Positions 1 to 61,843 of a stretch of DNA of 61,843 nt are shown in pieces. Within the stretch, counting starts at the first letter, position 1, and each line of letters begins with the position of its first letter. The stretch comes from a virus (lineage: Duplodnaviria; Caudoviricetes): IMG/VR virus record IMGVR_UViG_3300048813_000081, positions 1 through 61,843 of that record; one strand, given 5' to 3'. The position numbers and the translations under genes are program-made. The notes under the pieces are model-generated. The model saw nothing but the letters and a program-made list of their open reading frames with translations. It ran no database searches and had not been told where the DNA came from.

Positions 1-3
1 GTC

Positions 4-1119
4 GTGGTCATGAATAGTGGCGGCACTGCCCAAACGACTGTTGCCCCATCTACTAGCGGTAACGTTTTAAGTAGTAATGGTACTGATTGGACAAGTGGTG
101 CAGTGCCAGCTAGTCATCCTGCTAATTGGTTTGGTACTGGTGCTGATGGTGCAGTTACTATAGGTTCAAATACTTATTTAACTAGTTCGACAGATGGTCC
201 AGCTGTTATAAAAAACTATTCTTCTTTAACCGTTAATGCTAGTCAACTATTATCAGTGTCCAATAGATGTAAAGGTTTAATTATCTATGTCACGGGAAAT
301 TGTACAGTTAACGGCAATATTATTATGGATGCATTAGGTGCATCTGCATCAGGCTCATCGCAAACGATTTATGAATATTCCGGTCAAACTGATGGTATTA
401 CTGCTGGCGAAGGACCTCCTGTAATTAGTACTTATAATACTCCTGCTACCGGTGCCGCAGGTGGTGCTGGTGCTACTGGTGCTAATGTTGGTTCTCCAGG
501 ATCTGCTGGTAGTGCGGGCCAAGCCGGCGGCGGCGGAGGCGGTGGTGGAGTTGAAGGTAATCAAGGTAATGGCGGTCCTGGTGGCGCAGGCACATCATAT
601 GCTGGCGGTTCTGGCGGCGGCGGTGGTGCTTATTTAAATCAAACCGGCGGTACGGGTTCTAGTACGGGTGGATCTGGAGGCGCGGGCGGTTCTCCTACTG
701 TAACTACTATTGGTGGTTCTGGAGGTGGCGCGGGCAATCCGGGCGGTACTGGCGGTACAGGTAATGGATCCGGTACAACCAATGGTATTACACCAACATC
801 TGGCGGCGGCGGTGGTTATTTAGCTTTAATCGTTGGCGGTAATTTAACTATTGGTAGTAGTGGAGTCGTATCAGCTAATGGTGGAGCTGGCGGAGCTGGT
901 GGTAATGGTACATCAGGCGGTGTAGCAGGTTCCGGCGGCGGCGGCGGCGGTGGTGGTAATGTATGGATATTCCATGCGGGTACATTAAGTAATACCGGTA
1001 CAGTAGAGGCATTAGGCGGTACAGCTGGAGCAGCTGGTGGCGGTTCCGGTGTAGCATTCCCTGGTTATGCAGGCGGAGCTGGTGGAAACGGTAGCGTCAG
1101 TATCACTCAAATTCTTTAA
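4..1119 (+). CDS. Glycine-rich virion/tail-fibre-like protein (5'-truncated by window edge)
   Basis: Poly-Gly GGxGG tracts and a phage-fibre-like GNVLSSNGTDWTS motif; ORF runs from the window start. Confidence 0.65.
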   Translation: MVMNSGGTAQTTVAPSTSGNVLSSNGTDWTSGAVPASHPANWFGTGADGAVTIGSNTYLTSSTDGPAVIKNYSSLTVNASQLLSVSNRCKGLIIYVTGNCTVNGNIIMDALGASASGSSQTIYEYSGQTDGITAGEGPPVISTYNTPATGAAGGAGATGANVGSPGSAGSAGQAGGGGGGGGVEGNQGNGGPGGAGTSYAGGSGGGGGAYLNQTGGTGSSTGGSGGAGGSPTVTTIGGSGGGAGNPGGTGGTGNGSGTTNGITPTSGGGGGYLALIVGGNLTIGSSGVVSANGGAGGAGGNGTSGGVAGSGGGGGGGGNVWIFHAGTLSNTGTVEALGGTAGAAGGGSGVAFPGYAGGAGGNGSVSITQIL

Positions 1120-1175
1120 TTAATCTTTCGACAGGGCATGTTAAACTTATCTTATCTATAATCATAGGTCTACCC

Positions 1176-1739
1176 ATGCCCCAATATCCAATGTCCTTCA
1201 ATTACCCAGGTCCATTTAATCTGACTGGTACTCCAGGTCAGGTATATAGTATGGTTGCTGATGCTGCTGGTAATTTAGTCATCGAAGCAGGCGCTGGACC
1301 AGATAGTGTTGATTTAACTACCGATGTCACTGGCATACTGCCAGTTGCTAACGGTGGGACAAACGCAGCTAATCTTGATGCGCTGGCTAAATCAGGCGCT
1401 AATAGCGATATAACCAGTCTCTCTGCCTTAACAGCCCCCTTAGCAGCCGCTGGCGCTAACTCAGATATAACATCTTTAAGTGGTCTTACAACCCCTCTAG
1501 GTACTCACGAAGGTGGTACAGGTTCTAATTTATTTAGTTCAGGACAGGCTACATTTGCATCTGCTGACAGTATAGATGTTGTCGATATCACTATTACCGC
1601 CGACAGTCTAGTTGTTGTTACTGAAGCTAGTAGCACACCTGCTAATACTTACGCTGTTGTAGTCTCAGCAGGCGTTGGTTTTACAATTTACAGCTCTGCA
1701 GCCAGTACAGCTACAGTAAACTATATGAGGATTAACTAA
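1176..1739 (+). CDS. Short fibre/decoration-type virion protein
   Basis: DLTTDVTGILPVANGGT and GANSDITSLS fibre repeats; C-terminal domain shared with 20485..22563. Confidence 0.6.
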   Translation: MPQYPMSFNYPGPFNLTGTPGQVYSMVADAAGNLVIEAGAGPDSVDLTTDVTGILPVANGGTNAANLDALAKSGANSDITSLSALTAPLAAAGANSDITSLSGLTTPLGTHEGGTGSNLFSSGQATFASADSIDVVDITITADSLVVVTEASSTPANTYAVVVSAGVGFTIYSSAASTATVNYMRIN

Positions 1740-2137
1740 TGTCAACTCCAACGCAACCAGGCGATGGCCAAATCTTAGATCAACGACCTCAATCGACTAC
1801 ACAGCCGATGGCAGTTGAGTCATCGATATTAATTAATGCGATTTGCAATGCCACAGCTACAGACGGTTCCCCTTGGATGAATATCGAAAGTTTTAGCAAG
1901 TTCGCTTTAGAAGTATCAACAATTTCAGGCGATGGTACTTATTCGTTACAATTAGTGGGTAGTTTGAGTCTTGAAAGTCCTGATCTAGTTTCTCTAGATG
2001 GTTTCAATTTAGGTTCAGCTATTACTGAGGATGGGATTACCTTTCCGACATTAAATGCAGTCCGTTGGCTTCAGGCACAACTCACGATTTCAGGTACTGC
2101 TACAGTTAACGTCAATCTGTCCGGTATTGCTCCTTAA
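1739..2137 (+). CDS. Hypothetical beta-rich virion protein
   Basis: TAATG stop/start overlap with the previous gene; lies in the structural operon. Confidence 0.5.
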   Translation: MSTPTQPGDGQILDQRPQSTTQPMAVESSILINAICNATATDGSPWMNIESFSKFALEVSTISGDGTYSLQLVGSLSLESPDLVSLDGFNLGSAITEDGITFPTLNAVRWLQAQLTISGTATVNVNLSGIAP

Positions 2138-2210
2138 ATTTGTTATAATTTATTCATATCACACCTAGGGCAGAGCCCTTTATTATGTCAGATGACATCA
2201 GGAGCACAAT

Positions 2211-2900
2211 ATGGATAACGTTACTAATCCTTTGGAAAATCAAGACGGACCGCCACCAGTAGAGCCTACTGGCAAGGGTCAGCCTCATCATGTCGAAGCC
2301 CGTTTGGCTGGACTGGAACCCGAACTTAAGGATATGTTCGAAAAGAACATAGCCGATAAAGTCGCTACGGAACGAAATTATCGCAACGCCGACGCTGAAT
2401 TGCGTAAAACTCAGCAAAAACTGGCTGAAATGGTCAAAGAAAAGCAAGATGCAGAAACTGCCCGTATGGTTGAACAAGGTAAATATAAAGAACTTGCCGA
2501 AGCCTCCGAAAAGCGCGCAAGAGAAGCTGATGATAAATTATTCACTTTTCAAGTCAAATCTCATTTAGACCGTGAATTAGACGCCGCTGGCGCGATTGAC
2601 TCAGATATGATGTCAGCGGCAGTATTGGCTAAGTATTCCGATGAATTACGCTCAAATCCAGATAAAGCGACTGAATTAGTGGCTAGTTTAAAGGTAGCCA
2701 AGCCTCTCCTGTTTAAACAGATGGTTGCAGCGGATGCAGCAGACGCTACTCCAGTACCTAGATCTACCGGTGCTCCTGACACTAGTCCTCCGGCAGGCAA
2801 GAATCCATCTACATTTGATGCTACCGATAAATCAGTACCTGAAAATGAAGTTAAGCGTAGATATAAGGAAGCTATGAAAAACGTTAGCTGGTTTAGCTAA
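2211..2900 (+). CDS. Capsid scaffolding protein
   Basis: AGGAG RBS; charged coiled coil (EQGKYKELAE), Pro-rich linker; directly upstream of the capsid gene. Confidence 0.75.
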   Translation: MDNVTNPLENQDGPPPVEPTGKGQPHHVEARLAGLEPELKDMFEKNIADKVATERNYRNADAELRKTQQKLAEMVKEKQDAETARMVEQGKYKELAEASEKRAREADDKLFTFQVKSHLDRELDAAGAIDSDMMSAAVLAKYSDELRSNPDKATELVASLKVAKPLLFKQMVAADAADATPVPRSTGAPDTSPPAGKNPSTFDATDKSVPENEVKRRYKEAMKNVSWFS

Positions 2901-3092
2901 TAGCGTTATCGTATAGCTGCGCTATACATTAATACGCGCAATTAAACTGTCATACACGCAGTTATATCCTTTTGCGCGCAAGTATCTCTGAGATAAATTT
3001 AACCTACACACCGAAAATGTGATAATATTAATCTTGAAACGTAATGTTTCTTAATATTAGGTTTAAAGTTTTTCTCAAGAGGTTTTATTAAT
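2901..3092 (+). promoter_or_regulatory. Structured 5' leader of the major capsid gene
   Basis: Stems GTATAGC/GCTATAC (2911-2927), GCGCAA/TTGCGC (2936-2977), TAATATTAA/TTAATATTA (3023-3059) and TGAGA/TCTCA ending at the AAGAGG RBS. Confidence 0.45.
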
Positions 3093-4493
3093 ATGGCGAT
3101 CGTGAACCCTAATTCTGGCTTTCAAATTGCCTATCAACAAAACTACTTAGCCCGCTTTTTTGAGGAAGGTTTAGACAGTGAAATGGCATTTCGTAGAGAT
3201 GCATTTCAAGAATTGATTCCTATCGGTGCCGGTCAAACAATTACAAAAACCCGCGTTGGCAGAACACCTCCGCAAGTTAATCCTCTCAATCCTCTTAATG
3301 TTACTGGTTTGGATAACGGTCTTACCGCTTCAACTCCTAACCTAGAACAATACATCTACAGTGTATTCGAATATGGTGGTCTTAAACAAGTCGACTTACT
3401 TGCTGAACAAGCTGGTATCGCTGACCAATTAATGATGAATGCTAAGCTTAACGGCGTTGAAGCTGCTCAAACAGTAGAACGTATCGCTAAGAAAACATGG
3501 TTCGCCGCTTACAATACAGGCAATTCCTGGATACGCGACGATGGTTCAGCCAGTGATCCTACTACAGCTAGAATATACCTTGATGATATCCGTGGTTTCC
3601 AAACAGTTCCAGTTAATGGACAAATGCAACCAGTATCGTCCAGTTATCCTCTTTTAGTTAATGAAGTAGCTTTTCAATCAGGCGTCGATCAATCTTTTTA
3701 TGTAACCGCCGCAGTTGCTGATGCAGTAACCCAAAGCGTTTATCCTTCTTCAGTAGCTGGACAATCCTCTGATGGTGTTTCTGGTTACTTAACCATATAT
3801 CCAGTAGCTGGTACTTTGCCAGTCGCCGGTGATGCTATTCAATCTAGCTTGGCTACTCCAGTGCTTCGTCCAAACAACAAGCAAGGTACTAACCAACTTA
3901 CTTCTAGCGATCAATTGACAATTCAATTGCTCAACAACGCTAAAGCCGTACTGCAACAAAATGCTGTTCCAGTACATCCTGAAGATCGCTGCTATCACTT
4001 GTATTACGACTATCAATCAGAAAATGAATTGTTAGTTGACCAACAATTCCAAATAATGTCAGCAAGCCGTCTTTCTGACCCAGAAGACCAAAATGGTCGT
4101 ATCTTCACCTTAATGGGCATGAAATTCATACCTACCACTGAAGCTTACCTACAAGCAATGGTAACTGCAGCCGGTATGCAAGCAGCTCCACCTAACACAA
4201 TGGTTCACCGTGTATTGATTACTGGTTATGACGGTTTGCGTCAAGGTAACTTTGCCGGTCTTGAATCTTATGCAAATCGTGATGGAGTTGGTTCAATCAA
4301 CAACATCTACCTTGTAGACAATATAGCCCACATAATTCGTTCACCTCTAGACAATATGGGTCGTCAAGTTTCATTAGCTTACCTGACAGTATTTGCCATG
4401 GTTTGCCCAACTGATTTGACTACAACCCCTGCAATTATCCCTACATGTAATAACGCCACGTTCAAACGTGCTGTTGTTATAGAACATTGTTAA
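3093..4493 (+). CDS. Major capsid protein (HK97 fold, with insertion)
   Basis: 466 aa after scaffold; capsid-like segments (LTIQLLNNAKAVLQQNAVP, GRIFTLMGMKFI, SPLDNMGRQVSLAY, KRAVVIEH); strong RBS. Confidence 0.8.
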   Translation: MAIVNPNSGFQIAYQQNYLARFFEEGLDSEMAFRRDAFQELIPIGAGQTITKTRVGRTPPQVNPLNPLNVTGLDNGLTASTPNLEQYIYSVFEYGGLKQVDLLAEQAGIADQLMMNAKLNGVEAAQTVERIAKKTWFAAYNTGNSWIRDDGSASDPTTARIYLDDIRGFQTVPVNGQMQPVSSSYPLLVNEVAFQSGVDQSFYVTAAVADAVTQSVYPSSVAGQSSDGVSGYLTIYPVAGTLPVAGDAIQSSLATPVLRPNNKQGTNQLTSSDQLTIQLLNNAKAVLQQNAVPVHPEDRCYHLYYDYQSENELLVDQQFQIMSASRLSDPEDQNGRIFTLMGMKFIPTTEAYLQAMVTAAGMQAAPPNTMVHRVLITGYDGLRQGNFAGLESYANRDGVGSINNIYLVDNIAHIIRSPLDNMGRQVSLAYLTVFAMVCPTDLTTTPAIIPTCNNATFKRAVVIEHC

Positions 4494-4510
4494 TCACTAA
4501 GGAGTGAATT

Positions 4511-4750
4511 ATGGCTTCTGAAAAGGCACCGATCGTAAATACCCAGCTCATCTCCAAGAGAATGCCAGAAATGCGTAAGCAAAGAATGGCAAGCCGTGAA
4601 GACGCCCGTCTTCCAGGCGAACGCGGAATTAAGAGCGCTGGTGGTCCCGTGAAAGAAGGTTCTTTCAGAATGAATTCTGAAGTAATGGACCGTATCGTAG
4701 GTTCACGCGAAGTAGCAGACATGACCGTAACACAGGAGCCTAGTTTGTAA
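4511..4750 (+). CDS. Hypothetical small head-region protein
   Basis: AAGGAG RBS; coupled to the next gene. Confidence 0.55.
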   Translation: MASEKAPIVNTQLISKRMPEMRKQRMASREDARLPGERGIKSAGGPVKEGSFRMNSEVMDRIVGSREVADMTVTQEPSL

Positions 4751-5106
4751 TGAGTAACCCAGTTCAACCAGTATTTGGAACAATAGCACCTCTAGACGTT
4801 CCAGCCGCTGAAGTAGTATCTCAAGTAGCTAGCTTTAACGCAGCTTTACTTTCAACGAACTTTGTCAACACCACAGCTGGCGCTGTAGTTGCAACTCTTC
4901 CAGATGCGACACTTAGCCCAGGTAAGGGTCTTGTAGTTTTCTGTACAGTTCATAGTTCTAACGTAACCTTCGCATGTGTTAATTCGCAAGATATTAACGG
5001 TGCTGCTGGTACAAGTCTTACAGCTTTAAGTGCTGCTAACACGGGCTATGTATTCCTTTCAGATGGTAACAACTGGTTCGCAGCTGCTGGTCTGGCTATT
5101 AAGTAA
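4750..5106 (+). CDS. Small virion beta-sandwich protein (head fibre/decoration-like)
   Basis: VNTTAGAVVATLPDA...QDING...FLSDGNNW module typical of phage fibre/baseplate domains. Confidence 0.55.
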   Translation: MSNPVQPVFGTIAPLDVPAAEVVSQVASFNAALLSTNFVNTTAGAVVATLPDATLSPGKGLVVFCTVHSSNVTFACVNSQDINGAAGTSLTALSAANTGYVFLSDGNNWFAAAGLAIK

Positions 5107-5122
5107 CGCCCAGGAGGTGTTT

Positions 5123-5389
5123 ATGAAACCAGGCAAAGTAGTAAAAATCATGGGTCCAGATTGGAACCCAGCTAGTATGAATGTTGGTAAACCTACCCGC
5201 ATGAATTATGGCGAAAAGACTACCACCCCGCAGACTACTGCAGGCGAAAAGCGTATCGAAGATGTGTTTATACCGTATTATGATAGACGTGGGTTTATCA
5301 CTAACAACGCAGCCCGTACAGCAACAGGACAAATGTTTGTTATACCGACCAGCTGTGGCGTTATGGAAGAAAGAGATCTAGGAGCATAG
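5123..5389 (+). CDS. Hypothetical protein
   Basis: AGGAGGT RBS before ATG 5123 (preferred over 5030). Confidence 0.55.
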   Translation: MKPGKVVKIMGPDWNPASMNVGKPTRMNYGEKTTTPQTTAGEKRIEDVFIPYYDRRGFITNNAARTATGQMFVIPTSCGVMEERDLGA

Positions 5390-5390
5390 T

Positions 5391-6284
5391 ATGAGTTCAC
5401 CCAGCGCACAAAATCCGTTACTTACACCAAATTTCAGTCAATACAGTTCTGCTGGACTGGTAAGTATTGCTCAAAGCCCAGCTGATGTTTTAGCTGCCAA
5501 CCCCCGGGTTGCTGCCACTGAAACATTGACTTTAAGTACTAATCCTACCAATGCTGACGTTTTGACACTTACTTTATCTAATCCAACCTTACCTAATGGA
5601 TCGCTTGCCGTTTCTTTCACAGCCTCATCTGATACAAATATTACCGCAGCTGCAAAATTAGCAGCTGCACTATCTTTAAGCCCAGTAGCTATGGGTCACA
5701 ATATCGTCGGCACTTCTTTGTCAAATGTTTTGTCGGTACATCAATCAGGTCCAGTTGGAAATTATACGCTAGTTGCGTTTCATTCCACGGGATCTACTAC
5801 AGCTGTTTTAAGCAATCAAGCGTCCAGCTCTGCTGTTGTAGGCGGTTCTGCTACTGAAGCAGATGTAGTTACTTTAGTGTTTACTAATGCAAGTTTCTCA
5901 GGCGGCTACGAAGATGTTGCTTATACAGTTCCAGCTACACCAACTTTAGGTTCAGTAGCGGCAGGTATAAATGCTGCCATTAATGCAGACGTTGTATTAC
6001 AAGCTAATAACATTAGTTCCACAGTTGTAGCTGAAACACTCACAATCAGTCAATCGGGTCCAAATTTCGCTACCTTATCTTATACAAAAGGTAGCAATTC
6101 TGAAACAGTTGTTTTCGCTTCCCTGCAAGGCGTTGCTCAAGGCGGCTCTGGTCCAGTAATACCATGCTTAAATTTCAATTCTTCACAAGGCGTTCAAACG
6201 TTAGTTATGAAAGCTGGCAACCCAGTTCAACTGAATACGCCTACAGTGGCCGATTTAGTCAGAACAGGTAGTCCAGTCATCTAA
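5391..6284 (+). CDS. Virion structural protein with two sheath-insertion-like domains
   Basis: AGGAG RBS; Ala/Thr/Ser-rich; repeated module resembling the sheath insertion domain. Confidence 0.6.
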   Translation: MSSPSAQNPLLTPNFSQYSSAGLVSIAQSPADVLAANPRVAATETLTLSTNPTNADVLTLTLSNPTLPNGSLAVSFTASSDTNITAAAKLAAALSLSPVAMGHNIVGTSLSNVLSVHQSGPVGNYTLVAFHSTGSTTAVLSNQASSSAVVGGSATEADVVTLVFTNASFSGGYEDVAYTVPATPTLGSVAAGINAAINADVVLQANNISSTVVAETLTISQSGPNFATLSYTKGSNSETVVFASLQGVAQGGSGPVIPCLNFNSSQGVQTLVMKAGNPVQLNTPTVADLVRTGSPVI

Positions 6285-6761
6285 CTACTGACTTAGAAGT
6301 ATTCGACAAAAATCTATCAATTCTTCATGAGTCATAGCGCCTTTAGCCGTGTTGTATCTTTTAGACACCCACTGCAGATTACTGTATTTATAGGCTAAGT
6401 TGGGATACCTAGAAACTGGTCGAATATGGTCTAGATGTAGATTTACGCCTATCACTAAAGGTTCTTTAGTGTAAGGACAGATAGGCGATGTCTGCAAGTC
6501 CTGATGTAATTGAATAGCCAACGCCCGCATCGCTAGCCGTCCTGGATGGTATTTAACGTTCCCGCGCCGACTGCCGGAGCGTCCATTTAATAGTTGCAAT
6601 ACCCACTCTGGACCTTCTGCCTTTCGATGCTTCAAGAAACATGCTTTAGCGTAGGCGTCGGCGCAATCTTTACAAGAACTCTGTTTCTTATCTTTCGTAT
6701 GACCATGGGCACTAAATCTATCCATTGCCAAACTAAGCTTGCATTTATTGCATATTTTCAT
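6285..6761 (-). CDS. HNH homing endonuclease (N-terminal CxxC zinc finger)
   Basis: MKICNKC..CKDC; CPYT...HLDHIRP...NLQWVSKRYNTAKG HNH motif; antisense insertion in the structural operon. Confidence 0.85.
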   Translation of the reverse strand: MKICNKCKLSLAMDRFSAHGHTKDKKQSSCKDCADAYAKACFLKHRKAEGPEWVLQLLNGRSGSRRGNVKYHPGRLAMRALAIQLHQDLQTSPICPYTKEPLVIGVNLHLDHIRPVSRYPNLAYKYSNLQWVSKRYNTAKGAMTHEELIDFCRILLSQ

Positions 6762-6830
6762 ATCTGCCAATTATCCCAGACTTTTCAGCGATTTATAACT
6801 TAAAATATACTTATATACTTGGAGATTTAC

Positions 6831-7721
6831 ATGCCTATAACCGAAGTTGACAAAGTGCAAGTGCGCCGTTTCTTAGACTATAGCGCCGTTGGTTTATATA
6901 GACAATCGCCCGGTGGTGGCTCTCTAGCGCCATTCAACACTGGATTTCGTATGTTTAACTCTTACGGTAATCTAGAATTTAAAATGAATAACTTACTTCC
7001 CGAAGAAGAAGCGACGCTAACAGGTCGTCCTTACGGAGCCATAGCATTTAATCAACCAAATCCGACGCAATATACAATCCCTGTAGATTCTGGCTCTACA
7101 GTACAAGTCTCTATAGCTTCTACAGCCTTCGGCTCATCCTCTCCAGTCGTTTTAAATTACACCGTAGTAGAAGGCGACACCTTCTTGACGATATGCGGCA
7201 ATATAGCCCAACTAGCTGCCTCTAATGGCGTATTTAGTGGGGCAGGGTTCTATGCAATGAATGGTTATGGAGCTGGTCCGATAGGACAGCCTCAAGATCC
7301 TTCACAGCAAGTCACTATGCCTATATGTTCATTTGTTGCCCCAACTCCATGTACACCTTTCACATTAACGGTTACGGGAACTGGACAAACTATTCCACAA
7401 ATTATAGCTAACGGTATTCCGCTACCTCCAACTTTAACGTCTAATCTAAGCTTCCCACCTACAAAAGTGTTTGGTTATTTGCCAATCTTAGTGTATCTGG
7501 AAGACCAGATGCTAGGTTCTACGTCGGATAACTTATCAGTATTCAAAGCTAATGACGCCATTTTAAGATTGACTGAGATGAAGGATAGAAAAATGCTATT
7601 CAAAACGCAATGCAATCGTCTTGCCGTATTTCTAGGTATTATGAAAAACCCCGACAACGCGGCGCTTACTGGTAGCGCTACCCTAGGTAACTTATCAGGC
7701 GGCATGCGGAGTGTCGTATGA
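6831..7721 (+). CDS. Head-tail adaptor/connector protein
   Basis: GGAG RBS; DKVQVRRFLDY N-terminus and LAVFLG C-terminus; position after capsid. Confidence 0.55.
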   Translation: MPITEVDKVQVRRFLDYSAVGLYRQSPGGGSLAPFNTGFRMFNSYGNLEFKMNNLLPEEEATLTGRPYGAIAFNQPNPTQYTIPVDSGSTVQVSIASTAFGSSSPVVLNYTVVEGDTFLTICGNIAQLAASNGVFSGAGFYAMNGYGAGPIGQPQDPSQQVTMPICSFVAPTPCTPFTLTVTGTGQTIPQIIANGIPLPPTLTSNLSFPPTKVFGYLPILVYLEDQMLGSTSDNLSVFKANDAILRLTEMKDRKMLFKTQCNRLAVFLGIMKNPDNAALTGSATLGNLSGGMRSVV

Positions 7722-8497
7722 GCTGGATCTCTATCACTAGGATCTTGCAGAACGCGTATGGCGTGGCAGCCGTCCAAGTAGGACCGCCATTCTCTGTATA
7801 CCGCACCACTGATGGTTCTAGCGGCAATATTATTCAGCCACAGAACCTAATTGCTGATAATGTTAGAGTAGACAGACAAGTTATGAAATCAGGGGATAAA
7901 GCATTTGAAGGTACGAAAGATTTACCAAATTTTTGGTACAAGATTATGGCTAATTGTAATTCGTTCCTGGTGGGCGATATTTTTATTCTTAAAAACCTAC
8001 CTCTAAATCGTGGCTGGGTAGCAACAACCTATAACACAACCGAATTCACCGCATTTTGCTTAGCAGAGAATATGCCTACTAGACATCCTATTGGAGCCAG
8101 ATTAAACACTACTGCCCAGCTGTATACTTCGTCATGCTTACCTACGGCTGCTAATTATTTTGATTCTACTAATCCTAATCGGATGCCTATTATATTAGTC
8201 AATGGACAGTTCGTTGCTCTCAATGCGGGACAGGAGGCTGCAGTAATACCAGTAGGAGTTATGCCTTACCGAAGCTATGGCGGTGGGATTTATAACCAAC
8301 CTACTCCCGATATGCCTCCGGTAGAAAAAAGACTTATATATTTACCTGCTTTACCTGGTTACGTTCCCGTAGCTTCCGATGAGCTTATCTTTCAGGATGG
8401 ATCGCGCTATCAGATTGATTCGAACTATAGGCAAGTAACAGGAACCTCTGGAGGTTTGTATATTTGCAAAAAGTTCGTCACTGGTGGTGGGCAATAA
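7718..8497 (+). CDS. Head closure/stopper-like protein
   Basis: ATGA overlap; DELIFQDGSRYQI motif of head-closure proteins; synteny. Confidence 0.5.
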   Translation: MSWISITRILQNAYGVAAVQVGPPFSVYRTTDGSSGNIIQPQNLIADNVRVDRQVMKSGDKAFEGTKDLPNFWYKIMANCNSFLVGDIFILKNLPLNRGWVATTYNTTEFTAFCLAENMPTRHPIGARLNTTAQLYTSSCLPTAANYFDSTNPNRMPIILVNGQFVALNAGQEAAVIPVGVMPYRSYGGGIYNQPTPDMPPVEKRLIYLPALPGYVPVASDELIFQDGSRYQIDSNYRQVTGTSGGLYICKKFVTGGGQ

Positions 8498-9372
8498 TGG
8501 CAAACGTTAACCAACTCTACCAAGCATTAATAACACAAATAACCACTGCATTTGCCGGTACCAATCCTTTAGTGAATACTCTTCCCGTACTGCCAGCTCC
8601 AGAGATAGGTATCGACTGGCCTGCTCAGAAGTGCATAGGAGCTGTATCTAACGGTACTGAACCTGCTTTAATTAGTTTCTTCGACCGTGGAACTACTAAG
8701 AATATTACTAGAGCTATTCCGCTACTGAATGTCTTACCTCCTATCGGACCTAATCCGGGAGCTGTATTGACGCCTAGTAGTTTACTACTGAAAGCCGGAG
8801 AGACAGTTGCTTTAACAGGGTCTTCGACTCCGATAATTAACGACGCGTTCTGCCTTACCCTTATATATGGATCGGCAGGGCAGTTTCAATTATTCGCTGA
8901 ATATACCTGTTCCAACACCGACACATTGACTACTGCCCTTACAGCGCTAACGGCTAAAATTAACTTATTTGAAAGCTTCTCAGCTGCATTAGTGGGAGAT
9001 GTCATTACAGTTACTAGTACATTTCAGCAAAACGTTACCGTAAGAGCTGAAGTAACTAATATAGCCACGGTAACTATGGAAGGCTACCGATGGTTAAGGG
9101 ATATACAAATAACATTATGGGTGCCATCGCCTGCTGCACGTTCGAAGTATGGCGATGTTTTAGAACAGCTGCTTACGCAACTAGAAGTAAATTATGGATT
9201 CTTTACAGCTGATAATACTGCAGTTAGAGTGCTAGTTACCCACGACCATATCTGGACTGATAGCCAGTTGCAAGACTATTACCGACGGGATTTCATAATA
9301 TCTCTAGATTACGCTGTCTTAAATACGTTACCTGCATTCCCAATAGAAACGATATCGCAGAATTATGGTTAA
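8497..9372 (+). CDS. Tail terminator/completion-like protein
   Basis: TAATG overlap; IQITLWVPSPAARSK...YRRDFIISLDY; synteny before sheath. Confidence 0.5.
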   Translation: MANVNQLYQALITQITTAFAGTNPLVNTLPVLPAPEIGIDWPAQKCIGAVSNGTEPALISFFDRGTTKNITRAIPLLNVLPPIGPNPGAVLTPSSLLLKAGETVALTGSSTPIINDAFCLTLIYGSAGQFQLFAEYTCSNTDTLTTALTALTAKINLFESFSAALVGDVITVTSTFQQNVTVRAEVTNIATVTMEGYRWLRDIQITLWVPSPAARSKYGDVLEQLLTQLEVNYGFFTADNTAVRVLVTHDHIWTDSQLQDYYRRDFIISLDYAVLNTLPAFPIETISQNYG

Positions 9373-9389
9373 TATTCCTGAAAAGGCAT

Positions 9390-9409
9390 ATATTCCCGCG
9401 CGGGAATAT
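9390..9409. repeat. Perfect 20-bp palindrome ATATTCCCGCGCGGGAATAT
   Basis: Read directly; flanked by an outer ATTCCTG/CAGGAAT inverted repeat. Confidence 0.85.
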
Positions 9410-9478
9410 TAAGACTTACAGGAATGTATTCTAGCTATCTTTACTAGCTGCCTCATATCTGTCATAACAGAGTTAGAG

Positions 9479-9886
9479 GTGATTGACATGGAAGAATATT
9501 ATGAATATATAGATTACATCAGTAAACAGCACTTGGAAGAATGTTATGTGTATGAACTGCCTGATACTTTAGATGAAATACGTACCACGTTAGGACTTAA
9601 GGAACCTCCCGTAGCATTTATTCGTCGCTACTGGGCTAATCTTGTCCTAGAACACTGGCGTCAGTTCTGGTGTCTAGAGTGGCTGTATGAACGTTCAGGC
9701 CGCCCCCAAGTAGAAGGATTAGATATTATTACGACTATTGAATGCTGCAAAGTGCATTTAGAAGGGTGTCTCATGGCTAGCTATGAGAATTGCGACTTAG
9801 TTGAAACTAAACATATTCTTAGCAATTGCTATTGCCCGAAGTGCTACAACGACAAACTTAGTGGATGGAGACAAGCTGATGTATAA
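9479..9886 (+). CDS. Hypothetical protein with C-terminal Cys cluster
   Basis: 135 aa ORF, CYCPKC; inserted within the structural arm. Confidence 0.5.
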   Translation: MIDMEEYYEYIDYISKQHLEECYVYELPDTLDEIRTTLGLKEPPVAFIRRYWANLVLEHWRQFWCLEWLYERSGRPQVEGLDIITTIECCKVHLEGCLMASYENCDLVETKHILSNCYCPKCYNDKLSGWRQADV

Positions 9887-10403
9887 ACAACTGATGATAA
9901 ATGGAGCAGTGCTAACCGGACTTATAAGCGGTCTTTTCATGCAGCCCGTATTCCCCGAACCCTATACTGGCGGAGTATCTACAGGAATATCTGGAGTGGA
10001 CTTACGGGTGGACAATTACACAGCAGGGGTGTTACGGCAAGAATTAGAACCAACTGCTATGACAGTCAGGATACCGCAGTTGGATCGGCCAGTCACTACG
10101 GTTCACCTGCGGCCACAATTATCGGCAGTCGGTTTTCACTGGGAAGGACCGTATCACATTATTACTTATGTGGATCCTGCGTCTAGTGTTTATGGAACTA
10201 TATTTCCCGGAGATCGGGAGATTTCCTTGGCTGGCATGGACCCTAAGCAATCTGAGATACAACGCAAAAATTACGGAGCAAATAATACTACGGTTGAAAT
10301 GGTGTTCCAGAAACCTAACGGACAACGATTAACACTATCTGTCATCAGACAACCAGTGGCTAATTTTGACCCTGCATTCGCCAGAACACTTCTGCCTTAT
10401 TAA
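9879..10403 (+). CDS. Exported PDZ-like protein
   Basis: N-terminal hydrophobic segment; AVGFHW..IITYVDPASSV..IFPGDREISLAG..G..NTTVEMVFQK PDZ-like pattern. Confidence 0.55.
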   Translation: MYKQLMINGAVLTGLISGLFMQPVFPEPYTGGVSTGISGVDLRVDNYTAGVLRQELEPTAMTVRIPQLDRPVTTVHLRPQLSAVGFHWEGPYHIITYVDPASSVYGTIFPGDREISLAGMDPKQSEIQRKNYGANNTTVEMVFQKPNGQRLTLSVIRQPVANFDPAFARTLLPY

Positions 10404-10612
10404 GGCTTCGGCGCTGAATCGCCCGACATCTTTTTCATAACAATAGCGCTAACGATCCCCGACATGGCTGCTATACAGCCCGTAAGGAGCTGGTCGTTTA
10501 CTACATAAGTGACATGCATCATTGCAGCAACAAATGGCAGCAAAGTAACACTGAGAATTAGTATTGACAGTGTAAATATCGCAACTATCGCTACTGTATC
10601 TATAATGTTCAT
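10400..10612 (-). CDS. Small two-TM membrane protein (holin candidate)
   Basis: Two hydrophobic helices with a short charged C-terminus. Confidence 0.4.
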   Translation of the reverse strand: MNIIDTVAIVAIFTLSILILSVTLLPFVAAMMHVTYVVNDQLLTGCIAAMSGIVSAIVMKKMSGDSAPKP

Positions 10613-10706
10613 TTTGTTTACTTGTGGATGGCTAAATGTGCAGCTACGAAACCGATGCAATAACACCCTAGTGCTATGAAGAAATCCATGACTGTTGTTT
10701 GCATCA

Positions 10707-10934
10707 TTATACACCTAGTGCTGTTCTGACATCTGCGACTATTTTAGCTAAATCTGTAGCTGCTACTTGAGCATCTGCTAGCAATTTCTGAACATCATCA
10801 GCAGCTAATTTGCCATCAGCTTCTAATTCGGCTAATGTAGCTGGATTGCTCAGAGCATTCACTAAGCTAACTACTGTACCTAGACTACCTGCTAAATTAC
10901 CAAGATTAAGCTTGGGTTCCATACTATCGGACAT
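10707..10934 (-). CDS. Hypothetical helical protein
   Basis: GAGGG RBS before MSDSME. Confidence 0.45.
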   Translation of the reverse strand: MSDSMEPKLNLGNLAGSLGTVVSLVNALSNPATLAELEADGKLAADDVQKLLADAQVAATDLAKIVADVRTALGV

Positions 10935-11050
10935 TATTATTCCCTCATATCTATACATGTAGTTCCTAGTATACCTTAAGTTTTATTACTAGATTAACCT
11001 AAAATAATGTTAAAATACACTTAGCTTATATAGTTAGGAGTATTTTTTAC

Positions 11051-12994
11051 ATGCCGATTGTCGTCGATCCAACACAGTTCAACCCGGCTGCCTTAACAGT
11101 TCCAGCAGTTTATTTAATAGTACAACCCCCGCAAGCTTCTATTACGGGTGCTCCAGCTTCCGTGTTCGGTAAAGTCGGTACAGCCTCTTGGGGTCCAGTA
11201 AACCAAGCTCAATTAATAGGTAGTTTGCAGGCTCAAAACATCACTTTCGGTGGAATTAGCGCTGCTTCATTGTCAGATCCGTTCGACATGGCTACTTCAG
11301 TCTGGGCTTCGTATCAACAAGCATCCAACCCACAAGGTTTAACAATTCAAGGCGTTCGCGTTTCAGACGGTACCGACGTAGCAGCTTCAGTCACATTAGT
11401 TGATAATACGGCTGATGTTCAAACAGTCACTGTCGGTGGTAGTAAAACATCTGGCGATACAATTATACTGACATTTACAAACAGTAAAATTACAGGCAGT
11501 CCGCTCAGCTTGCCAATGTATACAGTTCTAACGGGCGACACGCTAACCACAATAGCAACAGCCTTAAAGGGATTAATTAATGCTAGTACTGCTTTAATAG
11601 CGGCAGGCATCACTGCTACTTCTTCGGGAGCAGTCGTTTCTGTTGTTGCTAATACAGATTTAGATATCATTCCAGTTATTACCTCTACATTAAGCGAAGC
11701 CGCAACCGAAACCATCACCGTTGCTTCTCCATCTGCCGTTACTGGTGGAACACTTACAGCGCTCTATACTGGCGTTCTAGGTAATAAAATCAAACTTTCA
11801 ATTCTTCCCGGTTCTTCCGCCAGCAAGGTAAATGTTCTGTTAACCGCTTGGGCTGGTAAGGCGCAAGAATACTACGTTGGTCTTCCTAATACATCTGCCT
11901 TCTGGGCAGCTTTAGCGTCAACCTTATCCGGTGGTGCTGGTCCTACTGTTCCATCTTCTGTACTAGCTTCTTTCGCTCCGGCATCATCGACTCACGGACC
12001 TCAACTACAAGTCGCAACCGCACTCTCAGGCGGTACTGATGGTCGCGGTGTTTCAGCTGGTCAAATGGTTGGTTCTGCAACAGGCGGAGTTACCGGGCAG
12101 GGTTCAGGCTTATATGCACTGTTGCCTGCGAAACCTTTCTGTCAACAAGCTGCTTGTGTCGGTTTAACCGATATGACTGTCGCTCCTAGTATTCAAGAAT
12201 TTGCTTATCAAAACGGCATACTAATGTTCATCGCCCAAGCTATAAATACCGATCCTACAGATGCAGTCACCGCTTTAAATACCTACGGTATAGATAACTA
12301 CCAAGTAATCTGTTTTATAGACTGGTGTCAAATGTTCGATCCAGTTAATAACGTAGCACGTTATGTATCTCCAGACGGTCCTTTAGGTGGTTTAGTTGCC
12401 GCTTTAGCTCCACAAAACTCACCATTGAACAAACAGTTACAAGGCGTCATAACGACCTCTAGACTGCAAGCAATCGGACCTTATAATGACTCAGAAGTTG
12501 GCTTAGCTAATACAAACGGTTTAGCCCTTGTCAGTAATCCTATCGGACAAGGTCCAACATTCGGTTTCGTTACTGCTGTAAATACTTCGTTAGATAATTT
12601 AGGTACTGCTCCTGTTGAATATTCGCGCATGACGAATTTCTTAATTCAATCTATCGGAGCTAACTTAGGCATATACTTAGGTGCTAATCAATTACAGCGT
12701 CCGATAGATCCCGTTAGAGCTGCTATTAAGCAATCTTTAAATACATTCTTGAATGGCATGATAAGTGCTGTTCCAGCACAATTAGATGCTGCTACCGTAT
12801 TATGCGAATACGATTCATCCGGCACTATGGGCGGTGTACCAGGATATAACACTAATGCGACTATAGCTGCACATCAATGCTCAGTATTCGTTGCTGCTAC
12901 TTATGTATCTTCAATCTGGTATTTAATTTTCACCCTTCAAGGCGGAACCACTGTCAGTGTACAGAACGTAGTTTCACCGCAACCACAGAGCTAG
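11051..12994 (+). CDS. Contractile tail sheath protein
   Basis: PAVYLIVQPP..GKVGTASWGPVN; TLTALYTGVLGNKI; ALSGGTDG; PQNSPLNKQL; classic sheath motifs. Confidence 0.9.
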   Translation: MPIVVDPTQFNPAALTVPAVYLIVQPPQASITGAPASVFGKVGTASWGPVNQAQLIGSLQAQNITFGGISAASLSDPFDMATSVWASYQQASNPQGLTIQGVRVSDGTDVAASVTLVDNTADVQTVTVGGSKTSGDTIILTFTNSKITGSPLSLPMYTVLTGDTLTTIATALKGLINASTALIAAGITATSSGAVVSVVANTDLDIIPVITSTLSEAATETITVASPSAVTGGTLTALYTGVLGNKIKLSILPGSSASKVNVLLTAWAGKAQEYYVGLPNTSAFWAALASTLSGGAGPTVPSSVLASFAPASSTHGPQLQVATALSGGTDGRGVSAGQMVGSATGGVTGQGSGLYALLPAKPFCQQAACVGLTDMTVAPSIQEFAYQNGILMFIAQAINTDPTDAVTALNTYGIDNYQVICFIDWCQMFDPVNNVARYVSPDGPLGGLVAALAPQNSPLNKQLQGVITTSRLQAIGPYNDSEVGLANTNGLALVSNPIGQGPTFGFVTAVNTSLDNLGTAPVEYSRMTNFLIQSIGANLGIYLGANQLQRPIDPVRAAIKQSLNTFLNGMISAVPAQLDAATVLCEYDSSGTMGGVPGYNTNATIAAHQCSVFVAATYVSSIWYLIFTLQGGTTVSVQNVVSPQPQS

Positions 12995-13006
12995 GAGTAA
13001 TTCAGC

Positions 13007-13528
13007 ATGGCATACGCTAATATCACCGGAATGAATATAGGGCAAGATTTACGTCTTGTATTATTTCAACCTGTTAACGGCGCAGGGTCTAGCTTTACCG
13101 ATACCGCCCTAGGTCGTATCGTTAGTTTTAATGCAGTGCCTGTTATCTCTGAAATAGCCCGCGTACCACTTACAAATGGCGGTATACGTGTCGTACGTAA
13201 CGTCTATCAAGGTTGGAACGGCGATATGGATTTCGTTAGATATAACGGCAATCTGACAACTTTAATAGCTTCTATTATGGGTGTATTCAATACACTTGGT
13301 AATGAATCGTATTTTAATATTGATGCTCTTGTATATAATCAAATCAGTCAGACTACTGATACATTAACATTCTTAAATTGCGTAATCAGTCAGGTTAACA
13401 CCGGTTCATTCGGTGAAACTGCTGCTGTTGAACAACGCCTTCACTTTGAAGGACAGAACATATTGTTTAATGGTCAAGAGCTTAGTGCGCTAGCAGTGCC
13501 TAGTAATATTACTGGTGGCGGTCCGTAA
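13007..13528 (+). CDS. Tail tube protein
   Basis: 173 aa immediately after sheath; AGGAG RBS; TLTFLNCVISQ..VEQRLHFEG. Confidence 0.75.
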   Translation: MAYANITGMNIGQDLRLVLFQPVNGAGSSFTDTALGRIVSFNAVPVISEIARVPLTNGGIRVVRNVYQGWNGDMDFVRYNGNLTTLIASIMGVFNTLGNESYFNIDALVYNQISQTTDTLTFLNCVISQVNTGSFGETAAVEQRLHFEGQNILFNGQELSALAVPSNITGGGP

Positions 13529-13530
13529 TT

Positions 13531-13968
13531 ATGCGTAAGTTATCTGACCTAGTATCAGATATCCGCAACGAAATTAGAGAGATTCCACTAACTAATAAGG
13601 CTGTTCTCAACCTGTTAGGCGTAGCCGTACAGGAGCAGGTCCAGTCTATGATTGGTACTAAGCAGATATTCTGGCAGGATTTAAAACCTAGTACGATTAA
13701 GCGTAAACAATCACATAACGGTGGACGCAATGGCGATGCCAGTACGCCTCTATATGATATGGGCGATTTTTATCGAAGCATTGAATATAAGGTAGTCAAT
13801 AAAAATACTGTTCGAATATTTAGCGATGATAAAGCAGCCGAATATCATGAATACGGAACTAGTTCGCAAGCACCCAGACCTGTCTTCAAGCCAGCGGCTA
13901 TGATAGTGTTGAAGAAGTTTTTAGGCGGGAATATGATATCTAAGTTTTATTTACTGAGTTTGCGCTGA
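13531..13968 (+). CDS. Virion morphogenesis (neck/tail completion) protein
   Basis: WQDLKPSTIKRK..PLYDMGDFYRSI..AEYHEYGT..PRPVF motif of Mu gpG/HK97 gp10-like proteins. Confidence 0.75.
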   Translation: MRKLSDLVSDIRNEIREIPLTNKAVLNLLGVAVQEQVQSMIGTKQIFWQDLKPSTIKRKQSHNGGRNGDASTPLYDMGDFYRSIEYKVVNKNTVRIFSDDKAAEYHEYGTSSQAPRPVFKPAAMIVLKKFLGGNMISKFYLLSLR

Positions 13969-14105
13969 TTGTATTTTAATCGTCGTTGTGAGTTCTTGAA
14001 TGCTTTATTACATTGCTTACAGGCGCAATCGTAGCCATCTAAATAGGGACTTTTATCGAACTTACTTAATGGTAATGTCCGTAGACACATTAAACAAATT
14101 TTCAT
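13947..14105 (-). pseudogene. Isolated zinc-finger N-terminus of an HNH endonuclease (52 aa remnant)
   Basis: Hand translation MKICLMCLRTLPLSKFDKSPYLDGYDCACKQCNKAFKNSQRRLKYNQRKLSK matches the N-termini of the HNH genes at 6761 and 29225 but lacks the nuclease domain. Confidence 0.6.
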
Positions 14106-14180
14106 ATTAAAACCTGCTAATTTCCTACGGACATGAAACCCCTATAATCATGGTGCTGAATCGAATTATAGGAGATTTCT

Positions 14181-14606
14181 ATGCCCGAACTTACTGTCAA
14201 TACTACTGTAGCTGCACCAGAAAAACAAGCAGATGTTAAGAAGGATGAAGCACCGAAGGGGTCGGTAGTAAACCTCCGCCCTAACGTAAGCTTCAAACTC
14301 CCCGACGGACGCGAAATAGAGATGGGCAAGCCAGACACTCCGACAGCCATGCTCCTGCCTACGGTAGTCGCCAGCATGCAAGACCCTAATCTTAAGTCAG
14401 ATCCTGCCAGAAACGAATTTAACGCCCGGATGGCTATGTTTGTACGTAAGATTAATAACAAACCATTTAGACCACCTATGTCAGCTGGAGACGTCAGCGT
14501 CATCCTTCATGAGCTAGGTGAAGACGGCTGCGACATTGTGCTAGATGTGTACTTTAAGCACTTCGCGCCTCTAAATGCCGACCAGATAGAAATCATAAAA
14601 AAGTAG
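14181..14606 (+). CDS. Tail assembly chaperone (gpG-like)
   Basis: AGGAG RBS; between tube and tape measure; ends in slippery A AAA AAG TAG. Confidence 0.75.
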   Translation: MPELTVNTTVAAPEKQADVKKDEAPKGSVVNLRPNVSFKLPDGREIEMGKPDTPTAMLLPTVVASMQDPNLKSDPARNEFNARMAMFVRKINNKPFRPPMSAGDVSVILHELGEDGCDIVLDVYFKHFAPLNADQIEIIKK

Positions 14607-14773
14607 TAGAAAGCCCGTTTTTCAATGAAGTAGCATTTTTGGTACAAAACGGCTTCTCTCTAGACGAAGCTTGTTCCTTGGATTCCACCCTAAGAACAGC
14701 GTTTATCTATGCCATTCAGCAGCAGAAAGGTGGGCGTATAAACTGGGAAACGGGCGATATAAGTTTTAAATAA
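14597..14773 (+). other. Programmed -1 frameshift site and gpGT-like extension
   Basis: AAAAAAG at 14597-14603; -1 frame open (VVESPFFNEVAFLVQNGFSLDEA..GGRINWETGDISFK) to TAA 14771-14773. Confidence 0.8.
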
Positions 14774-14788
14774 TCGTATAATTAATGT

Positions 14789-17023
14789 ATGAGAGACGCA
14801 GTCGGAATTGAACTTAAACTGAACCAGAATCTTGAATCGCAACTCAAGATTATATTACCTATGCTGGAAAAAATGGAACAGCGGTTCGGTAATATTAATA
14901 AGACTTTGGCTAAGATGCAGGATTTACACGATAAGGCTACCCGTGGTTTTAATGCTATGGGTCATAGTATCGATCGCGTGACGCAAAAAGAGAAGGCTCT
15001 TGCCCGCGTGAATAGTCAAGTAGCTAATGTTGGCATGGCTGCCAAGGGTGCTACTAGATCTGTAGATATACTAGGTGCTTCCTTGGGAGCCTTAACCCGA
15101 TTAGTTGCTCCTTTAATGATTCTTCAAAAACTCACCCAAGGCGCAGAGTTTTTAGGTGGTTCAGCGCTAGATTTTGAAAAAGAATCAAAATCATTACAGC
15201 AGATAGGACTTAGTAAGGATTTCCAGAAGAAACTTATTGGAGATGCTTTACGACTGGGTTCTAGTGGGCAATATGCTTTAAGTGGTGCTGATTTTATCCA
15301 TACATTTAAAGAAACTAGACTATCAGCTAAATCAGATGAAGATGCGCGTAAAAATCTACCTATGATCGGTGCAGTTGATATGAAGTTGCGAATGATTGAT
15401 AAATCATTAGCCGGACAAGCGAATTTACTCCCTAGATATTTTGAAAAGTTTGGTGCCTTTACCGATCCCGATAAAAATAAAGTTGCTAATGATTTAGTTA
15501 AAGTCATGCAAGCCTCTGGCGGTACTGTCAATATGGCGCAATTATTACAACAAATCGGTACATCGGGCACCGCTGTAATTGGCAGTGATCCGTTAAAAGA
15601 AATGACAGAACAAGCATATTCTATTAAAGAATCAGCAGCAGGCGCTGGAGGGGGTGGTAGAGGTCGTGGTGGTGTGGGACGACAAGCCTTGGATAGAATT
15701 GTGAACTTAGGTATTATTCCGCCGGCCATGGCAACCATGATGCAACGCGGTGGCATGATGGACGGCTTAACAGGTTCGTCGGGACATAAGATTTTATACG
15801 ACAGCGTTACAGGGCAACATGTACTAACTAGCGGACGCGGTGGTGGTAGCGGCAGTCTGAAAACTAGTGATGTACATTCATTCTTGTTAACACAACGTCC
15901 AGAATGGATGAAGCGCGATGCTAATGATACGTATCAATTAGGCTTAGACTTTGCCGCAGGTGCAGATATTTTAGGTGGTAATAAAATCAAAGGTAATTTC
16001 TTGGCTAATAGAGATGCTCAAGTAAAACACTTCATGAGTCGTCCGGTTGCTGAGCAGAAGCAGTTAGAAGGTCAGATTATGGCTGGTTCACGTATGACGG
16101 GTATTGATTTCATTATGGAACGTTCAGTTGGGCGGTATTTACAACAACATGATATTTTCACCAACAAAGTGAATGAGCAACAAGGACTAGGCGTGGGTGG
16201 ACAGCTATCAGTTTCTGACCGTTGGGATAAGATGATTGCTGGTTTTACAACATTCGGCAATAGTTTAGGTGCTAATGAAAATCTAATAAAACTAGCTAAC
16301 GCTGCTTTAGATAATTTAGACGCTACTATTAAAATCTTGAATGATAATGTAAAACCGATTGGTGATTTCTTAGCGCAGTGGGGTAAGTTATCCGGACAGG
16401 CAGTGAGCGGAGCTGCAGGAGCAGGCGGCATGGGCTTTGGTATAACCGGTGCTATAGGTAATATTGCTGTTAGTGCGGCTAAAGATTTATATAAGGGCGG
16501 AGGCTCTGGTGTAATAGGGGCCATCATTAATTCTGCTAAGAAAAACAATATTAATCCAGTAACAGCTATTGCATATATGATGCATGAAAGTGGTTTAAAT
16601 CCATTTGCCATAGGCGACAAGGGAACATCGTTCGGATTAGCACAGTTGCATAAAGGTGGAGAATTAGGCAATTTAACACCTGGACAGGCATTCGATCCTA
16701 CTACTAATGCTAATCGATCATTGAGTTATATGGCGCAAGTAGCTAAAGCTCATCCAGGGTTATCGCCTGGGCACTTAGCAGCAATGGCACAACGACCTGC
16801 TAATCCCGGTGCATATGCTCACGCTGTTGATGCTAATTTATCGCAAGCACAAATCATTGTTAATAATTATTTAGATGGCAAACAGATAGCATCTCAAACA
16901 ACTAAGCATGTAGCGAAAGCCTTAGTTAAATCCGGCAACAAATCATCTCAATCAGCTTCTGAAGGTCGCGGTAGTTATACGCCATCGTCTCTAAACGCCG
17001 GTGGCGCAGGGAGTCAGCACTAA
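14789..17023 (+). CDS. Tape measure protein with C-terminal lytic transglycosylase domain
   Basis: Long helical Ala/Gly-rich protein after chaperone; INPVTAIAYMMHESGLNPFAIGD..SFGLAQL..FDPTTNA SLT motif. Confidence 0.85.
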   Translation: MRDAVGIELKLNQNLESQLKIILPMLEKMEQRFGNINKTLAKMQDLHDKATRGFNAMGHSIDRVTQKEKALARVNSQVANVGMAAKGATRSVDILGASLGALTRLVAPLMILQKLTQGAEFLGGSALDFEKESKSLQQIGLSKDFQKKLIGDALRLGSSGQYALSGADFIHTFKETRLSAKSDEDARKNLPMIGAVDMKLRMIDKSLAGQANLLPRYFEKFGAFTDPDKNKVANDLVKVMQASGGTVNMAQLLQQIGTSGTAVIGSDPLKEMTEQAYSIKESAAGAGGGGRGRGGVGRQALDRIVNLGIIPPAMATMMQRGGMMDGLTGSSGHKILYDSVTGQHVLTSGRGGGSGSLKTSDVHSFLLTQRPEWMKRDANDTYQLGLDFAAGADILGGNKIKGNFLANRDAQVKHFMSRPVAEQKQLEGQIMAGSRMTGIDFIMERSVGRYLQQHDIFTNKVNEQQGLGVGGQLSVSDRWDKMIAGFTTFGNSLGANENLIKLANAALDNLDATIKILNDNVKPIGDFLAQWGKLSGQAVSGAAGAGGMGFGITGAIGNIAVSAAKDLYKGGGSGVIGAIINSAKKNNINPVTAIAYMMHESGLNPFAIGDKGTSFGLAQLHKGGELGNLTPGQAFDPTTNANRSLSYMAQVAKAHPGLSPGHLAAMAQRPANPGAYAHAVDANLSQAQIIVNNYLDGKQIASQTTKHVAKALVKSGNKSSQSASEGRGSYTPSSLNAGGAGSQH

Positions 17024-18006
17024 TGCCAGCACCTACTACATTCAGTACATCTAATGCGTTACAACTAGGCACTGTAACATTCTACAACTTCGAAGTCCCT
17101 GAAGAGATTCCGAATTTCTTCGGTGTTCAGAAATTAGCCATACACGACTTTCCGACTATAGGACAAGGCAACCGGACCGTTCAGGTTTTAGGTAGTTTTC
17201 CATTTCCGATGATTGAATGGACTGGTGAATTCTGGAATAACGATGTACCCTTACCAGTTAATAATCCAGCAGCTGCAGGTACTTCGGGTGGAGATGCGAT
17301 TCAGAGAGCATCGCAGGTTAATAGTATGCGTGTTCAAGCAGAACCAGTTCAGCTCACCTGGGGTCCATTCAACTTACAGGTTATGGTTGAAGAGTTCGAA
17401 GTAATTGCTAAGCTGGCGCAACGTTTAGCTTATCGTATTAAGTTAGTGCCCCTAATGGATAATACTTCTACCTCTAATACCGGATTACAAGCACCAAATC
17501 CGAACGCAGTAGCATTCAATGCGAATCGTGGTGTGACTGCAGCAGTTACTTCAGTACCAGGGCAACTACTACCACCGCTAGTACAGCTAGCTGCTACTAC
17601 GATAGCTACAGCTGCCACAGCTGCTATTATTAATGCTAACAATAATGTATCTAATGTTTCGACAGGTGCACAGTCTGCGCTGCAAGCACAGATATTAGCT
17701 CTCCAGTTAGTATTAAATCCAATCATGAATGGTAATAATTATGGACAAGCTACAGCAGCAGCTACGTTATCATCAGCGCTGTATGCTCTTAGCGTCGCTA
17801 TGAACATAGGGCAAGCTACCAGTACAACGACTATTACTGTCACTAATCCCAACCTATCAGTTTTAGCTAGTACTTATTATGGTGATAGTAGTTTATGGCC
17901 ACTTATAGCATCAGCGAATAACCTACAAGACGTATCGCCTATCGGAACGTTTACATTAGTTATACCACCGCAGACTACACAGTCTGCATTAATACCAACG
18001 TCATGA
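17023..18006 (+). CDS. Tail tube initiator / LysM-like baseplate protein
   Basis: P2 gpU-like N-terminus (PVQLTWG..YRIKL); C-terminal NLSVLASTYYGDSSLWPLIASANNL..TLVIP LysM-like. Confidence 0.7.
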   Translation: MPAPTTFSTSNALQLGTVTFYNFEVPEEIPNFFGVQKLAIHDFPTIGQGNRTVQVLGSFPFPMIEWTGEFWNNDVPLPVNNPAAAGTSGGDAIQRASQVNSMRVQAEPVQLTWGPFNLQVMVEEFEVIAKLAQRLAYRIKLVPLMDNTSTSNTGLQAPNPNAVAFNANRGVTAAVTSVPGQLLPPLVQLAATTIATAATAAIINANNNVSNVSTGAQSALQAQILALQLVLNPIMNGNNYGQATAAATLSSALYALSVAMNIGQATSTTTITVTNPNLSVLASTYYGDSSLWPLIASANNLQDVSPIGTFTLVIPPQTTQSALIPTS

Positions 18007-19088
18007 CAAACAACCGACAGCTAACCACATTTATGCGGGTAGGCGGCTATTCCATCCCTCTACTGTCCTGGCAGTGTCATCTCACTAGCTATGGCAATTT
18101 ATGCACATTCGAAACTAAAACATCAATTCAGCAAATCAAAAAAGCTGGTTTTGATATATTCACAGTACAGCAAAATAACTTTACATTAGAGTGTCAGATT
18201 ATACTAGCCGATAACACGGGTGGCACATCGCAGATAGTATTCGATGGCATCGTCGATACAGTCGATGGCACATGGGAACATGACGAAATAGAAATCACCG
18301 GCAGAGATTACAGTGCTGTACTGCGCGATAAAGATGATACTTTAGATAAGTATGTAAATCAAACCGTGAGTCAGGTTATTCAGGGGATAGCTGCAGATAA
18401 TAATATCTTAGCTAATGTTAGTACTACTTCACAAATAGCTGGTATACGCGCTAGTACTTTTCAGGGTGAAGACTGGGCTATGTCTACATCACCTAAACCT
18501 ACATGGCATATTATTCAGCAATTAGCTGATGAAGTTGGTTATGTAGCATATATGGATCAACATAAAACTTTAAATTTCGTACCACCAGGCAATGGTGCAT
18601 CACATGCTTACTATTGGCGTCCTGATAATACAGTAGAAAATCCAATACTGAATTTAAATCTTATGCAACAATCTAGACGTTGCAGTAACTTTACTCTACG
18701 CGTTCACGGATTTGACATTGCCGGTAAGGAGACTATCTATAAGGATATAGTTATAGGTCAAGGCACTGGACACTTTTATAATAAATCACGACAAGATTTG
18801 ACCGCCCAAAACTGTAATCAAATAGCACAGAACTTAGCTGATGAAATACAAGCCAAGAACGTTGTGGTGAAAATGACTGTTGAAGGTGATACTAGTTTAA
18901 ATGTTAACGATCAACTCACTGTACAAGAATCTTCACTGAACGATTTATTAGGTATGTCGAATCGTCCACTATTTATAACCAGTATCTTGCACAGTTTCGA
19001 AATGCCAGACTATGGCTCTACTGAAGCAGCTGGGTTTCTAACACACTTAACTTGTAATCAGCTAGGTTCTGGTGGTGGCTCTACTTAA
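18003..19088 (+). CDS. Baseplate hub protein (gpD/gp27-like)
   Basis: VFDGIVD..IEITGRDYSAVLRD..NQTVSQVIQGIA..WHIIQQLADEVG..EGDTSL..ITSILHSF. Confidence 0.8.
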   Translation: MTNNRQLTTFMRVGGYSIPLLSWQCHLTSYGNLCTFETKTSIQQIKKAGFDIFTVQQNNFTLECQIILADNTGGTSQIVFDGIVDTVDGTWEHDEIEITGRDYSAVLRDKDDTLDKYVNQTVSQVIQGIAADNNILANVSTTSQIAGIRASTFQGEDWAMSTSPKPTWHIIQQLADEVGYVAYMDQHKTLNFVPPGNGASHAYYWRPDNTVENPILNLNLMQQSRRCSNFTLRVHGFDIAGKETIYKDIVIGQGTGHFYNKSRQDLTAQNCNQIAQNLADEIQAKNVVVKMTVEGDTSLNVNDQLTVQESSLNDLLGMSNRPLFITSILHSFEMPDYGSTEAAGFLTHLTCNQLGSGGGST

Positions 19089-19219
19089 ACCCATAGTTGT
19101 TTATTACGTTCGTAGATTGTATTGTGTTCTATCTTAGGAGCGTAATATATGTTGAGTAACATATATGTGACTATGCTGACTAACAGAAACCAGGCTAGAC
19201 ATATAAGCACTAGTTTCAT
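19085..19219 (-). CDS. Small membrane peptide (44 aa)
   Basis: Hand translation MKLVLICLAWFLLVSIVTYMLLNIYYAPK...; ATG overlaps the stop of 19219..20481. Confidence 0.4.
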   Translation of the reverse strand: MKLVLICLAWFLLVSIVTYMLLNIYYAPKIEHNTIYERNKQLWV

Positions 19220-20481
19220 TATGGATGCGAAGTAGTCCACCAATTAGCGCCGTCACTCACAAATGTATAGGAATCTCCTAATGCTGTACTTAGTGGCGGG
19301 AGACTACCTGGAGCTGCACCATTTATGGTCTGCCCCGACATAGTCAGGAAGTTAACATTATTTCCTAATACTACTAACGTAACTGTTATTATCTGTCCCC
19401 ATGATGTCGGTGCGTCATTTAAAGTTACATTTACATCGCCCCCACTAGTATCTATAAAATAAGAATTCATTCCGAAGGCAGCAGCAACATCACTATTGGT
19501 TGAATTAGGATTTAATACTGGAGCTAATGCGACTGTATTACCCGATAGAGCCACTGCTATTTCACCAGTTACATGTCCATTATAAGTACCATTAAATAAT
19601 CCAGCTAGCATGTCTCCGCCTTGTGATAAATTCCAATTAGTACCATTGCTAATAAATGTATTAACAACAACGGCAGTACCGCCATTTAGCCCTAAGTTCG
19701 GCCAATAATTACTATCATTAATAAGTTGTCCTGCTGTAGTTGCGAAATACAATGAATACGACGTAGAACTGCCAGTATTCAACACAACAACTAATTGCTG
19801 TCCTGTACATAAACTAGCATCTGGCAAGGTTGCAGTTACATTATTCGCATCCAGAGTTACTAGATATAAATTATTAGGAGCAGGCGAAAAGTCTGCATCC
19901 GTAGGCACTACGGTTAATCCACCGGCTGATGCAGGTACTGTATTCGGAACCCAGTGCGTACCATTCCATACCGGTACTTGTCCGATAAGTGCTGCTGTTT
20001 GTGTCAAGTTATTTAAGCTGACTAACGGATTTCCTGGAGCCCAATTAGTACCATTGAATAAAAGTGATTGTCCGGTCGCGGCACCACCAGCTTGTAATGC
20101 CGTTAGTGGTATAGACAAACTTCCTAGATTGTTTGTTTGCACCCATACAGCTGCTGAAGTTGTGGCATCTACTAATTGATATGTAAATCCAGATACGGTA
20201 TTGTACCAAGCCGAACCGGGTGTATACCCTTGTGTATTGTCGTTAGAAGTCGTCGGGGCTAATACAGCTGTAAAGTTATTCTTAGGTGCTGATACAACGA
20301 AGAAATTTCCACCGTTATATGCATTGATTGTATTATTAGTGCTGTTGAACAGCCATGTCTGTCCTGTGACTGGAGATGATAGTGAACTGGAGTTAGGTCT
20401 AATGAATAGACCAACCTGGGCGTAACATGGATTAATATATGCTAGAAAGAATATTATTAATGGAATTATACGTTTAAACAT
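19219..20481 (-). CDS. Fibre-like protein with N-terminal signal peptide
   Basis: MFKR-hydrophobic-CYA|Q; PTTSNDNTQGY..GSAW and GQVPVWNGTHWVP fibre motifs; two C-terminal beta modules. Confidence 0.6.
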   Translation of the reverse strand: MFKRIIPLIIFFLAYINPCYAQVGLFIRPNSSSLSSPVTGQTWLFNSTNNTINAYNGGNFFVVSAPKNNFTAVLAPTTSNDNTQGYTPGSAWYNTVSGFTYQLVDATTSAAVWVQTNNLGSLSIPLTALQAGGAATGQSLLFNGTNWAPGNPLVSLNNLTQTAALIGQVPVWNGTHWVPNTVPASAGGLTVVPTDADFSPAPNNLYLVTLDANNVTATLPDASLCTGQQLVVVLNTGSSTSYSLYFATTAGQLINDSNYWPNLGLNGGTAVVVNTFISNGTNWNLSQGGDMLAGLFNGTYNGHVTGEIAVALSGNTVALAPVLNPNSTNSDVAAAFGMNSYFIDTSGGDVNVTLNDAPTSWGQIITVTLVVLGNNVNFLTMSGQTINGAAPGSLPPLSTALGDSYTFVSDGANWWTTSHP

Positions 20482-20484
20482 ATA

Positions 20485-22563
20485 TTACTTAACCCTTATA
20501 TAATTTACCACTGCAGTACTAGCCACGTTTGTCGAATATATCGTAAAACCTACACCAGCAGATACAGCCACTGACATCTCTTCTGCTAATGCTGTACTAC
20601 CAACAACTGTTACTACTACTATACTACTGGAAGTTATAGAAGTATCAACTACTGCTACGCTGCCTGCTGTCATAAATGTTGCTTGTCCTGAGCTGAACAA
20701 CGTACTACCAGTGCCGCCGTTAGCTGTACTGACTGGAGCATCGATGCCTATAGTAGGACTACTACTGACATTACCGCCACCGGTTAGGCCATTACCTGCG
20801 GTTACTGTTAATACGTTATACGCAGGAGCACCAGGACTACCTGATGTATTACTTAGAACTGAATTACCTGCTGCATTCGTTAGACTAAAAGTTAATGCTT
20901 GACCTGAAATACCCGACGTAAATAATGGTGTTAAGTTACCGACTGTGTTAACAGTGGTAGTGGGTAAATCTGCTGCCGCTAATACGTTATATGCAGGAGC
21001 TGCGGAAGTACCCGTATTGTTACCTAGGAAGCTATGCCCAGCAACTGCACTTAATGTAAAACCTAGTGTTTGACTAGTTACACTACTTGTAAAGATTGGA
21101 GTTAAGTTACCGGTACTGGTAACAACTGTTGTACCTAAATTACTATTACTAATTGGAGTTGTAAGATTTATTGTAGGACTAGTCGCTAATGCTCCACCGC
21201 CATTTAGTCCAGTGCCCGCTGTGACTGTAAGTGCGTTATAAGCTGGAGCGCCTGCACTGCCTGATGTGTTAGATAAGATACCGTGAGCAGCTGCGTTAGT
21301 TAACATATATGTTAAGGCTGGTGTAGTAGTACTGCTAGCTACTGATGTAGTAAATAGTGGGGACAGAGCACCACTGCTAAAGCTAGTTACAGTACCTGTA
21401 CCAGTTAATGTAGCTGGAACCCAGTTAGTTCCGTCATATTCTAAAGCTTGTCCTGATGTAGCTGTACCTGTAATTAAGTTATTGATAGCTCCCGTGCCTG
21501 TAGTGGCTGCTGTACCACCGTTCGCTACTGGTAACGCTGTACCGGAATAGCCTAATGTTAATGCTTGAGATGTAATACTTGCCGATAAAACTGTAGCTGA
21601 GTTACTAACTGAATTAACAGTAGTCGATGGCATATCAGAAGCAGCTAAACTGACGAATCCTGGTGTAGCTGCACTGCCAGTATTATTACCGAAATACGTA
21701 TGTGCAGATACGGTACTACTAGCACCAGTTCCGCCGTTAGCAATAGCTACTGGTGTAGTTAAGCTGACTGTAGGACTATCTGCAATATTACCACCGCCAG
21801 TTAAACCGGTGCCTGCAGTGACTGTTAACACGTTATATGCTGGAGCTGCGCTCCCGCTAGTGATGTTAGATAAGATGCTCTTGCTAGCGCAACTAGTTAA
21901 ACTGAAACTTAATGCTGGTGTTGTAGTACTGTTAGCTACAGCTGCCGTAAATAACGGAGATAAATTACCGGTCGATAAACTGGTTACTGTCCCCGAACCC
22001 AAACTGCTAGCTTCCCATGCACTGTCTGCGGTACTCCAGATTATTCCTTGTCCATCTGTAGCACCTGATTGCGTTAATTGCGGAAGACCGATCGCAGGAT
22101 TACCAGGATTCCAAACGCTCCCACCATTATTCCATACAAGCGACTGACCATTAGTTGCGCCTCCTTGTTGTAAATCATTTAAAGGTATTGTAGTTACTAC
22201 TGCATTGATACCAGTCCAAACAGCCGTAGATGTAACCACCGAAGTAGCCATAAAGATACCCTGTGTAGTTTGGTTAACCCACAGACTTCCCACAACGTAA
22301 CCTTGTGTATTGTCATTACTAGATGTAGGGTTACCACTAGCAAGATAATTGCTAAACGGCGTATTAACAATTCGATAAGCTGCACCATTCCAAACTCCTA
22401 CTGTGTAATTTGAACTATTAAATAACCATGACTGCCCTGTTACTGGTGATGTAATAGGCGAAGAGTTAGGCGCTATGAATAAACCGGATTGTGCGTATGA
22501 AGCGCAGTTAATCCCTATAAAGGATAAGAAAACTATACATAACGCGGATAATAAACAACGCAT
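20485..22563 (-). CDS. Long repeat-containing fibre-like protein with N-terminal signal peptide
   Basis: MR-hydrophobic-SYA|Q; N-domain paralogous to 19219..20481; three internal LSPLFT..PAYNVLTVTAG.GL.GGG repeats. Confidence 0.6.
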   Translation of the reverse strand: MRCLLSALCIVFLSFIGINCASYAQSGLFIAPNSSPITSPVTGQSWLFNSSNYTVGVWNGAAYRIVNTPFSNYLASGNPTSSNDNTQGYVVGSLWVNQTTQGIFMATSVVTSTAVWTGINAVVTTIPLNDLQQGGATNGQSLVWNNGGSVWNPGNPAIGLPQLTQSGATDGQGIIWSTADSAWEASSLGSGTVTSLSTGNLSPLFTAAVANSTTTPALSFSLTSCASKSILSNITSGSAAPAYNVLTVTAGTGLTGGGNIADSPTVSLTTPVAIANGGTGASSTVSAHTYFGNNTGSAATPGFVSLAASDMPSTTVNSVSNSATVLSASITSQALTLGYSGTALPVANGGTAATTGTGAINNLITGTATSGQALEYDGTNWVPATLTGTGTVTSFSSGALSPLFTTSVASSTTTPALTYMLTNAAAHGILSNTSGSAGAPAYNALTVTAGTGLNGGGALATSPTINLTTPISNSNLGTTVVTSTGNLTPIFTSSVTSQTLGFTLSAVAGHSFLGNNTGTSAAPAYNVLAAADLPTTTVNTVGNLTPLFTSGISGQALTFSLTNAAGNSVLSNTSGSPGAPAYNVLTVTAGNGLTGGGNVSSSPTIGIDAPVSTANGGTGSTLFSSGQATFMTAGSVAVVDTSITSSSIVVVTVVGSTALAEEMSVAVSAGVGFTIYSTNVASTAVVNYIRVK

Positions 22564-24236
22564 TAGTTACCTACATATTCGATTACTAGGACTAAACCGT
22601 TCTGACCGTTACCGCCTGCCTTGGCTACTGCGTTATCAAAACCTGCAGCACCACCACCTGAACCGATACCACCGCCTGGAGATACTGGAGAAGCAGATAA
22701 GAATCCACCTATTCCACCGCCGCCAAACATACTGGCTCCACCTGCAGGACCAACACCTACCGCATCTCCAGGTCCACATGCACCGGGAGAACCGAAGACA
22801 TTTAAATAAGGATAAGCCACTGCTGATATTGTAATAGTACCCATTAATGCTGCGCTCTGTAAGGCACCACCACCGCGTCCACCTTGAGGTGTAACATTGT
22901 CGGGTACTGATGATGGATACAAGCCGCCTTCTCCAGCGTAGCCAGTTAAACTTGTACTAATTTCAGTCGTTGAAAACTGAGAGTTATTGCCATTGACTCC
23001 GCTAGTATTAGCATTATCACCACTGGCATAACCACCAGCTCCGCCTGTACCTACGGTTACTGTAGCTGGGAACGTTAACCCGTTAGTAGGTAACAATGCT
23101 AAGGCTGTTCCACCGCCACCGCCTGCTCCACCTGTTTCACCCTGATCAGTTGCACCATTAGAACCGCTTCCCCCACCGCCACCGCCGCATACAGCAACTG
23201 CTATATATTTTGTTCCGGATGTAGGAGTATAACTACCAGATGTACTAAAAACTTTAGTATTAATCTGATGTGAACTTGGTATATTAGTTGATGTCCATAC
23301 TGCCGTACTGGTACTACCGGTTGTAGTGCAGAAATAGAAAGCATTATTAGTTACATCATAATAACTATCACAAACGCCATTACGATTAGCATTACCAGCT
23401 AGAACTCCATTAGGATTACCTGAACCTGTTCTGAAGGCTGTAACAGCTCCAATAACGTTACTGGCAAATAAGTTTGCCATAGGCAGTTCGCCTTGCACTT
23501 CTTGTGGAATAGGTCCGGAGGTGCCTAACTGAACTTTAGGTGCTTGTCCTACCGCTCCGCTATGATGCGAATTAAGCAGTCCAGCTAACACTGCTGATGG
23601 CGAACCGCCCGCTACGTTATCTGGATTTAAAATCTGGTCGGCTGATATAGTTGTTTGTCCCGCTTGAAGGTCTACGTAAGCCAAGGCGACACAACCAGCG
23701 CTTACTGTGGGGGCAACTTCGTCACCTGATGTTGCAGGCGTTCCTGGAACTAAACTGATTACTGCTACGGCGTTACGGACGGTGTCTTGAGCTACGCCTG
23801 AATTCGACGGCCCGTTGTATGGCACAGCTGGATTTGAAAGGTTTACATAAGGTAAAACCTGAGAATTAGAGTCGATTTGTTCAAAACCTGCCTGCACTAA
23901 AACGAATTGTGCTTGACCTGCTTCTAGGTCGTTACCTATCGAAATAGCTGTTTGTTGGTTGAATCCTAGCTGTAGAACTGAATTCGTGTCTGCCGATAAG
24001 CTGCCATACGCCGAAGCGTCTACTGGCTGCAGACTGGCTAGAAAACCATTAGTTATATTTAATGTAAGACTAGTAGGGTCTGTAGGTGAAAGGATTAAGT
24101 TTGATACGACGGTTTGGGTACTGCCTAGTACTACTTGTAGGCTATTAGCATCCCCTACTGTAGCGTCAACCCAGCCCCCTAGCATGTCTGCACTTAGAAT
24201 CTGCTGAAGCGAATATATGATGGGTCTACTTTGCAC
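22563..24236 (-). CDS. Tail fibre / baseplate-attached protein
   Basis: GGAG RBS with GTG start; N-terminal baseplate-anchor-like region; C-terminal FSTSGSYTP..GGGGGG Gly-rich fibre domain. Confidence 0.7.
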   Translation of the reverse strand: MQSRPIIYSLQQILSADMLGGWVDATVGDANSLQVVLGSTQTVVSNLILSPTDPTSLTLNITNGFLASLQPVDASAYGSLSADTNSVLQLGFNQQTAISIGNDLEAGQAQFVLVQAGFEQIDSNSQVLPYVNLSNPAVPYNGPSNSGVAQDTVRNAVAVISLVPGTPATSGDEVAPTVSAGCVALAYVDLQAGQTTISADQILNPDNVAGGSPSAVLAGLLNSHHSGAVGQAPKVQLGTSGPIPQEVQGELPMANLFASNVIGAVTAFRTGSGNPNGVLAGNANRNGVCDSYYDVTNNAFYFCTTTGSTSTAVWTSTNIPSSHQINTKVFSTSGSYTPTSGTKYIAVAVCGGGGGGSGSNGATDQGETGGAGGGGGTALALLPTNGLTFPATVTVGTGGAGGYASGDNANTSGVNGNNSQFSTTEISTSLTGYAGEGGLYPSSVPDNVTPQGGRGGGALQSAALMGTITISAVAYPYLNVFGSPGACGPGDAVGVGPAGGASMFGGGGIGGFLSASPVSPGGGIGSGGGAAGFDNAVAKAGGNGQNGLVLVIEYVGN

Positions 24237-24269
24237 TTGTGAATCTCCGTAAGATTAGTATATTTTACC

Positions 24270-26351
24270 TTATATAGCCTGATTAATATTATAAGAAACG
24301 ATAGCTATCTCACCTGAAGCATCGGGAGGGGCTGGTACGCTAAACGTTAAATGGCACTTATTATTAGTAGGATCTGGCAAACAACCGATTGTTGTAGCCC
24401 AATTTGCCATCACATAGGGAATATTCTGAGCATCGACTGTAATATCTACATCTAACGTTAAGACATTAGCACTGACAGATTGATAGAACGCTTGCCCGCT
24501 AACTGGTACTGCGAAGTAGTTCGCCTGAGTTCCGCTAGGAGCTGGCGTTGTGAAATTGTAGTTAATAGCATTAACCGAACGTCCTGAATAATAAGCCACA
24601 TTATTCCAAAGCCCTTGGAATAGAACTACATTATTAACTGCATCAGCTCTAACCTGATATCCTAAATCGCCACGATTGATACTAGCTATTCCGATGCCTG
24701 GTTGTGAATTTTCAATAGCCAAGAAGTTCAATATAGTCCCAGATGGTGTGGGGGCTTGCGTAGTCAAAGTGAATGTTATGGGCGAATTACCAGTCTGCCA
24801 AACATTAATCGGTTTACTTAACTGTGTAAATAGCAAATAAAAACCAGTGGAAGCTGGAAGATTTAAAGTGTAAGTTATGAGACCTGTAGCTATAGGATAA
24901 CTACCGCCAGTACTAAATGGAGCAATTAAACCTACAACATACTTAACCCAGATATCAGTTCCTAGAGCTGTGATTTGTGTTAACAGTTGATTAACTTGCC
25001 CTATGAGTGTTACCGATTCTTGTATTAAAGGAAAGAAATAACCAGTCTCAGAATCATATGCTGCCGCAAAGTCATAACCCCACAGGTTATAGGATAGTGC
25101 TACTTCTTGTGGTAATTGTATTTCAAAGTACCCAGTATATCTAGTAGTCCAGTCGCCCCACAAACTGGGTATCAGCGGACTGTCATAGTCATAATAACTG
25201 CCTTTATAACCACTGGTTTGATCAGCATAGTAGCCAGTATCGCTGGGATTCCAGCCTTCTAACGGTCTAACGGAAATTCCTGGATAGGCAGATTCTAGTG
25301 CATTAACTATAGCCTCTCTAGTAACCTGTGGTTGAAACAGAAGTGCCTGTATACGGATTCTGTAAGATGTATCTGATTCACCAGGTTGACGGGGTAAGTT
25401 ATTGCCGAAGTAATCCTGGGCGAATAAATCCAGAGCGCCGTTAGTAGCGGTCTGTAATCTACAAGCTGTCCAGGCGTAGTACATCTGCTGGGATATGAAA
25501 TTTAGTTCTGTACCGATTGATAAGAATATCGCATAGGCTATCCCTGATACACTGCGGGCATAATCTGACAACCAAGGATACGGAAACAGAAATATAAGTC
25601 TAGCGGCCCAGTCTTCAGGGCTAATGATGTTTACAATCCAAGGTTGCTGCACTGGAACAGTGGGGACTAGTGGTAGCGGAAATATACTTATATTAATAGG
25701 TATGCTGACTACTAGTGCCGATGTAGCAGTGAACGACGGTGCCCCGTTAGTAAATAGTAAACTGACCCGACTAGCTTCGATATCAGGAATCAGACCGATG
25801 GCTGTATTCCAGCTAGCTATACCGATAGGTAAATAAGTATCGCTGATCGTTGTAGAGATAGTCCACTCATATTCGCCTGGATCTACAGGTTGTTGATTAA
25901 TGAATGTATTCTGTCCAGGTCCGACGATTAAGTAACTGAAATCAGCTGTTTCACCAGGTGGTGAACTGAACAAAAATATCCAGGTATTGCCTGCTATCTG
26001 AAACCAGACTTGGGTGTTCCACTGACAGATCGGTACTACTGATTGCCCCGTAGGCGCTGTGACGGCATAGCTCAGTGTACCCGGTTCTAGCACTACAGTA
26101 GTTAAATCTTGCGCGCCGGCTGGTATAGCAATAACTGTAAGGGTCGCTCCGGCATCGACTGGACTGCCGAAACTAAAAGTAGCAACATTACCATCGGCTC
26201 CTGAGAGCCAGCAAGTCGTCGGCGTAGATACCTGCCCTGAGACGACGTAGTCGCTAACTGGGTTCGGTAAAGTAACATCGACAGACAGCGCTCCTGTGGC
26301 TAAGTTAACTATCTCTCCGGCGACATTGAGCGTAGGGATTAATACTGTCAT
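24270..26351 (-). CDS. Baseplate wedge protein with extra beta repeats
   Basis: LQTATNGALDLFAQDYFG..LPRQPGESDTSYRIRI motif of P2 gpI-like wedge proteins; follows baseplate J. Confidence 0.75.
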   Translation of the reverse strand: MTVLIPTLNVAGEIVNLATGALSVDVTLPNPVSDYVVSGQVSTPTTCWLSGADGNVATFSFGSPVDAGATLTVIAIPAGAQDLTTVVLEPGTLSYAVTAPTGQSVVPICQWNTQVWFQIAGNTWIFLFSSPPGETADFSYLIVGPGQNTFINQQPVDPGEYEWTISTTISDTYLPIGIASWNTAIGLIPDIEASRVSLLFTNGAPSFTATSALVVSIPINISIFPLPLVPTVPVQQPWIVNIISPEDWAARLIFLFPYPWLSDYARSVSGIAYAIFLSIGTELNFISQQMYYAWTACRLQTATNGALDLFAQDYFGNNLPRQPGESDTSYRIRIQALLFQPQVTREAIVNALESAYPGISVRPLEGWNPSDTGYYADQTSGYKGSYYDYDSPLIPSLWGDWTTRYTGYFEIQLPQEVALSYNLWGYDFAAAYDSETGYFFPLIQESVTLIGQVNQLLTQITALGTDIWVKYVVGLIAPFSTGGSYPIATGLITYTLNLPASTGFYLLFTQLSKPINVWQTGNSPITFTLTTQAPTPSGTILNFLAIENSQPGIGIASINRGDLGYQVRADAVNNVVLFQGLWNNVAYYSGRSVNAINYNFTTPAPSGTQANYFAVPVSGQAFYQSVSANVLTLDVDITVDAQNIPYVMANWATTIGCLPDPTNNKCHLTFSVPAPPDASGEIAIVSYNINQAI

Positions 26352-26430
26352 ACTAATCTCCAGTTAACTGTCCGGTAAGAAATTCGACTAAGTGCCATCA
26401 TGGGTAATACCAATACTCCCGAACGGTAAA

Positions 26431-27579
26431 TCATCCGCTATAAGACCCAACTAAAACTGTATTCACATTAGCCTGTACTACTTGAAACTGTCCTGGAGTG
26501 AAATCGGCAGGATAACCACCAATAGTGGTAGATAAGTTTTCTATTGATGTTATTAGACTAGAAGAGTTTTGCGCTACATCTATCAGCTGCGTTATGTATA
26601 GCTTAGCTCCCGTAGGTAACGAATTTACGTAACCGATGATGGCAGTCTGTACTACTGTTTGCACCTGGCTTAATACAGCGTTCGGCACTACAGCAATATT
26701 TAGATTTATATTAGGTGTCAGCGGGATAGCTGCGACTACTGATGCTTCGATAGTGAACGCCCTGACTGCTTGTACGGCAGCTAGTAGTATAGCTAGCTGG
26801 GGAGACGTTACTGTCTCTCCTGGGTTATTAGCTATAACTGTAAACCAGCCTGGTGTATTCACTCCTGATGGAGTCATGTTATTTAATACCGTATAAGTAA
26901 AATCTGGGAACGCCGTTTCGCAAGCTGCTAAAATTGCGAATAATGTAGCCTTAGAGAGCGACTGTATATACAGTTCGAATCGTGCCTTATAGTTAGCATC
27001 TGATTCCTGATCGGCACCATTAACTATAGGAGCTACATTAGTGACTGTAGTAAATCCATAAGACGAACTACCGAAGGTGACTAACTGTGCTACTTGTACA
27101 TTGCTAACAGAACCGGCTACTAAAGCTACTGCTGATGCCACTATAGATGTATGTCCGGTTTGCAGCACGTAAGCTTGCAGTCCTGCGTTATACGAACTAA
27201 GATTAGTATCAGGTACTAATTGATACTGAATATTAGCTCCAGTAGTTTGAATTATAGAACCAATAGGAATCGTTAACTGGCTGACCGCTGGTAGCGGAAT
27301 TGATAACGTTACTTGCCCTGAAGCGAACTGAGCACCATCTCTAGCGAAGTTAAACTGCATACAGAACGAATCAACGTCAGGTCCGAAACAAGTTTGTAGT
27401 CTAGCAAAGAATGTTGTTTGTTGCGCTTGGTATTGCAAGAACATGGCTGTATTAGCAGTAGCATCTGCGATGCCTTCAATCGGATCGCCTATGCCTAGAT
27501 TCGGTGTCACACCTGTCGCTTGCGCGAATGCTGCTATGAATTGCGTAATGAAATCGTCTTGGCTTTGGGTGTTTAACAT
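26431..27579 (-). CDS. Baseplate J-like protein
   Basis: A.GQVTLS..IPIGSII..AGSVSNV..VTNVAPIVNGADQESDANYKARF. Confidence 0.9.
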   Translation of the reverse strand: MLNTQSQDDFITQFIAAFAQATGVTPNLGIGDPIEGIADATANTAMFLQYQAQQTTFFARLQTCFGPDVDSFCMQFNFARDGAQFASGQVTLSIPLPAVSQLTIPIGSIIQTTGANIQYQLVPDTNLSSYNAGLQAYVLQTGHTSIVASAVALVAGSVSNVQVAQLVTFGSSSYGFTTVTNVAPIVNGADQESDANYKARFELYIQSLSKATLFAILAACETAFPDFTYTVLNNMTPSGVNTPGWFTVIANNPGETVTSPQLAILLAAVQAVRAFTIEASVVAAIPLTPNINLNIAVVPNAVLSQVQTVVQTAIIGYVNSLPTGAKLYITQLIDVAQNSSSLITSIENLSTTIGGYPADFTPGQFQVVQANVNTVLVGSYSG

Positions 27580-27998
27580 TAAGGGAGGCTCACATTTATA
27601 GATATCTGATTACCATTATTCGGCGTAATCACAACATTGACATTTATTTGTTGCGGATTACTGCCCTGAGTTACTGTGACTACTGGAGGCACTGAAGAGT
27701 TTCCAGTAATAGCTGATAACACTCCTTGGTAGACTTTTTGTTGCAGGATATTTATAAAACTAGATGTAAACGGCTGTCCCAACATAGCGTTAGCCGATAG
27801 ACCAAAATCTGGATGAAATATCCAGTCAGGAGTTTGTGGTACGCCGTTTATCAATGCAGCTGCATTGGTAAAGATAAACCGTTCAATATTCTGGATAATA
27901 GCATCCCACGAACCAGCCCAAGCCAGGCCGCCGTTACTGTTGAGGGCAAAATCTCCGGCTAATGGTAAATACAATTGTTGCTGCATAGGTCTCTCCAC
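27579..27998 (-). CDS. Baseplate gp25/W-like wedge initiator
   Basis: GDFALNSNGGL..DWIFHPDFGL; upstream of baseplate J. Confidence 0.75.
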   Translation of the reverse strand: MERPMQQQLYLPLAGDFALNSNGGLAWAGSWDAIIQNIERFIFTNAAALINGVPQTPDWIFHPDFGLSANAMLGQPFTSSFINILQQKVYQGVLSAITGNSSVPPVVTVTQGSNPQQINVNVVITPNNGNQISINVSLP

Positions 27999-28025
27999 TC
28001 TCTAGATAATTATAAGTGATTAATG

Positions 28026-28104
28026 TGGTATATTAAACAAACGGTTAGCCGTAAGGTTGACACAGGGGCGTCACTGAGTTAAATCGGGGGCGCTCCGTCC
28101 TTTT
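28026..28104 (+). ncRNA. Candidate small RNA (~65 nt) with its own extended -10 promoter and terminator-like end
   Basis: TG-G-TATATT at 28026-28034; ACGG-TTAG-CCGT hairpin; GGGGCG/CGCTCC stem followed by GTCCTTTT. Confidence 0.4.
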
Positions 28105-28108
28105 AATC

Positions 28109-28117
28109 TGTTATAAT
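28109..28117 (+). promoter_or_regulatory. Extended -10 promoter TGnTATAAT
   Basis: Perfect consensus pointing into the structured non-coding region. Confidence 0.65.
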
Positions 28118-28121
28118 AGAT

Positions 28122-28585
28122 AAACGGTCAGAGAGTTGCATTATTACTGGCTGAGATTTCGTAACGGTGGATGCTTATATCCGAAGAATTGGTAACGGGT
28201 GCAAACTGTGCCAATAGGGTATGAGAACTATCTAGGTTCATGAGCCAGATACGCCGTAAATCGCCCCCCGCCCCAGGAATTTGAAGACCTGAAGGGGGTT
28301 TACTACCACAATAGTAACCTGGAATGTACGTCGGCAAAACGTGCAGGATGGGTTGCGTACAGAAAACCCCCGGATCTCTCCAGGGGTCATATAGCTATCT
28401 ATATAAGGACACCTGCGTACAGGATATCTATTCGAAGAGGACTTATTAGATGGGCCTCTTTTCGCTAATTCTGCCACCGGGAAATCCCAGTGTATCAATC
28501 ACGACAGCAAAGTTATTCACTTATATGTCGCCTGCTGTACGATGTCAGAGACACCTCTGGACTACAACGCCCAGGCTCTTTCTTA
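28122..28585 (+). ncRNA. Candidate large structured ncRNA (~460 nt), family not recognised
   Basis: No credible ORF; about ten local hairpins plus long-range stems (CTGGCT/AGCCAG, CCTGG/CCAGG, 5' AGAGAG/3' CTCTTT); promoter directly upstream. Confidence 0.55.
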
Positions 28586-28609
28586 AGCTAATCGTACTAG
28601 GATATTATA

Positions 28610-28786
28610 TCAGGCAGCTGGTGAGCTGGGTACTACCGGTTTCGGATGTTTCTTAAATATACTTAATACTGAAGTACCAGCCTTTTTAAGGGCGCTTTCA
28701 GTGCCTTCGACTGCCAAACCGAAGGTAGCCGTTGCTAAAACAACCGGGACTATCGCTACTGTTAATAAACCTGCTACTGTTATCAT
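28610..28786 (-). CDS. Small membrane protein
   Basis: AAGGAG RBS before MITVAGLL; hydrophobic N-half. Confidence 0.5.
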   Translation of the reverse strand: MITVAGLLTVAIVPVVLATATFGLAVEGTESALKKAGTSVLSIFKKHPKPVVPSSPAA

Positions 28787-28796
28787 GTATTTCTCC

Positions 28797-29225
28797 TTAT
28801 GATGCGTTTGCATTTTGTTTCTTAATTGCTCTATTATACGTTCTGATTCTATGACAATTAGCACATACTAGTTCGCATTTAGCTAATTCGTTTGCTAATT
28901 TCTCACCCGTATAACCCGTAATAACCGCATTGGAAATTTCAAATCTTTTTATACCTCTAACATGATCGAAATCCATTACACATGAAGGGTAGGTTATACC
29001 GCAATCAATACAAGGTCGGTTTTTCATGTCTTGTAATTTTTTCTTTCGTTTGAACCGTTTAAGCCTTTCATATTCATTAATTTTGATCCGATTCCTGCGG
29101 CGCCATTGCGTATCAAGTTCTTTTTTGCATACTTTACAATAATACAATCGCCCATCCCTACTGCTTGTAGAATAAGTAAATTCAGTGAGCGATTTAGTAA
29201 TATTACATCTAATACAAATTTTCAT
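28797..29225 (-). CDS. HNH homing endonuclease
   Basis: MKICIRC..CKVC zinc finger; CIDCG..MDFDHVRG..KCELVCANCHRIRT. Confidence 0.9.
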   Translation of the reverse strand: MKICIRCNITKSLTEFTYSTSSRDGRLYYCKVCKKELDTQWRRRNRIKINEYERLKRFKRKKKLQDMKNRPCIDCGITYPSCVMDFDHVRGIKRFEISNAVITGYTGEKLANELAKCELVCANCHRIRTYNRAIKKQNANAS

Positions 29226-30295
29226 GATGCATTAGCATTTTTTGCTTCTTGATCGTCTGATACTTGTTGAACCATAGGACCTGATTCTCCAGAACCGGTT
29301 TGTACTCCAGAATGCGTATGTCCTTCCATCCATTGTGCGTACACATCAGTTAATAAGGCTTTCATAGTTCCGGTTCCCAAATTAACCGTATCTGATTTAA
29401 CATTAGTAGTATCTGAAGTAACGTTCACTACACCATCGGGGACGTTTAAGTTATAGGTATTGTTGTTACCGGTTATGTTAATCGTTAGTTCCGAATCGTT
29501 ACTAGCTATGTTTATAATGTAACGTCCATCACCCTGGGCACTATCTGCTGTAATGTTCAGAGTCTTAGCCGCAAGTCCCCGGGTTGTCGATAAAATAGTT
29601 TCATTAGTATTTGCGTTATTAGTCTGACCATCAGTTGCGATATTGTCTATATTCAAGTTAGCATTCACAGTATCCGGCTGGTCACCGTTTTTATTAGAGT
29701 TCGTTCCTACAGCTTGCACTCCTAAATTCATAGTCTGGGTTAAGTCTGATGGAGTTTGATTAGTTTGTACTACTGGAGCAGGATTCGTTAGACTAACTAA
29801 TTCAACTAAATTATCATTACTGAAATACAAGTAAGCACCGGTGCTATGTTTAAAGAGCCATTCGCCAGGAGCTGCCTTAACGTTAGATAAGTCCTGATAA
29901 CCCGTAGGTGGTACATCAACCTGATTAAACATCTGCACCGACTGTATGTACAGTCCACGTTTAGTTCCTAAGACATGTACTAGTACCTGCTCTGACAAAG
30001 GCACATTACCATTCTGACTATTTTTCTGAGCTAGCGGATCTGTGACTGTAGCTTGCCCGAAAGGCAGTAACTGTATACCGAATTGATTACCGGCTACTGG
30101 TGTGCCTAGTGGTATCCAACCGGATTCCATATAAGTAGTGTTGTCGTTAGTCCACGAAGGAATAACAACTTTAATTCTGTTTGTTGTCGGGTCAACGCCT
30201 GAGACTTGCCCTACTAAAGTAAAGACATTAGTGCCTGCAGCTTCACGGGCGTTCTGCAGGGCTAAGTGGTTGAATTCGATAAGGCCATCGATCAT
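29222..30295 (-). CDS. Baseplate spike (gpV/gp5-like)
   Basis: GQVSGVDP..RIKVVIP..ESGWIP OB-fold; beta-helix repeats; tip motif HTHSGVQTGSGESG. Confidence 0.85.
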   Translation of the reverse strand: MIDGLIEFNHLALQNAREAAGTNVFTLVGQVSGVDPTTNRIKVVIPSWTNDNTTYMESGWIPLGTPVAGNQFGIQLLPFGQATVTDPLAQKNSQNGNVPLSEQVLVHVLGTKRGLYIQSVQMFNQVDVPPTGYQDLSNVKAAPGEWLFKHSTGAYLYFSNDNLVELVSLTNPAPVVQTNQTPSDLTQTMNLGVQAVGTNSNKNGDQPDTVNANLNIDNIATDGQTNNANTNETILSTTRGLAAKTLNITADSAQGDGRYIINIASNDSELTINITGNNNTYNLNVPDGVVNVTSDTTNVKSDTVNLGTGTMKALLTDVYAQWMEGHTHSGVQTGSGESGPMVQQVSDDQEAKNANAS

Positions 30296-30753
30296 ACTAT
30301 CTGCTCCGAATACGCGGGGTTGAACGGTATCGCCATGAACGTACTGCCATCTTTATTGGTTTTACGTTCTAACCTAACCTCACCAAAATTAATACTAACA
30401 CTTAACGCCTGCAAGTCAATCAGGTATCCAGCAGCTAATGTATTCTTATCCATAGCGAAGGCATAGAATAAGAAATCAGGTCCGGTAGTTGTATTTAATA
30501 GTTTTTCGTATTCAGATGGACCGGCTCCACTAGATGTTCTAAGCGTAAAGTCCTTAAAATTACTATAAGTTATCTGCCTAATACGCACTGCGAACTTTAA
30601 TGTTGGAACGACTAAATCGATACCTAACTCAGTATCTTGCTTAAAATTAGCTTCGGCTATGAACTTACGTCCAAGGGCAGCCTTGACAGCAGACATATGT
30701 CCATCGGACCATGAGCGCCGGGTTTGGTATCCTGCGGTGTTGAGGTTAGGCAT
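30292..30753 (-). CDS. Hypothetical protein, possible PD-(D/E)XK-like fold
   Basis: QDTELGIDLVV..AVRIR..FTLR..SEYEKL..DFLFYAF. Confidence 0.45.
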   Translation of the reverse strand: MPNLNTAGYQTRRSWSDGHMSAVKAALGRKFIAEANFKQDTELGIDLVVPTLKFAVRIRQITYSNFKDFTLRTSSGAGPSEYEKLLNTTTGPDFLFYAFAMDKNTLAAGYLIDLQALSVSINFGEVRLERKTNKDGSTFMAIPFNPAYSEQIV

Positions 30754-31093
30754 CCAGAATAACCTCACAAGGCTTACCTGATTTTTTAGCCATATCAATA
30801 GTTATTTTAGTACCTTTTGATGTGCCATCCCAAAATGCTACGATTCGATCGGCTGTTTCTACTATCTGTCTGTTTCGCATAGCACCTGCTGATTTGCCAT
30901 ATTTATACCAATTCGGTCGAAAGATTATGCTTTCTATCGAACAATTGTTTGCTATTAGTTCTGCTGCTGCATCTACTCCAAAAGCACCACCGCTAACTAA
31001 TATGTCACCAGGTTTAAACCATGTCCTAATATAGTCGGCTACTAAATCTAGTGCTTGAAAATATCTACTACCTACTATAGCTATTTTACTCAT
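30746..31093 (-). CDS. SLOG family protein (YspA/DUF2493-like)
   Basis: KIAIVGSR..LVSGGAFGVD..W.KYGKSAGAMRNRQIV..VAFWDGTSKGTKITI. Confidence 0.85.
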   Translation of the reverse strand: MSKIAIVGSRYFQALDLVADYIRTWFKPGDILVSGGAFGVDAAAELIANNCSIESIIFRPNWYKYGKSAGAMRNRQIVETADRIVAFWDGTSKGTKITIDMAKKSGKPCEVILDA

Positions 31094-31095
31094 AA

Positions 31096-31407
31096 CTAAA
31101 ACTCCCATCCATTGCCATGTTTTTGATATAAACCGTTATGGCAAACACATTTGCAGGTAGCAGTAATGGTAGTACGCATAAAACCGTCTTCAGTTCGTTT
31201 TGTTTCTTCTTTCGTACCGCAAGCCGTGATATGGCAAGCAGGATAAGAGCACTTGCCTTTGCATTTTGCTATACGTTTTTTCTTATCAGAGTGTAAGCAT
31301 TTACTGCATAAATCTGGTAATTCAGATAAATCCCATAATGATTTCTCCATGCCCTGATGACATTCCAGACACGGAACCGTTTTAGTGGTGAGCATTAAGC
31401 CTATCAT
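31096..31407 (-). CDS. Cys-rich hypothetical protein
   Basis: Multiple CxxC/CxC motifs; coupled ORF. Confidence 0.45.
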   Translation of the reverse strand: MIGLMLTTKTVPCLECHQGMEKSLWDLSELPDLCSKCLHSDKKKRIAKCKGKCSYPACHITACGTKEETKRTEDGFMRTTITATCKCVCHNGLYQKHGNGWEF

Positions 31408-31718
31408 TCAGACTCCATCCACGTGATCGTATACTCTGGCACTACGCCCGCAACAGCACCATGTCTTACTATTAGACCGTTATCAACTCCACCCTCAATA
31501 TAGAAGCTACCAGTAAACACGCTAGGCATAGCCCATACATGTCGACCATCACCATCAGCTACGGTTATATGCCCACCGTTTTTATGCACTTCGATCGCTG
31601 AAATTTTTATATTCTTAGCTGATGATAAGCGGAAAGTACCATTCTCTTCCGGCTGGTAGGAGAATCGTTTGCCGTTGGCTATTACTGGTGTGTCTATGGC
31701 GGTGCTAGGGTGGATCAT
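31404..31718 (-). CDS. Hypothetical beta-rich protein (paralogue of 41710..42072)
   Basis: Shared C-terminal pattern G.F..(E/D)GG.D.GL...(T/V)W.E. Confidence 0.5.
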   Translation of the reverse strand: MIHPSTAIDTPVIANGKRFSYQPEENGTFRLSSAKNIKISAIEVHKNGGHITVADGDGRHVWAMPSVFTGSFYIEGGVDNGLIVRHGAVAGVVPEYTITWMESE

Positions 31719-31764
31719 GCTAATCCACCTAAACCCGTTCCGCAGTATATTATGGTTATCATAT

Positions 31765-32223
31765 TTACGCCAGTCTAAAGAACTCCTGTGCCGACAGTCT
31801 ATCTAAAAAATCAGATAACTGTCCAGTTAATATCCCGTATTTGTGATTAATAATTCGTAAGCATTCTAAAGCACCTCCAAGATTTAGGTTTTTAGGCATG
31901 TTGAATTTGAAACAGTCGATAACTTCAGTAACGGCTAATACTTCGGATGCGGGGATAAGTAAGGATTTCACTAACTTACCGGTTAATATATCCAGAGTAT
32001 CTATAAGTAGTGGCTCCTTCTGTGCTGCTGCAGACTCAAACCACATACTGTCGTATGAACCGGATTTAAGCTTCTGCTTCTGTATGACATCTATCTCATA
32101 AAGATTCAGTGTATCTGGGGGAGTATTTTGATAGTAATGATATAGTTCGCCCTCTGTAGTTCCTAGAATAACTGCAGATGATGGTAAGGATAATGTCACA
32201 TGGAATAGGAGGGATGATTGCAT
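31765..32223 (-). CDS. Hypothetical protein
   Basis: 152 aa ORF co-oriented with neighbours. Confidence 0.45.
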   Translation of the reverse strand: MQSSLLFHVTLSLPSSAVILGTTEGELYHYYQNTPPDTLNLYEIDVIQKQKLKSGSYDSMWFESAAAQKEPLLIDTLDILTGKLVKSLLIPASEVLAVTEVIDCFKFNMPKNLNLGGALECLRIINHKYGILTGQLSDFLDRLSAQEFFRLA

Positions 32224-32244
32224 CCATACAGTGTACTCTGTGGA

Positions 32245-32439
32245 TTAATTTTTGTAAAGCATTTCCGCTGCTTGCCTAAATACTGAATTAGTATATTTTA
32301 ATGTCATAGATAAACCTTCTAGAGTTTTAGTCTTTTCAGCAGGAGGCAGTAGTTCAGATAAATCTGCATAAAAAATCATAACAGCTTCGTTGAACGTAGC
32401 AAAGATTTCTTGTAGTCGGGTGTAGGTTTCACTCTGCAT
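32245..32439 (-). CDS. Hypothetical protein
   Basis: Overlaps the stop of the upstream ORF. Confidence 0.45.
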   Translation of the reverse strand: MQSETYTRLQEIFATFNEAVMIFYADLSELLPPAEKTKTLEGLSMTLKYTNSVFRQAAEMLYKN

Positions 32440-32737
32440 AATCAGCCTGCTTCAAAAACCGGCAATCAATAAACGGTTTGCCAACAGTGAAATCACCCAT
32501 GCCTTGCTTGAAGGCATTGGCTTCCACAGCTTTGCGTTCGGTAGGGTTGTTCCACTTAAAACTGCTACGTCCTGGTTGACAAGTCACGCGATACTCAGGC
32601 GTATTCACGGCCGTGCCGGGTTTCATGTGTTCTAGGAGTGCTACGTTGACTGTATCGATTTCTGTTTGTATGCTCTTGGATTCTAATTTTAATCTAGCTA
32701 ATTTATCTGCTAAGACTTCGACTGTTATTGTTTGCAT
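32429..32737 (-). CDS. Hypothetical protein
   Basis: GAGGT RBS; coiled-coil N-terminus. Confidence 0.55.
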   Translation of the reverse strand: MQTITVEVLADKLARLKLESKSIQTEIDTVNVALLEHMKPGTAVNTPEYRVTCQPGRSSFKWNNPTERKAVEANAFKQGMGDFTVGKPFIDCRFLKQADYAE

Positions 32738-32790
32738 TAGTAATACCTCATCTGATATCAGTAATATACCGTGAGTAGAAACTAATGTGA

Positions 32791-34086
32791 CTATTTATTT
32801 AATAATGATTTACAGAACTTAACAATACGATTCTGGAGCTTCGGCTTTAAAACATTCAACAGTCGTGTCCCGTCCGGAACCCCCAAGCCAGTACAACAAT
32901 CGTAACCAGTGGTAGCAGAATAGGCACCATTATTACCAGAGGTAACATCAAAAAACACTCCTGGATTTGCATACATTACATCCTTTAAATTACTCACCGG
33001 TTTATCTAGATTACTATTTAATAAAGCATTCAGTCCAGCCATCAATGGTGCTACAGCTGAAGTACCGCCTATTACCGATTGCTGTCCATCGACATCAACT
33101 ATATATCCGCTACTAGGGTCGGCGTTGCCGGCTATGTCGGGGACTTTACGACCGGATGTTGATACGCCGCCGCCGGTAGCACCTTCATTAGATAGCCACT
33201 CAGTCCATACGGTCTCCGATTTACGACTACCATCACTATTAAGAATAAGTTTCGTGCCGCCACAGGCTATCGAATAAGGCGAACTAGCAGGGAAGTCAAC
33301 GTGGTTACCAGTTTCTCCATCACTAGAGCCATTATCACCCGCAGCGACAAATACATTAATACCAGCATCAGTACAACTCTTGATAGCATTATTCATAGCC
33401 TCTTGTGCACCTGAATCCCATTGATCTTCTGGAGCACCCCAGCTATCGGAGATGCAGTTCGGTTTCTTAAAGTATGTAGCTATGTTAGAAATAGCATTAA
33501 TATAGCCATTTGTAGTATTCGGAGCAAATACTATTAGAATCTGCACTCCAGGAGCTACCGCTGCTACAACGCAAATATCTAGGGAGACCTCACCATCGGC
33601 ACCATCTGCTCCATCGGAGACGTTAGCTCCTGTAGAAAAATTATGTTGCCACATGCGTGGGTAGGCTACACCCATCGATTTACAGTAGTTCAAAACGTTA
33701 GTCGGGTTAAATCCACCGCCCAATTCTATAATGGCTACGACTTGATCTTTAATAGCTGCTGTCGGTTTAGGGAAATTATAAGCCTTGGCGACTTGCAAGG
33801 GGGTGAGAGGTGATGCCGAAGGACCGAAAAGACCACGGGTCAGATGATGTGTGGGCCGTTTATACAACCCCTCACCATGCTTATCCGACAAAATACATAG
33901 GATGTGATGACCGAATAGTTTTTTCAGGTGTGTTATGATCCCAGGATTCGAAGCTTCAAACCTGATAACTCTGTGTTCATGAAATAATGCCGCTGTTAGC
34001 TTCTTCATGCGTAGATACTTAACTATATCCAAATGAAAGCCAAGACCTGAATCTGATACGGGGCGTAGGTGGATTGAATATTTCAT
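32791..34086 (-). CDS. Sedolisin/kumamolisin-like peptidase (S53)
   Basis: IIELGGG, GEVSLDI (Glu/Asp), SWG, AAGDNGS, DFPASSPY, VPDIAGNADP, GGTSAVAP (Ser), DVTSGNNG..GYD.CTGLG. Confidence 0.92.
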   Translation of the reverse strand: MKYSIHLRPVSDSGLGFHLDIVKYLRMKKLTAALFHEHRVIRFEASNPGIITHLKKLFGHHILCILSDKHGEGLYKRPTHHLTRGLFGPSASPLTPLQVAKAYNFPKPTAAIKDQVVAIIELGGGFNPTNVLNYCKSMGVAYPRMWQHNFSTGANVSDGADGADGEVSLDICVVAAVAPGVQILIVFAPNTTNGYINAISNIATYFKKPNCISDSWGAPEDQWDSGAQEAMNNAIKSCTDAGINVFVAAGDNGSSDGETGNHVDFPASSPYSIACGGTKLILNSDGSRKSETVWTEWLSNEGATGGGVSTSGRKVPDIAGNADPSSGYIVDVDGQQSVIGGTSAVAPLMAGLNALLNSNLDKPVSNLKDVMYANPGVFFDVTSGNNGAYSATTGYDCCTGLGVPDGTRLLNVLKPKLQNRIVKFCKSLLNK

Positions 34087-34256
34087 TAATTAGAATCCTG
34101 TAATAATAGTATAGCCCGCTCTAGAATAGTATTCATTAATTTCTGCGGTTCTTCGTTAATATGCGATCCATAAGTAGATAATTCACCGACTGCTAAATGT
34201 AATGCCGTTTCTAAGAGTACAGGATCTGCTGGTTGGCATATAATATCATTACTCAT
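34086..34256 (-). CDS. Small hypothetical protein (56 aa)
   Basis: Hand translation MSNDIICQPADPVLLETALHLAVGEL...; AGGAG RBS; TAATG coupling to the S53 gene. Confidence 0.5.
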   Translation of the reverse strand: MSNDIICQPADPVLLETALHLAVGELSTYGSHINEEPQKLMNTILERAILLLQDSN

Positions 34257-34296
34257 AGAGTTCTCCTGATAAGTAGGTTAATTATACAGATTTCTG

Positions 34297-34325
34297 TTGA
34301 CTTGGTAGTTAGTATGATTTAATAT
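34297..34325 (+). promoter_or_regulatory. Sigma70-type promoter (TTGACT-17-TAATAT), likely leaderless mRNA
   Basis: ATG 34332 lies 6 nt after the -10 with no RBS. Confidence 0.55.
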
Positions 34326-34331
34326 TTCAGC

Positions 34332-34763
34332 ATGAGAGTAACTGATTTAGCATGGGCAGCAGGAATTATTGATGGCGAAGGTTGTATACACATTAGCCGT
34401 GTTAAAGCTAGTGTGTGCAATCAAAGACAATCAGATCGCTATTCGCTTATGCTGAAATTAACTATGACACATAAAGAAACTATCGATAAATTTTATACTA
34501 TATTGCCGGGAGCTACGATACAAACAGGACAAAGACCAAACCGCAAACGAACATATACCCTGAATTACAGAATTACAAAAGCAATAGCGGCAATCAGACT
34601 CCTGTTACCCTATTTAGTCACCAAGAAAAAAGAAGCAAAATTAGCATTAAGATATGGCAATGTGCCTGCATGGCCAAGTCGATCTGGTAAGCGTCCTGCA
34701 AGTTTAACTCAATTGCGTCATACTTATTATTTATTAATGCGTAGGTATAAACATGAAAGTTAA
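34332..34763 (+). CDS. LAGLIDADG homing endonuclease (single motif)
   Basis: DLAWAAGIIDGEGCI; LLLPYLVTKKKEAKL. Confidence 0.9.
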   Translation: MRVTDLAWAAGIIDGEGCIHISRVKASVCNQRQSDRYSLMLKLTMTHKETIDKFYTILPGATIQTGQRPNRKRTYTLNYRITKAIAAIRLLLPYLVTKKKEAKLALRYGNVPAWPSRSGKRPASLTQLRHTYYLLMRRYKHES

Positions 34764-35559
34764 ATTGTTTGGAGATGTAACTCCTGTTGATTGGGCGGCC
34801 CTCAATATTCGCATGCCATTCGCTCCGATGCATGAGTTGGCAGAGAAGTATGAATTAACTGAAGTTAAGAAAAGCTACATACCTGCGCTAGAAAATAATG
34901 TTGATGATTTAGGTCATATTTTCGAAACCGATATCAATGTTTTAGATGGTAGGGAATTATTTAAACGTGTTAAATATCGTGCTAATAATACAGTCGCTGC
35001 TCTAGATCGCTGTACCCCCGACACTATCTGCATTAACCTCAACGGCGGCTATCACCACGCCGGAAAATACCCCAATACGGGATATGCGTATAGTTTAATT
35101 AACGATCACATTTGGGCTACTGACTATCAGCTAGAACGATATAACAATATCAGAATAGGCATCTGGGATAATGATTTTCACTATGCTGGTGGGACTATTG
35201 AATACTATAAGGATAGTTCACAGGTTGATGTATTTTCTGAACACGCTCCGCTTAGAGGCGTTTTATATAAACATCAACACTTAAGACAAGAGGGATTGGG
35301 CTGTTATATGTTTGACTTGAATACAGTCGATAAAGTTTTACTAAATCTAGGAACGGATTATTCTACAGAAGACGAATTATTCGGACAATATGCCTGGTAC
35401 GATCGCAGCTGGGTAATGGCTTTCTGGAAGAATACTATTATGCATGTTCTAGAACATAGAACACCTCTAGCTATAACTTTCGGCGGGAGTTATGGAGATA
35501 AGGGGATTAGTATGTACAAAGAAATTATTACTTTTTGCCAGGAATTGCCAGGACTCTAA
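34753..35559 (+). CDS. Zn-dependent deacetylase (HDAC/AcuC family)
   Basis: GGYHHAG; IND; IWDNDFHYAGGT (DxDxHxxxGT); LGTD; GGSY. Confidence 0.75.
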   Translation: MKVKLFGDVTPVDWAALNIRMPFAPMHELAEKYELTEVKKSYIPALENNVDDLGHIFETDINVLDGRELFKRVKYRANNTVAALDRCTPDTICINLNGGYHHAGKYPNTGYAYSLINDHIWATDYQLERYNNIRIGIWDNDFHYAGGTIEYYKDSSQVDVFSEHAPLRGVLYKHQHLRQEGLGCYMFDLNTVDKVLLNLGTDYSTEDELFGQYAWYDRSWVMAFWKNTIMHVLEHRTPLAITFGGSYGDKGISMYKEIITFCQELPGL

Positions 35560-36055
35560 TAACCCCACCGGTATACAGATCAAGTTCCTCAGCGACCCGA
35601 ATCGCATCCTTAGCAGTACCACCAAATGTCATAATAGCTAAAGCGAATTCTTCGCCAGAGCCGAATGCAAACGGTGCTGGTATAGGCGTTGGATCTTCCA
35701 GGCTGTGATTATATAAGAACGCTTCACCGTCATCATTAATGACTAATATGAGCCATTCATCACTCTTGGCTAGTGCTAGTTTAGTGGGTACGAATTCAGA
35801 TAACGGTTTAGTAGTCGCAAGAAAGAATTTCTTAACAGGAGCTGTAAAAGCAACATCTCCAGCAGCGGCTATTGTTGCATGTCTGGCTGGTGAATAAGCG
35901 ATTTTAGGAGCGGCAGATTGAAACTTAGTATGTCCAGATGTAGACTGACTATCGCAAGCTAGAGTTTTGCCATCGAACGCAATAGTAGTACTCCACGCAG
36001 GCATATATGAGCTTAAGGTCATAGAAACTGCTAGAAGTAATGATTTATAGTGCAT
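35528..36055 (-). CDS. Ntn-hydrolase (proteasome beta/HslV-like) with N-terminal signal/propeptide
   Basis: TTIAFDGKTLACDSQ; AGD; FAFGSGEEFA; A.DAIRVAEELDLYTGG. Confidence 0.8.
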   Translation of the reverse strand: MHYKSLLLAVSMTLSSYMPAWSTTIAFDGKTLACDSQSTSGHTKFQSAAPKIAYSPARHATIAAAGDVAFTAPVKKFFLATTKPLSEFVPTKLALAKSDEWLILVINDDGEAFLYNHSLEDPTPIPAPFAFGSGEEFALAIMTFGGTAKDAIRVAEELDLYTGGVIRVLAIPGKK

Positions 36056-36064
36056 AACTTATAA

Positions 36065-36919
36065 TTATACCTTAACAATTCGTAGTGCCTGCAAGATATC
36101 TTCGAATCTGCATCCCCTGTGGCAGAATAAGACGTTTTTATCGGTATTAACGCACAAGTTATTACAGGATCTGTCGAAGCCTTTGGAGGCGCAACAGGGA
36201 CACTGTCCTATTAGTTCGCCACTGCCTGATTCCTTGAACTCCCAATGTGAAGGAAATTCCGCCAAAAGGGGTGTTTTAGGTTTATTCTGTAACCGTCGTG
36301 AACGTTTTTCCACTAAAGCCGGCAGATTAGAGGCTATTGTAACTACTAAATCACCAGAATTGGGGGACTGTTGAAGAAACCAATCTAGCTGGTCATCGTC
36401 GGGACAGTCTAAGAATAACCCGCGCTGACCTGTTTTCTTGTGAACACCTAACGGTAAGCGTACTAGATTACCTAATTGTTCTGGTTTTATAGATGTTTGT
36501 TTAGGAAACGATTCTGCCTTTAGCCCTGCAAGCATGCATGCATATATTCCCATTCGATGTACCAACGCTGTAGCAACCGGTCTATCGAATAAGAGCCATA
36601 CGTGTCCCATACGACCGGGGCGTACCGATTCGCGTAAATAAACCAAATTATTAATATTAAGGTAGTGCAGAAGCCTATTAAATTCTGTTGTTTGGTGGTC
36701 ATCGTCGATATCTATGCATAAAAATTTGCTGGTATTGTTTGCTGGGCTGGTAGTGTAAATGCCTAAAGTTTGTTTCCCCGTGAAATGATCTTCTAATAGT
36801 GAATTCGTAATCGACTGTCTGATAGCTAGATAAGAGCCATTGGTTTGCTGTAGCCCGTGGGCGTTCGGGTTACTTTGAAACCTCTCCAGGAACTGCCTCT
36901 CTCTGCCTATCACGCTCAC
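36065..36919 (-). CDS. AEP-superfamily primase-like protein with C-terminal Zn finger
   Basis: HFTGKQTLGIY..FLCIDIDD..GHVWLLF..ESFPKQ..GNLVRLPLG; CPCC..CHRGC. Confidence 0.75.
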   Translation of the reverse strand: MSVIGRERQFLERFQSNPNAHGLQQTNGSYLAIRQSITNSLLEDHFTGKQTLGIYTTSPANNTSKFLCIDIDDDHQTTEFNRLLHYLNINNLVYLRESVRPGRMGHVWLLFDRPVATALVHRMGIYACMLAGLKAESFPKQTSIKPEQLGNLVRLPLGVHKKTGQRGLFLDCPDDDQLDWFLQQSPNSGDLVVTIASNLPALVEKRSRRLQNKPKTPLLAEFPSHWEFKESGSGELIGQCPCCASKGFDRSCNNLCVNTDKNVLFCHRGCRFEDILQALRIVKV

Positions 36920-37088
36920 GTATGCACCTTATGAAATCAGTATATGTGACTGTCTGTTTAACTGCGCCGAATCGCTGACATAATTTCACGAACCATGCAG
37001 GACGTTTAAATAAATATCCCAGCATATAATAAACCATATAAAGTTTGATTACTAGTTTCCATGCTGTGAATTGTGCCTGTTGAATCAT
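36870..37088 (-). CDS. Hypothetical protein
   Basis: Co-oriented overlapping ORF in a tight operon. Confidence 0.3.
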   Translation of the reverse strand: MIQQAQFTAWKLVIKLYMVYYMLGYLFKRPAWFVKLCQRFGAVKQTVTYTDFIRCIRERDRQREAVPGEVSK

Positions 37089-37233
37089 GCCAATAAATCC
37101 CGCCTATCGTTTCATGTTCGGACATTGCTGCATTGCAAAACTCTTGCACTTTGGTTGTATCGACATGCGTGAAGCCGTAGTTCTCTAAAACTATGGTGTC
37201 AATTTTAGCAGTGCTGTCGAAGATGATTTTCAT
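37006..37233 (-). CDS. Hypothetical protein
   Basis: ATGA overlap with the upstream ORF. Confidence 0.45.
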   Translation of the reverse strand: MKIIFDSTAKIDTIVLENYGFTHVDTTKVQEFCNAAMSEHETIGGIYWHDSTGTIHSMETSNQTLYGLLYAGIFI

Positions 37234-37703
37234 GGACTTAACCGTAGAGCGAAATCCCTAAGCACATTTTTTTCTTTAGCTCTGATTTTAAATTCCTTAG
37301 CTATATCACTAACGTTCTGACCATCGAATAACTTATCACATACTAGCTGAACTAATATATAACTGTCTAATTTGGGTAAGTCGTTATACCTGATATTTTT
37401 CCAACCGTTATCATGAAACATTAATACATACACAATTAACCATGTATGCCACATATTAACGTTACCTGTGACTATCTCTACCGGTAGTTTCTTGCGGTAT
37501 TCGCGAATGGCAAATAAGCGACTGTTGATAGCATCCTTATCGGCCTTATTATGCTTAGATTTGATAATTAATCCGCGTTCTTCTAGACAGTACATGTATA
37601 AGTGTGAGAGCCAACCTCTGACGTCCTGCATTTGATTGATCTGTTCTTCGGTGATTAGCTCCGTGGGAGACATTTCGCTTTGGGCTATCAGTTCAGCCTG
37701 CAT
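37230..37703 (-). CDS. Hypothetical protein
   Basis: 157 aa coupled ORF. Confidence 0.55.
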   Translation of the reverse strand: MQAELIAQSEMSPTELITEEQINQMQDVRGWLSHLYMYCLEERGLIIKSKHNKADKDAINSRLFAIREYRKKLPVEIVTGNVNMWHTWLIVYVLMFHDNGWKNIRYNDLPKLDSYILVQLVCDKLFDGQNVSDIAKEFKIRAKEKNVLRDFALRLSP

Positions 37704-38049
37704 AGCTAAAATTCTGAAAATCTTCAGAGAGATGAACTGAGAGAATATCTGCTAATTCTAAAAAAGTCATACCATTATCATTTAATTCAGCGATTTTATT
37801 GTATATACGCATAGGTATATTAAATATTGCTTTATCTCCGACTGGAGCACTTAAAGTTCTGTCATGATTTAGTGCATGAAACACCATCATTGCACACATC
37901 TTAGGTCCGGCTTGCATCCTACCGTCTGTGTTTTGTTCATATTCGCCTGAACGCAGAGCGTTTATGAAATCCTGCTTGGTAACTGTTTTTACTGGTGATA
38001 ATACTGACATAGAAACCTCTTGACTGACTAGTGAATTATAAGTGTACAT
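37693..38049 (-). CDS. Hypothetical phage protein
   Basis: FINALRSGEYEQ..MCAMMV..LNDNGMTFLELAD motif seen in small phage proteins. Confidence 0.6.
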   Translation of the reverse strand: MYTYNSLVSQEVSMSVLSPVKTVTKQDFINALRSGEYEQNTDGRMQAGPKMCAMMVFHALNHDRTLSAPVGDKAIFNIPMRIYNKIAELNDNGMTFLELADILSVHLSEDFQNFSYAG

Positions 38050-38167
38050 TCCTGATTTAATATATTAATTCTTATCCAACTTCAAGCATCGTTTCAAATG
38101 ATCACGATAATTTCGCTTCTGAAAACTTACTATGAATAGCATTGCTAGGAATACGCTACCGAAGAAT

Positions 38168-38875
38168 TTAGCCACGTTTGATACTCCTGCCGGTAATCTT
38201 ACGTCCACGGGGTTTGCGCGTTTTAACTGGAGATGGTGACAGATTGTCACCGACTGCCGATAATTCGATAGTTTTAACTGCGCTGATGGCTAAGTCTTGC
38301 ACTGTCTGCTGTAGATTACCTGTTACTGCTAACGGTCTAACCGGTGGAGGGCTAGATATACTGGGTTTTAATAAATCACTAACCATACTTCGAAACTGCA
38401 TCCATGGGAAAAACATACCTGGATCTTGGTGGTTGTTCCCAAATTGCCTTAAATAAGGATCGCTATGTCCGATGACATTCTGAAGTGGAATATTAAATTT
38501 CTGCATTAAAGCAGCCACTAACTGTACTACGGAGGTTAATTCTGGATTAGTTAGCCAGCCCTTATCGCGCAAGCAGCCATCTGATAAGTTTCCTGCTATG
38601 GGATATCGATCAACCATTTCGATACCTATACAGAAGGGATTTGCATTGCATACGTGCCAAGCGGTATCTACTAATTGAACCATCTGAGTAATAGAACCGT
38701 CTCTATCAATCACGTAGTGAGCCGATACCTGTGCGATAGTGTTCTGAAAGGTAGCTATCGTGCCTTGTAAGGTGCCTAGCGGGCAGTGCAGGACTATATG
38801 CGTAATCCTATCCGCATTACGACCCGCGCGAAAATTTGGTGATTTAATAAATCTAATAGTCGATAAGTCAATCAT
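38168..38875 (-). CDS. N-acetylmuramoyl-L-alanine amidase (Amidase_2) endolysin
   Basis: SPNF..IVLH..VSAHYVIDRDG..AWHV..N..IGIEM..VIGHSD..DPG.FFPW. Confidence 0.9.
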   Translation of the reverse strand: MIDLSTIRFIKSPNFRAGRNADRITHIVLHCPLGTLQGTIATFQNTIAQVSAHYVIDRDGSITQMVQLVDTAWHVCNANPFCIGIEMVDRYPIAGNLSDGCLRDKGWLTNPELTSVVQLVAALMQKFNIPLQNVIGHSDPYLRQFGNNHQDPGMFFPWMQFRSMVSDLLKPSISSPPPVRPLAVTGNLQQTVQDLAISAVKTIELSAVGDNLSPSPVKTRKPRGRKITGRSIKRG

Positions 38876-38928
38876 GCCACTATAATAAACTAGTCATTCT
38901 ATAATTACAGGTTAATTACGGTTAATTC

Positions 38929-39786
38929 ATGAGAGCATTAATTCTTCCCGGCGGGGGAGCTAGGGGAATTCTACAAACCGGTATGTACGCTGCTTACCTA
39001 GAACAGTACAAAACGTACGATTTTATATGCGGTACTTCTGTAGGTTCTTTAAATGCGATTTTTATAGCCCAGAATGAAATGTTTAAGATGCTAGAGTTGT
39101 GGAGGCATATTAACAACTGCGATGTATTTACATGGAACCTACTTAACGCATTCGGACCGAAGGGCAGTCTGATGGATATAACGCCTTTAGCTGCTTTAAT
39201 TCACCAAACCTTAGATATCAATAAATTAAAACAATCAGGCAAGCCATTCTACGCCTCTACGACCCGGATTAACCCATTAGCCGCTGTCACTAAGAATATC
39301 TGCAATATGACCCAGGAGGAAGCTGAAAAGTGGGTCTTAGCATCAGCTAGCGCACCCATGGCATTCCCGGTACAAGTAATCAACGGCAAACAGTACTCAG
39401 ATGGTGGATTAACCAGGAATTTCGGCATATCTCATGCTATAGCACTGGGTGCTACTGATATCGTCGTTCTATGCTGTGGTGCTATGAATTCCTCTGATGT
39501 TAAAAACCTATTCGATATGATTAAGTTGCAATTATCTGTGCAGTCCGCAGCACAATTTACCGATGAAACCGAACTGGCTCAAATATTAAATAAATCTCAA
39601 CATACGGTATCGCTGACGGTATACAAGCCAGACAGCATAGATTTGAAACAATTGGACTTTACTGGAGCCAGTAGAAACTATAAGAAATATTACGAACAGG
39701 GTTATAATATTATGAACAAACCAGCTTTACAGTTTCGTAAGGTTGCTCAAACAGGTATGCAACCCCGCTGGCAGGTATTTCATTAA
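38929..39786 (+). CDS. Patatin-like phospholipase
   Basis: GGGARG, GTSVG (catalytic Ser), ASASAP, DGG (catalytic Asp). Confidence 0.92.
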   Translation: MRALILPGGGARGILQTGMYAAYLEQYKTYDFICGTSVGSLNAIFIAQNEMFKMLELWRHINNCDVFTWNLLNAFGPKGSLMDITPLAALIHQTLDINKLKQSGKPFYASTTRINPLAAVTKNICNMTQEEAEKWVLASASAPMAFPVQVINGKQYSDGGLTRNFGISHAIALGATDIVVLCCGAMNSSDVKNLFDMIKLQLSVQSAAQFTDETELAQILNKSQHTVSLTVYKPDSIDLKQLDFTGASRNYKKYYEQGYNIMNKPALQFRKVAQTGMQPRWQVFH

Positions 39787-41484
39787 ATGCTTAAATATAT
39801 AACCGATTCGTACTACCGCCAGTCCTTCCCGCGATGGATGTGGGATACCCGCTACGAAACACTTCGCCTACGCGATTTGTGGTTAGAAGGCAAATTTTAT
39901 AATGTCATACCGTTAAGCTTCGAAGAAGAACAGTCTGGTAATACACGAAATCTGATGCGAAATCGTAGACCTAGCGTTCAGCATAACTTCCCACGAATGA
40001 TTGCCGATTTAGCTTCCCGTAAGTTATTCGCCGGCAGGCATGTTCCTAGACTGAAACATACGGACCCGGCGTTCTTACTTAAAGTACAAGCTTTAGTGGA
40101 AGAACTTAAGATGCCCGTTAAGATGCTTGAGGCTATTAAGCGTGGTTCTGTTGGTTCCGTATTGATACTATTTAAGTTTCTCACTGTACCAGCTGGCAGT
40201 GATCAGGTGGCAGTGAAAGGCGTTGTAGAAATTAAACAAACGCAATACTGTACGCCAAAATTTAATCGCTTTGAAGAATTAGTCGGTGTTTTAGAACACT
40301 ATATAGTGGATGGCTCTGAATTACTCTCCCGTGATTTAAAGTACGATCGCGAAGGGCAAGTAATTGAATCCGGTAAAAACTATTGGTTCCTAAAATATAT
40401 AGACACTAATAGCGAATGTACTTATTTGCCTATCGAAGAGCATGACTGGAATCCAATGAATTCTGGTTGTAAACAATATCAAGATGGTCCTAGTCTGCAG
40501 CCGTATCCTGCTGAGAATAACCCGTATGTACATGGTATGGGATTCCTACAAGGAGTCTGGATTAAAAACTTAACCGGTGGACGCAATCCCGAAGGTAATA
40601 GTACCTGGGATTCAGCACTGAACAACTTTATTGAAATAGATTACGTTAAATCGCAAAATGACCGTGGTTTAAAATACGGCTCTGCACCACAGATAGTGGT
40701 AAAGGGTGATTTCCGGGCAGAGCAAGAAGGCGATGAAGCTGGAGATCAACCACGCGATCCTTCGTTTATTATGCGTTTAGCATCTGATACTAAGGATGGT
40801 ATGGGTACGGATTCATCCGGACATGATGCATTTCTATTAGAAACAAATGGCGCAGCCGCTAAAGCCTCTGATGATTTTACAAGACAATTGAAGCAAGGCA
40901 GTTTGGAACAAATCACTGCCGCACGAAAAGATATGGAGTCTATTAAAGGTGCTGTATCCGGTAAAGTTATCGAATTAATGGATGAAGACTATTTAGATCT
41001 ACTTGAAGAATTGAAAATCATGTATATTAATTACGGTTATTTACCATTAACTAAAAAACAATGCAAAGCTGCTGCTATAGCAGGGCATGCTCTAATGGTT
41101 GGCGCAACTGATCAAATGATCGATGGCTTAGAAGTCGAATGCCCACCGTTCTATCTACCGGACGCGCAAGATATTCAGTTAATGGTGCAAGGTATGGTTG
41201 AAGCTTCATCACCGAAACTATTATCAGAAGGCGGTGGTGGTGAACAAGCTCCGACTACGGTGCATGTACCGCCATTAATTCTACCTGAAGTCGCCGCACA
41301 GTTTATACACAGACAGTTAGATTTGGTTGAACATAGCGAAGACCGTGCTGATATTCCTGGTACTAAGCCAGATTTGAATAGTATGCCAGACCCGCAACCG
41401 AACGCCGATGAGGCTGCTGGCGGAAGTGCTATGGAATCCGGTATTGTTGATGCGTTGCTGGGAGGCAAGGTGAGTAATCCATGA
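39787..41484 (+). CDS. Portal protein
   Basis: 565 aa; NFPRMIAD..LFAG; SGKVIEL; acidic tail; in terminase operon. Confidence 0.75.
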   Translation: MLKYITDSYYRQSFPRWMWDTRYETLRLRDLWLEGKFYNVIPLSFEEEQSGNTRNLMRNRRPSVQHNFPRMIADLASRKLFAGRHVPRLKHTDPAFLLKVQALVEELKMPVKMLEAIKRGSVGSVLILFKFLTVPAGSDQVAVKGVVEIKQTQYCTPKFNRFEELVGVLEHYIVDGSELLSRDLKYDREGQVIESGKNYWFLKYIDTNSECTYLPIEEHDWNPMNSGCKQYQDGPSLQPYPAENNPYVHGMGFLQGVWIKNLTGGRNPEGNSTWDSALNNFIEIDYVKSQNDRGLKYGSAPQIVVKGDFRAEQEGDEAGDQPRDPSFIMRLASDTKDGMGTDSSGHDAFLLETNGAAAKASDDFTRQLKQGSLEQITAARKDMESIKGAVSGKVIELMDEDYLDLLEELKIMYINYGYLPLTKKQCKAAAIAGHALMVGATDQMIDGLEVECPPFYLPDAQDIQLMVQGMVEASSPKLLSEGGGGEQAPTTVHVPPLILPEVAAQFIHRQLDLVEHSEDRADIPGTKPDLNSMPDPQPNADEAAGGSAMESGIVDALLGGKVSNP

Positions 41485-41720
41485 ATCCTATAGATGCAGA
41501 AATAGAAAGCTTACGTCCCGCTTATAAAAAGGCATATAAACTCTTTGATAGTCGGCACTATAAATCCGCTACGCATTATCCAGATTTAGAGGATCAATCA
41601 ATAATTGAAAATTTTCATGAATTAAATGATCAATTAGGATTTCTTCGAAGACAAAAACATGTTGCTGAGTTAATTTTGTCAGGCTTTAAGTTGCGTGGAG
41701 ATTTCGTTCATGGAAGTTAA
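41481..41720 (+). CDS. Hypothetical protein
   Basis: ATGA overlap with portal. Confidence 0.5.
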   Translation: MNPIDAEIESLRPAYKKAYKLFDSRHYKSATHYPDLEDQSIIENFHELNDQLGFLRRQKHVAELILSGFKLRGDFVHGS

Positions 41721-42072
41721 TCACATTAACCGCCCCATGCCGAAAATGGGCAATAAAATAGAATGCATTGAAGACCATGGTATATACGTATTACAAGACA
41801 GTCCAGGCACATGGCGTTCGCTAGCAGTTACCAGAACTGGTAATGGCACGATAAGTATGTATCTGGGGCTGCCTGAACCTAACGGTAGTACTCACAAGCT
41901 CCGTAAAGTATTTCGTGCATCAGTGATGGGTATGTGGATGTTTGATGCTGGCTTCGATGAAGGCTTAACTCTAGTATGTGAAGGCTCCGGTATTATGGCC
42001 GGTGGTGGACCTTGCATATCGGTTACATGGGTTGAGGAACGTAAGGCACAGAGAAAAATTGAGGTAGTCTAA
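41710..42072 (+). CDS. Hypothetical beta-rich protein (paralogue of 31404..31718)
   Basis: GGAG RBS; shared C-terminal pattern. Confidence 0.5.
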   Translation: MEVNHINRPMPKMGNKIECIEDHGIYVLQDSPGTWRSLAVTRTGNGTISMYLGLPEPNGSTHKLRKVFRASVMGMWMFDAGFDEGLTLVCEGSGIMAGGGPCISVTWVEERKAQRKIEVV

Positions 42073-42073
42073 T

Positions 42074-42475
42074 ATGGACGACCTGGTATTAGTATCCGAA
42101 GAACTGAAAGAAAAAATCCGCAGTGCTGGTGGAAATAAACTAAACCAAGCCCAGCTAGCGGTCTATTTAAATCTACCCGATCAAGACTGCCGTATGTTAT
42201 TTTTTAAGAATCCTGAACTGAATCGTTTGCTACGTTTAGGTGAACTAGATATAGTTGTTGAGCAGATGGAACGCCTAAAGCGTATCGCCCGCAATGATGA
42301 AGATCGTAATCAATTCGCTGCTACTAAACTCTTATATGAAATTTATAGTGATAGACAGTCTACGCCTAGTACGTTAGTGGTTAACCAGACTATTAATAAT
42401 AGTAATGTAGACCGTAACTTAAAATTATTGGAGAGCTTGGATACGGATACTATCGAAGCTATAGTTAATGATTGA
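42074..42475 (+). CDS. Terminase small subunit
   Basis: HTH-like N-terminus; helical; overlaps TerL start. Confidence 0.65.
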   Translation: MDDLVLVSEELKEKIRSAGGNKLNQAQLAVYLNLPDQDCRMLFFKNPELNRLLRLGELDIVVEQMERLKRIARNDEDRNQFAATKLLYEIYSDRQSTPSTLVVNQTINNSNVDRNLKLLESLDTDTIEAIVND

Positions 42476-43868
42476 CATCCTAGCCAAAGCCTCTGAACGA
42501 CTCATACCATTCGCAAGACTGGTCTATCCTGGCTTCATAGCACCACCATACTTGCAGAAAATAGCTGAACAGCTAGAAGCCGTTGAACGTGGTGATATAC
42601 GACGATTGATACTTACAGTGCCACCTAGGCATGGGAAGAGCCTGCTGACTTCACAGATATTCCCGGCGCATTTCTTAGGTAGAAATCCACGATTGAAAGT
42701 CATGTTAAGTTCACACACTCAGATGCTAGCTTCTGACTTCGGACGTAACTGTCGTAACTTTATGATGCAGCCGAATTTTAAATTGATATTCCCGAATGTC
42801 TCAGTATCTGATGATAGCTCTGCTAAAAATGCCTTCAGTACTAATCAGGGAGGCGAAGCGTTCTTCATGGGTGTAGGAGGTGCATTACTAGGTCGTGGTG
42901 CTGATTTAGCAATTATTGATGACCCTGTTAAAGATGCTGAACAAGCTGACTCTGAAACATATATTAAGAAACTACGTGACTGGTATCGCGAAACGTTATA
43001 CACAAGGCAAATGTCCGGCGGGCGGATAATTATCATCATGCAACGCTGGAGGGCTAATGATTTGATAGGATGGTTACTAGATCCTAAAGAACAAGAATTA
43101 GTCGAAGACTGGAAAGTTATTAACTTCCCTGCTATAGCTCAAGAGGACGACCCTCTAGGGCGTGAACCAGGCGAAGCGCTCTGGCCGGAGAAATACCCTG
43201 TTGAAGAACTTAATAAAATACGTACAGTCTTAGGTTCCCGTAGTTTCAATGGATTGTACCAACAAAAACCATCACTTACCGAAGGTGCGATATTTAAGCG
43301 TGAATGGTTTCATATTGAACAGGTGGACTATAAGTTACTGCGTGCGCCTAAAATCATGTATCTAGATACAGCACAGAAGGAAGGTCAGGCTAATGATTAC
43401 TCCGCTGCTACTTGGGGCGCTAGATATAAGAATGGTATCGGTGTTTTAGGTGCCACTAAGGGTAAGTTTGACTTTCCTAGACTGATTAAATGGACCGAAG
43501 AATTGTCTTATCGAAATCGTATTAGTGCGATAGTAGTTGAAGATAAATCGTCAGGCACTTCATTGGTACAGTCCCTGAAGAAAACTTCCAAGATACCAGT
43601 AATCGCAATGAAGTTTCAAGGTAATCCTGATAAGGAAGAACGCGCACATGCAGTGACACCGTTGCTGGAGTCCGGGAAGGTAATATTTGATAAGTGGAGT
43701 CCGCAGGATACGCAAGAAGATTTATTTAGTTCGCTGCTGCAGTTCCCTACGGGTAGTCACGATGATGACGTCGACAGTTTAGTAGGACTGCTAACTTACC
43801 TCAGTAGGGCTAACTTAAAAAATGTCGGTAAGGGCACTATTCAGATGCCGAATGTGTGGGATCGTTAG
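42468..43868 (+). CDS. terL: Terminase large subunit
   Basis: PPRHGKS Walker A; IIDDP Walker B; YQQKP; nuclease YLDTA..NDYSA..VEDKSSG..FPTGSHDDDVD. Confidence 0.95.
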   Translation: MIDILAKASERLIPFARLVYPGFIAPPYLQKIAEQLEAVERGDIRRLILTVPPRHGKSLLTSQIFPAHFLGRNPRLKVMLSSHTQMLASDFGRNCRNFMMQPNFKLIFPNVSVSDDSSAKNAFSTNQGGEAFFMGVGGALLGRGADLAIIDDPVKDAEQADSETYIKKLRDWYRETLYTRQMSGGRIIIIMQRWRANDLIGWLLDPKEQELVEDWKVINFPAIAQEDDPLGREPGEALWPEKYPVEELNKIRTVLGSRSFNGLYQQKPSLTEGAIFKREWFHIEQVDYKLLRAPKIMYLDTAQKEGQANDYSAATWGARYKNGIGVLGATKGKFDFPRLIKWTEELSYRNRISAIVVEDKSSGTSLVQSLKKTSKIPVIAMKFQGNPDKEERAHAVTPLLESGKVIFDKWSPQDTQEDLFSSLLQFPTGSHDDDVDSLVGLLTYLSRANLKNVGKGTIQMPNVWDR

Positions 43869-44293
43869 CGAAAAATAACCAGCATCGAAGGAAATGGTGC
43901 GCTATTCTTACTATCGCTAAACTTTAATCGACCTTTGATGAATTCTATATCTATATTTTTCATGTTGTAAATGTACTCATGAAACCACTTAGTGTCAGTT
44001 CTGGCTGGAATTAGCATTACTATCTTAGCGCCGTTAGATTGTTCATCTGATGCCTTAATAACCCAGTCTTTAATTTTAGAATATGGAGGATTGCACCACA
44101 CCCAGCCAGGTGTAGTAATCCAGGATTGCTTAAGTCCATCTTGTTCTTTCGTATAGTAATCATCGCATTTCGTGTTTTCTGTAGTAGCGCATACATCTAA
44201 GGTGAATTTATATTTACGATTATAAAACCGAAAAAAACTATCTGGCGTAGACCACTCATCTGAGTTGCTGCTGAAGAGGGATTTATTTATCAT
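43865..44293 (-). CDS. Phage DNA N6-adenine methyltransferase (Dam-like)
   Basis: DEWSTP..FTLDVCA..DGL..WCNPPYS..LIPARTDT.WF..GRLKF..APFPS. Confidence 0.92.
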   Translation of the reverse strand: MINKSLFSSNSDEWSTPDSFFRFYNRKYKFTLDVCATTENTKCDDYYTKEQDGLKQSWITTPGWVWCNPPYSKIKDWVIKASDEQSNGAKIVMLIPARTDTKWFHEYIYNMKNIDIEFIKGRLKFSDSKNSAPFPSMLVIFR

Positions 44294-44571
44294 GTCATCT
44301 TATATCCTAAATGAATTTCCTGAGCATCTAATAACCATCCAGGAGTACCGCCGAACTTATATTCTTCGTATTCACTCATACCTAATATGCCCTCTTTGAT
44401 TATCTGCTTAAGTGCATGTTCGGGTATCCCACGGCAGGCGTTGACGCAGGTGACTATGCGTTCTGCATCTGTCCATGATAATCTACGACCTAAAGTTAAT
44501 ATTGGATTTTTATCGCAATCATAAAAACCCTCTTCCCGAAATGTCCACGGTTCTGGTGAGTGATTAACCAC
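44290..44571 (-). CDS. Hypothetical phage protein
   Basis: HSPEPW..DAERIVTCVNACRGI motif common in small phage proteins. Confidence 0.6.
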   Translation of the reverse strand: MVNHSPEPWTFREEGFYDCDKNPILTLGRRLSWTDAERIVTCVNACRGIPEHALKQIIKEGILGMSEYEEYKFGGTPGWLLDAQEIHLGYKMT

Positions 44572-44683
44572 GTTTGTACCCCCTTAATTTATTAGCAGCT
44601 AGTAGTGTTAATAAACGACCGAATTCATCCTTCCGAAATAAACCGCCTAGAGGTACGGTGAATGCGCGATTAATTATGAGCAT
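44564..44683 (-). pseudogene. Diverged duplicate 3' end of gene 45377..45574
   Basis: RAFTVPLGGLFRKDEFGRLLTLLAANKLRGYKRG aligns without gaps (18/34 identical) to that gene's C-terminus. Confidence 0.7.
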
Positions 44684-45380
44684 ATGCTCTCTTGGGTCTA
44701 GAAGCTGCTTCAATTGGATTCCATCCTCTACGAATTCTGTCTCTGCATATTTTATTGGTTACTATATTAAACAATTTTACTAATTGAGTCAAATTATATG
44801 AATTATTATTGTGGTCAAACAATCGTTTACAGTGAGAGTAGCCTTCCTGTTTTCTTTGAATCCAATCTTTAGAGTTGCCTTTAGCGATAGCTGATTTATG
44901 TGCTTGGGATAATTGGCGACCGGTAAATAATTGAGATAGTTGTAGTTTTTGCGTATCGCTCATTTTGCGACCCTTATGAGCTTTAGATATTTTTAATTTA
45001 GATTCTAAGGTATGAGCATATCCTGGACGACCTTTATTTATAAGAGATAATTTACGTTTCGTTTCTTCCGATCGTTTAACACCCCTAGGGCTCCCGGCAG
45101 TAAAACTAATATTAAAATCGATGGTACGATTTAATACGTTATCTAAATACCACTGCTCTCTTGTAATACAGTCTTCAGGTAAGCATTCTTCTAATACTTC
45201 AAATCTGAATTGATCAGCACCGTACTTGTTCCAAGAACGTTGTAATAAAATATTCCAATGTTTATTCGCATTTAAGCTTGCCTTATGTGCTCTCCATCGT
45301 TGTTTTAAATTAGTCGCACTACTGCCTATGTAGCATTTATTATTAACTAAATTTGTAATTTTATAAATACCAGTACTCAT
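44670..45380 (-). CDS. GIY-YIG homing endonuclease with NUMOD3 repeats
   Basis: GIYKITN..YIGSS..RW..H; RSEETKRKLS and HTLESKLKISKAHKG repeats. Confidence 0.92.
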   Translation of the reverse strand: MSTGIYKITNLVNNKCYIGSSATNLKQRWRAHKASLNANKHWNILLQRSWNKYGADQFRFEVLEECLPEDCITREQWYLDNVLNRTIDFNISFTAGSPRGVKRSEETKRKLSLINKGRPGYAHTLESKLKISKAHKGRKMSDTQKLQLSQLFTGRQLSQAHKSAIAKGNSKDWIQRKQEGYSHCKRLFDHNNNSYNLTQLVKLFNIVTNKICRDRIRRGWNPIEAASRPKRAYAHN

Positions 45381-45574
45381 TTTCGTTTATAAGTACGCAT
45401 TTTCAGAGCAACTAACTGGGATAATAGTACACCGAATTGTTGTTTATCAAACAAACTAGTTAGGGGAACAGATATTGCTTTGCCTAGATGATACCATGAT
45501 TGATATAAGCGCCGTGTTTCACGAACCATAAGGCGCATGTCTGATTCCAGGTTTCCACTGTATTTTATTTGCAT
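45377..45574 (-). CDS. Hypothetical protein
   Basis: GAGGT RBS; ATGA coupling to GIY-YIG. Confidence 0.6.
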   Translation of the reverse strand: MQIKYSGNLESDMRLMVRETRRLYQSWYHLGKAISVPLTSLFDKQQFGVLLSQLVALKMRTYKRK

Positions 45575-45577
45575 GTA

Positions 45578-45799
45578 TTAATACCTCAAGCATACTGGCT
45601 TACAAAAACCATTGATAGCAATTTGCGATAAGTCATATCGTAAATGACAGCCTTTACAAGTGATATATCTAGCTTCATACGATTCATAACAACAGGTTCT
45701 ACTAATGTACTCACCCCATACTAATAACTTGCCACATTCCAAGCATTCGAATGGTTCGAACGATGAAAATGAAACTTGGAGATAATCTGCTATGTCCAT
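45578..45799 (-). CDS. Small Zn-ribbon protein
   Basis: CLECG..CKGC. Confidence 0.45.
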   Translation of the reverse strand: MDIADYLQVSFSSFEPFECLECGKLLVWGEYISRTCCYESYEARYITCKGCHLRYDLSQIAINGFCKPVCLRY

Positions 45800-45800
45800 A

Positions 45801-46046
45801 TTATTCTAGCCCTAGCTCCTTGCGTAATTCGATAATTTTAATTGTCGGTGGTATGTAATGATTATATTCAGTGGCAAGCTCCCGCCAAAGGGATTCGCGT
45901 CTGCGCCCCATTTCAGCAGTGGATTCTGCGTAGACAACAACGTTTTCCACTTCCTGAGCTAGTTGTTTGAAGGCTTCTAGTCCGGCAGCTGTATTAAAGC
46001 CATCTGTGCATTCCTGAGCAGCATCAATAAGTTTCTGTGCTATCAT
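45801..46046 (-). CDS. Hypothetical protein
   Basis: Coupled ORF. Confidence 0.5.
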   Translation of the reverse strand: MIAQKLIDAAQECTDGFNTAAGLEAFKQLAQEVENVVVYAESTAEMGRRRESLWRELATEYNHYIPPTIKIIELRKELGLE

Positions 46047-46345
46047 ACTTCGCTCTCCGCTAAGTCGATCCAGTATTGTGAATAATCACGATCTTGCTTG
46101 CCGTATACAAAGTGCAAACCTTCAATTTCTGCACACGCCAACTCCAAAGCTTTCTTGTAAACATCGATATTCAGCTCTCCTGGTCCTGGAGGATAATTGT
46201 CTAAGTTGTATTGGCAGATTCCGCATAAAGCTTCCTGCCTGTTGACGGCTTGTGAGATTAGGGATTCTAGTTTTTGCATCACTAAGTCATCATCCCAATC
46301 GGAGTCGAATATTAGCTTACGCAATTCCTGTTGAAATGTATTCAT
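46043..46345 (-). CDS. Hypothetical protein
   Basis: Coupled ORF. Confidence 0.5.
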   Translation of the reverse strand: MNTFQQELRKLIFDSDWDDDLVMQKLESLISQAVNRQEALCGICQYNLDNYPPGPGELNIDVYKKALELACAEIEGLHFVYGKQDRDYSQYWIDLAESEV

Positions 46346-46364
46346 ATGTTATGGTATTTCATAC

Positions 46365-46655
46365 CTACTCCGGCTCAATGCAAACACGTAACTGTGCTGC
46401 CTTTAAGACATCATGATATGCGCTAACGCGCTCTTTGCTATCTATCCATATTAAGGCAACCTTATGTGCGCGAAGATCATTAAATATAGTTTCCATCTTG
46501 TGTTTGTTAAACGGGAATATCTTCAATAATATAGTTTCAATATCTTCGCGAAACATATCCGATTTAAACAACAACAAATTCCACATCTTCATTTCGTCAG
46601 CATCTGTATCGTTTATCTTATCGATAACTGGGGGGCGATCTAAAACTGCAGGCAT
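46365..46655 (-). CDS. ClpS-like adaptor protein
   Basis: GGAGG RBS; flexible N-tail then WNLLLF..ILLKIF..IF..R..KVALI..KE....Y...LK...L...IEPE, matching the ClpS pattern and length. Confidence 0.65.
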   Translation of the reverse strand: MPAVLDRPPVIDKINDTDADEMKMWNLLLFKSDMFREDIETILLKIFPFNKHKMETIFNDLRAHKVALIWIDSKERVSAYHDVLKAAQLRVCIEPE

Positions 46656-46757
46656 CACTTAACCCCTCCGAATAACGCAGTAATTATAAGTAAAAATATT
46701 AGATATCCGACGCCAAAATAAATTAGGCTGCCTATATTAAACAATAACTGTCGCATA

Positions 46758-47324
46758 TTATTTCGTACCTCCGAATAACGCCTGAACCTTAGCGCTGACA
46801 CTGGATTCGTCTAGTCCGGGTGCTTCAATATCTAAATCAGCAAACTTAACCACCTTACTATTTTTAGTATTAGTTTTCGTATGTCCGAAATCCAACTCAC
46901 AAGCAGCCTCTTCGGCTGCGACTAATCCAGATAACACATCTGGGAAGGCTTGCCTTAGAGCCACAGCTAGAGCGGTTTTTGCTAGGAACATATGCGGTTT
47001 TTCAGTGTGCCACTTCGATGACTGATATTCGGATAGAAATACTTCATCGCCTTCAAAGAGACGAACTTGATCCATGACAAATCTATACACTGTGGTTTGC
47101 GCTGATAATAAGACACCATTTTCGGCATACCTAAAGAATGCCTTATCCTTACCGGCATAAGTACCAGTCTTGCCACATTTATATAATAGTGTGGATACCT
47201 TAGCATATATTAAAAATGCATCTACTGAAGGATTATATATAGCAACATAGGCATCATCACCTAGATTGTCATTGCGGCTTAATAGTAGAGCTTCTTCGCG
47301 GGCGGCTATTTCAGTTTTATACAT
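46758..47324 (-). CDS. Bet/RecT-like single-strand annealing protein
   Basis: KWHTEKPHMFLAKTALAVALRQAFPDVLSGLVAAEE resembles the Redbeta/RecT C-terminal signature. Confidence 0.7.
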   Translation of the reverse strand: MYKTEIAAREEALLLSRNDNLGDDAYVAIYNPSVDAFLIYAKVSTLLYKCGKTGTYAGKDKAFFRYAENGVLLSAQTTVYRFVMDQVRLFEGDEVFLSEYQSSKWHTEKPHMFLAKTALAVALRQAFPDVLSGLVAAEEAACELDFGHTKTNTKNSKVVKFADLDIEAPGLDESSVSAKVQALFGGTK

Positions 47325-47545
47325 TAATTAGTTACCTCTACACACAGATTATCTTATGCAATAACTTATGTAAATCAGTTATGAAGTTTTATTAAGTTCA
47401 ATAAGATACGCTTCAGCAGCTGCCAACTTCTCAGTCATGACATTCAATTGCTTCTCTAGATCTACTATTAAAACTTTAAGCCCTACTATGTCGCGCTGCT
47501 TGCATAGAATAGCTAGTTTTAGCTCTTCGGCAGACATTCTCATAT

Positions 47546-47743
47546 TTAGTGCTCTACTGGCTTATTGCGCACGGCTTTCAGCCCATTCTCAATATGAAAC
47601 TTTAAAAATGTCATATATTCAGCCGGACCGGTATGGCTATTGGCTGCAGATTTTAGAGCAGCAAATAACACCTGAGAGTCCCGCTTATGCGGAACGCCAT
47701 GTTCAGCGCGGTGCATGAGGTCTAGGATATGGTCGTCAGACAC
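47546..47743 (-). CDS. Hypothetical protein
   Basis: AGGA RBS; co-oriented. Confidence 0.4.
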   Translation of the reverse strand: MSDDHILDLMHRAEHGVPHKRDSQVLFAALKSAANSHTGPAEYMTFLKFHIENGLKAVRNKPVEH

Positions 47744-47894
47744 AGTTATTTCCTGCCTGATTTCTTGGCTGGTTTTTTCTTACTGGCGGTTTTTTTCCTG
47801 GCTACTGATTTCTTGGAAACCATAGCAACACCAGTAGCTGCGCCGCTAAGGGCTAGCAGGACTAGTAGGACTAATAAGACTAAACTAAGCATTA

Positions 47895-49868
47895 TTATTT
47901 AACTCCTTGTAGGACGGTATTTGTATAAGCTTCTGGATTGTTAACATGCAACTTATCTACTGCTGCACGAACTCTAACTGGATCACCAGATTCTAGTTCT
48001 GCCTTGACGGATTTTCTGACTACATTACGGGCGAACTTTTCGGCTTCTTCGTCTGACAACACTTTAGGTGTGCCGTCGTCGTTTTGCATACGACCTGATT
48101 TAGCGAAGGATACCATTGATTCAAATTTATCTGGAACCATAGCTTGAGCTGCTGCTTTCTGCTCATCAGTGCCATTCTCTAGGACTGCAGCTACACGTTT
48201 ACGAATTACACCGGCTGCATAAGCTTCAGGACTGGTGATTTCTGGCTTATTTGCTACGACATAAGCAATGACTTCTTCGATAGTGCCTGATTCGTATACT
48301 GCGTTTACCGCTCCAGACTTACCATTCTTCTTAAGTTCTTCGCGCTTTGCTAATGTTTCGTCAGCCTTCTTAATAGGATTTGGAACATCTTTGCGCTTGG
48401 AGAACATTACTATAAGGTCTTCACGTGAGCCGTTGAAGTATATGTCATCATTAGCTTTCTTCTCAGCTAATTTTTTATCAGCCCAGGCTTCTGGGTTAGC
48501 CCAGCCTTTTTCAGTTGCAAAATTTATGAAGTCTTCTCTAGTTCGTAACATACGATATTTCTCCCGATTTAATATTTTTTGGCAGTGTTCTTTTATTAAC
48601 TGATTGGCACTTTCAATAGTTATACACTGAAGCTGTTCAAATAGCACCTTAAATGATTTTAAATTTTGCTTAAACACTTTCCCGCAAATGGGACAAATCA
48701 TTGCCCGTTTCTTGACATAATTACCACACGTCAAACAGAGTCGTAAGTCAACACCAGCTATAGTATCGCGCTTTGTACGCGTCCCGTAATCATCTAAAGT
48801 CCATGACCTTCGTATCCATGGTGGTCCATGCTGCCCTACATTATTAACATGATCAATTAATATAGCTGGTTCATTATCTTCAGTTGGACGAAGTACACGA
48901 CCTATTTGTTGTAAATATACAATTTTTGATTTAGTAGGGCGCAGGAATATACCGCACTTTGCGCCGGGGAAATTATACCCTTCAGTCAATATATTCGCCG
49001 ACATGACACATTTAATTTGTCCTGTTTTAAACTGCTGCAAAATTGTTCGACGTTCAGTATCAGACAAGCCGCCATCTATACCGGAGGATGGTATGCCGTT
49101 ATCATTAAATAATTGTACGGTTTCGTATACGGATCTAACGTTTGGACAAAATACTAATGTAGGTTTTCCACCGCTTAATGTACGATAATGCTCAATCACA
49201 TCACCAAATATAACCTTTGAGTTGTCATCGAACCATTTATTGATAGCCTTTGGGTTGTAATCACCGCCTATAACATCCCAATCTTGACGATTCTGCTCTA
49301 CCAAAGCTGCTGTTTTGGATGGTATGTATAATTTGGGTTTAGCTAAGTATCCTTGCTGAATTAATATTTCAATAGACGGACCTTCAATTAGAATATCGAA
49401 ATTTTCGCGTAATGGTTTGCGATCAGTCCTGCGTGGCGTGCCACTTAATCCTAATATTTTTGCTTTATTATTAAAACACCTTGCATAACTAGATGCATTA
49501 CTTCGATGGCATTCATCGACGATAACTAGTGAGGGAGTAGGTAAAGTATCTAATTTCTTTCTAGCCAGAGTTTGAACCATGCATACGTATGTGTTTGCAG
49601 AAGGATCGTATGGATACTTGGAAGCTATATAGCTATGGGGTATCTGGGCTTCAGCAAGATAATCGGATACTTGTTGGCATAATTCCCGAATATGCACCGT
49701 AAAAAATACAACTGCTTTCGGATTATGTTTATGCAGTTCTTGAATGAGCGACATTGCAATATGAGATTTACCCGCGCCAGTAGCAAGCTGAAGCAGTACT
49801 CTGTCGTGCGACTTCCAGGCATCACATATTTGCTGAATTAGATTTAATTGATAGTCACGCAATTGCAT
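47895..49868 (-). CDS. SF2 (DExH) helicase with C-terminal Zn ribbon and extension
   Basis: LRDYQ; ATGAGKS; VDECH; GLSGTP; LTEGYNFP; LRPTKS..YLQQIGRVLR; CLTC..CPIC. Confidence 0.92.
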   Translation of the reverse strand: MQLRDYQLNLIQQICDAWKSHDRVLLQLATGAGKSHIAMSLIQELHKHNPKAVVFFTVHIRELCQQVSDYLAEAQIPHSYIASKYPYDPSANTYVCMVQTLARKKLDTLPTPSLVIVDECHRSNASSYARCFNNKAKILGLSGTPRRTDRKPLRENFDILIEGPSIEILIQQGYLAKPKLYIPSKTAALVEQNRQDWDVIGGDYNPKAINKWFDDNSKVIFGDVIEHYRTLSGGKPTLVFCPNVRSVYETVQLFNDNGIPSSGIDGGLSDTERRTILQQFKTGQIKCVMSANILTEGYNFPGAKCGIFLRPTKSKIVYLQQIGRVLRPTEDNEPAILIDHVNNVGQHGPPWIRRSWTLDDYGTRTKRDTIAGVDLRLCLTCGNYVKKRAMICPICGKVFKQNLKSFKVLFEQLQCITIESANQLIKEHCQKILNREKYRMLRTREDFINFATEKGWANPEAWADKKLAEKKANDDIYFNGSREDLIVMFSKRKDVPNPIKKADETLAKREELKKNGKSGAVNAVYESGTIEEVIAYVVANKPEITSPEAYAAGVIRKRVAAVLENGTDEQKAAAQAMVPDKFESMVSFAKSGRMQNDDGTPKVLSDEEAEKFARNVVRKSVKAELESGDPVRVRAAVDKLHVNNPEAYTNTVLQGVK

Positions 49869-49907
49869 AGTAATATGATAGGTCACTTGTTTGAATTTGA
49901 ACTAATT

Positions 49908-50393
49908 ATGAGTAAAAATAAACCACATGGTAACCAGCGGCATGGATTAAGTCATCATCCAATACATAGATTATGGGATGGTATTAAGCATCGTTGTAAT
50001 AATTCCGATTCTCAGGATTACCATAACTACGGTGGACGGGGAATTACTGTTTGCGATAAATGGAATAATAGTTTTGAATTATTCTATGAATGGGCAATCA
50101 ATAATGGTTGGCAGACTGGATTGCAGATTGATAGATATCCTGACAACAATGGCAATTATGAACCAAACAACTGTAGATTTGTTACTTCTAAAGAAAACAA
50201 TAACAATAGGAGAAATAATATCAAAATTCAATATGGTGATAATTCATACAGTTTATCTCAATTAGTGAAACATTTTAATTGTGTTAGTTATGGAACCGCG
50301 AAAGAAAGGATTAGAACTTATAACTGGGATACCATCAAAGCTTGTTCTACTCCTGCGGGACAATATGTGCATCGTAATCAGTATATGGAGTAG
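49908..50393 (+). CDS. HNH-type homing endonuclease
   Basis: HGLSHHPI..W.GIK.RC..YGGRGITVC..W..F..FYEWA..LQIDR.PDNNGNYEPNNCRF..N..NRR. Confidence 0.88.
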   Translation: MSKNKPHGNQRHGLSHHPIHRLWDGIKHRCNNSDSQDYHNYGGRGITVCDKWNNSFELFYEWAINNGWQTGLQIDRYPDNNGNYEPNNCRFVTSKENNNNRRNNIKIQYGDNSYSLSQLVKHFNCVSYGTAKERIRTYNWDTIKACSTPAGQYVHRNQYME

Positions 50394-50409
50394 CTGGATT
50401 GGGTACGGT

Positions 50410-50604
50410 CTAAGCATCGCTATTTAATAATTCATCACAGGCTAAATCAAAACATTTCTGGCAGGCAATGCACCATTTTAAGTCACCAGTTAATTGAAAT
50501 GCACGACAACCAGAAGTGAGTGTATTACACCAACCGCATATACCATCATACCAATGAGGATTAACATAAATTTTATTCATCAGATAACCGCTTCCGGGCT
50601 TCAT
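50410..50604 (-). CDS. Small Cys-rich protein
   Basis: CGWC..CQKC. Confidence 0.4.
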   Translation of the reverse strand: MKPGSGYLMNKIYVNPHWYDGICGWCNTLTSGCRAFQLTGDLKWCIACQKCFDLACDELLNSDA

Positions 50605-50953
50605 CTATAAATTCTGCAACTAATTCACTGTATGGCTGAAACGGATCATATTGATCGCAATCGCGTAATTCAGCCGTTAGGAGTAACGCTAAATCGCGAA
50701 CTTTGATTTCATACTGAGCTTCGTCTAAGGCTTCGGCTAATTCAGTGATATGTTCATAATCAGCTTTATTCGTACGGGTTAATTCCTGCAGGAGGTATTG
50801 CATGTCTCTCCATCTATGCCATGCCGTAGGGCAATGCAAACACTGCCAATAGAGCCCACCATCGTATACTTCGGGTATTTCTACCGTAACTATATTTTTA
50901 GTTTCGTTACAGTCCGGGCAGATGCCTAGTTCGTTATAGGGTTTTAGTTTCAT
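50573..50953 (-). CDS. Hypothetical Zn-ribbon protein
   Basis: CPDC..YDGGLYWQCLHC..WHRW. Confidence 0.55.
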   Translation of the reverse strand: MKLKPYNELGICPDCNETKNIVTVEIPEVYDGGLYWQCLHCPTAWHRWRDMQYLLQELTRTNKADYEHITELAEALDEAQYEIKVRDLALLLTAELRDCDQYDPFQPYSELVAEFIDEARKRLSDE

Positions 50954-51125
50954 AAATTCTCCGTTTAATAGTTTTCTTATCAGCTACACGTAATAACAAT
51001 CGCTCCAGTTTACGACCTTCATGCCTGCGTAATTCTTCCATCCCCTCAAAATCCTTACAACGATTCATAGCATTATGCCATTCAGCTATAGCGACCTGAA
51101 GTTCTTGCTGGAATTTAGTTAACAC
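50934..51125 (-). CDS. Hypothetical protein
   Basis: GGAGGA RBS; first gene of the leftward arm. Confidence 0.5.
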   Translation of the reverse strand: MLTKFQQELQVAIAEWHNAMNRCKDFEGMEELRRHEGRKLERLLLRVADKKTIKRRIYETKTL

Positions 51126-51198
51126 AGTTTAATTATCCTCCGCAGTACGATGCTGATATTATAGACAGGAATTTATAGGAGGTAACTAATTATTAAGC

Positions 51199-51396
51199 AT
51201 GCATAAACAAATCTTTACATTAGACGTAACCTGCTGCTCTAAGGTATGGTACGCGACGAAAGAACTTGCTAAGCTGACGCTAGAAGCTAAACAGATTATT
51301 AAATATAACACGCCCAAGGCATACGTATATAAATGCCCGCATTGCAATGGGTTTCACATTAGTTCGGGGAAGCGTGCATGTACGACCAGCAGATAA
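51199..51396 (+). CDS. Small Zn-finger protein
   Basis: AGGAGG RBS; CSKVWY..YKCPHCNGFHISS. Confidence 0.6.
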   Translation: MHKQIFTLDVTCCSKVWYATKELAKLTLEAKQIIKYNTPKAYVYKCPHCNGFHISSGKRACTTSR

Positions 51397-51761
51397 CCAT
51401 AGACTACGCCCTAAATCTATTCCAGGGGAAGTTTATACACGTTCAGGAAATTAAACAGCTAAAACCCCACGAAAAAACTGACCTACACAGCGGCTTCACC
51501 CGGCTGGCAGATCAGTTAGAACTGTCGCTAGTCCATCTGGCTATCATAGCAACATTCGATGAATCTAGTATTGATAAATTATTAGACTTATCTTATTCTT
51601 TCGAAGGGATTAAATCTATCTTAGCTGCTAAGGCTGTACAGGATTATAGAGATACTGTAGTATCGTGCAGGTTTCCGATTAGTGGTGTGCGGAGTTTACT
51701 GCGGAGATTAGGGGTCATAGACCCACTGAAGGAATATTATCGTTATGTTGCTACCCGGTGA
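51378..51761 (+). CDS. Hypothetical protein
   Basis: Overlapping operon ORF. Confidence 0.5.
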   Translation: MYDQQITIDYALNLFQGKFIHVQEIKQLKPHEKTDLHSGFTRLADQLELSLVHLAIIATFDESSIDKLLDLSYSFEGIKSILAAKAVQDYRDTVVSCRFPISGVRSLLRRLGVIDPLKEYYRYVATR

Positions 51762-51948
51762 TCAGAAAAAACATATGCCTACGGCTGCTGATTTAATTCA
51801 TGACATACATGATATATTGCAAAACTTTGAATCGCGCATAAATAGTTTAGAAGAAAACCAGAAACTGGTTTTTAGTAGTGTGATTGATTTGCAGAATAGA
51901 GTTAGTTTGTTGGAGGGTGAGGATGAGTCGACCACATCAGGGTCCTGA
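51745..51948 (+). CDS. Coiled-coil hypothetical protein
   Basis: Heptad pattern; overlapping operon ORF. Confidence 0.45.
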   Translation: MLLPGDQKKHMPTAADLIHDIHDILQNFESRINSLEENQKLVFSSVIDLQNRVSLLEGEDESTTSGS

Positions 51949-52579
51949 TTTAGCAGGACAAACATTCGGTCGATATACCGTTATCGAACGTGCTCATTTG
52001 GATAAATCAAGAGAACGGCACTGGTTATGTAGATGTGAATGCGGTACTATAACGTCCTCACCTTCTACATCATGCCTGAAAAGTGGACAAGCTAAATCCT
52101 GCGGTTGCTTGCACAAAGAAATTGTAGCTGATCAAATGCGTATTCGGGCTAGAACGCATGGATTATCCAAACATCCAATTCATAAATTATGGTTTAAGAT
52201 TAAAGAACGTTGTTATAATCCGAATTGCCAATCATATCCTATTTATGGTGGACGGGGTATTGCTATGTGTCAAGAGTGGTTGGATAATTTCCAAACATTC
52301 TACGATTGGGCTACTAATAATGGCTATAAACGCGGTTTGCAGATTGATCGCTTCCCCGATCAGAGTGGTAATTACGAACCGGGCAACTGTAGATTTGTTA
52401 CCAGCAAGGAGAATAACCGTAATCGGCGGGATAATGTTTATTTAGATTATCAAGGAAAGAGGTATTCTTTACCAGAATTTATAGAACTATTTGGTGCTGT
52501 TAAAGCTGACTGCGCTAGATTACGTATCCGACGTGGATGGAATCCATTACAAGCTTGTTTGGAGCCTAATCGTAGATGA
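51923..52579 (+). CDS. HNH-type homing endonuclease (paralogue of 49908..50393)
   Basis: DLAGQTFGRYTV..WLCRCECG..SCGC..HGLSKHP..YGGRGI..LQIDR..GNYEPGNCRF. Confidence 0.9.
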   Translation: MSRPHQGPDLAGQTFGRYTVIERAHLDKSRERHWLCRCECGTITSSPSTSCLKSGQAKSCGCLHKEIVADQMRIRARTHGLSKHPIHKLWFKIKERCYNPNCQSYPIYGGRGIAMCQEWLDNFQTFYDWATNNGYKRGLQIDRFPDQSGNYEPGNCRFVTSKENNRNRRDNVYLDYQGKRYSLPEFIELFGAVKADCARLRIRRGWNPLQACLEPNRR

Positions 52580-53436
52580 CTCAAGGAACTATTCATGTGC
52601 ACGCATCGTCCCTGGATAATTTCCTGGACTGCCGACGAAGAATGCTAGCTAATAATTATGGTTCTATGCTTAAAAAAGCGGGCTATGAAGTTCGGGAACA
52701 AGTACAGTATGTAACTGGTAATGTTGGGTCTGGTATACATGCTTCAGCACATCATTATAATGAACATTATATGAAAACTGGTTTACTGCCAGATGAGAAA
52801 ATATTTCAAGAAGGTATCGAAATAGGCTTTGCCGAATTCAAACGTCGTACATTGATGGATATGGAAACTAAAGAAGTCAGATTCACATTAGCATTTCCAG
52901 ATTATGATGCTATTAAAAAACATATGACTGAATACGCTAGAGTTTATGCTGATATTGTTTTACCTAGCGGGAAGACTGAATTAAGTGAACAGCATTTTGA
53001 TATTCCTATATTGGCGGCGGATGATAAGTTTCCAGCTTTTCATTATAAATCCACACTGGATAGATATGGAGATTTCACGTTGCGGGATCTTAAAACTGGA
53101 AAAGTTAAAACTCCTGCTATGGCACAATGTGGTACATATGTATGGCTATTAACTCAAGCTGGGTACGAAGTAAAAAACGTACAATTGGATTATTTAATCC
53201 GTCCAAGAGATGGAGAACCACCAGAACATGTAATAATTAAATACGATGCAGCTGCCTGTATGAAATTAAGCCAATATGCTACAGTTGCATTGATAAATGA
53301 CTTGAAAGAATTCATTCAAACGGGAAACTTGGATCATGTCCTCCCGAATCCCCGGAGTGAAAACTGTAGTCTATTCATGTGTCCTCTCTACTCCACGTCG
53401 TCATGTAGCGGATGGCAAAGCAAAGGTATGAAGTGA
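52576..53436 (+). CDS. PD-(D/E)XK (RecB/Cas4-like) exonuclease
   Basis: ASSLDNFLDC; GSGIH; SEQHF..STLDR..DLKTG..Q..Y; C-terminal Cys cluster. Confidence 0.8.
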   Translation: MTQGTIHVHASSLDNFLDCRRRMLANNYGSMLKKAGYEVREQVQYVTGNVGSGIHASAHHYNEHYMKTGLLPDEKIFQEGIEIGFAEFKRRTLMDMETKEVRFTLAFPDYDAIKKHMTEYARVYADIVLPSGKTELSEQHFDIPILAADDKFPAFHYKSTLDRYGDFTLRDLKTGKVKTPAMAQCGTYVWLLTQAGYEVKNVQLDYLIRPRDGEPPEHVIIKYDAAACMKLSQYATVALINDLKEFIQTGNLDHVLPNPRSENCSLFMCPLYSTSSCSGWQSKGMK

Positions 53437-53720
53437 TAAATAACGCTATATATATAATCGCCCTAGTAATTATAAGCATGCTGTCTTACGACTCCGGTTA
53501 TACAACCGGTACATCAGACGCAACCAAAAATATTACCGATCAGTTCACTGCTGACTTAGAGAATGTATTATTCGAAGGGCAGTATACACAGATACCAGCT
53601 AGGACGATGATTTTATTTAAGGGACTACATGTATTACGATAACACCCTCCGAACCGTACGCTACCTGGAACGCGCACATCGATACTACGAAGTTATACGC
53701 CAAGGAACAATTAAACAGTT

Positions 53721-53924
53721 ATGCTTACTGGTAAACAGAAAACCGAAAGAGCCGAAGATTCTGAGATGGGAAGACATAAATATACGTCCCTTCCAGACGC
53801 ACACCTAGCCCACTTACTAAACATTGGCTGGAAACCAGACAGTCCGTTGATTAGAAAGTACGTACAGAAACATGGATTGCAAGAATTATTATTACAGTGG
53901 GGGGATGGAAATGTCGGACAGTGA
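53721..53924 (+). CDS. Hypothetical protein
   Basis: AAGGA upstream; operon context. Confidence 0.4.
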   Translation: MLTGKQKTERAEDSEMGRHKYTSLPDAHLAHLLNIGWKPDSPLIRKYVQKHGLQELLLQWGDGNVGQ

Positions 53925-54091
53925 AAGAATAGAAAAATATTTTGATATCCTGTATCCCGATAGCATACTATCACTACGGATGATAGACAATGCTCAAGAA
54001 TTCTTAGCAGCATATCCTTTCTTCGGTCCTACGGTAGATTATCCAGTATACAGTCCTGGTGATGAGGTAGACGGCTCAGGGGAGGCGCTAG

Positions 54092-54631
54092 GTGTCGGTG
54101 ACAATTAAAGGACAAACATATTGTTCCATTAGGACGCAGTTTCCTGATTTCCCTGGATTAACACAGATCCCAGGATATCCTGGTTATTATGCTAAGGAAA
54201 ATGGCGACATCTATGCATCGCGACGTAGTTATATGCCCAAGTTGTTGCACTATTATTTGAGTCCCAAAGGATATCATGTTGTAGATCTTTATAATAATTG
54301 GCAACGCAAAACAGTAACTGTCCATAAACTGATAATGTTAACATTTATAGGATCTAGGCCAGATGGGTTGAATGAAATTAGACATTTGGATGGCAATAAA
54401 GCAAATAATCATTTATCCAATTTGAAGTACGGAACATCCCAAGATAATGCAGACGATAAGAAACTGCATGGAACGTGTTACAAATCATTTGCTAAATGTC
54501 ATCCCGACCGTCCATTAGTAGGGAATGGTTTATGTAACTATTGCTATCAAAAACAATGGGCTTTACAAAACATAGAAAAAGTGAGAGAGTCTAAACGGGC
54601 TTACCAACTGAGGCGGAAACAACTAGCATGA
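54092..54631 (+). CDS. NUMOD4-HNH homing endonuclease
   Basis: IPGYPGYY...G.I; VHKLIMLTFIG..EIRHLDGNKANNHLSNLKYGT..N. Confidence 0.9.
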   Translation: MSVTIKGQTYCSIRTQFPDFPGLTQIPGYPGYYAKENGDIYASRRSYMPKLLHYYLSPKGYHVVDLYNNWQRKTVTVHKLIMLTFIGSRPDGLNEIRHLDGNKANNHLSNLKYGTSQDNADDKKLHGTCYKSFAKCHPDRPLVGNGLCNYCYQKQWALQNIEKVRESKRAYQLRRKQLA

Positions 54632-54837
54632 AACATTCAGAATTCATACCTTATCCTACAACTAAAACCGACGTAGACTCCTGGCTTGAAGTAGGTAAAA
54701 TAGTCCTGAAAAACTTTCAGATGCATGAACGTACACAATATGCTGAATTTATATTCTTATGTTTAGGTATTATCTATTTCCTAGAGGCTATAGTTAAGAA
54801 CACGCTGGAGATGCTCCACGCCGGTGGAGTACACTGA
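54628..54837 (+). CDS. Hypothetical protein
   Basis: ATGA overlap. Confidence 0.4.
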   Translation: MKHSEFIPYPTTKTDVDSWLEVGKIVLKNFQMHERTQYAEFIFLCLGIIYFLEAIVKNTLEMLHAGGVH

Positions 54838-55051
54838 TATGAAACCAGAGCCAGATAACGTGCCAGTAACCTACCTCTATACCTTCGAAATCAACAAACC
54901 GCGTGTACCCGTTTGTGAATTGCGCGTACTATCGGAATCATATGAGTTAGCTAGGGAATTCTGTTTAAACTTTGCTGAGAAGCATCAAATACGGCAGGTA
55001 TCTGCAGTTGTGCATAAGCCAGGGAGGCGGAAACGTGTTAAAGACGCCTGA
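54824..55051 (+). CDS. Hypothetical protein
   Basis: Overlapping operon ORF. Confidence 0.4.
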   Translation: MEYTDMKPEPDNVPVTYLYTFEINKPRVPVCELRVLSESYELAREFCLNFAEKHQIRQVSAVVHKPGRRKRVKDA

Positions 55052-55427
55052 GAACATAGCTAAAGAGGCATTTAAGCGCCATACTATTCCCATTCAGACG
55101 CTGAAACTATTTAGCAATGTGCGCGGGAAGCTGTGGGCAGGACAGCCTATGACTCTTCGTGACGGTATGATTACATTAAAATTCCCCAGGAGATTAGATG
55201 TCGGTCTGCACGATGGCATGCCTGACCAGATAGGGTGGCGACAGATAGAGATTACACCAGATATGGTGGGCACCGTGATAGCACAGTTTACAGCTGTAGA
55301 ACTTAAACGTTTCGATGGCAAAGGTAAGATTACAGCAGAGCAAATAGATATGATTAATCTTATAAATAACCAGGGTGGATACGCTAAACTGGTAGATAGC
55401 GAAGAATCTATGAGGGAGTATTTCTAG
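55035..55427 (+). CDS. VRR-NUC-like nuclease
   Basis: GGAGG RBS with GTG; LFSN..G..GL..GMPDQIGW..ITPDMVG..IAQFTAVELK..GK...EQ......GG. Confidence 0.8.
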   Translation: MLKTPENIAKEAFKRHTIPIQTLKLFSNVRGKLWAGQPMTLRDGMITLKFPRRLDVGLHDGMPDQIGWRQIEITPDMVGTVIAQFTAVELKRFDGKGKITAEQIDMINLINNQGGYAKLVDSEESMREYF

Positions 55428-56929
55428 TGAGTTTAAAACCTCCGACTGGCGATTGGTTCTGGGATTTGGAAAATTATCCGCCAGCTAAGCTTTACATGAA
55501 TAAATCAGCACAGCGTTTAATGGGACCACCATTGATTGCGCAATTTCTTGCTAAACTTATGCGTAATGAATATGGCTACATTAACGCCAGCAAGATCTGG
55601 ATGCATTTCAATGGGCAAGTATGGGAAGAAATAGCATCAATATTTAACGTTATCAGAACCGCTGCTGAAGATATAAGAGATGCTTATCGCAAGAAAGCAC
55701 TTGAAGATGAAAACTGGAAAAAAAATATAGATAATGGTTTTGCTGGGCTGGATAGTCTATTAACTCAGAACTTTGCACATCTAGTAATCAAAAACTTAGA
55801 ATCTGATACTACTATGCATCGCAAAGAAAGTGATTTTGATAGAGATAGTCACTTATTCAATATGCCTGGGCAAATTAGACAGTTAAAAACAGGAGAGTAT
55901 TTTCCTAATAGAGCAGATTACTTATGTAGACAGATAGCCGCTGTAAATCCATTGGATGATATGGACGGCGAACGATGCCCATATTACATGAAACATCTGA
56001 AATTCATGGCTGAAAATGATCCTGAAGTGATTGAATATCTAGAAAAATTATCTGGTTATATTCTCTCAGGCGATGTTGGTGCAATGAATTTTTACTGGAT
56101 GTACGGCAGGGCTAATAATGGTAAATCCACATTAGTTAATATCTGGGCACATATTCTAGGAGGATTAGAACCGACTAGTTATTTCTGGCAAGCAGAATCA
56201 GATTTATTTGCTAAAACTAATACAAAACACCATCCACAAGCTATTATGCGTTTGCGCGGAAAACGATTAGTCTTTGTTGACGAATTAGATGGTCAAGAAT
56301 GGAATGGCAAGTTTCTTAAAGGCTGCATATCCGGTAGCGCATTAAATGGTCATGAAATGGGCGGTAAGGGAGTTAATTTTAAGCCGGTCTTTAAATTGAT
56401 ATTTACTAGTAATCATAAGCCTACTGTTAACGCGAATGACGGCGGCGTTGTGCGTAGACTGCATCTTATGGATTTTGTGAATCAAATACCAGAAACCGAA
56501 CAACTAGATAGTTTTATGGAAAGATTTTTGATACCAGAAGCTCCGTATATTTTAAATAGAATGCTCAAGGCTGCTAAGATAGTATTGAACACTGAAAAAT
56601 GCAAATTAGCATTACCTGAAAAATTCAAAGAAGCCACTACTGAATATTTTGGTGATGCTGATTTTATACAGCAATTTATTGATGACTGTACTGATACCGG
56701 TGAAGCTTGCACTGAATCTTATAGTTTATTATATAAAACGTATAAAACATGGTGCATGGAAAACGAATATGACACTATGACTTCTAAGAAGTTTGGTGAT
56801 TTATTGCGCGATATGGGGCATAAATCAATTAAGATTAATGGTTTGAGATATCGCAAGAAGATACAATTAAATCAAAGATGGAAGGCTAAATCAAATAATT
56901 CAGTACACATAAACAGTGAATATAACTAA
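55427..56929 (+). CDS. P4/D5-family SF3 replicative helicase (no N-terminal primase domain)
   Basis: D5_N region (WMHFNGQVW..FDRDSHLFN); YGRANNGKST; GKRLVFVDE; FKLIFTSNHKP..DGGVVRRL; C-terminal wHTH. Confidence 0.9.
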   Translation: MSLKPPTGDWFWDLENYPPAKLYMNKSAQRLMGPPLIAQFLAKLMRNEYGYINASKIWMHFNGQVWEEIASIFNVIRTAAEDIRDAYRKKALEDENWKKNIDNGFAGLDSLLTQNFAHLVIKNLESDTTMHRKESDFDRDSHLFNMPGQIRQLKTGEYFPNRADYLCRQIAAVNPLDDMDGERCPYYMKHLKFMAENDPEVIEYLEKLSGYILSGDVGAMNFYWMYGRANNGKSTLVNIWAHILGGLEPTSYFWQAESDLFAKTNTKHHPQAIMRLRGKRLVFVDELDGQEWNGKFLKGCISGSALNGHEMGGKGVNFKPVFKLIFTSNHKPTVNANDGGVVRRLHLMDFVNQIPETEQLDSFMERFLIPEAPYILNRMLKAAKIVLNTEKCKLALPEKFKEATTEYFGDADFIQQFIDDCTDTGEACTESYSLLYKTYKTWCMENEYDTMTSKKFGDLLRDMGHKSIKINGLRYRKKIQLNQRWKAKSNNSVHINSEYN

Positions 56930-57135
56930 TGTTTATATAGATGATAATTATTTTCTAGTTTCTCTATAACATCCTTGCCTGATTCGACGACTGTTACATA
57001 ATCATCAGAACCGAAATCAATAATAGTTAAATTATTATCCTCTGGTTTATAAGATGGATAAATAGACTGAATGTGATCTCTATGAATTGCAATCATCTTC
57101 TTGTCCGTTGTACGCGTTACATATATAAATTTCAT
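56926..57135 (-). CDS. FlbD-like small protein
   Basis: AGGAG RBS; MKFIYVTR..IAI..DHI..TII.F...VVES..DVIEKL. Confidence 0.55.
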   Translation of the reverse strand: MKFIYVTRTTDKKMIAIHRDHIQSIYPSYKPEDNNLTIIDFGSDDYVTVVESGKDVIEKLENNYHLYKH

Positions 57136-57317
57136 AATTAAATTACTCCTATTAAAACTAACCCTATAATTATCTGTATGAATAATAAAACCAAAACCGC
57201 AAATAAAATTTCGCGGATAGAATCCATATTTAGATCTGTGGCGTCGTTATATCCCATGCCAGATAAGCTCCAGTTCGCTAACGAACAACAATAAACTTAA
57301 ACAGAATATTTCAATCT

Positions 57318-57503
57318 TCATATGTCCTCCGAATATAATTCAGCTATTTCTGCACCCGTTTCTCTACTTACATCAATCAAAATATGCCTGAAATTTATGT
57401 TATCGATCTGTACCGGTCTAGACAAAACTAAATGAATGTAATGCTTCAGTGTTGGTGATAACTGGTAAGTATTTAGTATTCGTTTAAGTATTTCGTTTTT
57501 CAT
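57318..57503 (-). CDS. Hypothetical protein
   Basis: Co-oriented small ORF. Confidence 0.4.
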   Translation of the reverse strand: MKNEILKRILNTYQLSPTLKHYIHLVLSRPVQIDNINFRHILIDVSRETGAEIAELYSEDI

Positions 57504-57505
57504 AC

Positions 57506-57751
57506 TTACTCACCCTTACTCTTGGCGTAATCTCTTGTGTCGGACATGAAATCGTTTACATCGTCTTGACGCTTCTGATGATTGTTTTCGGTCATTAGAC
57601 CACAGACCTTGTGATAATAGCCTGGCGCTGTGGATATTTCTGCTAATTCATAAACAATCGTCTGCTTACAGCGTACGCATATCGGATCGATTTCGCCTGG
57701 ATCTAGGGTGAATTTACTTGTTTTAATCATATATAAAATCCTTTGCCTCAC
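57506..57751 (-). CDS. Small Zn-finger protein
   Basis: CVRC..YHKVC. Confidence 0.45.
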   Translation of the reverse strand: MRQRILYMIKTSKFTLDPGEIDPICVRCKQTIVYELAEISTAPGYYHKVCGLMTENNHQKRQDDVNDFMSDTRDYAKSKGE

Positions 57752-57895
57752 ATGTGGAAGCTCTATCTTCAGCTAATCTACAGCGCTCTTTATAATAATC
57801 CAGCTCACTGAGTAAATATCTGCAGTCAAACCATAGCTGGTAGGGATTCATATCCTTATAGTCTGGGATAGGATCGATGCGGGATCGGATTTCTT

Positions 57896-58081
57896 CTAGC
57901 ATATTAAATACCCTGGAATCTTATTTTTAATATCTTCAACCGATTCTTTTACTAATAGAAAATCATCTATTCCAAAGATAATGGCTGTAGTTAATCTATT
58001 GTCTTGATTGAACCATACAATCTTGTCGATATTGACCATTATCTTAGAATCATCCTTAGTTGTTAATTCTATAAATCTCAT
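57896..58081 (-). CDS. FlbD-like small protein (paralogue of 56926..57135)
   Basis: MRFIELT..IMVNIDKI..TAIIF..LVKESVEDIKNKI. Confidence 0.6.
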   Translation of the reverse strand: MRFIELTTKDDSKIMVNIDKIVWFNQDNRLTTAIIFGIDDFLLVKESVEDIKNKIPGYLIC

Positions 58082-58260
58082 AGCTTACCTTCCAATATTA
58101 ATAACTCACAATCATCGCAATAACCTGATTCGTTAGCATCGCATGCACAGTTTAGGCATTCTAATCTCACCGCAAACGGTGAGTTACCGTAGTTATTAAT
58201 CGGGTTTATGTCGTCTAGTGAGTTATAGTCTAAGTCGCTCATTTTATTCGCTCCCATCAC
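58078..58260 (-). CDS. Small Cys-rich protein
   Basis: CLNC..CDDC; ATGA coupling. Confidence 0.4.
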   Translation of the reverse strand: MMGANKMSDLDYNSLDDINPINNYGNSPFAVRLECLNCACDANESGYCDDCELLILEGKL

Positions 58261-58568
58261 GCTACGCGTGACGCATATAATTTACCTATTTGAGATTTCT
58301 ACTCCGTCTTCCAGCCAGCAACCTTCTTTGATAATTAAAGTTCTCATGATCTTAGTGCCTCCGTGTTTCTATATACCTATACTAGCAATACCTAGTCAGA
58401 CTGTCCATGTTCCTATAATACATAATTACTGTTTTAATAATCCAAACCAGATCCATGTGGCGATATACAAGACTGCTAGAACATCTAATATGCATATCAA
58501 TAAGTCAAACTTAAACCTATTCCAGTTTTGCCTATCAAGCTCTTGTTTTAATACGGTTCTTAATTTAC

Positions 58569-58763
58569 TCATACCGACCTCTTGCTATCCGGTGCCACTG
58601 CCCATGCCAGGCAGATTACCCAGCCTAATACAGTCCACCCTAGGAATAGATTAATCACGCCTACCGACATTAGTCTAGGCTTGTTAATACATATCAACGA
58701 TGGTGCCCAGTAGATGACTAGTGCGACTATTATCAAAAACGATCCGACTAAAAAACTTAACAT
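58569..58763 (-). CDS. Superinfection immunity protein (T4 Imm-like)
   Basis: IYWAPSLI..INLFLGWTVLGWVICLAWA signature. Confidence 0.85.
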   Translation of the reverse strand: MLSFLVGSFLIIVALVIYWAPSLICINKPRLMSVGVINLFLGWTVLGWVICLAWAVAPDSKRSV

Positions 58764-58776
58764 AATATCCCTGCCT

Positions 58777-59004
58777 TTATTTGAGCTTATTACCATACTT
58801 TGCTTGTACATAATTTACCAATGCCGTAGTGGTGTCCCATACTGTAGTTCGGCGGACTACATTCACGCGTTGAAATGATTCTTGGTTAAAATCCTTACCA
58901 GTATCGTTATTGCCTAAATGAACAGCGCGATTTTTTGGTGCTTGTAATCTAGCTAAGCGATCTTGAGTTTTAACATGTGGGTTTAAATTACTATCTGATA
59001 ACAC
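58777..59004 (-). CDS. Hypothetical protein
   Basis: GGAGG RBS; coupled ORF. Confidence 0.45.
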   Translation of the reverse strand: MLSDSNLNPHVKTQDRLARLQAPKNRAVHLGNNDTGKDFNQESFQRVNVVRRTTVWDTTTALVNYVQAKYGNKLK

Positions 59005-59189
59005 TATACGCCTCCCATATACTTATCGATACTAATAATCTGAGCCGCTAATAATACTTGGCCATGTACGTCTAGTTCTAATTGATTGTCAGTTAATGCG
59101 GCTCTTGTATAATCTTTCCATAATTTGTCCGGTGCTTGTCCTTCAGTACTGACACTGAATTCTGCTTTTAAATATTCTGTTGTAATCAT
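59004..59189 (-). CDS. Hypothetical protein
   Basis: AGGTG upstream; coupled ORF. Confidence 0.45.
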   Translation of the reverse strand: MITTEYLKAEFSVSTEGQAPDKLWKDYTRAALTDNQLELDVHGQVLLAAQIISIDKYMGGV

Positions 59190-59388
59190 CCTGTCACCTT
59201 ATCTAAGTCTACTAAAATAATTGTAATTAACGCCGTGATACTAAATATACAGATGGTAATCATATAGTTTGACCTGTCATCCAGTTCAGCTCTATGGTTA
59301 GTAAATATCTTGCAAGAATCGCGGTAACTGATATGTCTAACATGTTCTTGTCCTCTTGTCTGAAGTTGTAATACTACTGTTATATCAA

Positions 59389-59416
59389 ATAGCTACCTAC
59401 GTGTATAGGTAGCTAT
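59389..59416. terminator. Hairpin ATAGCTACCTA/TAGGTAGCTAT
   Basis: 11-bp inverted repeat downstream of 59448..59651. Confidence 0.55.
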
Positions 59417-59447
59417 CTAACAGTTTTACATAATCACTATTTAGTGT

Positions 59448-59651
59448 TTACATTCTAGATAAGAGATTTAAATCCCTAGTTAGTACCTGATTTTCTAATA
59501 TCAATCTCTGAATTATATTAGACTGCATATTTGCTTTACCTTCTAATGATGCTATGCGTACATGGCAATCTTTCATTAACTCATGGCTAGCATGCTCCGC
59601 TTGCCTATAATGCACCTGCTCTGTTGTTGGACGTCCTATAGTTGTAATCAT
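59448..59651 (-). CDS. Hypothetical coiled-coil protein
   Basis: AAGGAG RBS. Confidence 0.55.
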   Translation of the reverse strand: MITTIGRPTTEQVHYRQAEHASHELMKDCHVRIASLEGKANMQSNIIQRLILENQVLTRDLNLLSRM

Positions 59652-59847
59652 TTCTCATACTCCTTGTTTGGTTACTGTATCTCTCCCACATATCACCTTG
59701 TCGTGCCACATTGGGGGGGGGGAGTATGTCAATTAAAGTGGACATAACCAGTGTAGGTACACCATGCATGAATACTAATACTGATAATTTTTAACTTTAC
59801 AATCGTTAATTACGTATTGATTTTATAGAGGTGTCATGATAAATAGG

Positions 59848-60297
59848 CTAACTATCGGTCGCTGTGAAGTGTCGGTAATCGATCAACTTCACCGGAGCGC
59901 GTTTAATCACGCCACCGGACGTACGTATGGTAAGGTCTAGGATAAAATCCATGGGATATATGACTACCGTTGTTAATAAGCATGGCCTGTATAATTCCTT
60001 TTCGATACCTACTACATAGTCTCCGACCTTAACGCCATACTTGTTCAGATCGCTCTCAGGAAAAATATACGCAATACAGCCCGTTTGTAGGTTTATGGTA
60101 CAACCTATAAGCCCTCTGATATTTGAGCGCCTTACAGAGCCAACCAGCGGCTTGCCATGTTTATCTAGAGCGGGATGTTGTATGCATAATGTAGGGGGAT
60201 TGGATATGTAGCCCTGCAGTGGTGTTGCAATGCACGGCAAATAAGCTATTAGATAGATGATTAATAGGCTAGTAGTTTGTGTGTTAGGTAATTTCAT
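59848..60297 (-). CDS. Exported PDZ-like protein
   Basis: Signal-like N-terminus (CIA|T); GLIGC..IAYIFPESDL.KYGVKVGDYVVGIE..LDLTIR. Confidence 0.6.
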   Translation of the reverse strand: MKLPNTQTTSLLIIYLIAYLPCIATPLQGYISNPPTLCIQHPALDKHGKPLVGSVRRSNIRGLIGCTINLQTGCIAYIFPESDLNKYGVKVGDYVVGIEKELYRPCLLTTVVIYPMDFILDLTIRTSGGVIKRAPVKLIDYRHFTATDS

Positions 60298-60796
60298 TAG
60301 TTTTCATTATATGTTTTAATATGTGTTGTTTAATCTGAAAATTGCGTATGTAACTATTACCTTTGGCGTTTTTAATGATAGTACAGCCTAAGTTTTTTAA
60401 TACGGTCAAAAGCATACGATTATCGATTTCATTATATCGTTTGTCCTTACGGACAATATCCCATAGTTGATTAAAAGAACAGTCTTCATGTGATGGGAAG
60501 CAAAGTTCAGTCAGTAATCTTTGCACTACATACATGTTGGTACTTACAACTCTAGGGCGCAAAGCGTAGGATCTTTGTCTGTTCCTGTACCATTGTTGAA
60601 TATTATTAGATTTCAATACTTGACCTAACACCTTCTTCGAAGGTGTTTTTGTGCGCTTATCAATACAATAGTGCTGTAAACGCCCATGTATTTGATTTAA
60701 GAACATGGGCGGAAAATCTATTGATATCCGTTGATAATGAAATGTTAAAAACTTGTTAATTAACTTTGCGCTTTCTGGGTTTATTTGTCTATTCAT
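60284..60796 (-). CDS. Putative DNA-binding protein with two D5-C-terminal-like winged-helix repeats
   Basis: Two repeats resembling the wHTH end of 55427..56929 (SKK.(L/F)G..L....I....R.Y). Confidence 0.5.
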   Translation of the reverse strand: MNRQINPESAKLINKFLTFHYQRISIDFPPMFLNQIHGRLQHYCIDKRTKTPSKKVLGQVLKSNNIQQWYRNRQRSYALRPRVVSTNMYVVQRLLTELCFPSHEDCSFNQLWDIVRKDKRYNEIDNRMLLTVLKNLGCTIIKNAKGNSYIRNFQIKQHILKHIMKTNEIT

Positions 60797-60822
60797 AAAT
60801 ACCTGGAGACGACAACAGATAG

Positions 60823-60851
60823 ACTATATGGGATCAAAGAGTTAAAGTCAA
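60823..60851 (-). promoter_or_regulatory. Sigma70-type promoter TTGACT-17-TATAGT
   Basis: Upstream of 60284..60796. Confidence 0.7.
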
Positions 60852-60922
60852 CTATTCGAAAAGTGTATTGGATGACAACAGATAAGGTTTAATATTGTGC
60901 AAAATGTAAGCTCTGTATGCTT

Positions 60923-60951
60923 TTGACAGATAGGACACATATATCTATAAA
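60923..60951 (+). promoter_or_regulatory. Sigma70-type promoter TTGACA-17-TATAAA
   Basis: Divergent from the previous promoter; points into non-coding DNA. Confidence 0.6.
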
Positions 60952-61239
60952 TCAATAGGTGGCAATAAAAGAATAGCTGTAAACGTAATAGATACGTAGA
61001 ATAGACCTTATCACTACAGTTGTTCTGACTGAGCCAAAATTCAACTACAGCTCAAAAAACGCCATAAACCCAATCTCAGACAGTGTTTCCGGACTTTTAC
61101 AAACCCTTATCGGTTGTCGTGGACCTGTTTACCCTAAAACTTAGTCGTATTGTCGTATTATTCTCTTAACCTACAGTTAACACTAGCGCTAGCTAGCGCT
61201 AGGTATTGAATAGTTAAATACATACACGCAACGCGATAA

Positions 61240-61266
61240 AACAGACAGCGTTTAGTGCTGTCTGTT
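61240..61266. terminator. Hairpin AACAGACAGC/GCTGTCTGTT (possibly bidirectional terminator)
   Basis: 10-bp inverted repeat with A/T flanks. Confidence 0.6.
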
Positions 61267-61318
61267 AACTGTTAAATGTTCGCTGCTATCGGTAATGCTC
61301 CGATCTCTGATATCCCTA

Positions 61319-61438
61319 TCAGCCTGACAACTTTGTAGTCAGCGGTTTACTTGGCTTCCAGGTCGTGGAACAGATACCGTGTGAGCAAGCGGTTGGGCTA
61401 GTGAATAAACCTCTTATGTAATTAATTAACTTACGCAT
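61319..61438 (-). CDS. Small protein (39 aa)
   Basis: Hand translation MRKLINYIRGLFTSPTACSHGICSTTWKPSKPLTTKLSG; GGAGG RBS; hairpin downstream. Confidence 0.45.
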   Translation of the reverse strand: MRKLINYIRGLFTSPTACSHGICSTTWKPSKPLTTKLSG

Positions 61439-61499
61439 TGCCTTGTCCTCCGTGCCTTAGTAATACTATATTAGCAAGAACTCAGGCGCTTGCATATGT

Positions 61500-61843
61500 A
61501 GCTGTATAACAGTGTTTACATAAGTACACATATGGCTAGATAGTGTATAACAGTGTTTACACAGTGTTATATGCATATATACATACACAGCCTGCCAGGC
61601 TGTATGTAACAGTGTTTACATAAGTACACATAGTAACGGTGGATGTCACACACACACACATACATACGCATGCCATACAGTGGCAGGCGTTACATAGCGT
61701 AGGTATATACATATAAGTACATGCGTTACGTAACCAGCTAGGCGTGGCAAGCGTTACATAACTTCATGAAGATATGTGAAGATGTGTGTATGTGTGCGTA
61801 TGTGAAGAGATGTAACGATATGTGAAGCAGGGTATGCCCCCCC
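61500..61843. repeat. Non-coding repeat region (iteron-like and alternating purine/pyrimidine tracts)
   Basis: TAACAGTGTTTACATAAGTACACATA at 61507 and 61607, 14-nt core at 61548; (CA)n/(TG)n tracts; TGTGAAG repeats. Confidence 0.75.

Follow-up and report, generated by a model that had tools for sequence, protein, structure and literature searches.

Organization of the gap among the baseplate genes

The window, i.e., the whole stretch of 61,843 nt that was analyzed, belongs to a tailed phage from peat with a large terminase of the classical type (phrog_38, E 1.3e-105) and a baseplate of the contractile-tail type. Among its baseplate genes there is an ORF-free stretch (positions 27999–28609) that appears to be a small island of RNA genes, with the hub/spike gene on one side of the insertion and the gp25-like gene on the other. 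As originally proposed, this gap holds no credible ORF: three ORFs of 68–86 aa match no Pfam family, and the relatives are likewise without a kept ORF in the gap. Nucleotide substitutions show no 3-nt periodicity and most runs of indels have a length not divisible by three (1, 1, 2, 2, and 8 nt in RNA1, described below); codon-type changes among homologs, which the original prediction had named as evidence against a structured RNA, were not seen, and compensatory changes were found instead. The gap region is non-coding.

The position of the gap is kept in the five closest related viral contigs, with a length of 480 nt in L005, 437 nt in L004, 439 nt in L003, 248 nt in L002, and 136 nt in L006, while the gap is not present in the 13 more distant loci tabulated nor in contig L106. 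Its DNA is 79% identical to that of L005 over 153 nt, vs. 66–67% for the coding flanks. The two halves of the gap have opposite strand preferences of folding, and the GC skew changes from +0.18, the value for RNA1, to −0.09 at around position 28300.

None of the 4227 families of Rfam 15, among them GOLLD, ROOL, RNase P, and group I/II introns, matched any part of the window at the gathering score, and in region 27500–29400 at E up to 10 only InvR was matched (E 5.3), with 17.3 bits where its gathering score is 60. The RNA locus is conserved, structured, non-coding, and apparently novel. Likewise, no tRNA or tmRNA was found, GenBank phages gave no match for the gap in a distant search or for positions 24000–33000 in a near search, and a full-text search of the literature retrieved nothing about an RNA in this position. 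The baseplate-J protein has 24 close homologs, mostly from Logan assemblies; a genome scan with its alignment gave eight loci, all with at most 38% identity, from which no host could be named. A scan of viral contigs with the gp25-like protein confirmed no relative, and a metagenome scan with the alignment of this protein gave two loci, presumably the same sequences as L004 and L002. The hub alignment retrieved from the viral contigs only those already known plus L106, and two motif scans of the viral contigs gave seven and four stretches that, besides the known relatives, were chance matches in coding DNA; the motif match in L084 was discarded as a look-alike terminator hairpin.

Structures predicted on the two strands

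The elements predicted in the gap and immediately next to it are as follows:

28009–28036, minus strand: predicted promoter of the gp25-like/baseplate-J operon (−35 TTAATA, 16-nt spacer, −10 TATAAT at 28014–28009)
28026–28034, plus strand: extended −10 box of a companion unit, TGGTATATT, in copy 1 of direct repeat D1; in the window only
28041–28107, plus strand: candidate companion small RNA (unit 1) of ~65 nt, with two hairpins, the second being the putative terminator (stem 28085–28097, then TCCTTTTAAT)
28109–28117, plus strand: predicted extended −10 promoter of RNA1, TGTTATAAT (hexamer 28112–28117; predicted start at ~28124, after a 6-nt spacer)
28124–28301, plus strand: RNA1, predicted primary transcript of ~180 nt with a 5′ hairpin, a three-way-junction core, and a terminator
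28125–28153, plus strand: 5′ hairpin of RNA1
28155–28262, plus strand: three-way-junction core of RNA1
28155–59/28258–62 plus 28164–69/28252–57, plus strand: P1 of RNA1
28174–82/28217–25, plus strand: P2 of RNA1, carrying an apical hairpin
28229–38/28243–51, plus strand: P3 of RNA1
28264–28298, plus strand: terminator hairpin of RNA1, then TTT at 28299–28301
28302–28359, no strand: variable spacer between the RNA1 and RNA2 genes, different in sequence and length in each relative (~45 nt in L005, ~10 nt in L004)
28360–28597, minus strand: RNA2, minimum extent of ~238 nt, from its strand-specific fold and covariation
28597–28536, minus strand: 5′ domain of RNA2, with three hairpins closed by GUAC/GUAC; a variable hairpin comes next
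28463–59/28364–60, minus strand: closing helix of the 3′ domain of RNA2, which has three hairpins, one of them at 28387–28366
28604–28612, minus strand: extended −10 box of RNA2, TGATATAAT (hexamer 28609–28604), overlapping the stop codon of the membrane-protein ORF
28610–28786, minus strand: small conserved ORF of 58 aa (ATG at 28786), behind a good Shine-Dalgarno sequence and encoding one membrane helix at the N-terminus, directly upstream of RNA2

The original prediction had taken this region for one ornate plus-strand ncRNA of ~460 nt (28124–28590), either of the GOLLD/ROOL type or of an undescribed one, with its ends closed on each other and with a 65-nt companion. The plus-strand fold does contain many local hairpins, the promoter and the plus-strand start are supported, and read-through is conceivable because only TTT follows hairpin 28264–28298 in the window. 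Nevertheless, the whole stretch of 471 nt is no more stable than its shuffles (−140.8 kcal/mol, z −1.39, nine out of 100 shuffles as good; −140.7 kcal/mol and z −1.52 for the minus strand), and the three long-range helices proposed are all broken in L005, L004, and L003: the closure AGAGAG/CTCTTT at 3, 2, and 3 of its six pairs, respectively, and helix CCTGG/CCAGG at 4, 2, and 2 of its five pairs, while helix CTGGCT/AGCCAG has lost four of six pairs in L005 and is absent from L004 and L003. Neither does the element fold on a single strand, since the plus strand gives the better fold for the left part in all six loci (e.g., −77.4, z −4.2, vs. −53.1, z −0.8, in L002) and the minus strand for the right part in the four loci that have it. 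The right half also has its own conserved −10 box at a fixed spacing, and its G-U covariation would become A-C mismatches if read on the plus strand. Additionally, in L005, L003, L004, and L002 a clear T-run comes after the plus-strand hairpin, and the deep RNA contig described below runs into adapter at 28255, not on to 28590. Of the local hairpins originally listed, most are present in the minimum-energy folds, but those to the right of ~28310 belong to the minus strand; similarly, compensatory changes were found as anticipated, but in two small RNAs and not in the long-range helices. We therefore regard a single large RNA as highly improbable: some 180 nt fold and covary on the plus strand and some 240 nt on the minus strand, behind a −10 box of their own. 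This correction to two convergent small RNAs indicates that hairpin-rich gaps need to be checked on both strands.

The promoter assigned to RNA1, the second of the two originally proposed, has a counterpart in L002, L003, L004, L005, and L006: a TGn-extended −10 box is present at the corresponding position in all six loci with the window, on the strand that does not encode the baseplate genes, and the 5′ hairpin of the RNA begins 6–7 nt downstream of this box; a very abundant contig from an RNA library is also found just downstream. The hairpin and T-run ending RNA1 are clear in L002–L005 and weak in the window and in L006. The predicted fold is more stable on the plus than on the minus strand (−56.3 vs. 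−39.3 kcal/mol), as is the fold of the alignment (−36.0 vs. −8.15 on the reverse complement). Between the window and L005, 12 out of 48 pairs changed, five on both sides and seven on one side via G-U, and none was broken; many of the G-U pairs among them are valid on the plus strand only. The shuffle control involves two sequences and is hence weak (15 out of 500 shuffles were as good), and the thermodynamic z of the core is modest (−1.8 in the window and −0.5 in L005). DNA runs X2 and X3 contained no variants within the gap and hence added no covariation; the sequencing runs compared are labelled as peat metagenome.

A covariance model of the RNA1 core, built with the window and L005 pair, matched two of 84 sources (721,522 bases), which were the window and L005 themselves. 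There was no match in L002, L003, L004, or L006, and the RNA1 of these loci is thus taken as a positional analog. Outside of the locus, the longest exact match of RNA1 or RNA2 in the window is of 13 nt (61633–61645, E 0.13), in the repeat-rich end region, and we judged it to be due to chance. RNA1 has the features of an independent small RNA gene of the bacterial type, namely a promoter of its own, a 5′ end at a near-constant distance from it, an intrinsic terminator, and a discrete transcript in an RNA library, with putative ends and strand. The structures of RNA1 and RNA2 rest on two to four homologs and are provisional.

The predicted start of RNA2 is the G at 28597, and the arrangement of TATAAT, exactly 6 nt, and then GTACGAT is found in the four loci with RNA2 (window, L003, L004, and L005). 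RNA2 folds with −94.7 (z −3.3) on the minus strand vs. −84.4 on the plus strand, and the corresponding values for the alignment are −54.0 and −39.7. In a comparison of three sequences, 14 out of 53 pairs changed on both sides and 97.5% of the cells were paired; none of 500 shuffles was as high, and slid controls gave 0–3. The z of the 5′ domain is modest (−1.8), and its covariance model matched only its four training loci among the same 84 sources, with a next best E of 0.39. RNA2 may extend as far as hairpin 28298–28264. Homologs of 50–60 aa of the membrane-protein ORF upstream of RNA2 occur in L003, L004, and L005 and are absent in L002 and L006, and the ORF has no match in Pfam, PHROG, or the ESM Atlas.

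Both of the twin plus-strand extended −10 boxes originally described are present, each of them followed after 6 nt by ACGGT, and they are included in a 29-nt direct repeat (28020–28048 and 28103–28131, 79% identical). The first unit does end in a terminator-like hairpin, and its plus-strand fold stands out (−28.3 kcal/mol, z −3.4 to −3.5, none of 200 shuffles as good; −12.8 and z 0.0 on the minus strand). The companion RNA thus remains a plausible small-RNA gene, but one of this window only, as we found no homolog in the relatives; judging from its sequence, the unit is a window-specific duplicate of the promoter and start of RNA1, with a putative terminator of its own.

RNA1 and RNA2 in environmental RNA libraries

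Metatranscriptome X4 contains contigs that are 100% identical to a piece of RNA1 (28135/28137–28255; 119–121 nt) with adapter on both sides. Their depths, which are those of assembled contigs from one run that cannot prove ends, strand, or level, and which may be too high if a few short inserts were duplicated by PCR, are as follows:

28137–28255, putative plus strand: RNA1 piece in record 18, depth 5565.6, running into adapter
Adapter and then 28135 or 28137, putative plus strand: RNA1 pieces in records 17 and 19, depths 963.6 and 179

In the same run, contigs from the flanking genes have a depth of 13.7 (27000–27977) and 3.1 (28892–29044). Carried-over DNA would be equimolar. We take the adapter behind 28255 to be the Illumina adapter on the first-mate primer side, in which case the first mates would read the minus strand and correspond to a plus-strand RNA in most stranded libraries; the abundant piece is thus inferred to come from the plus strand, depending on library type. 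The ends of the contigs (28135/28137 and 28255) differ from the predicted start (28124) and terminator (28301), so that either RNA1 is processed or the library loses ends. In the single RNA run where it is detected, RNA1 appears to be a discrete and very abundant RNA. Contig cover from X4 skips 28010–28110 (companion unit) and 28256–28891 (RNA2 and membrane-protein ORF), and that from RNA run X12, with contigs over 28346–28550 and 28558–28731, skips RNA1; such holes prove nothing.

Given its conservation, its compensatory changes, the folding on specific strands, the spacing of promoters and starts, and the high depth in the RNA library, it is fairly likely, in our opinion, that the gap contains two convergent RNA genes and that RNA1 is a real, expressed plus-strand RNA; this applies to the architecture and not to a mechanism. 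Transcription of RNA1 would start from the extended −10 promoter at 28109–28117 and follow the plus strand, so that RNA1 is antisense to the baseplate genes, and RNA2 would be read on the minus strand from the −10 box overlapping the stop codon of the membrane-protein gene, towards the RNA1 terminator, where the hairpin would probably halt transcription from both sides. The candidate has three independent supports, which is unusual for one that came from raw sequence: it is better conserved than coding DNA, its compensatory changes are strand-specific, and environmental RNA contains a very deep contig of it with adapter at its ends.

Alternatively, the gap could contain no functional RNA, but regulatory DNA that divides the late operon, with divergent and convergent promoters, a terminator working in both directions, and transcripts that are by-products. 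The promoter- and terminator-like elements are indeed the most conserved landmarks, the RNA1-like sequences lack detectable homology across the whole clade, and the thermodynamic z-scores are modest. However, regulatory DNA would not need 180–240 nt that are better conserved than the genes on either side, nor strand-specific changes compatible with G-U pairs or 14 compensatory pairs in RNA2, and a by-product is not expected at ~400-fold above the contigs of neighboring mRNAs; overall, we hold this alternative to be rather unlikely.

The contig from X12 at 28558–28731 spans the predicted start of RNA2, suggesting that RNA2 may be, at least in part, a 3′ UTR of the membrane-protein mRNA and not a transcript of its own; its 3′ domain is not followed by a clean terminator. 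The locus evokes the par/fst (RNA I-RNA II), txpA-ratA, and bsrG-SR4 loci, which are convergent type I toxin-antitoxin loci and share with the gap a gene for a small membrane peptide, a structured region, and a small RNA that converges on this region and ends at the same hairpin; in the gap, by contrast, we found no overlap or extended complementarity, and two out of six loci have the RNA gene without the peptide gene. In such a module the 58-aa peptide would be the toxin, RNA2 the long structured 3′ UTR of its mRNA, and RNA1 the abundant antisense antitoxin, both meeting at the shared terminator. A small hydrophobic ORF does adjoin the convergent RNAs, its 3′ part being linked to the 5′ domain of RNA2 in the X12 contig, the putative antitoxin is in large excess, and both RNAs face each other across one hairpin (inverted repeat I9). 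Yet the plus-strand RNA gene occurs in L002 and L006 without the membrane-protein ORF, the predicted transcripts abut and would not overlap unless there is read-through, and the peptide matches no toxin family. Moreover, the best duplex of RNA1 with the membrane-protein mRNA (−29.9) does not improve on the shuffled mean (−33.4), with similar results in L003–L005 (four out of four loci). A toxin-antitoxin module is thus quite improbable.

Comparison with known RNAs and possible role of RNA1

To our knowledge, few phage small RNAs have been characterized, and almost none from uncultured soil phages. T4 RNA C and RNA D are stable small RNAs of a lytic phage, of 120–140 nt and with unknown role, which are encoded in a tRNA cluster. 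RNA1 is similar to them in being phage-encoded, of ~120–180 nt, structured, abundant, and with its own promoter and no assigned function, but it has no sequence or Rfam relation to them and is located inside a baseplate module, antisense, with a convergent second RNA. The pRNA of the phi29 type, whose functional form has ~120 nt and a three-way junction, is abundant during infection, and RNA1 is likewise an abundant phage RNA of ~120 nt around a three-way junction; however, RNA1 has no match in Rfam, whose models searched presumably include pRNA, and with a classical large terminase and a contractile-tail-type baseplate nothing points to packaging. Lastly, GOLLD and ROOL are single RNAs of several hundred nucleotides that resemble the gap in their occurrence in phages or prophages, in having no ORF, and in having no known function, whereas the gap has one RNA of ~180 nt and another of ~240 nt, encoded on opposite strands, with no match to the GOLLD and ROOL models from Rfam at E up to 10.

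A catalog with 8,495 predicted candidates for structured RNAs (PMC10690425) was likewise drawn from IMG/VR intergenic sequences and, as far as its description goes, comprises conserved structures of 29–151 nt, including some overlapping pairs on opposite strands. RNA1 and RNA2 apparently resemble no Rfam family, and their comparison with this catalog is by description only.

Almost all of the conserved bases of RNA1 are paired or at the junction, which argues against a classic seed-pairing sRNA. Our best guess, held tentatively, is that RNA1 is a stable, folded RNA acting in trans, either through protein binding or as a decoy.

RNA1 could also act in cis as an antisense control of read-through, in which transcripts from the hub side or from the RNA2 promoter would cross the gap into the gp25/J operon, and the perfect complementarity of RNA1 to this leader would trigger its cleavage or termination and set the ratio of hub to baseplate-wedge proteins. 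Under this reading the plus-strand RNA gene would have a single role in the six loci, including L002 and L006, and the weak T-run on the minus strand at hairpin 28298–28264 makes read-through plausible. On the contrary, the leader exists only through the insertion of the RNA gene, distant relatives being without the spacer; the conserved three-way junction and the G-U-preserving evolution point to a folded functional RNA; and no read-through transcript was observed among the RNA contigs. We consider antisense control in cis unlikely, and return to the trans-acting RNA as the preferred reading.

Of relevance for its expression, the predicted promoter of the gp25-like/baseplate-J operon, with 10 out of 12 matches to the consensus, lies back-to-back with the plus-strand promoters, and in L002–L004 a TATAAT-like box is found directly before the Shine-Dalgarno sequence of the gp25-like gene. 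Only 12–23 nt separate the −10 box of RNA1 from the divergent −10 box of the operon. Polymerase at one of these promoters should therefore exclude polymerase from the other, which would couple RNA1 synthesis inversely to the expression of the baseplate genes.

If RNA1 truly is ~400-fold above the neighboring late mRNAs, it would rank among the main products of the phage in situ, and knowing what it does would be important to understand how peat microbial communities are infected. In its broadest form, which is speculative and which we consider doubtful, RNA1 might found a new class of very abundant phage three-way-junction RNAs that bind proteins or act as decoys (e.g., for the takeover of a host factor or the block of a defense) and, together with RNA2 and the overlapping divergent baseplate promoter, might form an undescribed, RNA-centered switch of the late operon in infections of peat soil.

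In L002 and L006, the plus-strand RNA gene is located directly between the stop codon of the hub gene and the gp25 promoter. The window contains only four TGNTATAAT sites, and two of them flank the gap, pointing inward.

A gap between the hub and gp25 genes

The sequence, a 61,843-nt IMG/VR virus record with an estimated completeness of 85%, derives from a tailed phage with genes for a major head protein, large terminase, helicase and primase; other genes encode an amidase, a patatin-like protein and an AEP primase domain. A RecT-family match was weak, slightly under the Pfam cut-off, and no integrase was found among the 20 window ORFs scanned. The region of interest is organized as follows:

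29222–30295, minus: hub/spike-like gene (weak Phage_base_V and Apex matches)
28797–29225, minus: HNH endonuclease gene (phrog_2255, E 1.3e-30)
28610–28786, minus: 58-aa membrane ORF
27999–28609: gap between the membrane ORF and the gp25-like gene
27579–27986, minus: gp25-like gene
26431–27579, minus: baseplate J gene (Pfam E 8.8e-20)

As originally predicted, the gap lacks a credible ORF; its three inner ORFs (68–86 aa) match no Pfam family, and ARAGORN finds neither a tRNA nor a tmRNA. Rfam gave no match at gathering score across the whole window, and only InvR (E 5.3) over positions 27500–29400. Only the window has the HNH gene, which lies as an insertion between hub gene and membrane ORF and is absent from the related loci L003 and L005; it is one of three homing-endonuclease-type genes (one GIY-YIG, two HNH), with the following:

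44670–45380, minus: GIY-YIG plus NUMOD3 gene
54092–54631, plus: HNH_3 gene

No match was found among GenBank phages. A search with the baseplate-J protein retrieved 24 proteins (53–86% identity), and IMG/VR was scanned with their alignment. We retained 80 of the 153 relatives retrieved, including just six close ones (L002–L007, 52–75% identity); when metagenomes, species genomes and viral contigs were scanned by protein and motif, no further close relative emerged. The hub-gp25 junction is covered in five of these six, each with an ORF-free gap there, whereas the genes abut, with no gap, in 13 more distant tabulated loci and in L106. The membrane ORF occurs in the window, L003, L004 and L005. 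Identity to L005 is 79% over 153 nt of gap DNA, higher than in the coding flanks (66–67%).

Length of the gap and folding energy of its left part (window 28124–28310 and counterparts)
Window: plus −56.3, minus −39.3 kcal/mol
L005: gap 480 nt; plus −54.8, minus −35.8 kcal/mol
L004: gap 437 nt; plus −56.4, minus −44.3 kcal/mol
L003: gap 439 nt; plus −60.3, minus −49.4 kcal/mol
L002: gap 248 nt; plus −77.4, minus −53.1 kcal/mol
L006: gap 136 nt; plus −26.3, minus −24.7 kcal/mol

Predicted RNAs on the two strands

The gap had been proposed to encode a single, nearly continuously paired RNA of 460 nt. This did not survive: the corresponding 471-nt stretch failed the shuffle test (plus strand, z −1.39; minus strand, z −1.52), and each of the three long-range helices is broken in the relatives. 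The left part and the right part (28311–28597) were then folded apart, on both strands and in every locus; the left part was more stable on the plus strand in six of six loci and the right part on the minus strand in four of four (window, −94.7 vs. −84.4). Alignment folds on the preferred and the opposite strand gave −36.0 vs. −8.15 for the left part and −54.0 vs. −39.7 for the right part, and the sign of the GC skew flips at around 28300. These results point to a predicted plus-strand small RNA (RNA1, ca. 28124–28301) and a predicted minus-strand RNA (RNA2, ca. 28597–28360) in place of a single RNA:

28155–59/28258–62 and 28164–69/28252–57, plus: RNA1 P1
28174–82/28217–25, plus: RNA1 P2, with an apical hairpin
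28229–38/28243–51, plus: RNA1 P3
28264–28298, plus: GC-rich terminator hairpin of RNA1, then a T-run
28597–28536, minus: RNA2 5′ domain, three hairpins with a GUAC/GUAC closure
between the 5′ and 3′ domains, minus: RNA2 middle, a variable hairpin
28463–59/28364–60, minus: closing helix of the RNA2 3′ domain, three hairpins inside

Both regions are non-coding: mismatches are evenly spread over codon positions (16, 12, 21 in RNA1; 16, 15, 15 in RNA2), and indel runs are mostly not multiples of three (1, 1, 2, 2, and 8 nt in RNA1).

The body of RNA1 is a predicted three-way junction in both the window and L005. Of the 48 predicted pairs, 12 differ between the two sequences and none is broken: both bases changed in five, and one base changed via G-U in seven. 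Just 36–43% of cells pair in slid controls. Five of the nine P2 pairs changed in a G-U-compatible manner, and their minus-strand equivalents would be A-C mismatches. The T-run after the terminator hairpin is short in the window but clear in L002–L005. With a single close homologue (L005), however, 15 of 500 shuffles paired equally well, and the core z-scores were −1.8 (window) and −0.5 (L005); such modest z-scores would fit a less likely alternative in which the transcripts are a by-product of regulatory DNA. A covariance model from both sequences had no match in L002, L003, L004 or L006, and we therefore consider the plus-strand RNAs of these loci as positional analogues.

For RNA2, 14 of the 53 pairs predicted from the window, L005 and L004 changed on both sides, compared to 0–3 in slid controls; 97.5% of cells were paired, and none of 500 shuffles reached this value. 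Its TATAAT box (28609–28604, minus) is TGn-extended in the window and overlaps, or lies directly next to, the membrane-ORF stop codon; in all four loci, GTACGAT comes exactly 6 nt after the box. Hairpin 28387–28366 was dropped as the RNA2 terminator because its U-rich tail pairs in helix 6; RNA2 may therefore continue to the terminator hairpin of RNA1, which in that case may be bidirectional. A nearly identical hairpin with the same loop occurs at 955–990 of L084, an unrelated AT-rich 82-kb viral contig, within a 120-nt intergenic space and followed by a gene-strand T-run; it thus looks like an intrinsic terminator, and the same loop motif may also be present in other phage terminators.

In L003 the 5′ domain of RNA2 is kept, but the 3′ part differs: unrelated hairpins replace the domain found in L004. 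Conversely, L003 and L004 have nearly identical membrane ORFs and plus-strand RNAs, and their gp25-like proteins share ca. 95% identity. This mosaic exchange within the gap (L003 1300–1400 vs. L004 360–460) suggests a modular turnover of RNA parts.

Promoters and transcripts

Three features proposed for the plus strand were confirmed: a pair of extended −10 boxes, an ACGGT start common to both units, and a terminator closing the first unit. A TGn-extended −10 box precedes the RNA1 position in six of six loci, as well as the companion unit (28041–28107, plus), and the 5′ hairpin of each plus-strand RNA starts 6–7 nt past the box. In the window, a 29-nt direct repeat (28020–28048/28103–28131, 79% identical) spans the promoter and first bases of both RNAs. 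Only the plus strand of the putative companion unit folds well (z −3.4); the unit has a good terminator at its end and no counterpart in the relatives. A predicted gp25-operon promoter (28036–28009) points away from the plus-strand promoters. In the window, only 14 nt separate its −10 box from that of the companion unit; in L002, L004, and L006, the distance to the RNA1 box is ca. 12–23 nt. Because this spacing is small relative to the RNA polymerase footprint, whose size is well established, we infer that the divergent promoters should be mutually exclusive. The window has only four perfect TGNTATAAT sites, below the chance expectation of 6.5, and two of them flank the gap, facing inward. The other two (2141–2149 and 52211–52219, plus) read TGTTATAAT, like the RNA1 promoter, and may indicate additional strong promoters or small RNA genes.

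Parts of 27000–30000 were present in 23 sequencing runs, including two RNA libraries; we examined the latter (X4 and X12) and two DNA runs. Three X4 contigs cover 28135/28137–28255 with 100% identity to the window: record 18 (depth 5565.6) has adapter directly after 28255, and records 17 and 19 (depths 963.6 and 179) directly before 28135 and 28137. Flanking contigs had depths of 13.7 over baseplate J/gp25 (27000–27977) and 3.1 over the HNH gene (28892–29044); carried-over DNA cannot be the source of a 400-fold depth difference inside one replicon. As assembled contigs, these X4 and X12 data cannot prove ends, strand or level: depth could be inflated by PCR copies of a few short inserts, yet there are at least two different left ends, and an identical gene on another replicon could add to it. 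The adapter string behind 28255 is presumably the first-mate primer side, so first mates would read the minus strand, which in most stranded protocols denotes plus-strand RNA. With this adapter orientation, the abundant piece would be plus-strand RNA, in agreement with the folding. The piece begins 11–13 nt downstream of the predicted start and stops 46 nt short of the terminator, indicating either processing to a core of ca. 120 nt or end loss during library preparation. X12 contigs span 28346–28550 and 28558–28731; the latter crosses the predicted RNA2 start, and RNA2 may therefore also arise as the 3′ UTR of the membrane-ORF mRNA.

Possible functions and other features of the phage

Conserved RNA1 bases are almost all paired or at the junction, and we found no target better than chance, which disfavors a seed-pairing sRNA. 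Likewise, a type I toxin-antitoxin module, suggested as an alternative, is disfavored because L002 and L006 keep the RNA gene without the membrane ORF and no complementarity was found. For these reasons, we favor RNA1 as a stable, folded RNA that would act in trans, as a protein-binding RNA or a decoy, and whose promoter would be in competition with that of the baseplate genes. RNA2 would be either another structured RNA or a 3′ UTR. Alternatively, the locus might exert cis-antisense control of read-through. Phage small RNAs are a known kind. RNA1 and RNA2 match no Rfam family, and in the literature searched we found no description of an RNA at the hub-gp25 gap. The structured RNAs catalogued from IMG/VR in PMC10690425 may include parts of RNA1 or RNA2.

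Three genes constitute an unusual accessory set, possibly tied to host-defence conflict:

34753–35559, plus: histone-deacetylase-domain protein (Pfam E 2.2e-10)
36065–36919, minus: AEP-TOTE primase-domain protein (E 2.3e-23)
38929–39786, plus: patatin-like phospholipase (E 2.6e-25)

The end of the window (61480–61843) is without a credible ORF and shares with the most conserved stretch of RNA1 a 13-nt exact match that we judged to be due to chance (E 0.13). It contains several copies of an iteron-like repeat of ca. 25–30 nt (ca. 61505–61530, 61545–61565, and 61605–61632), followed by CA/TG-rich simple sequence, and may be a replication origin or terminal region.
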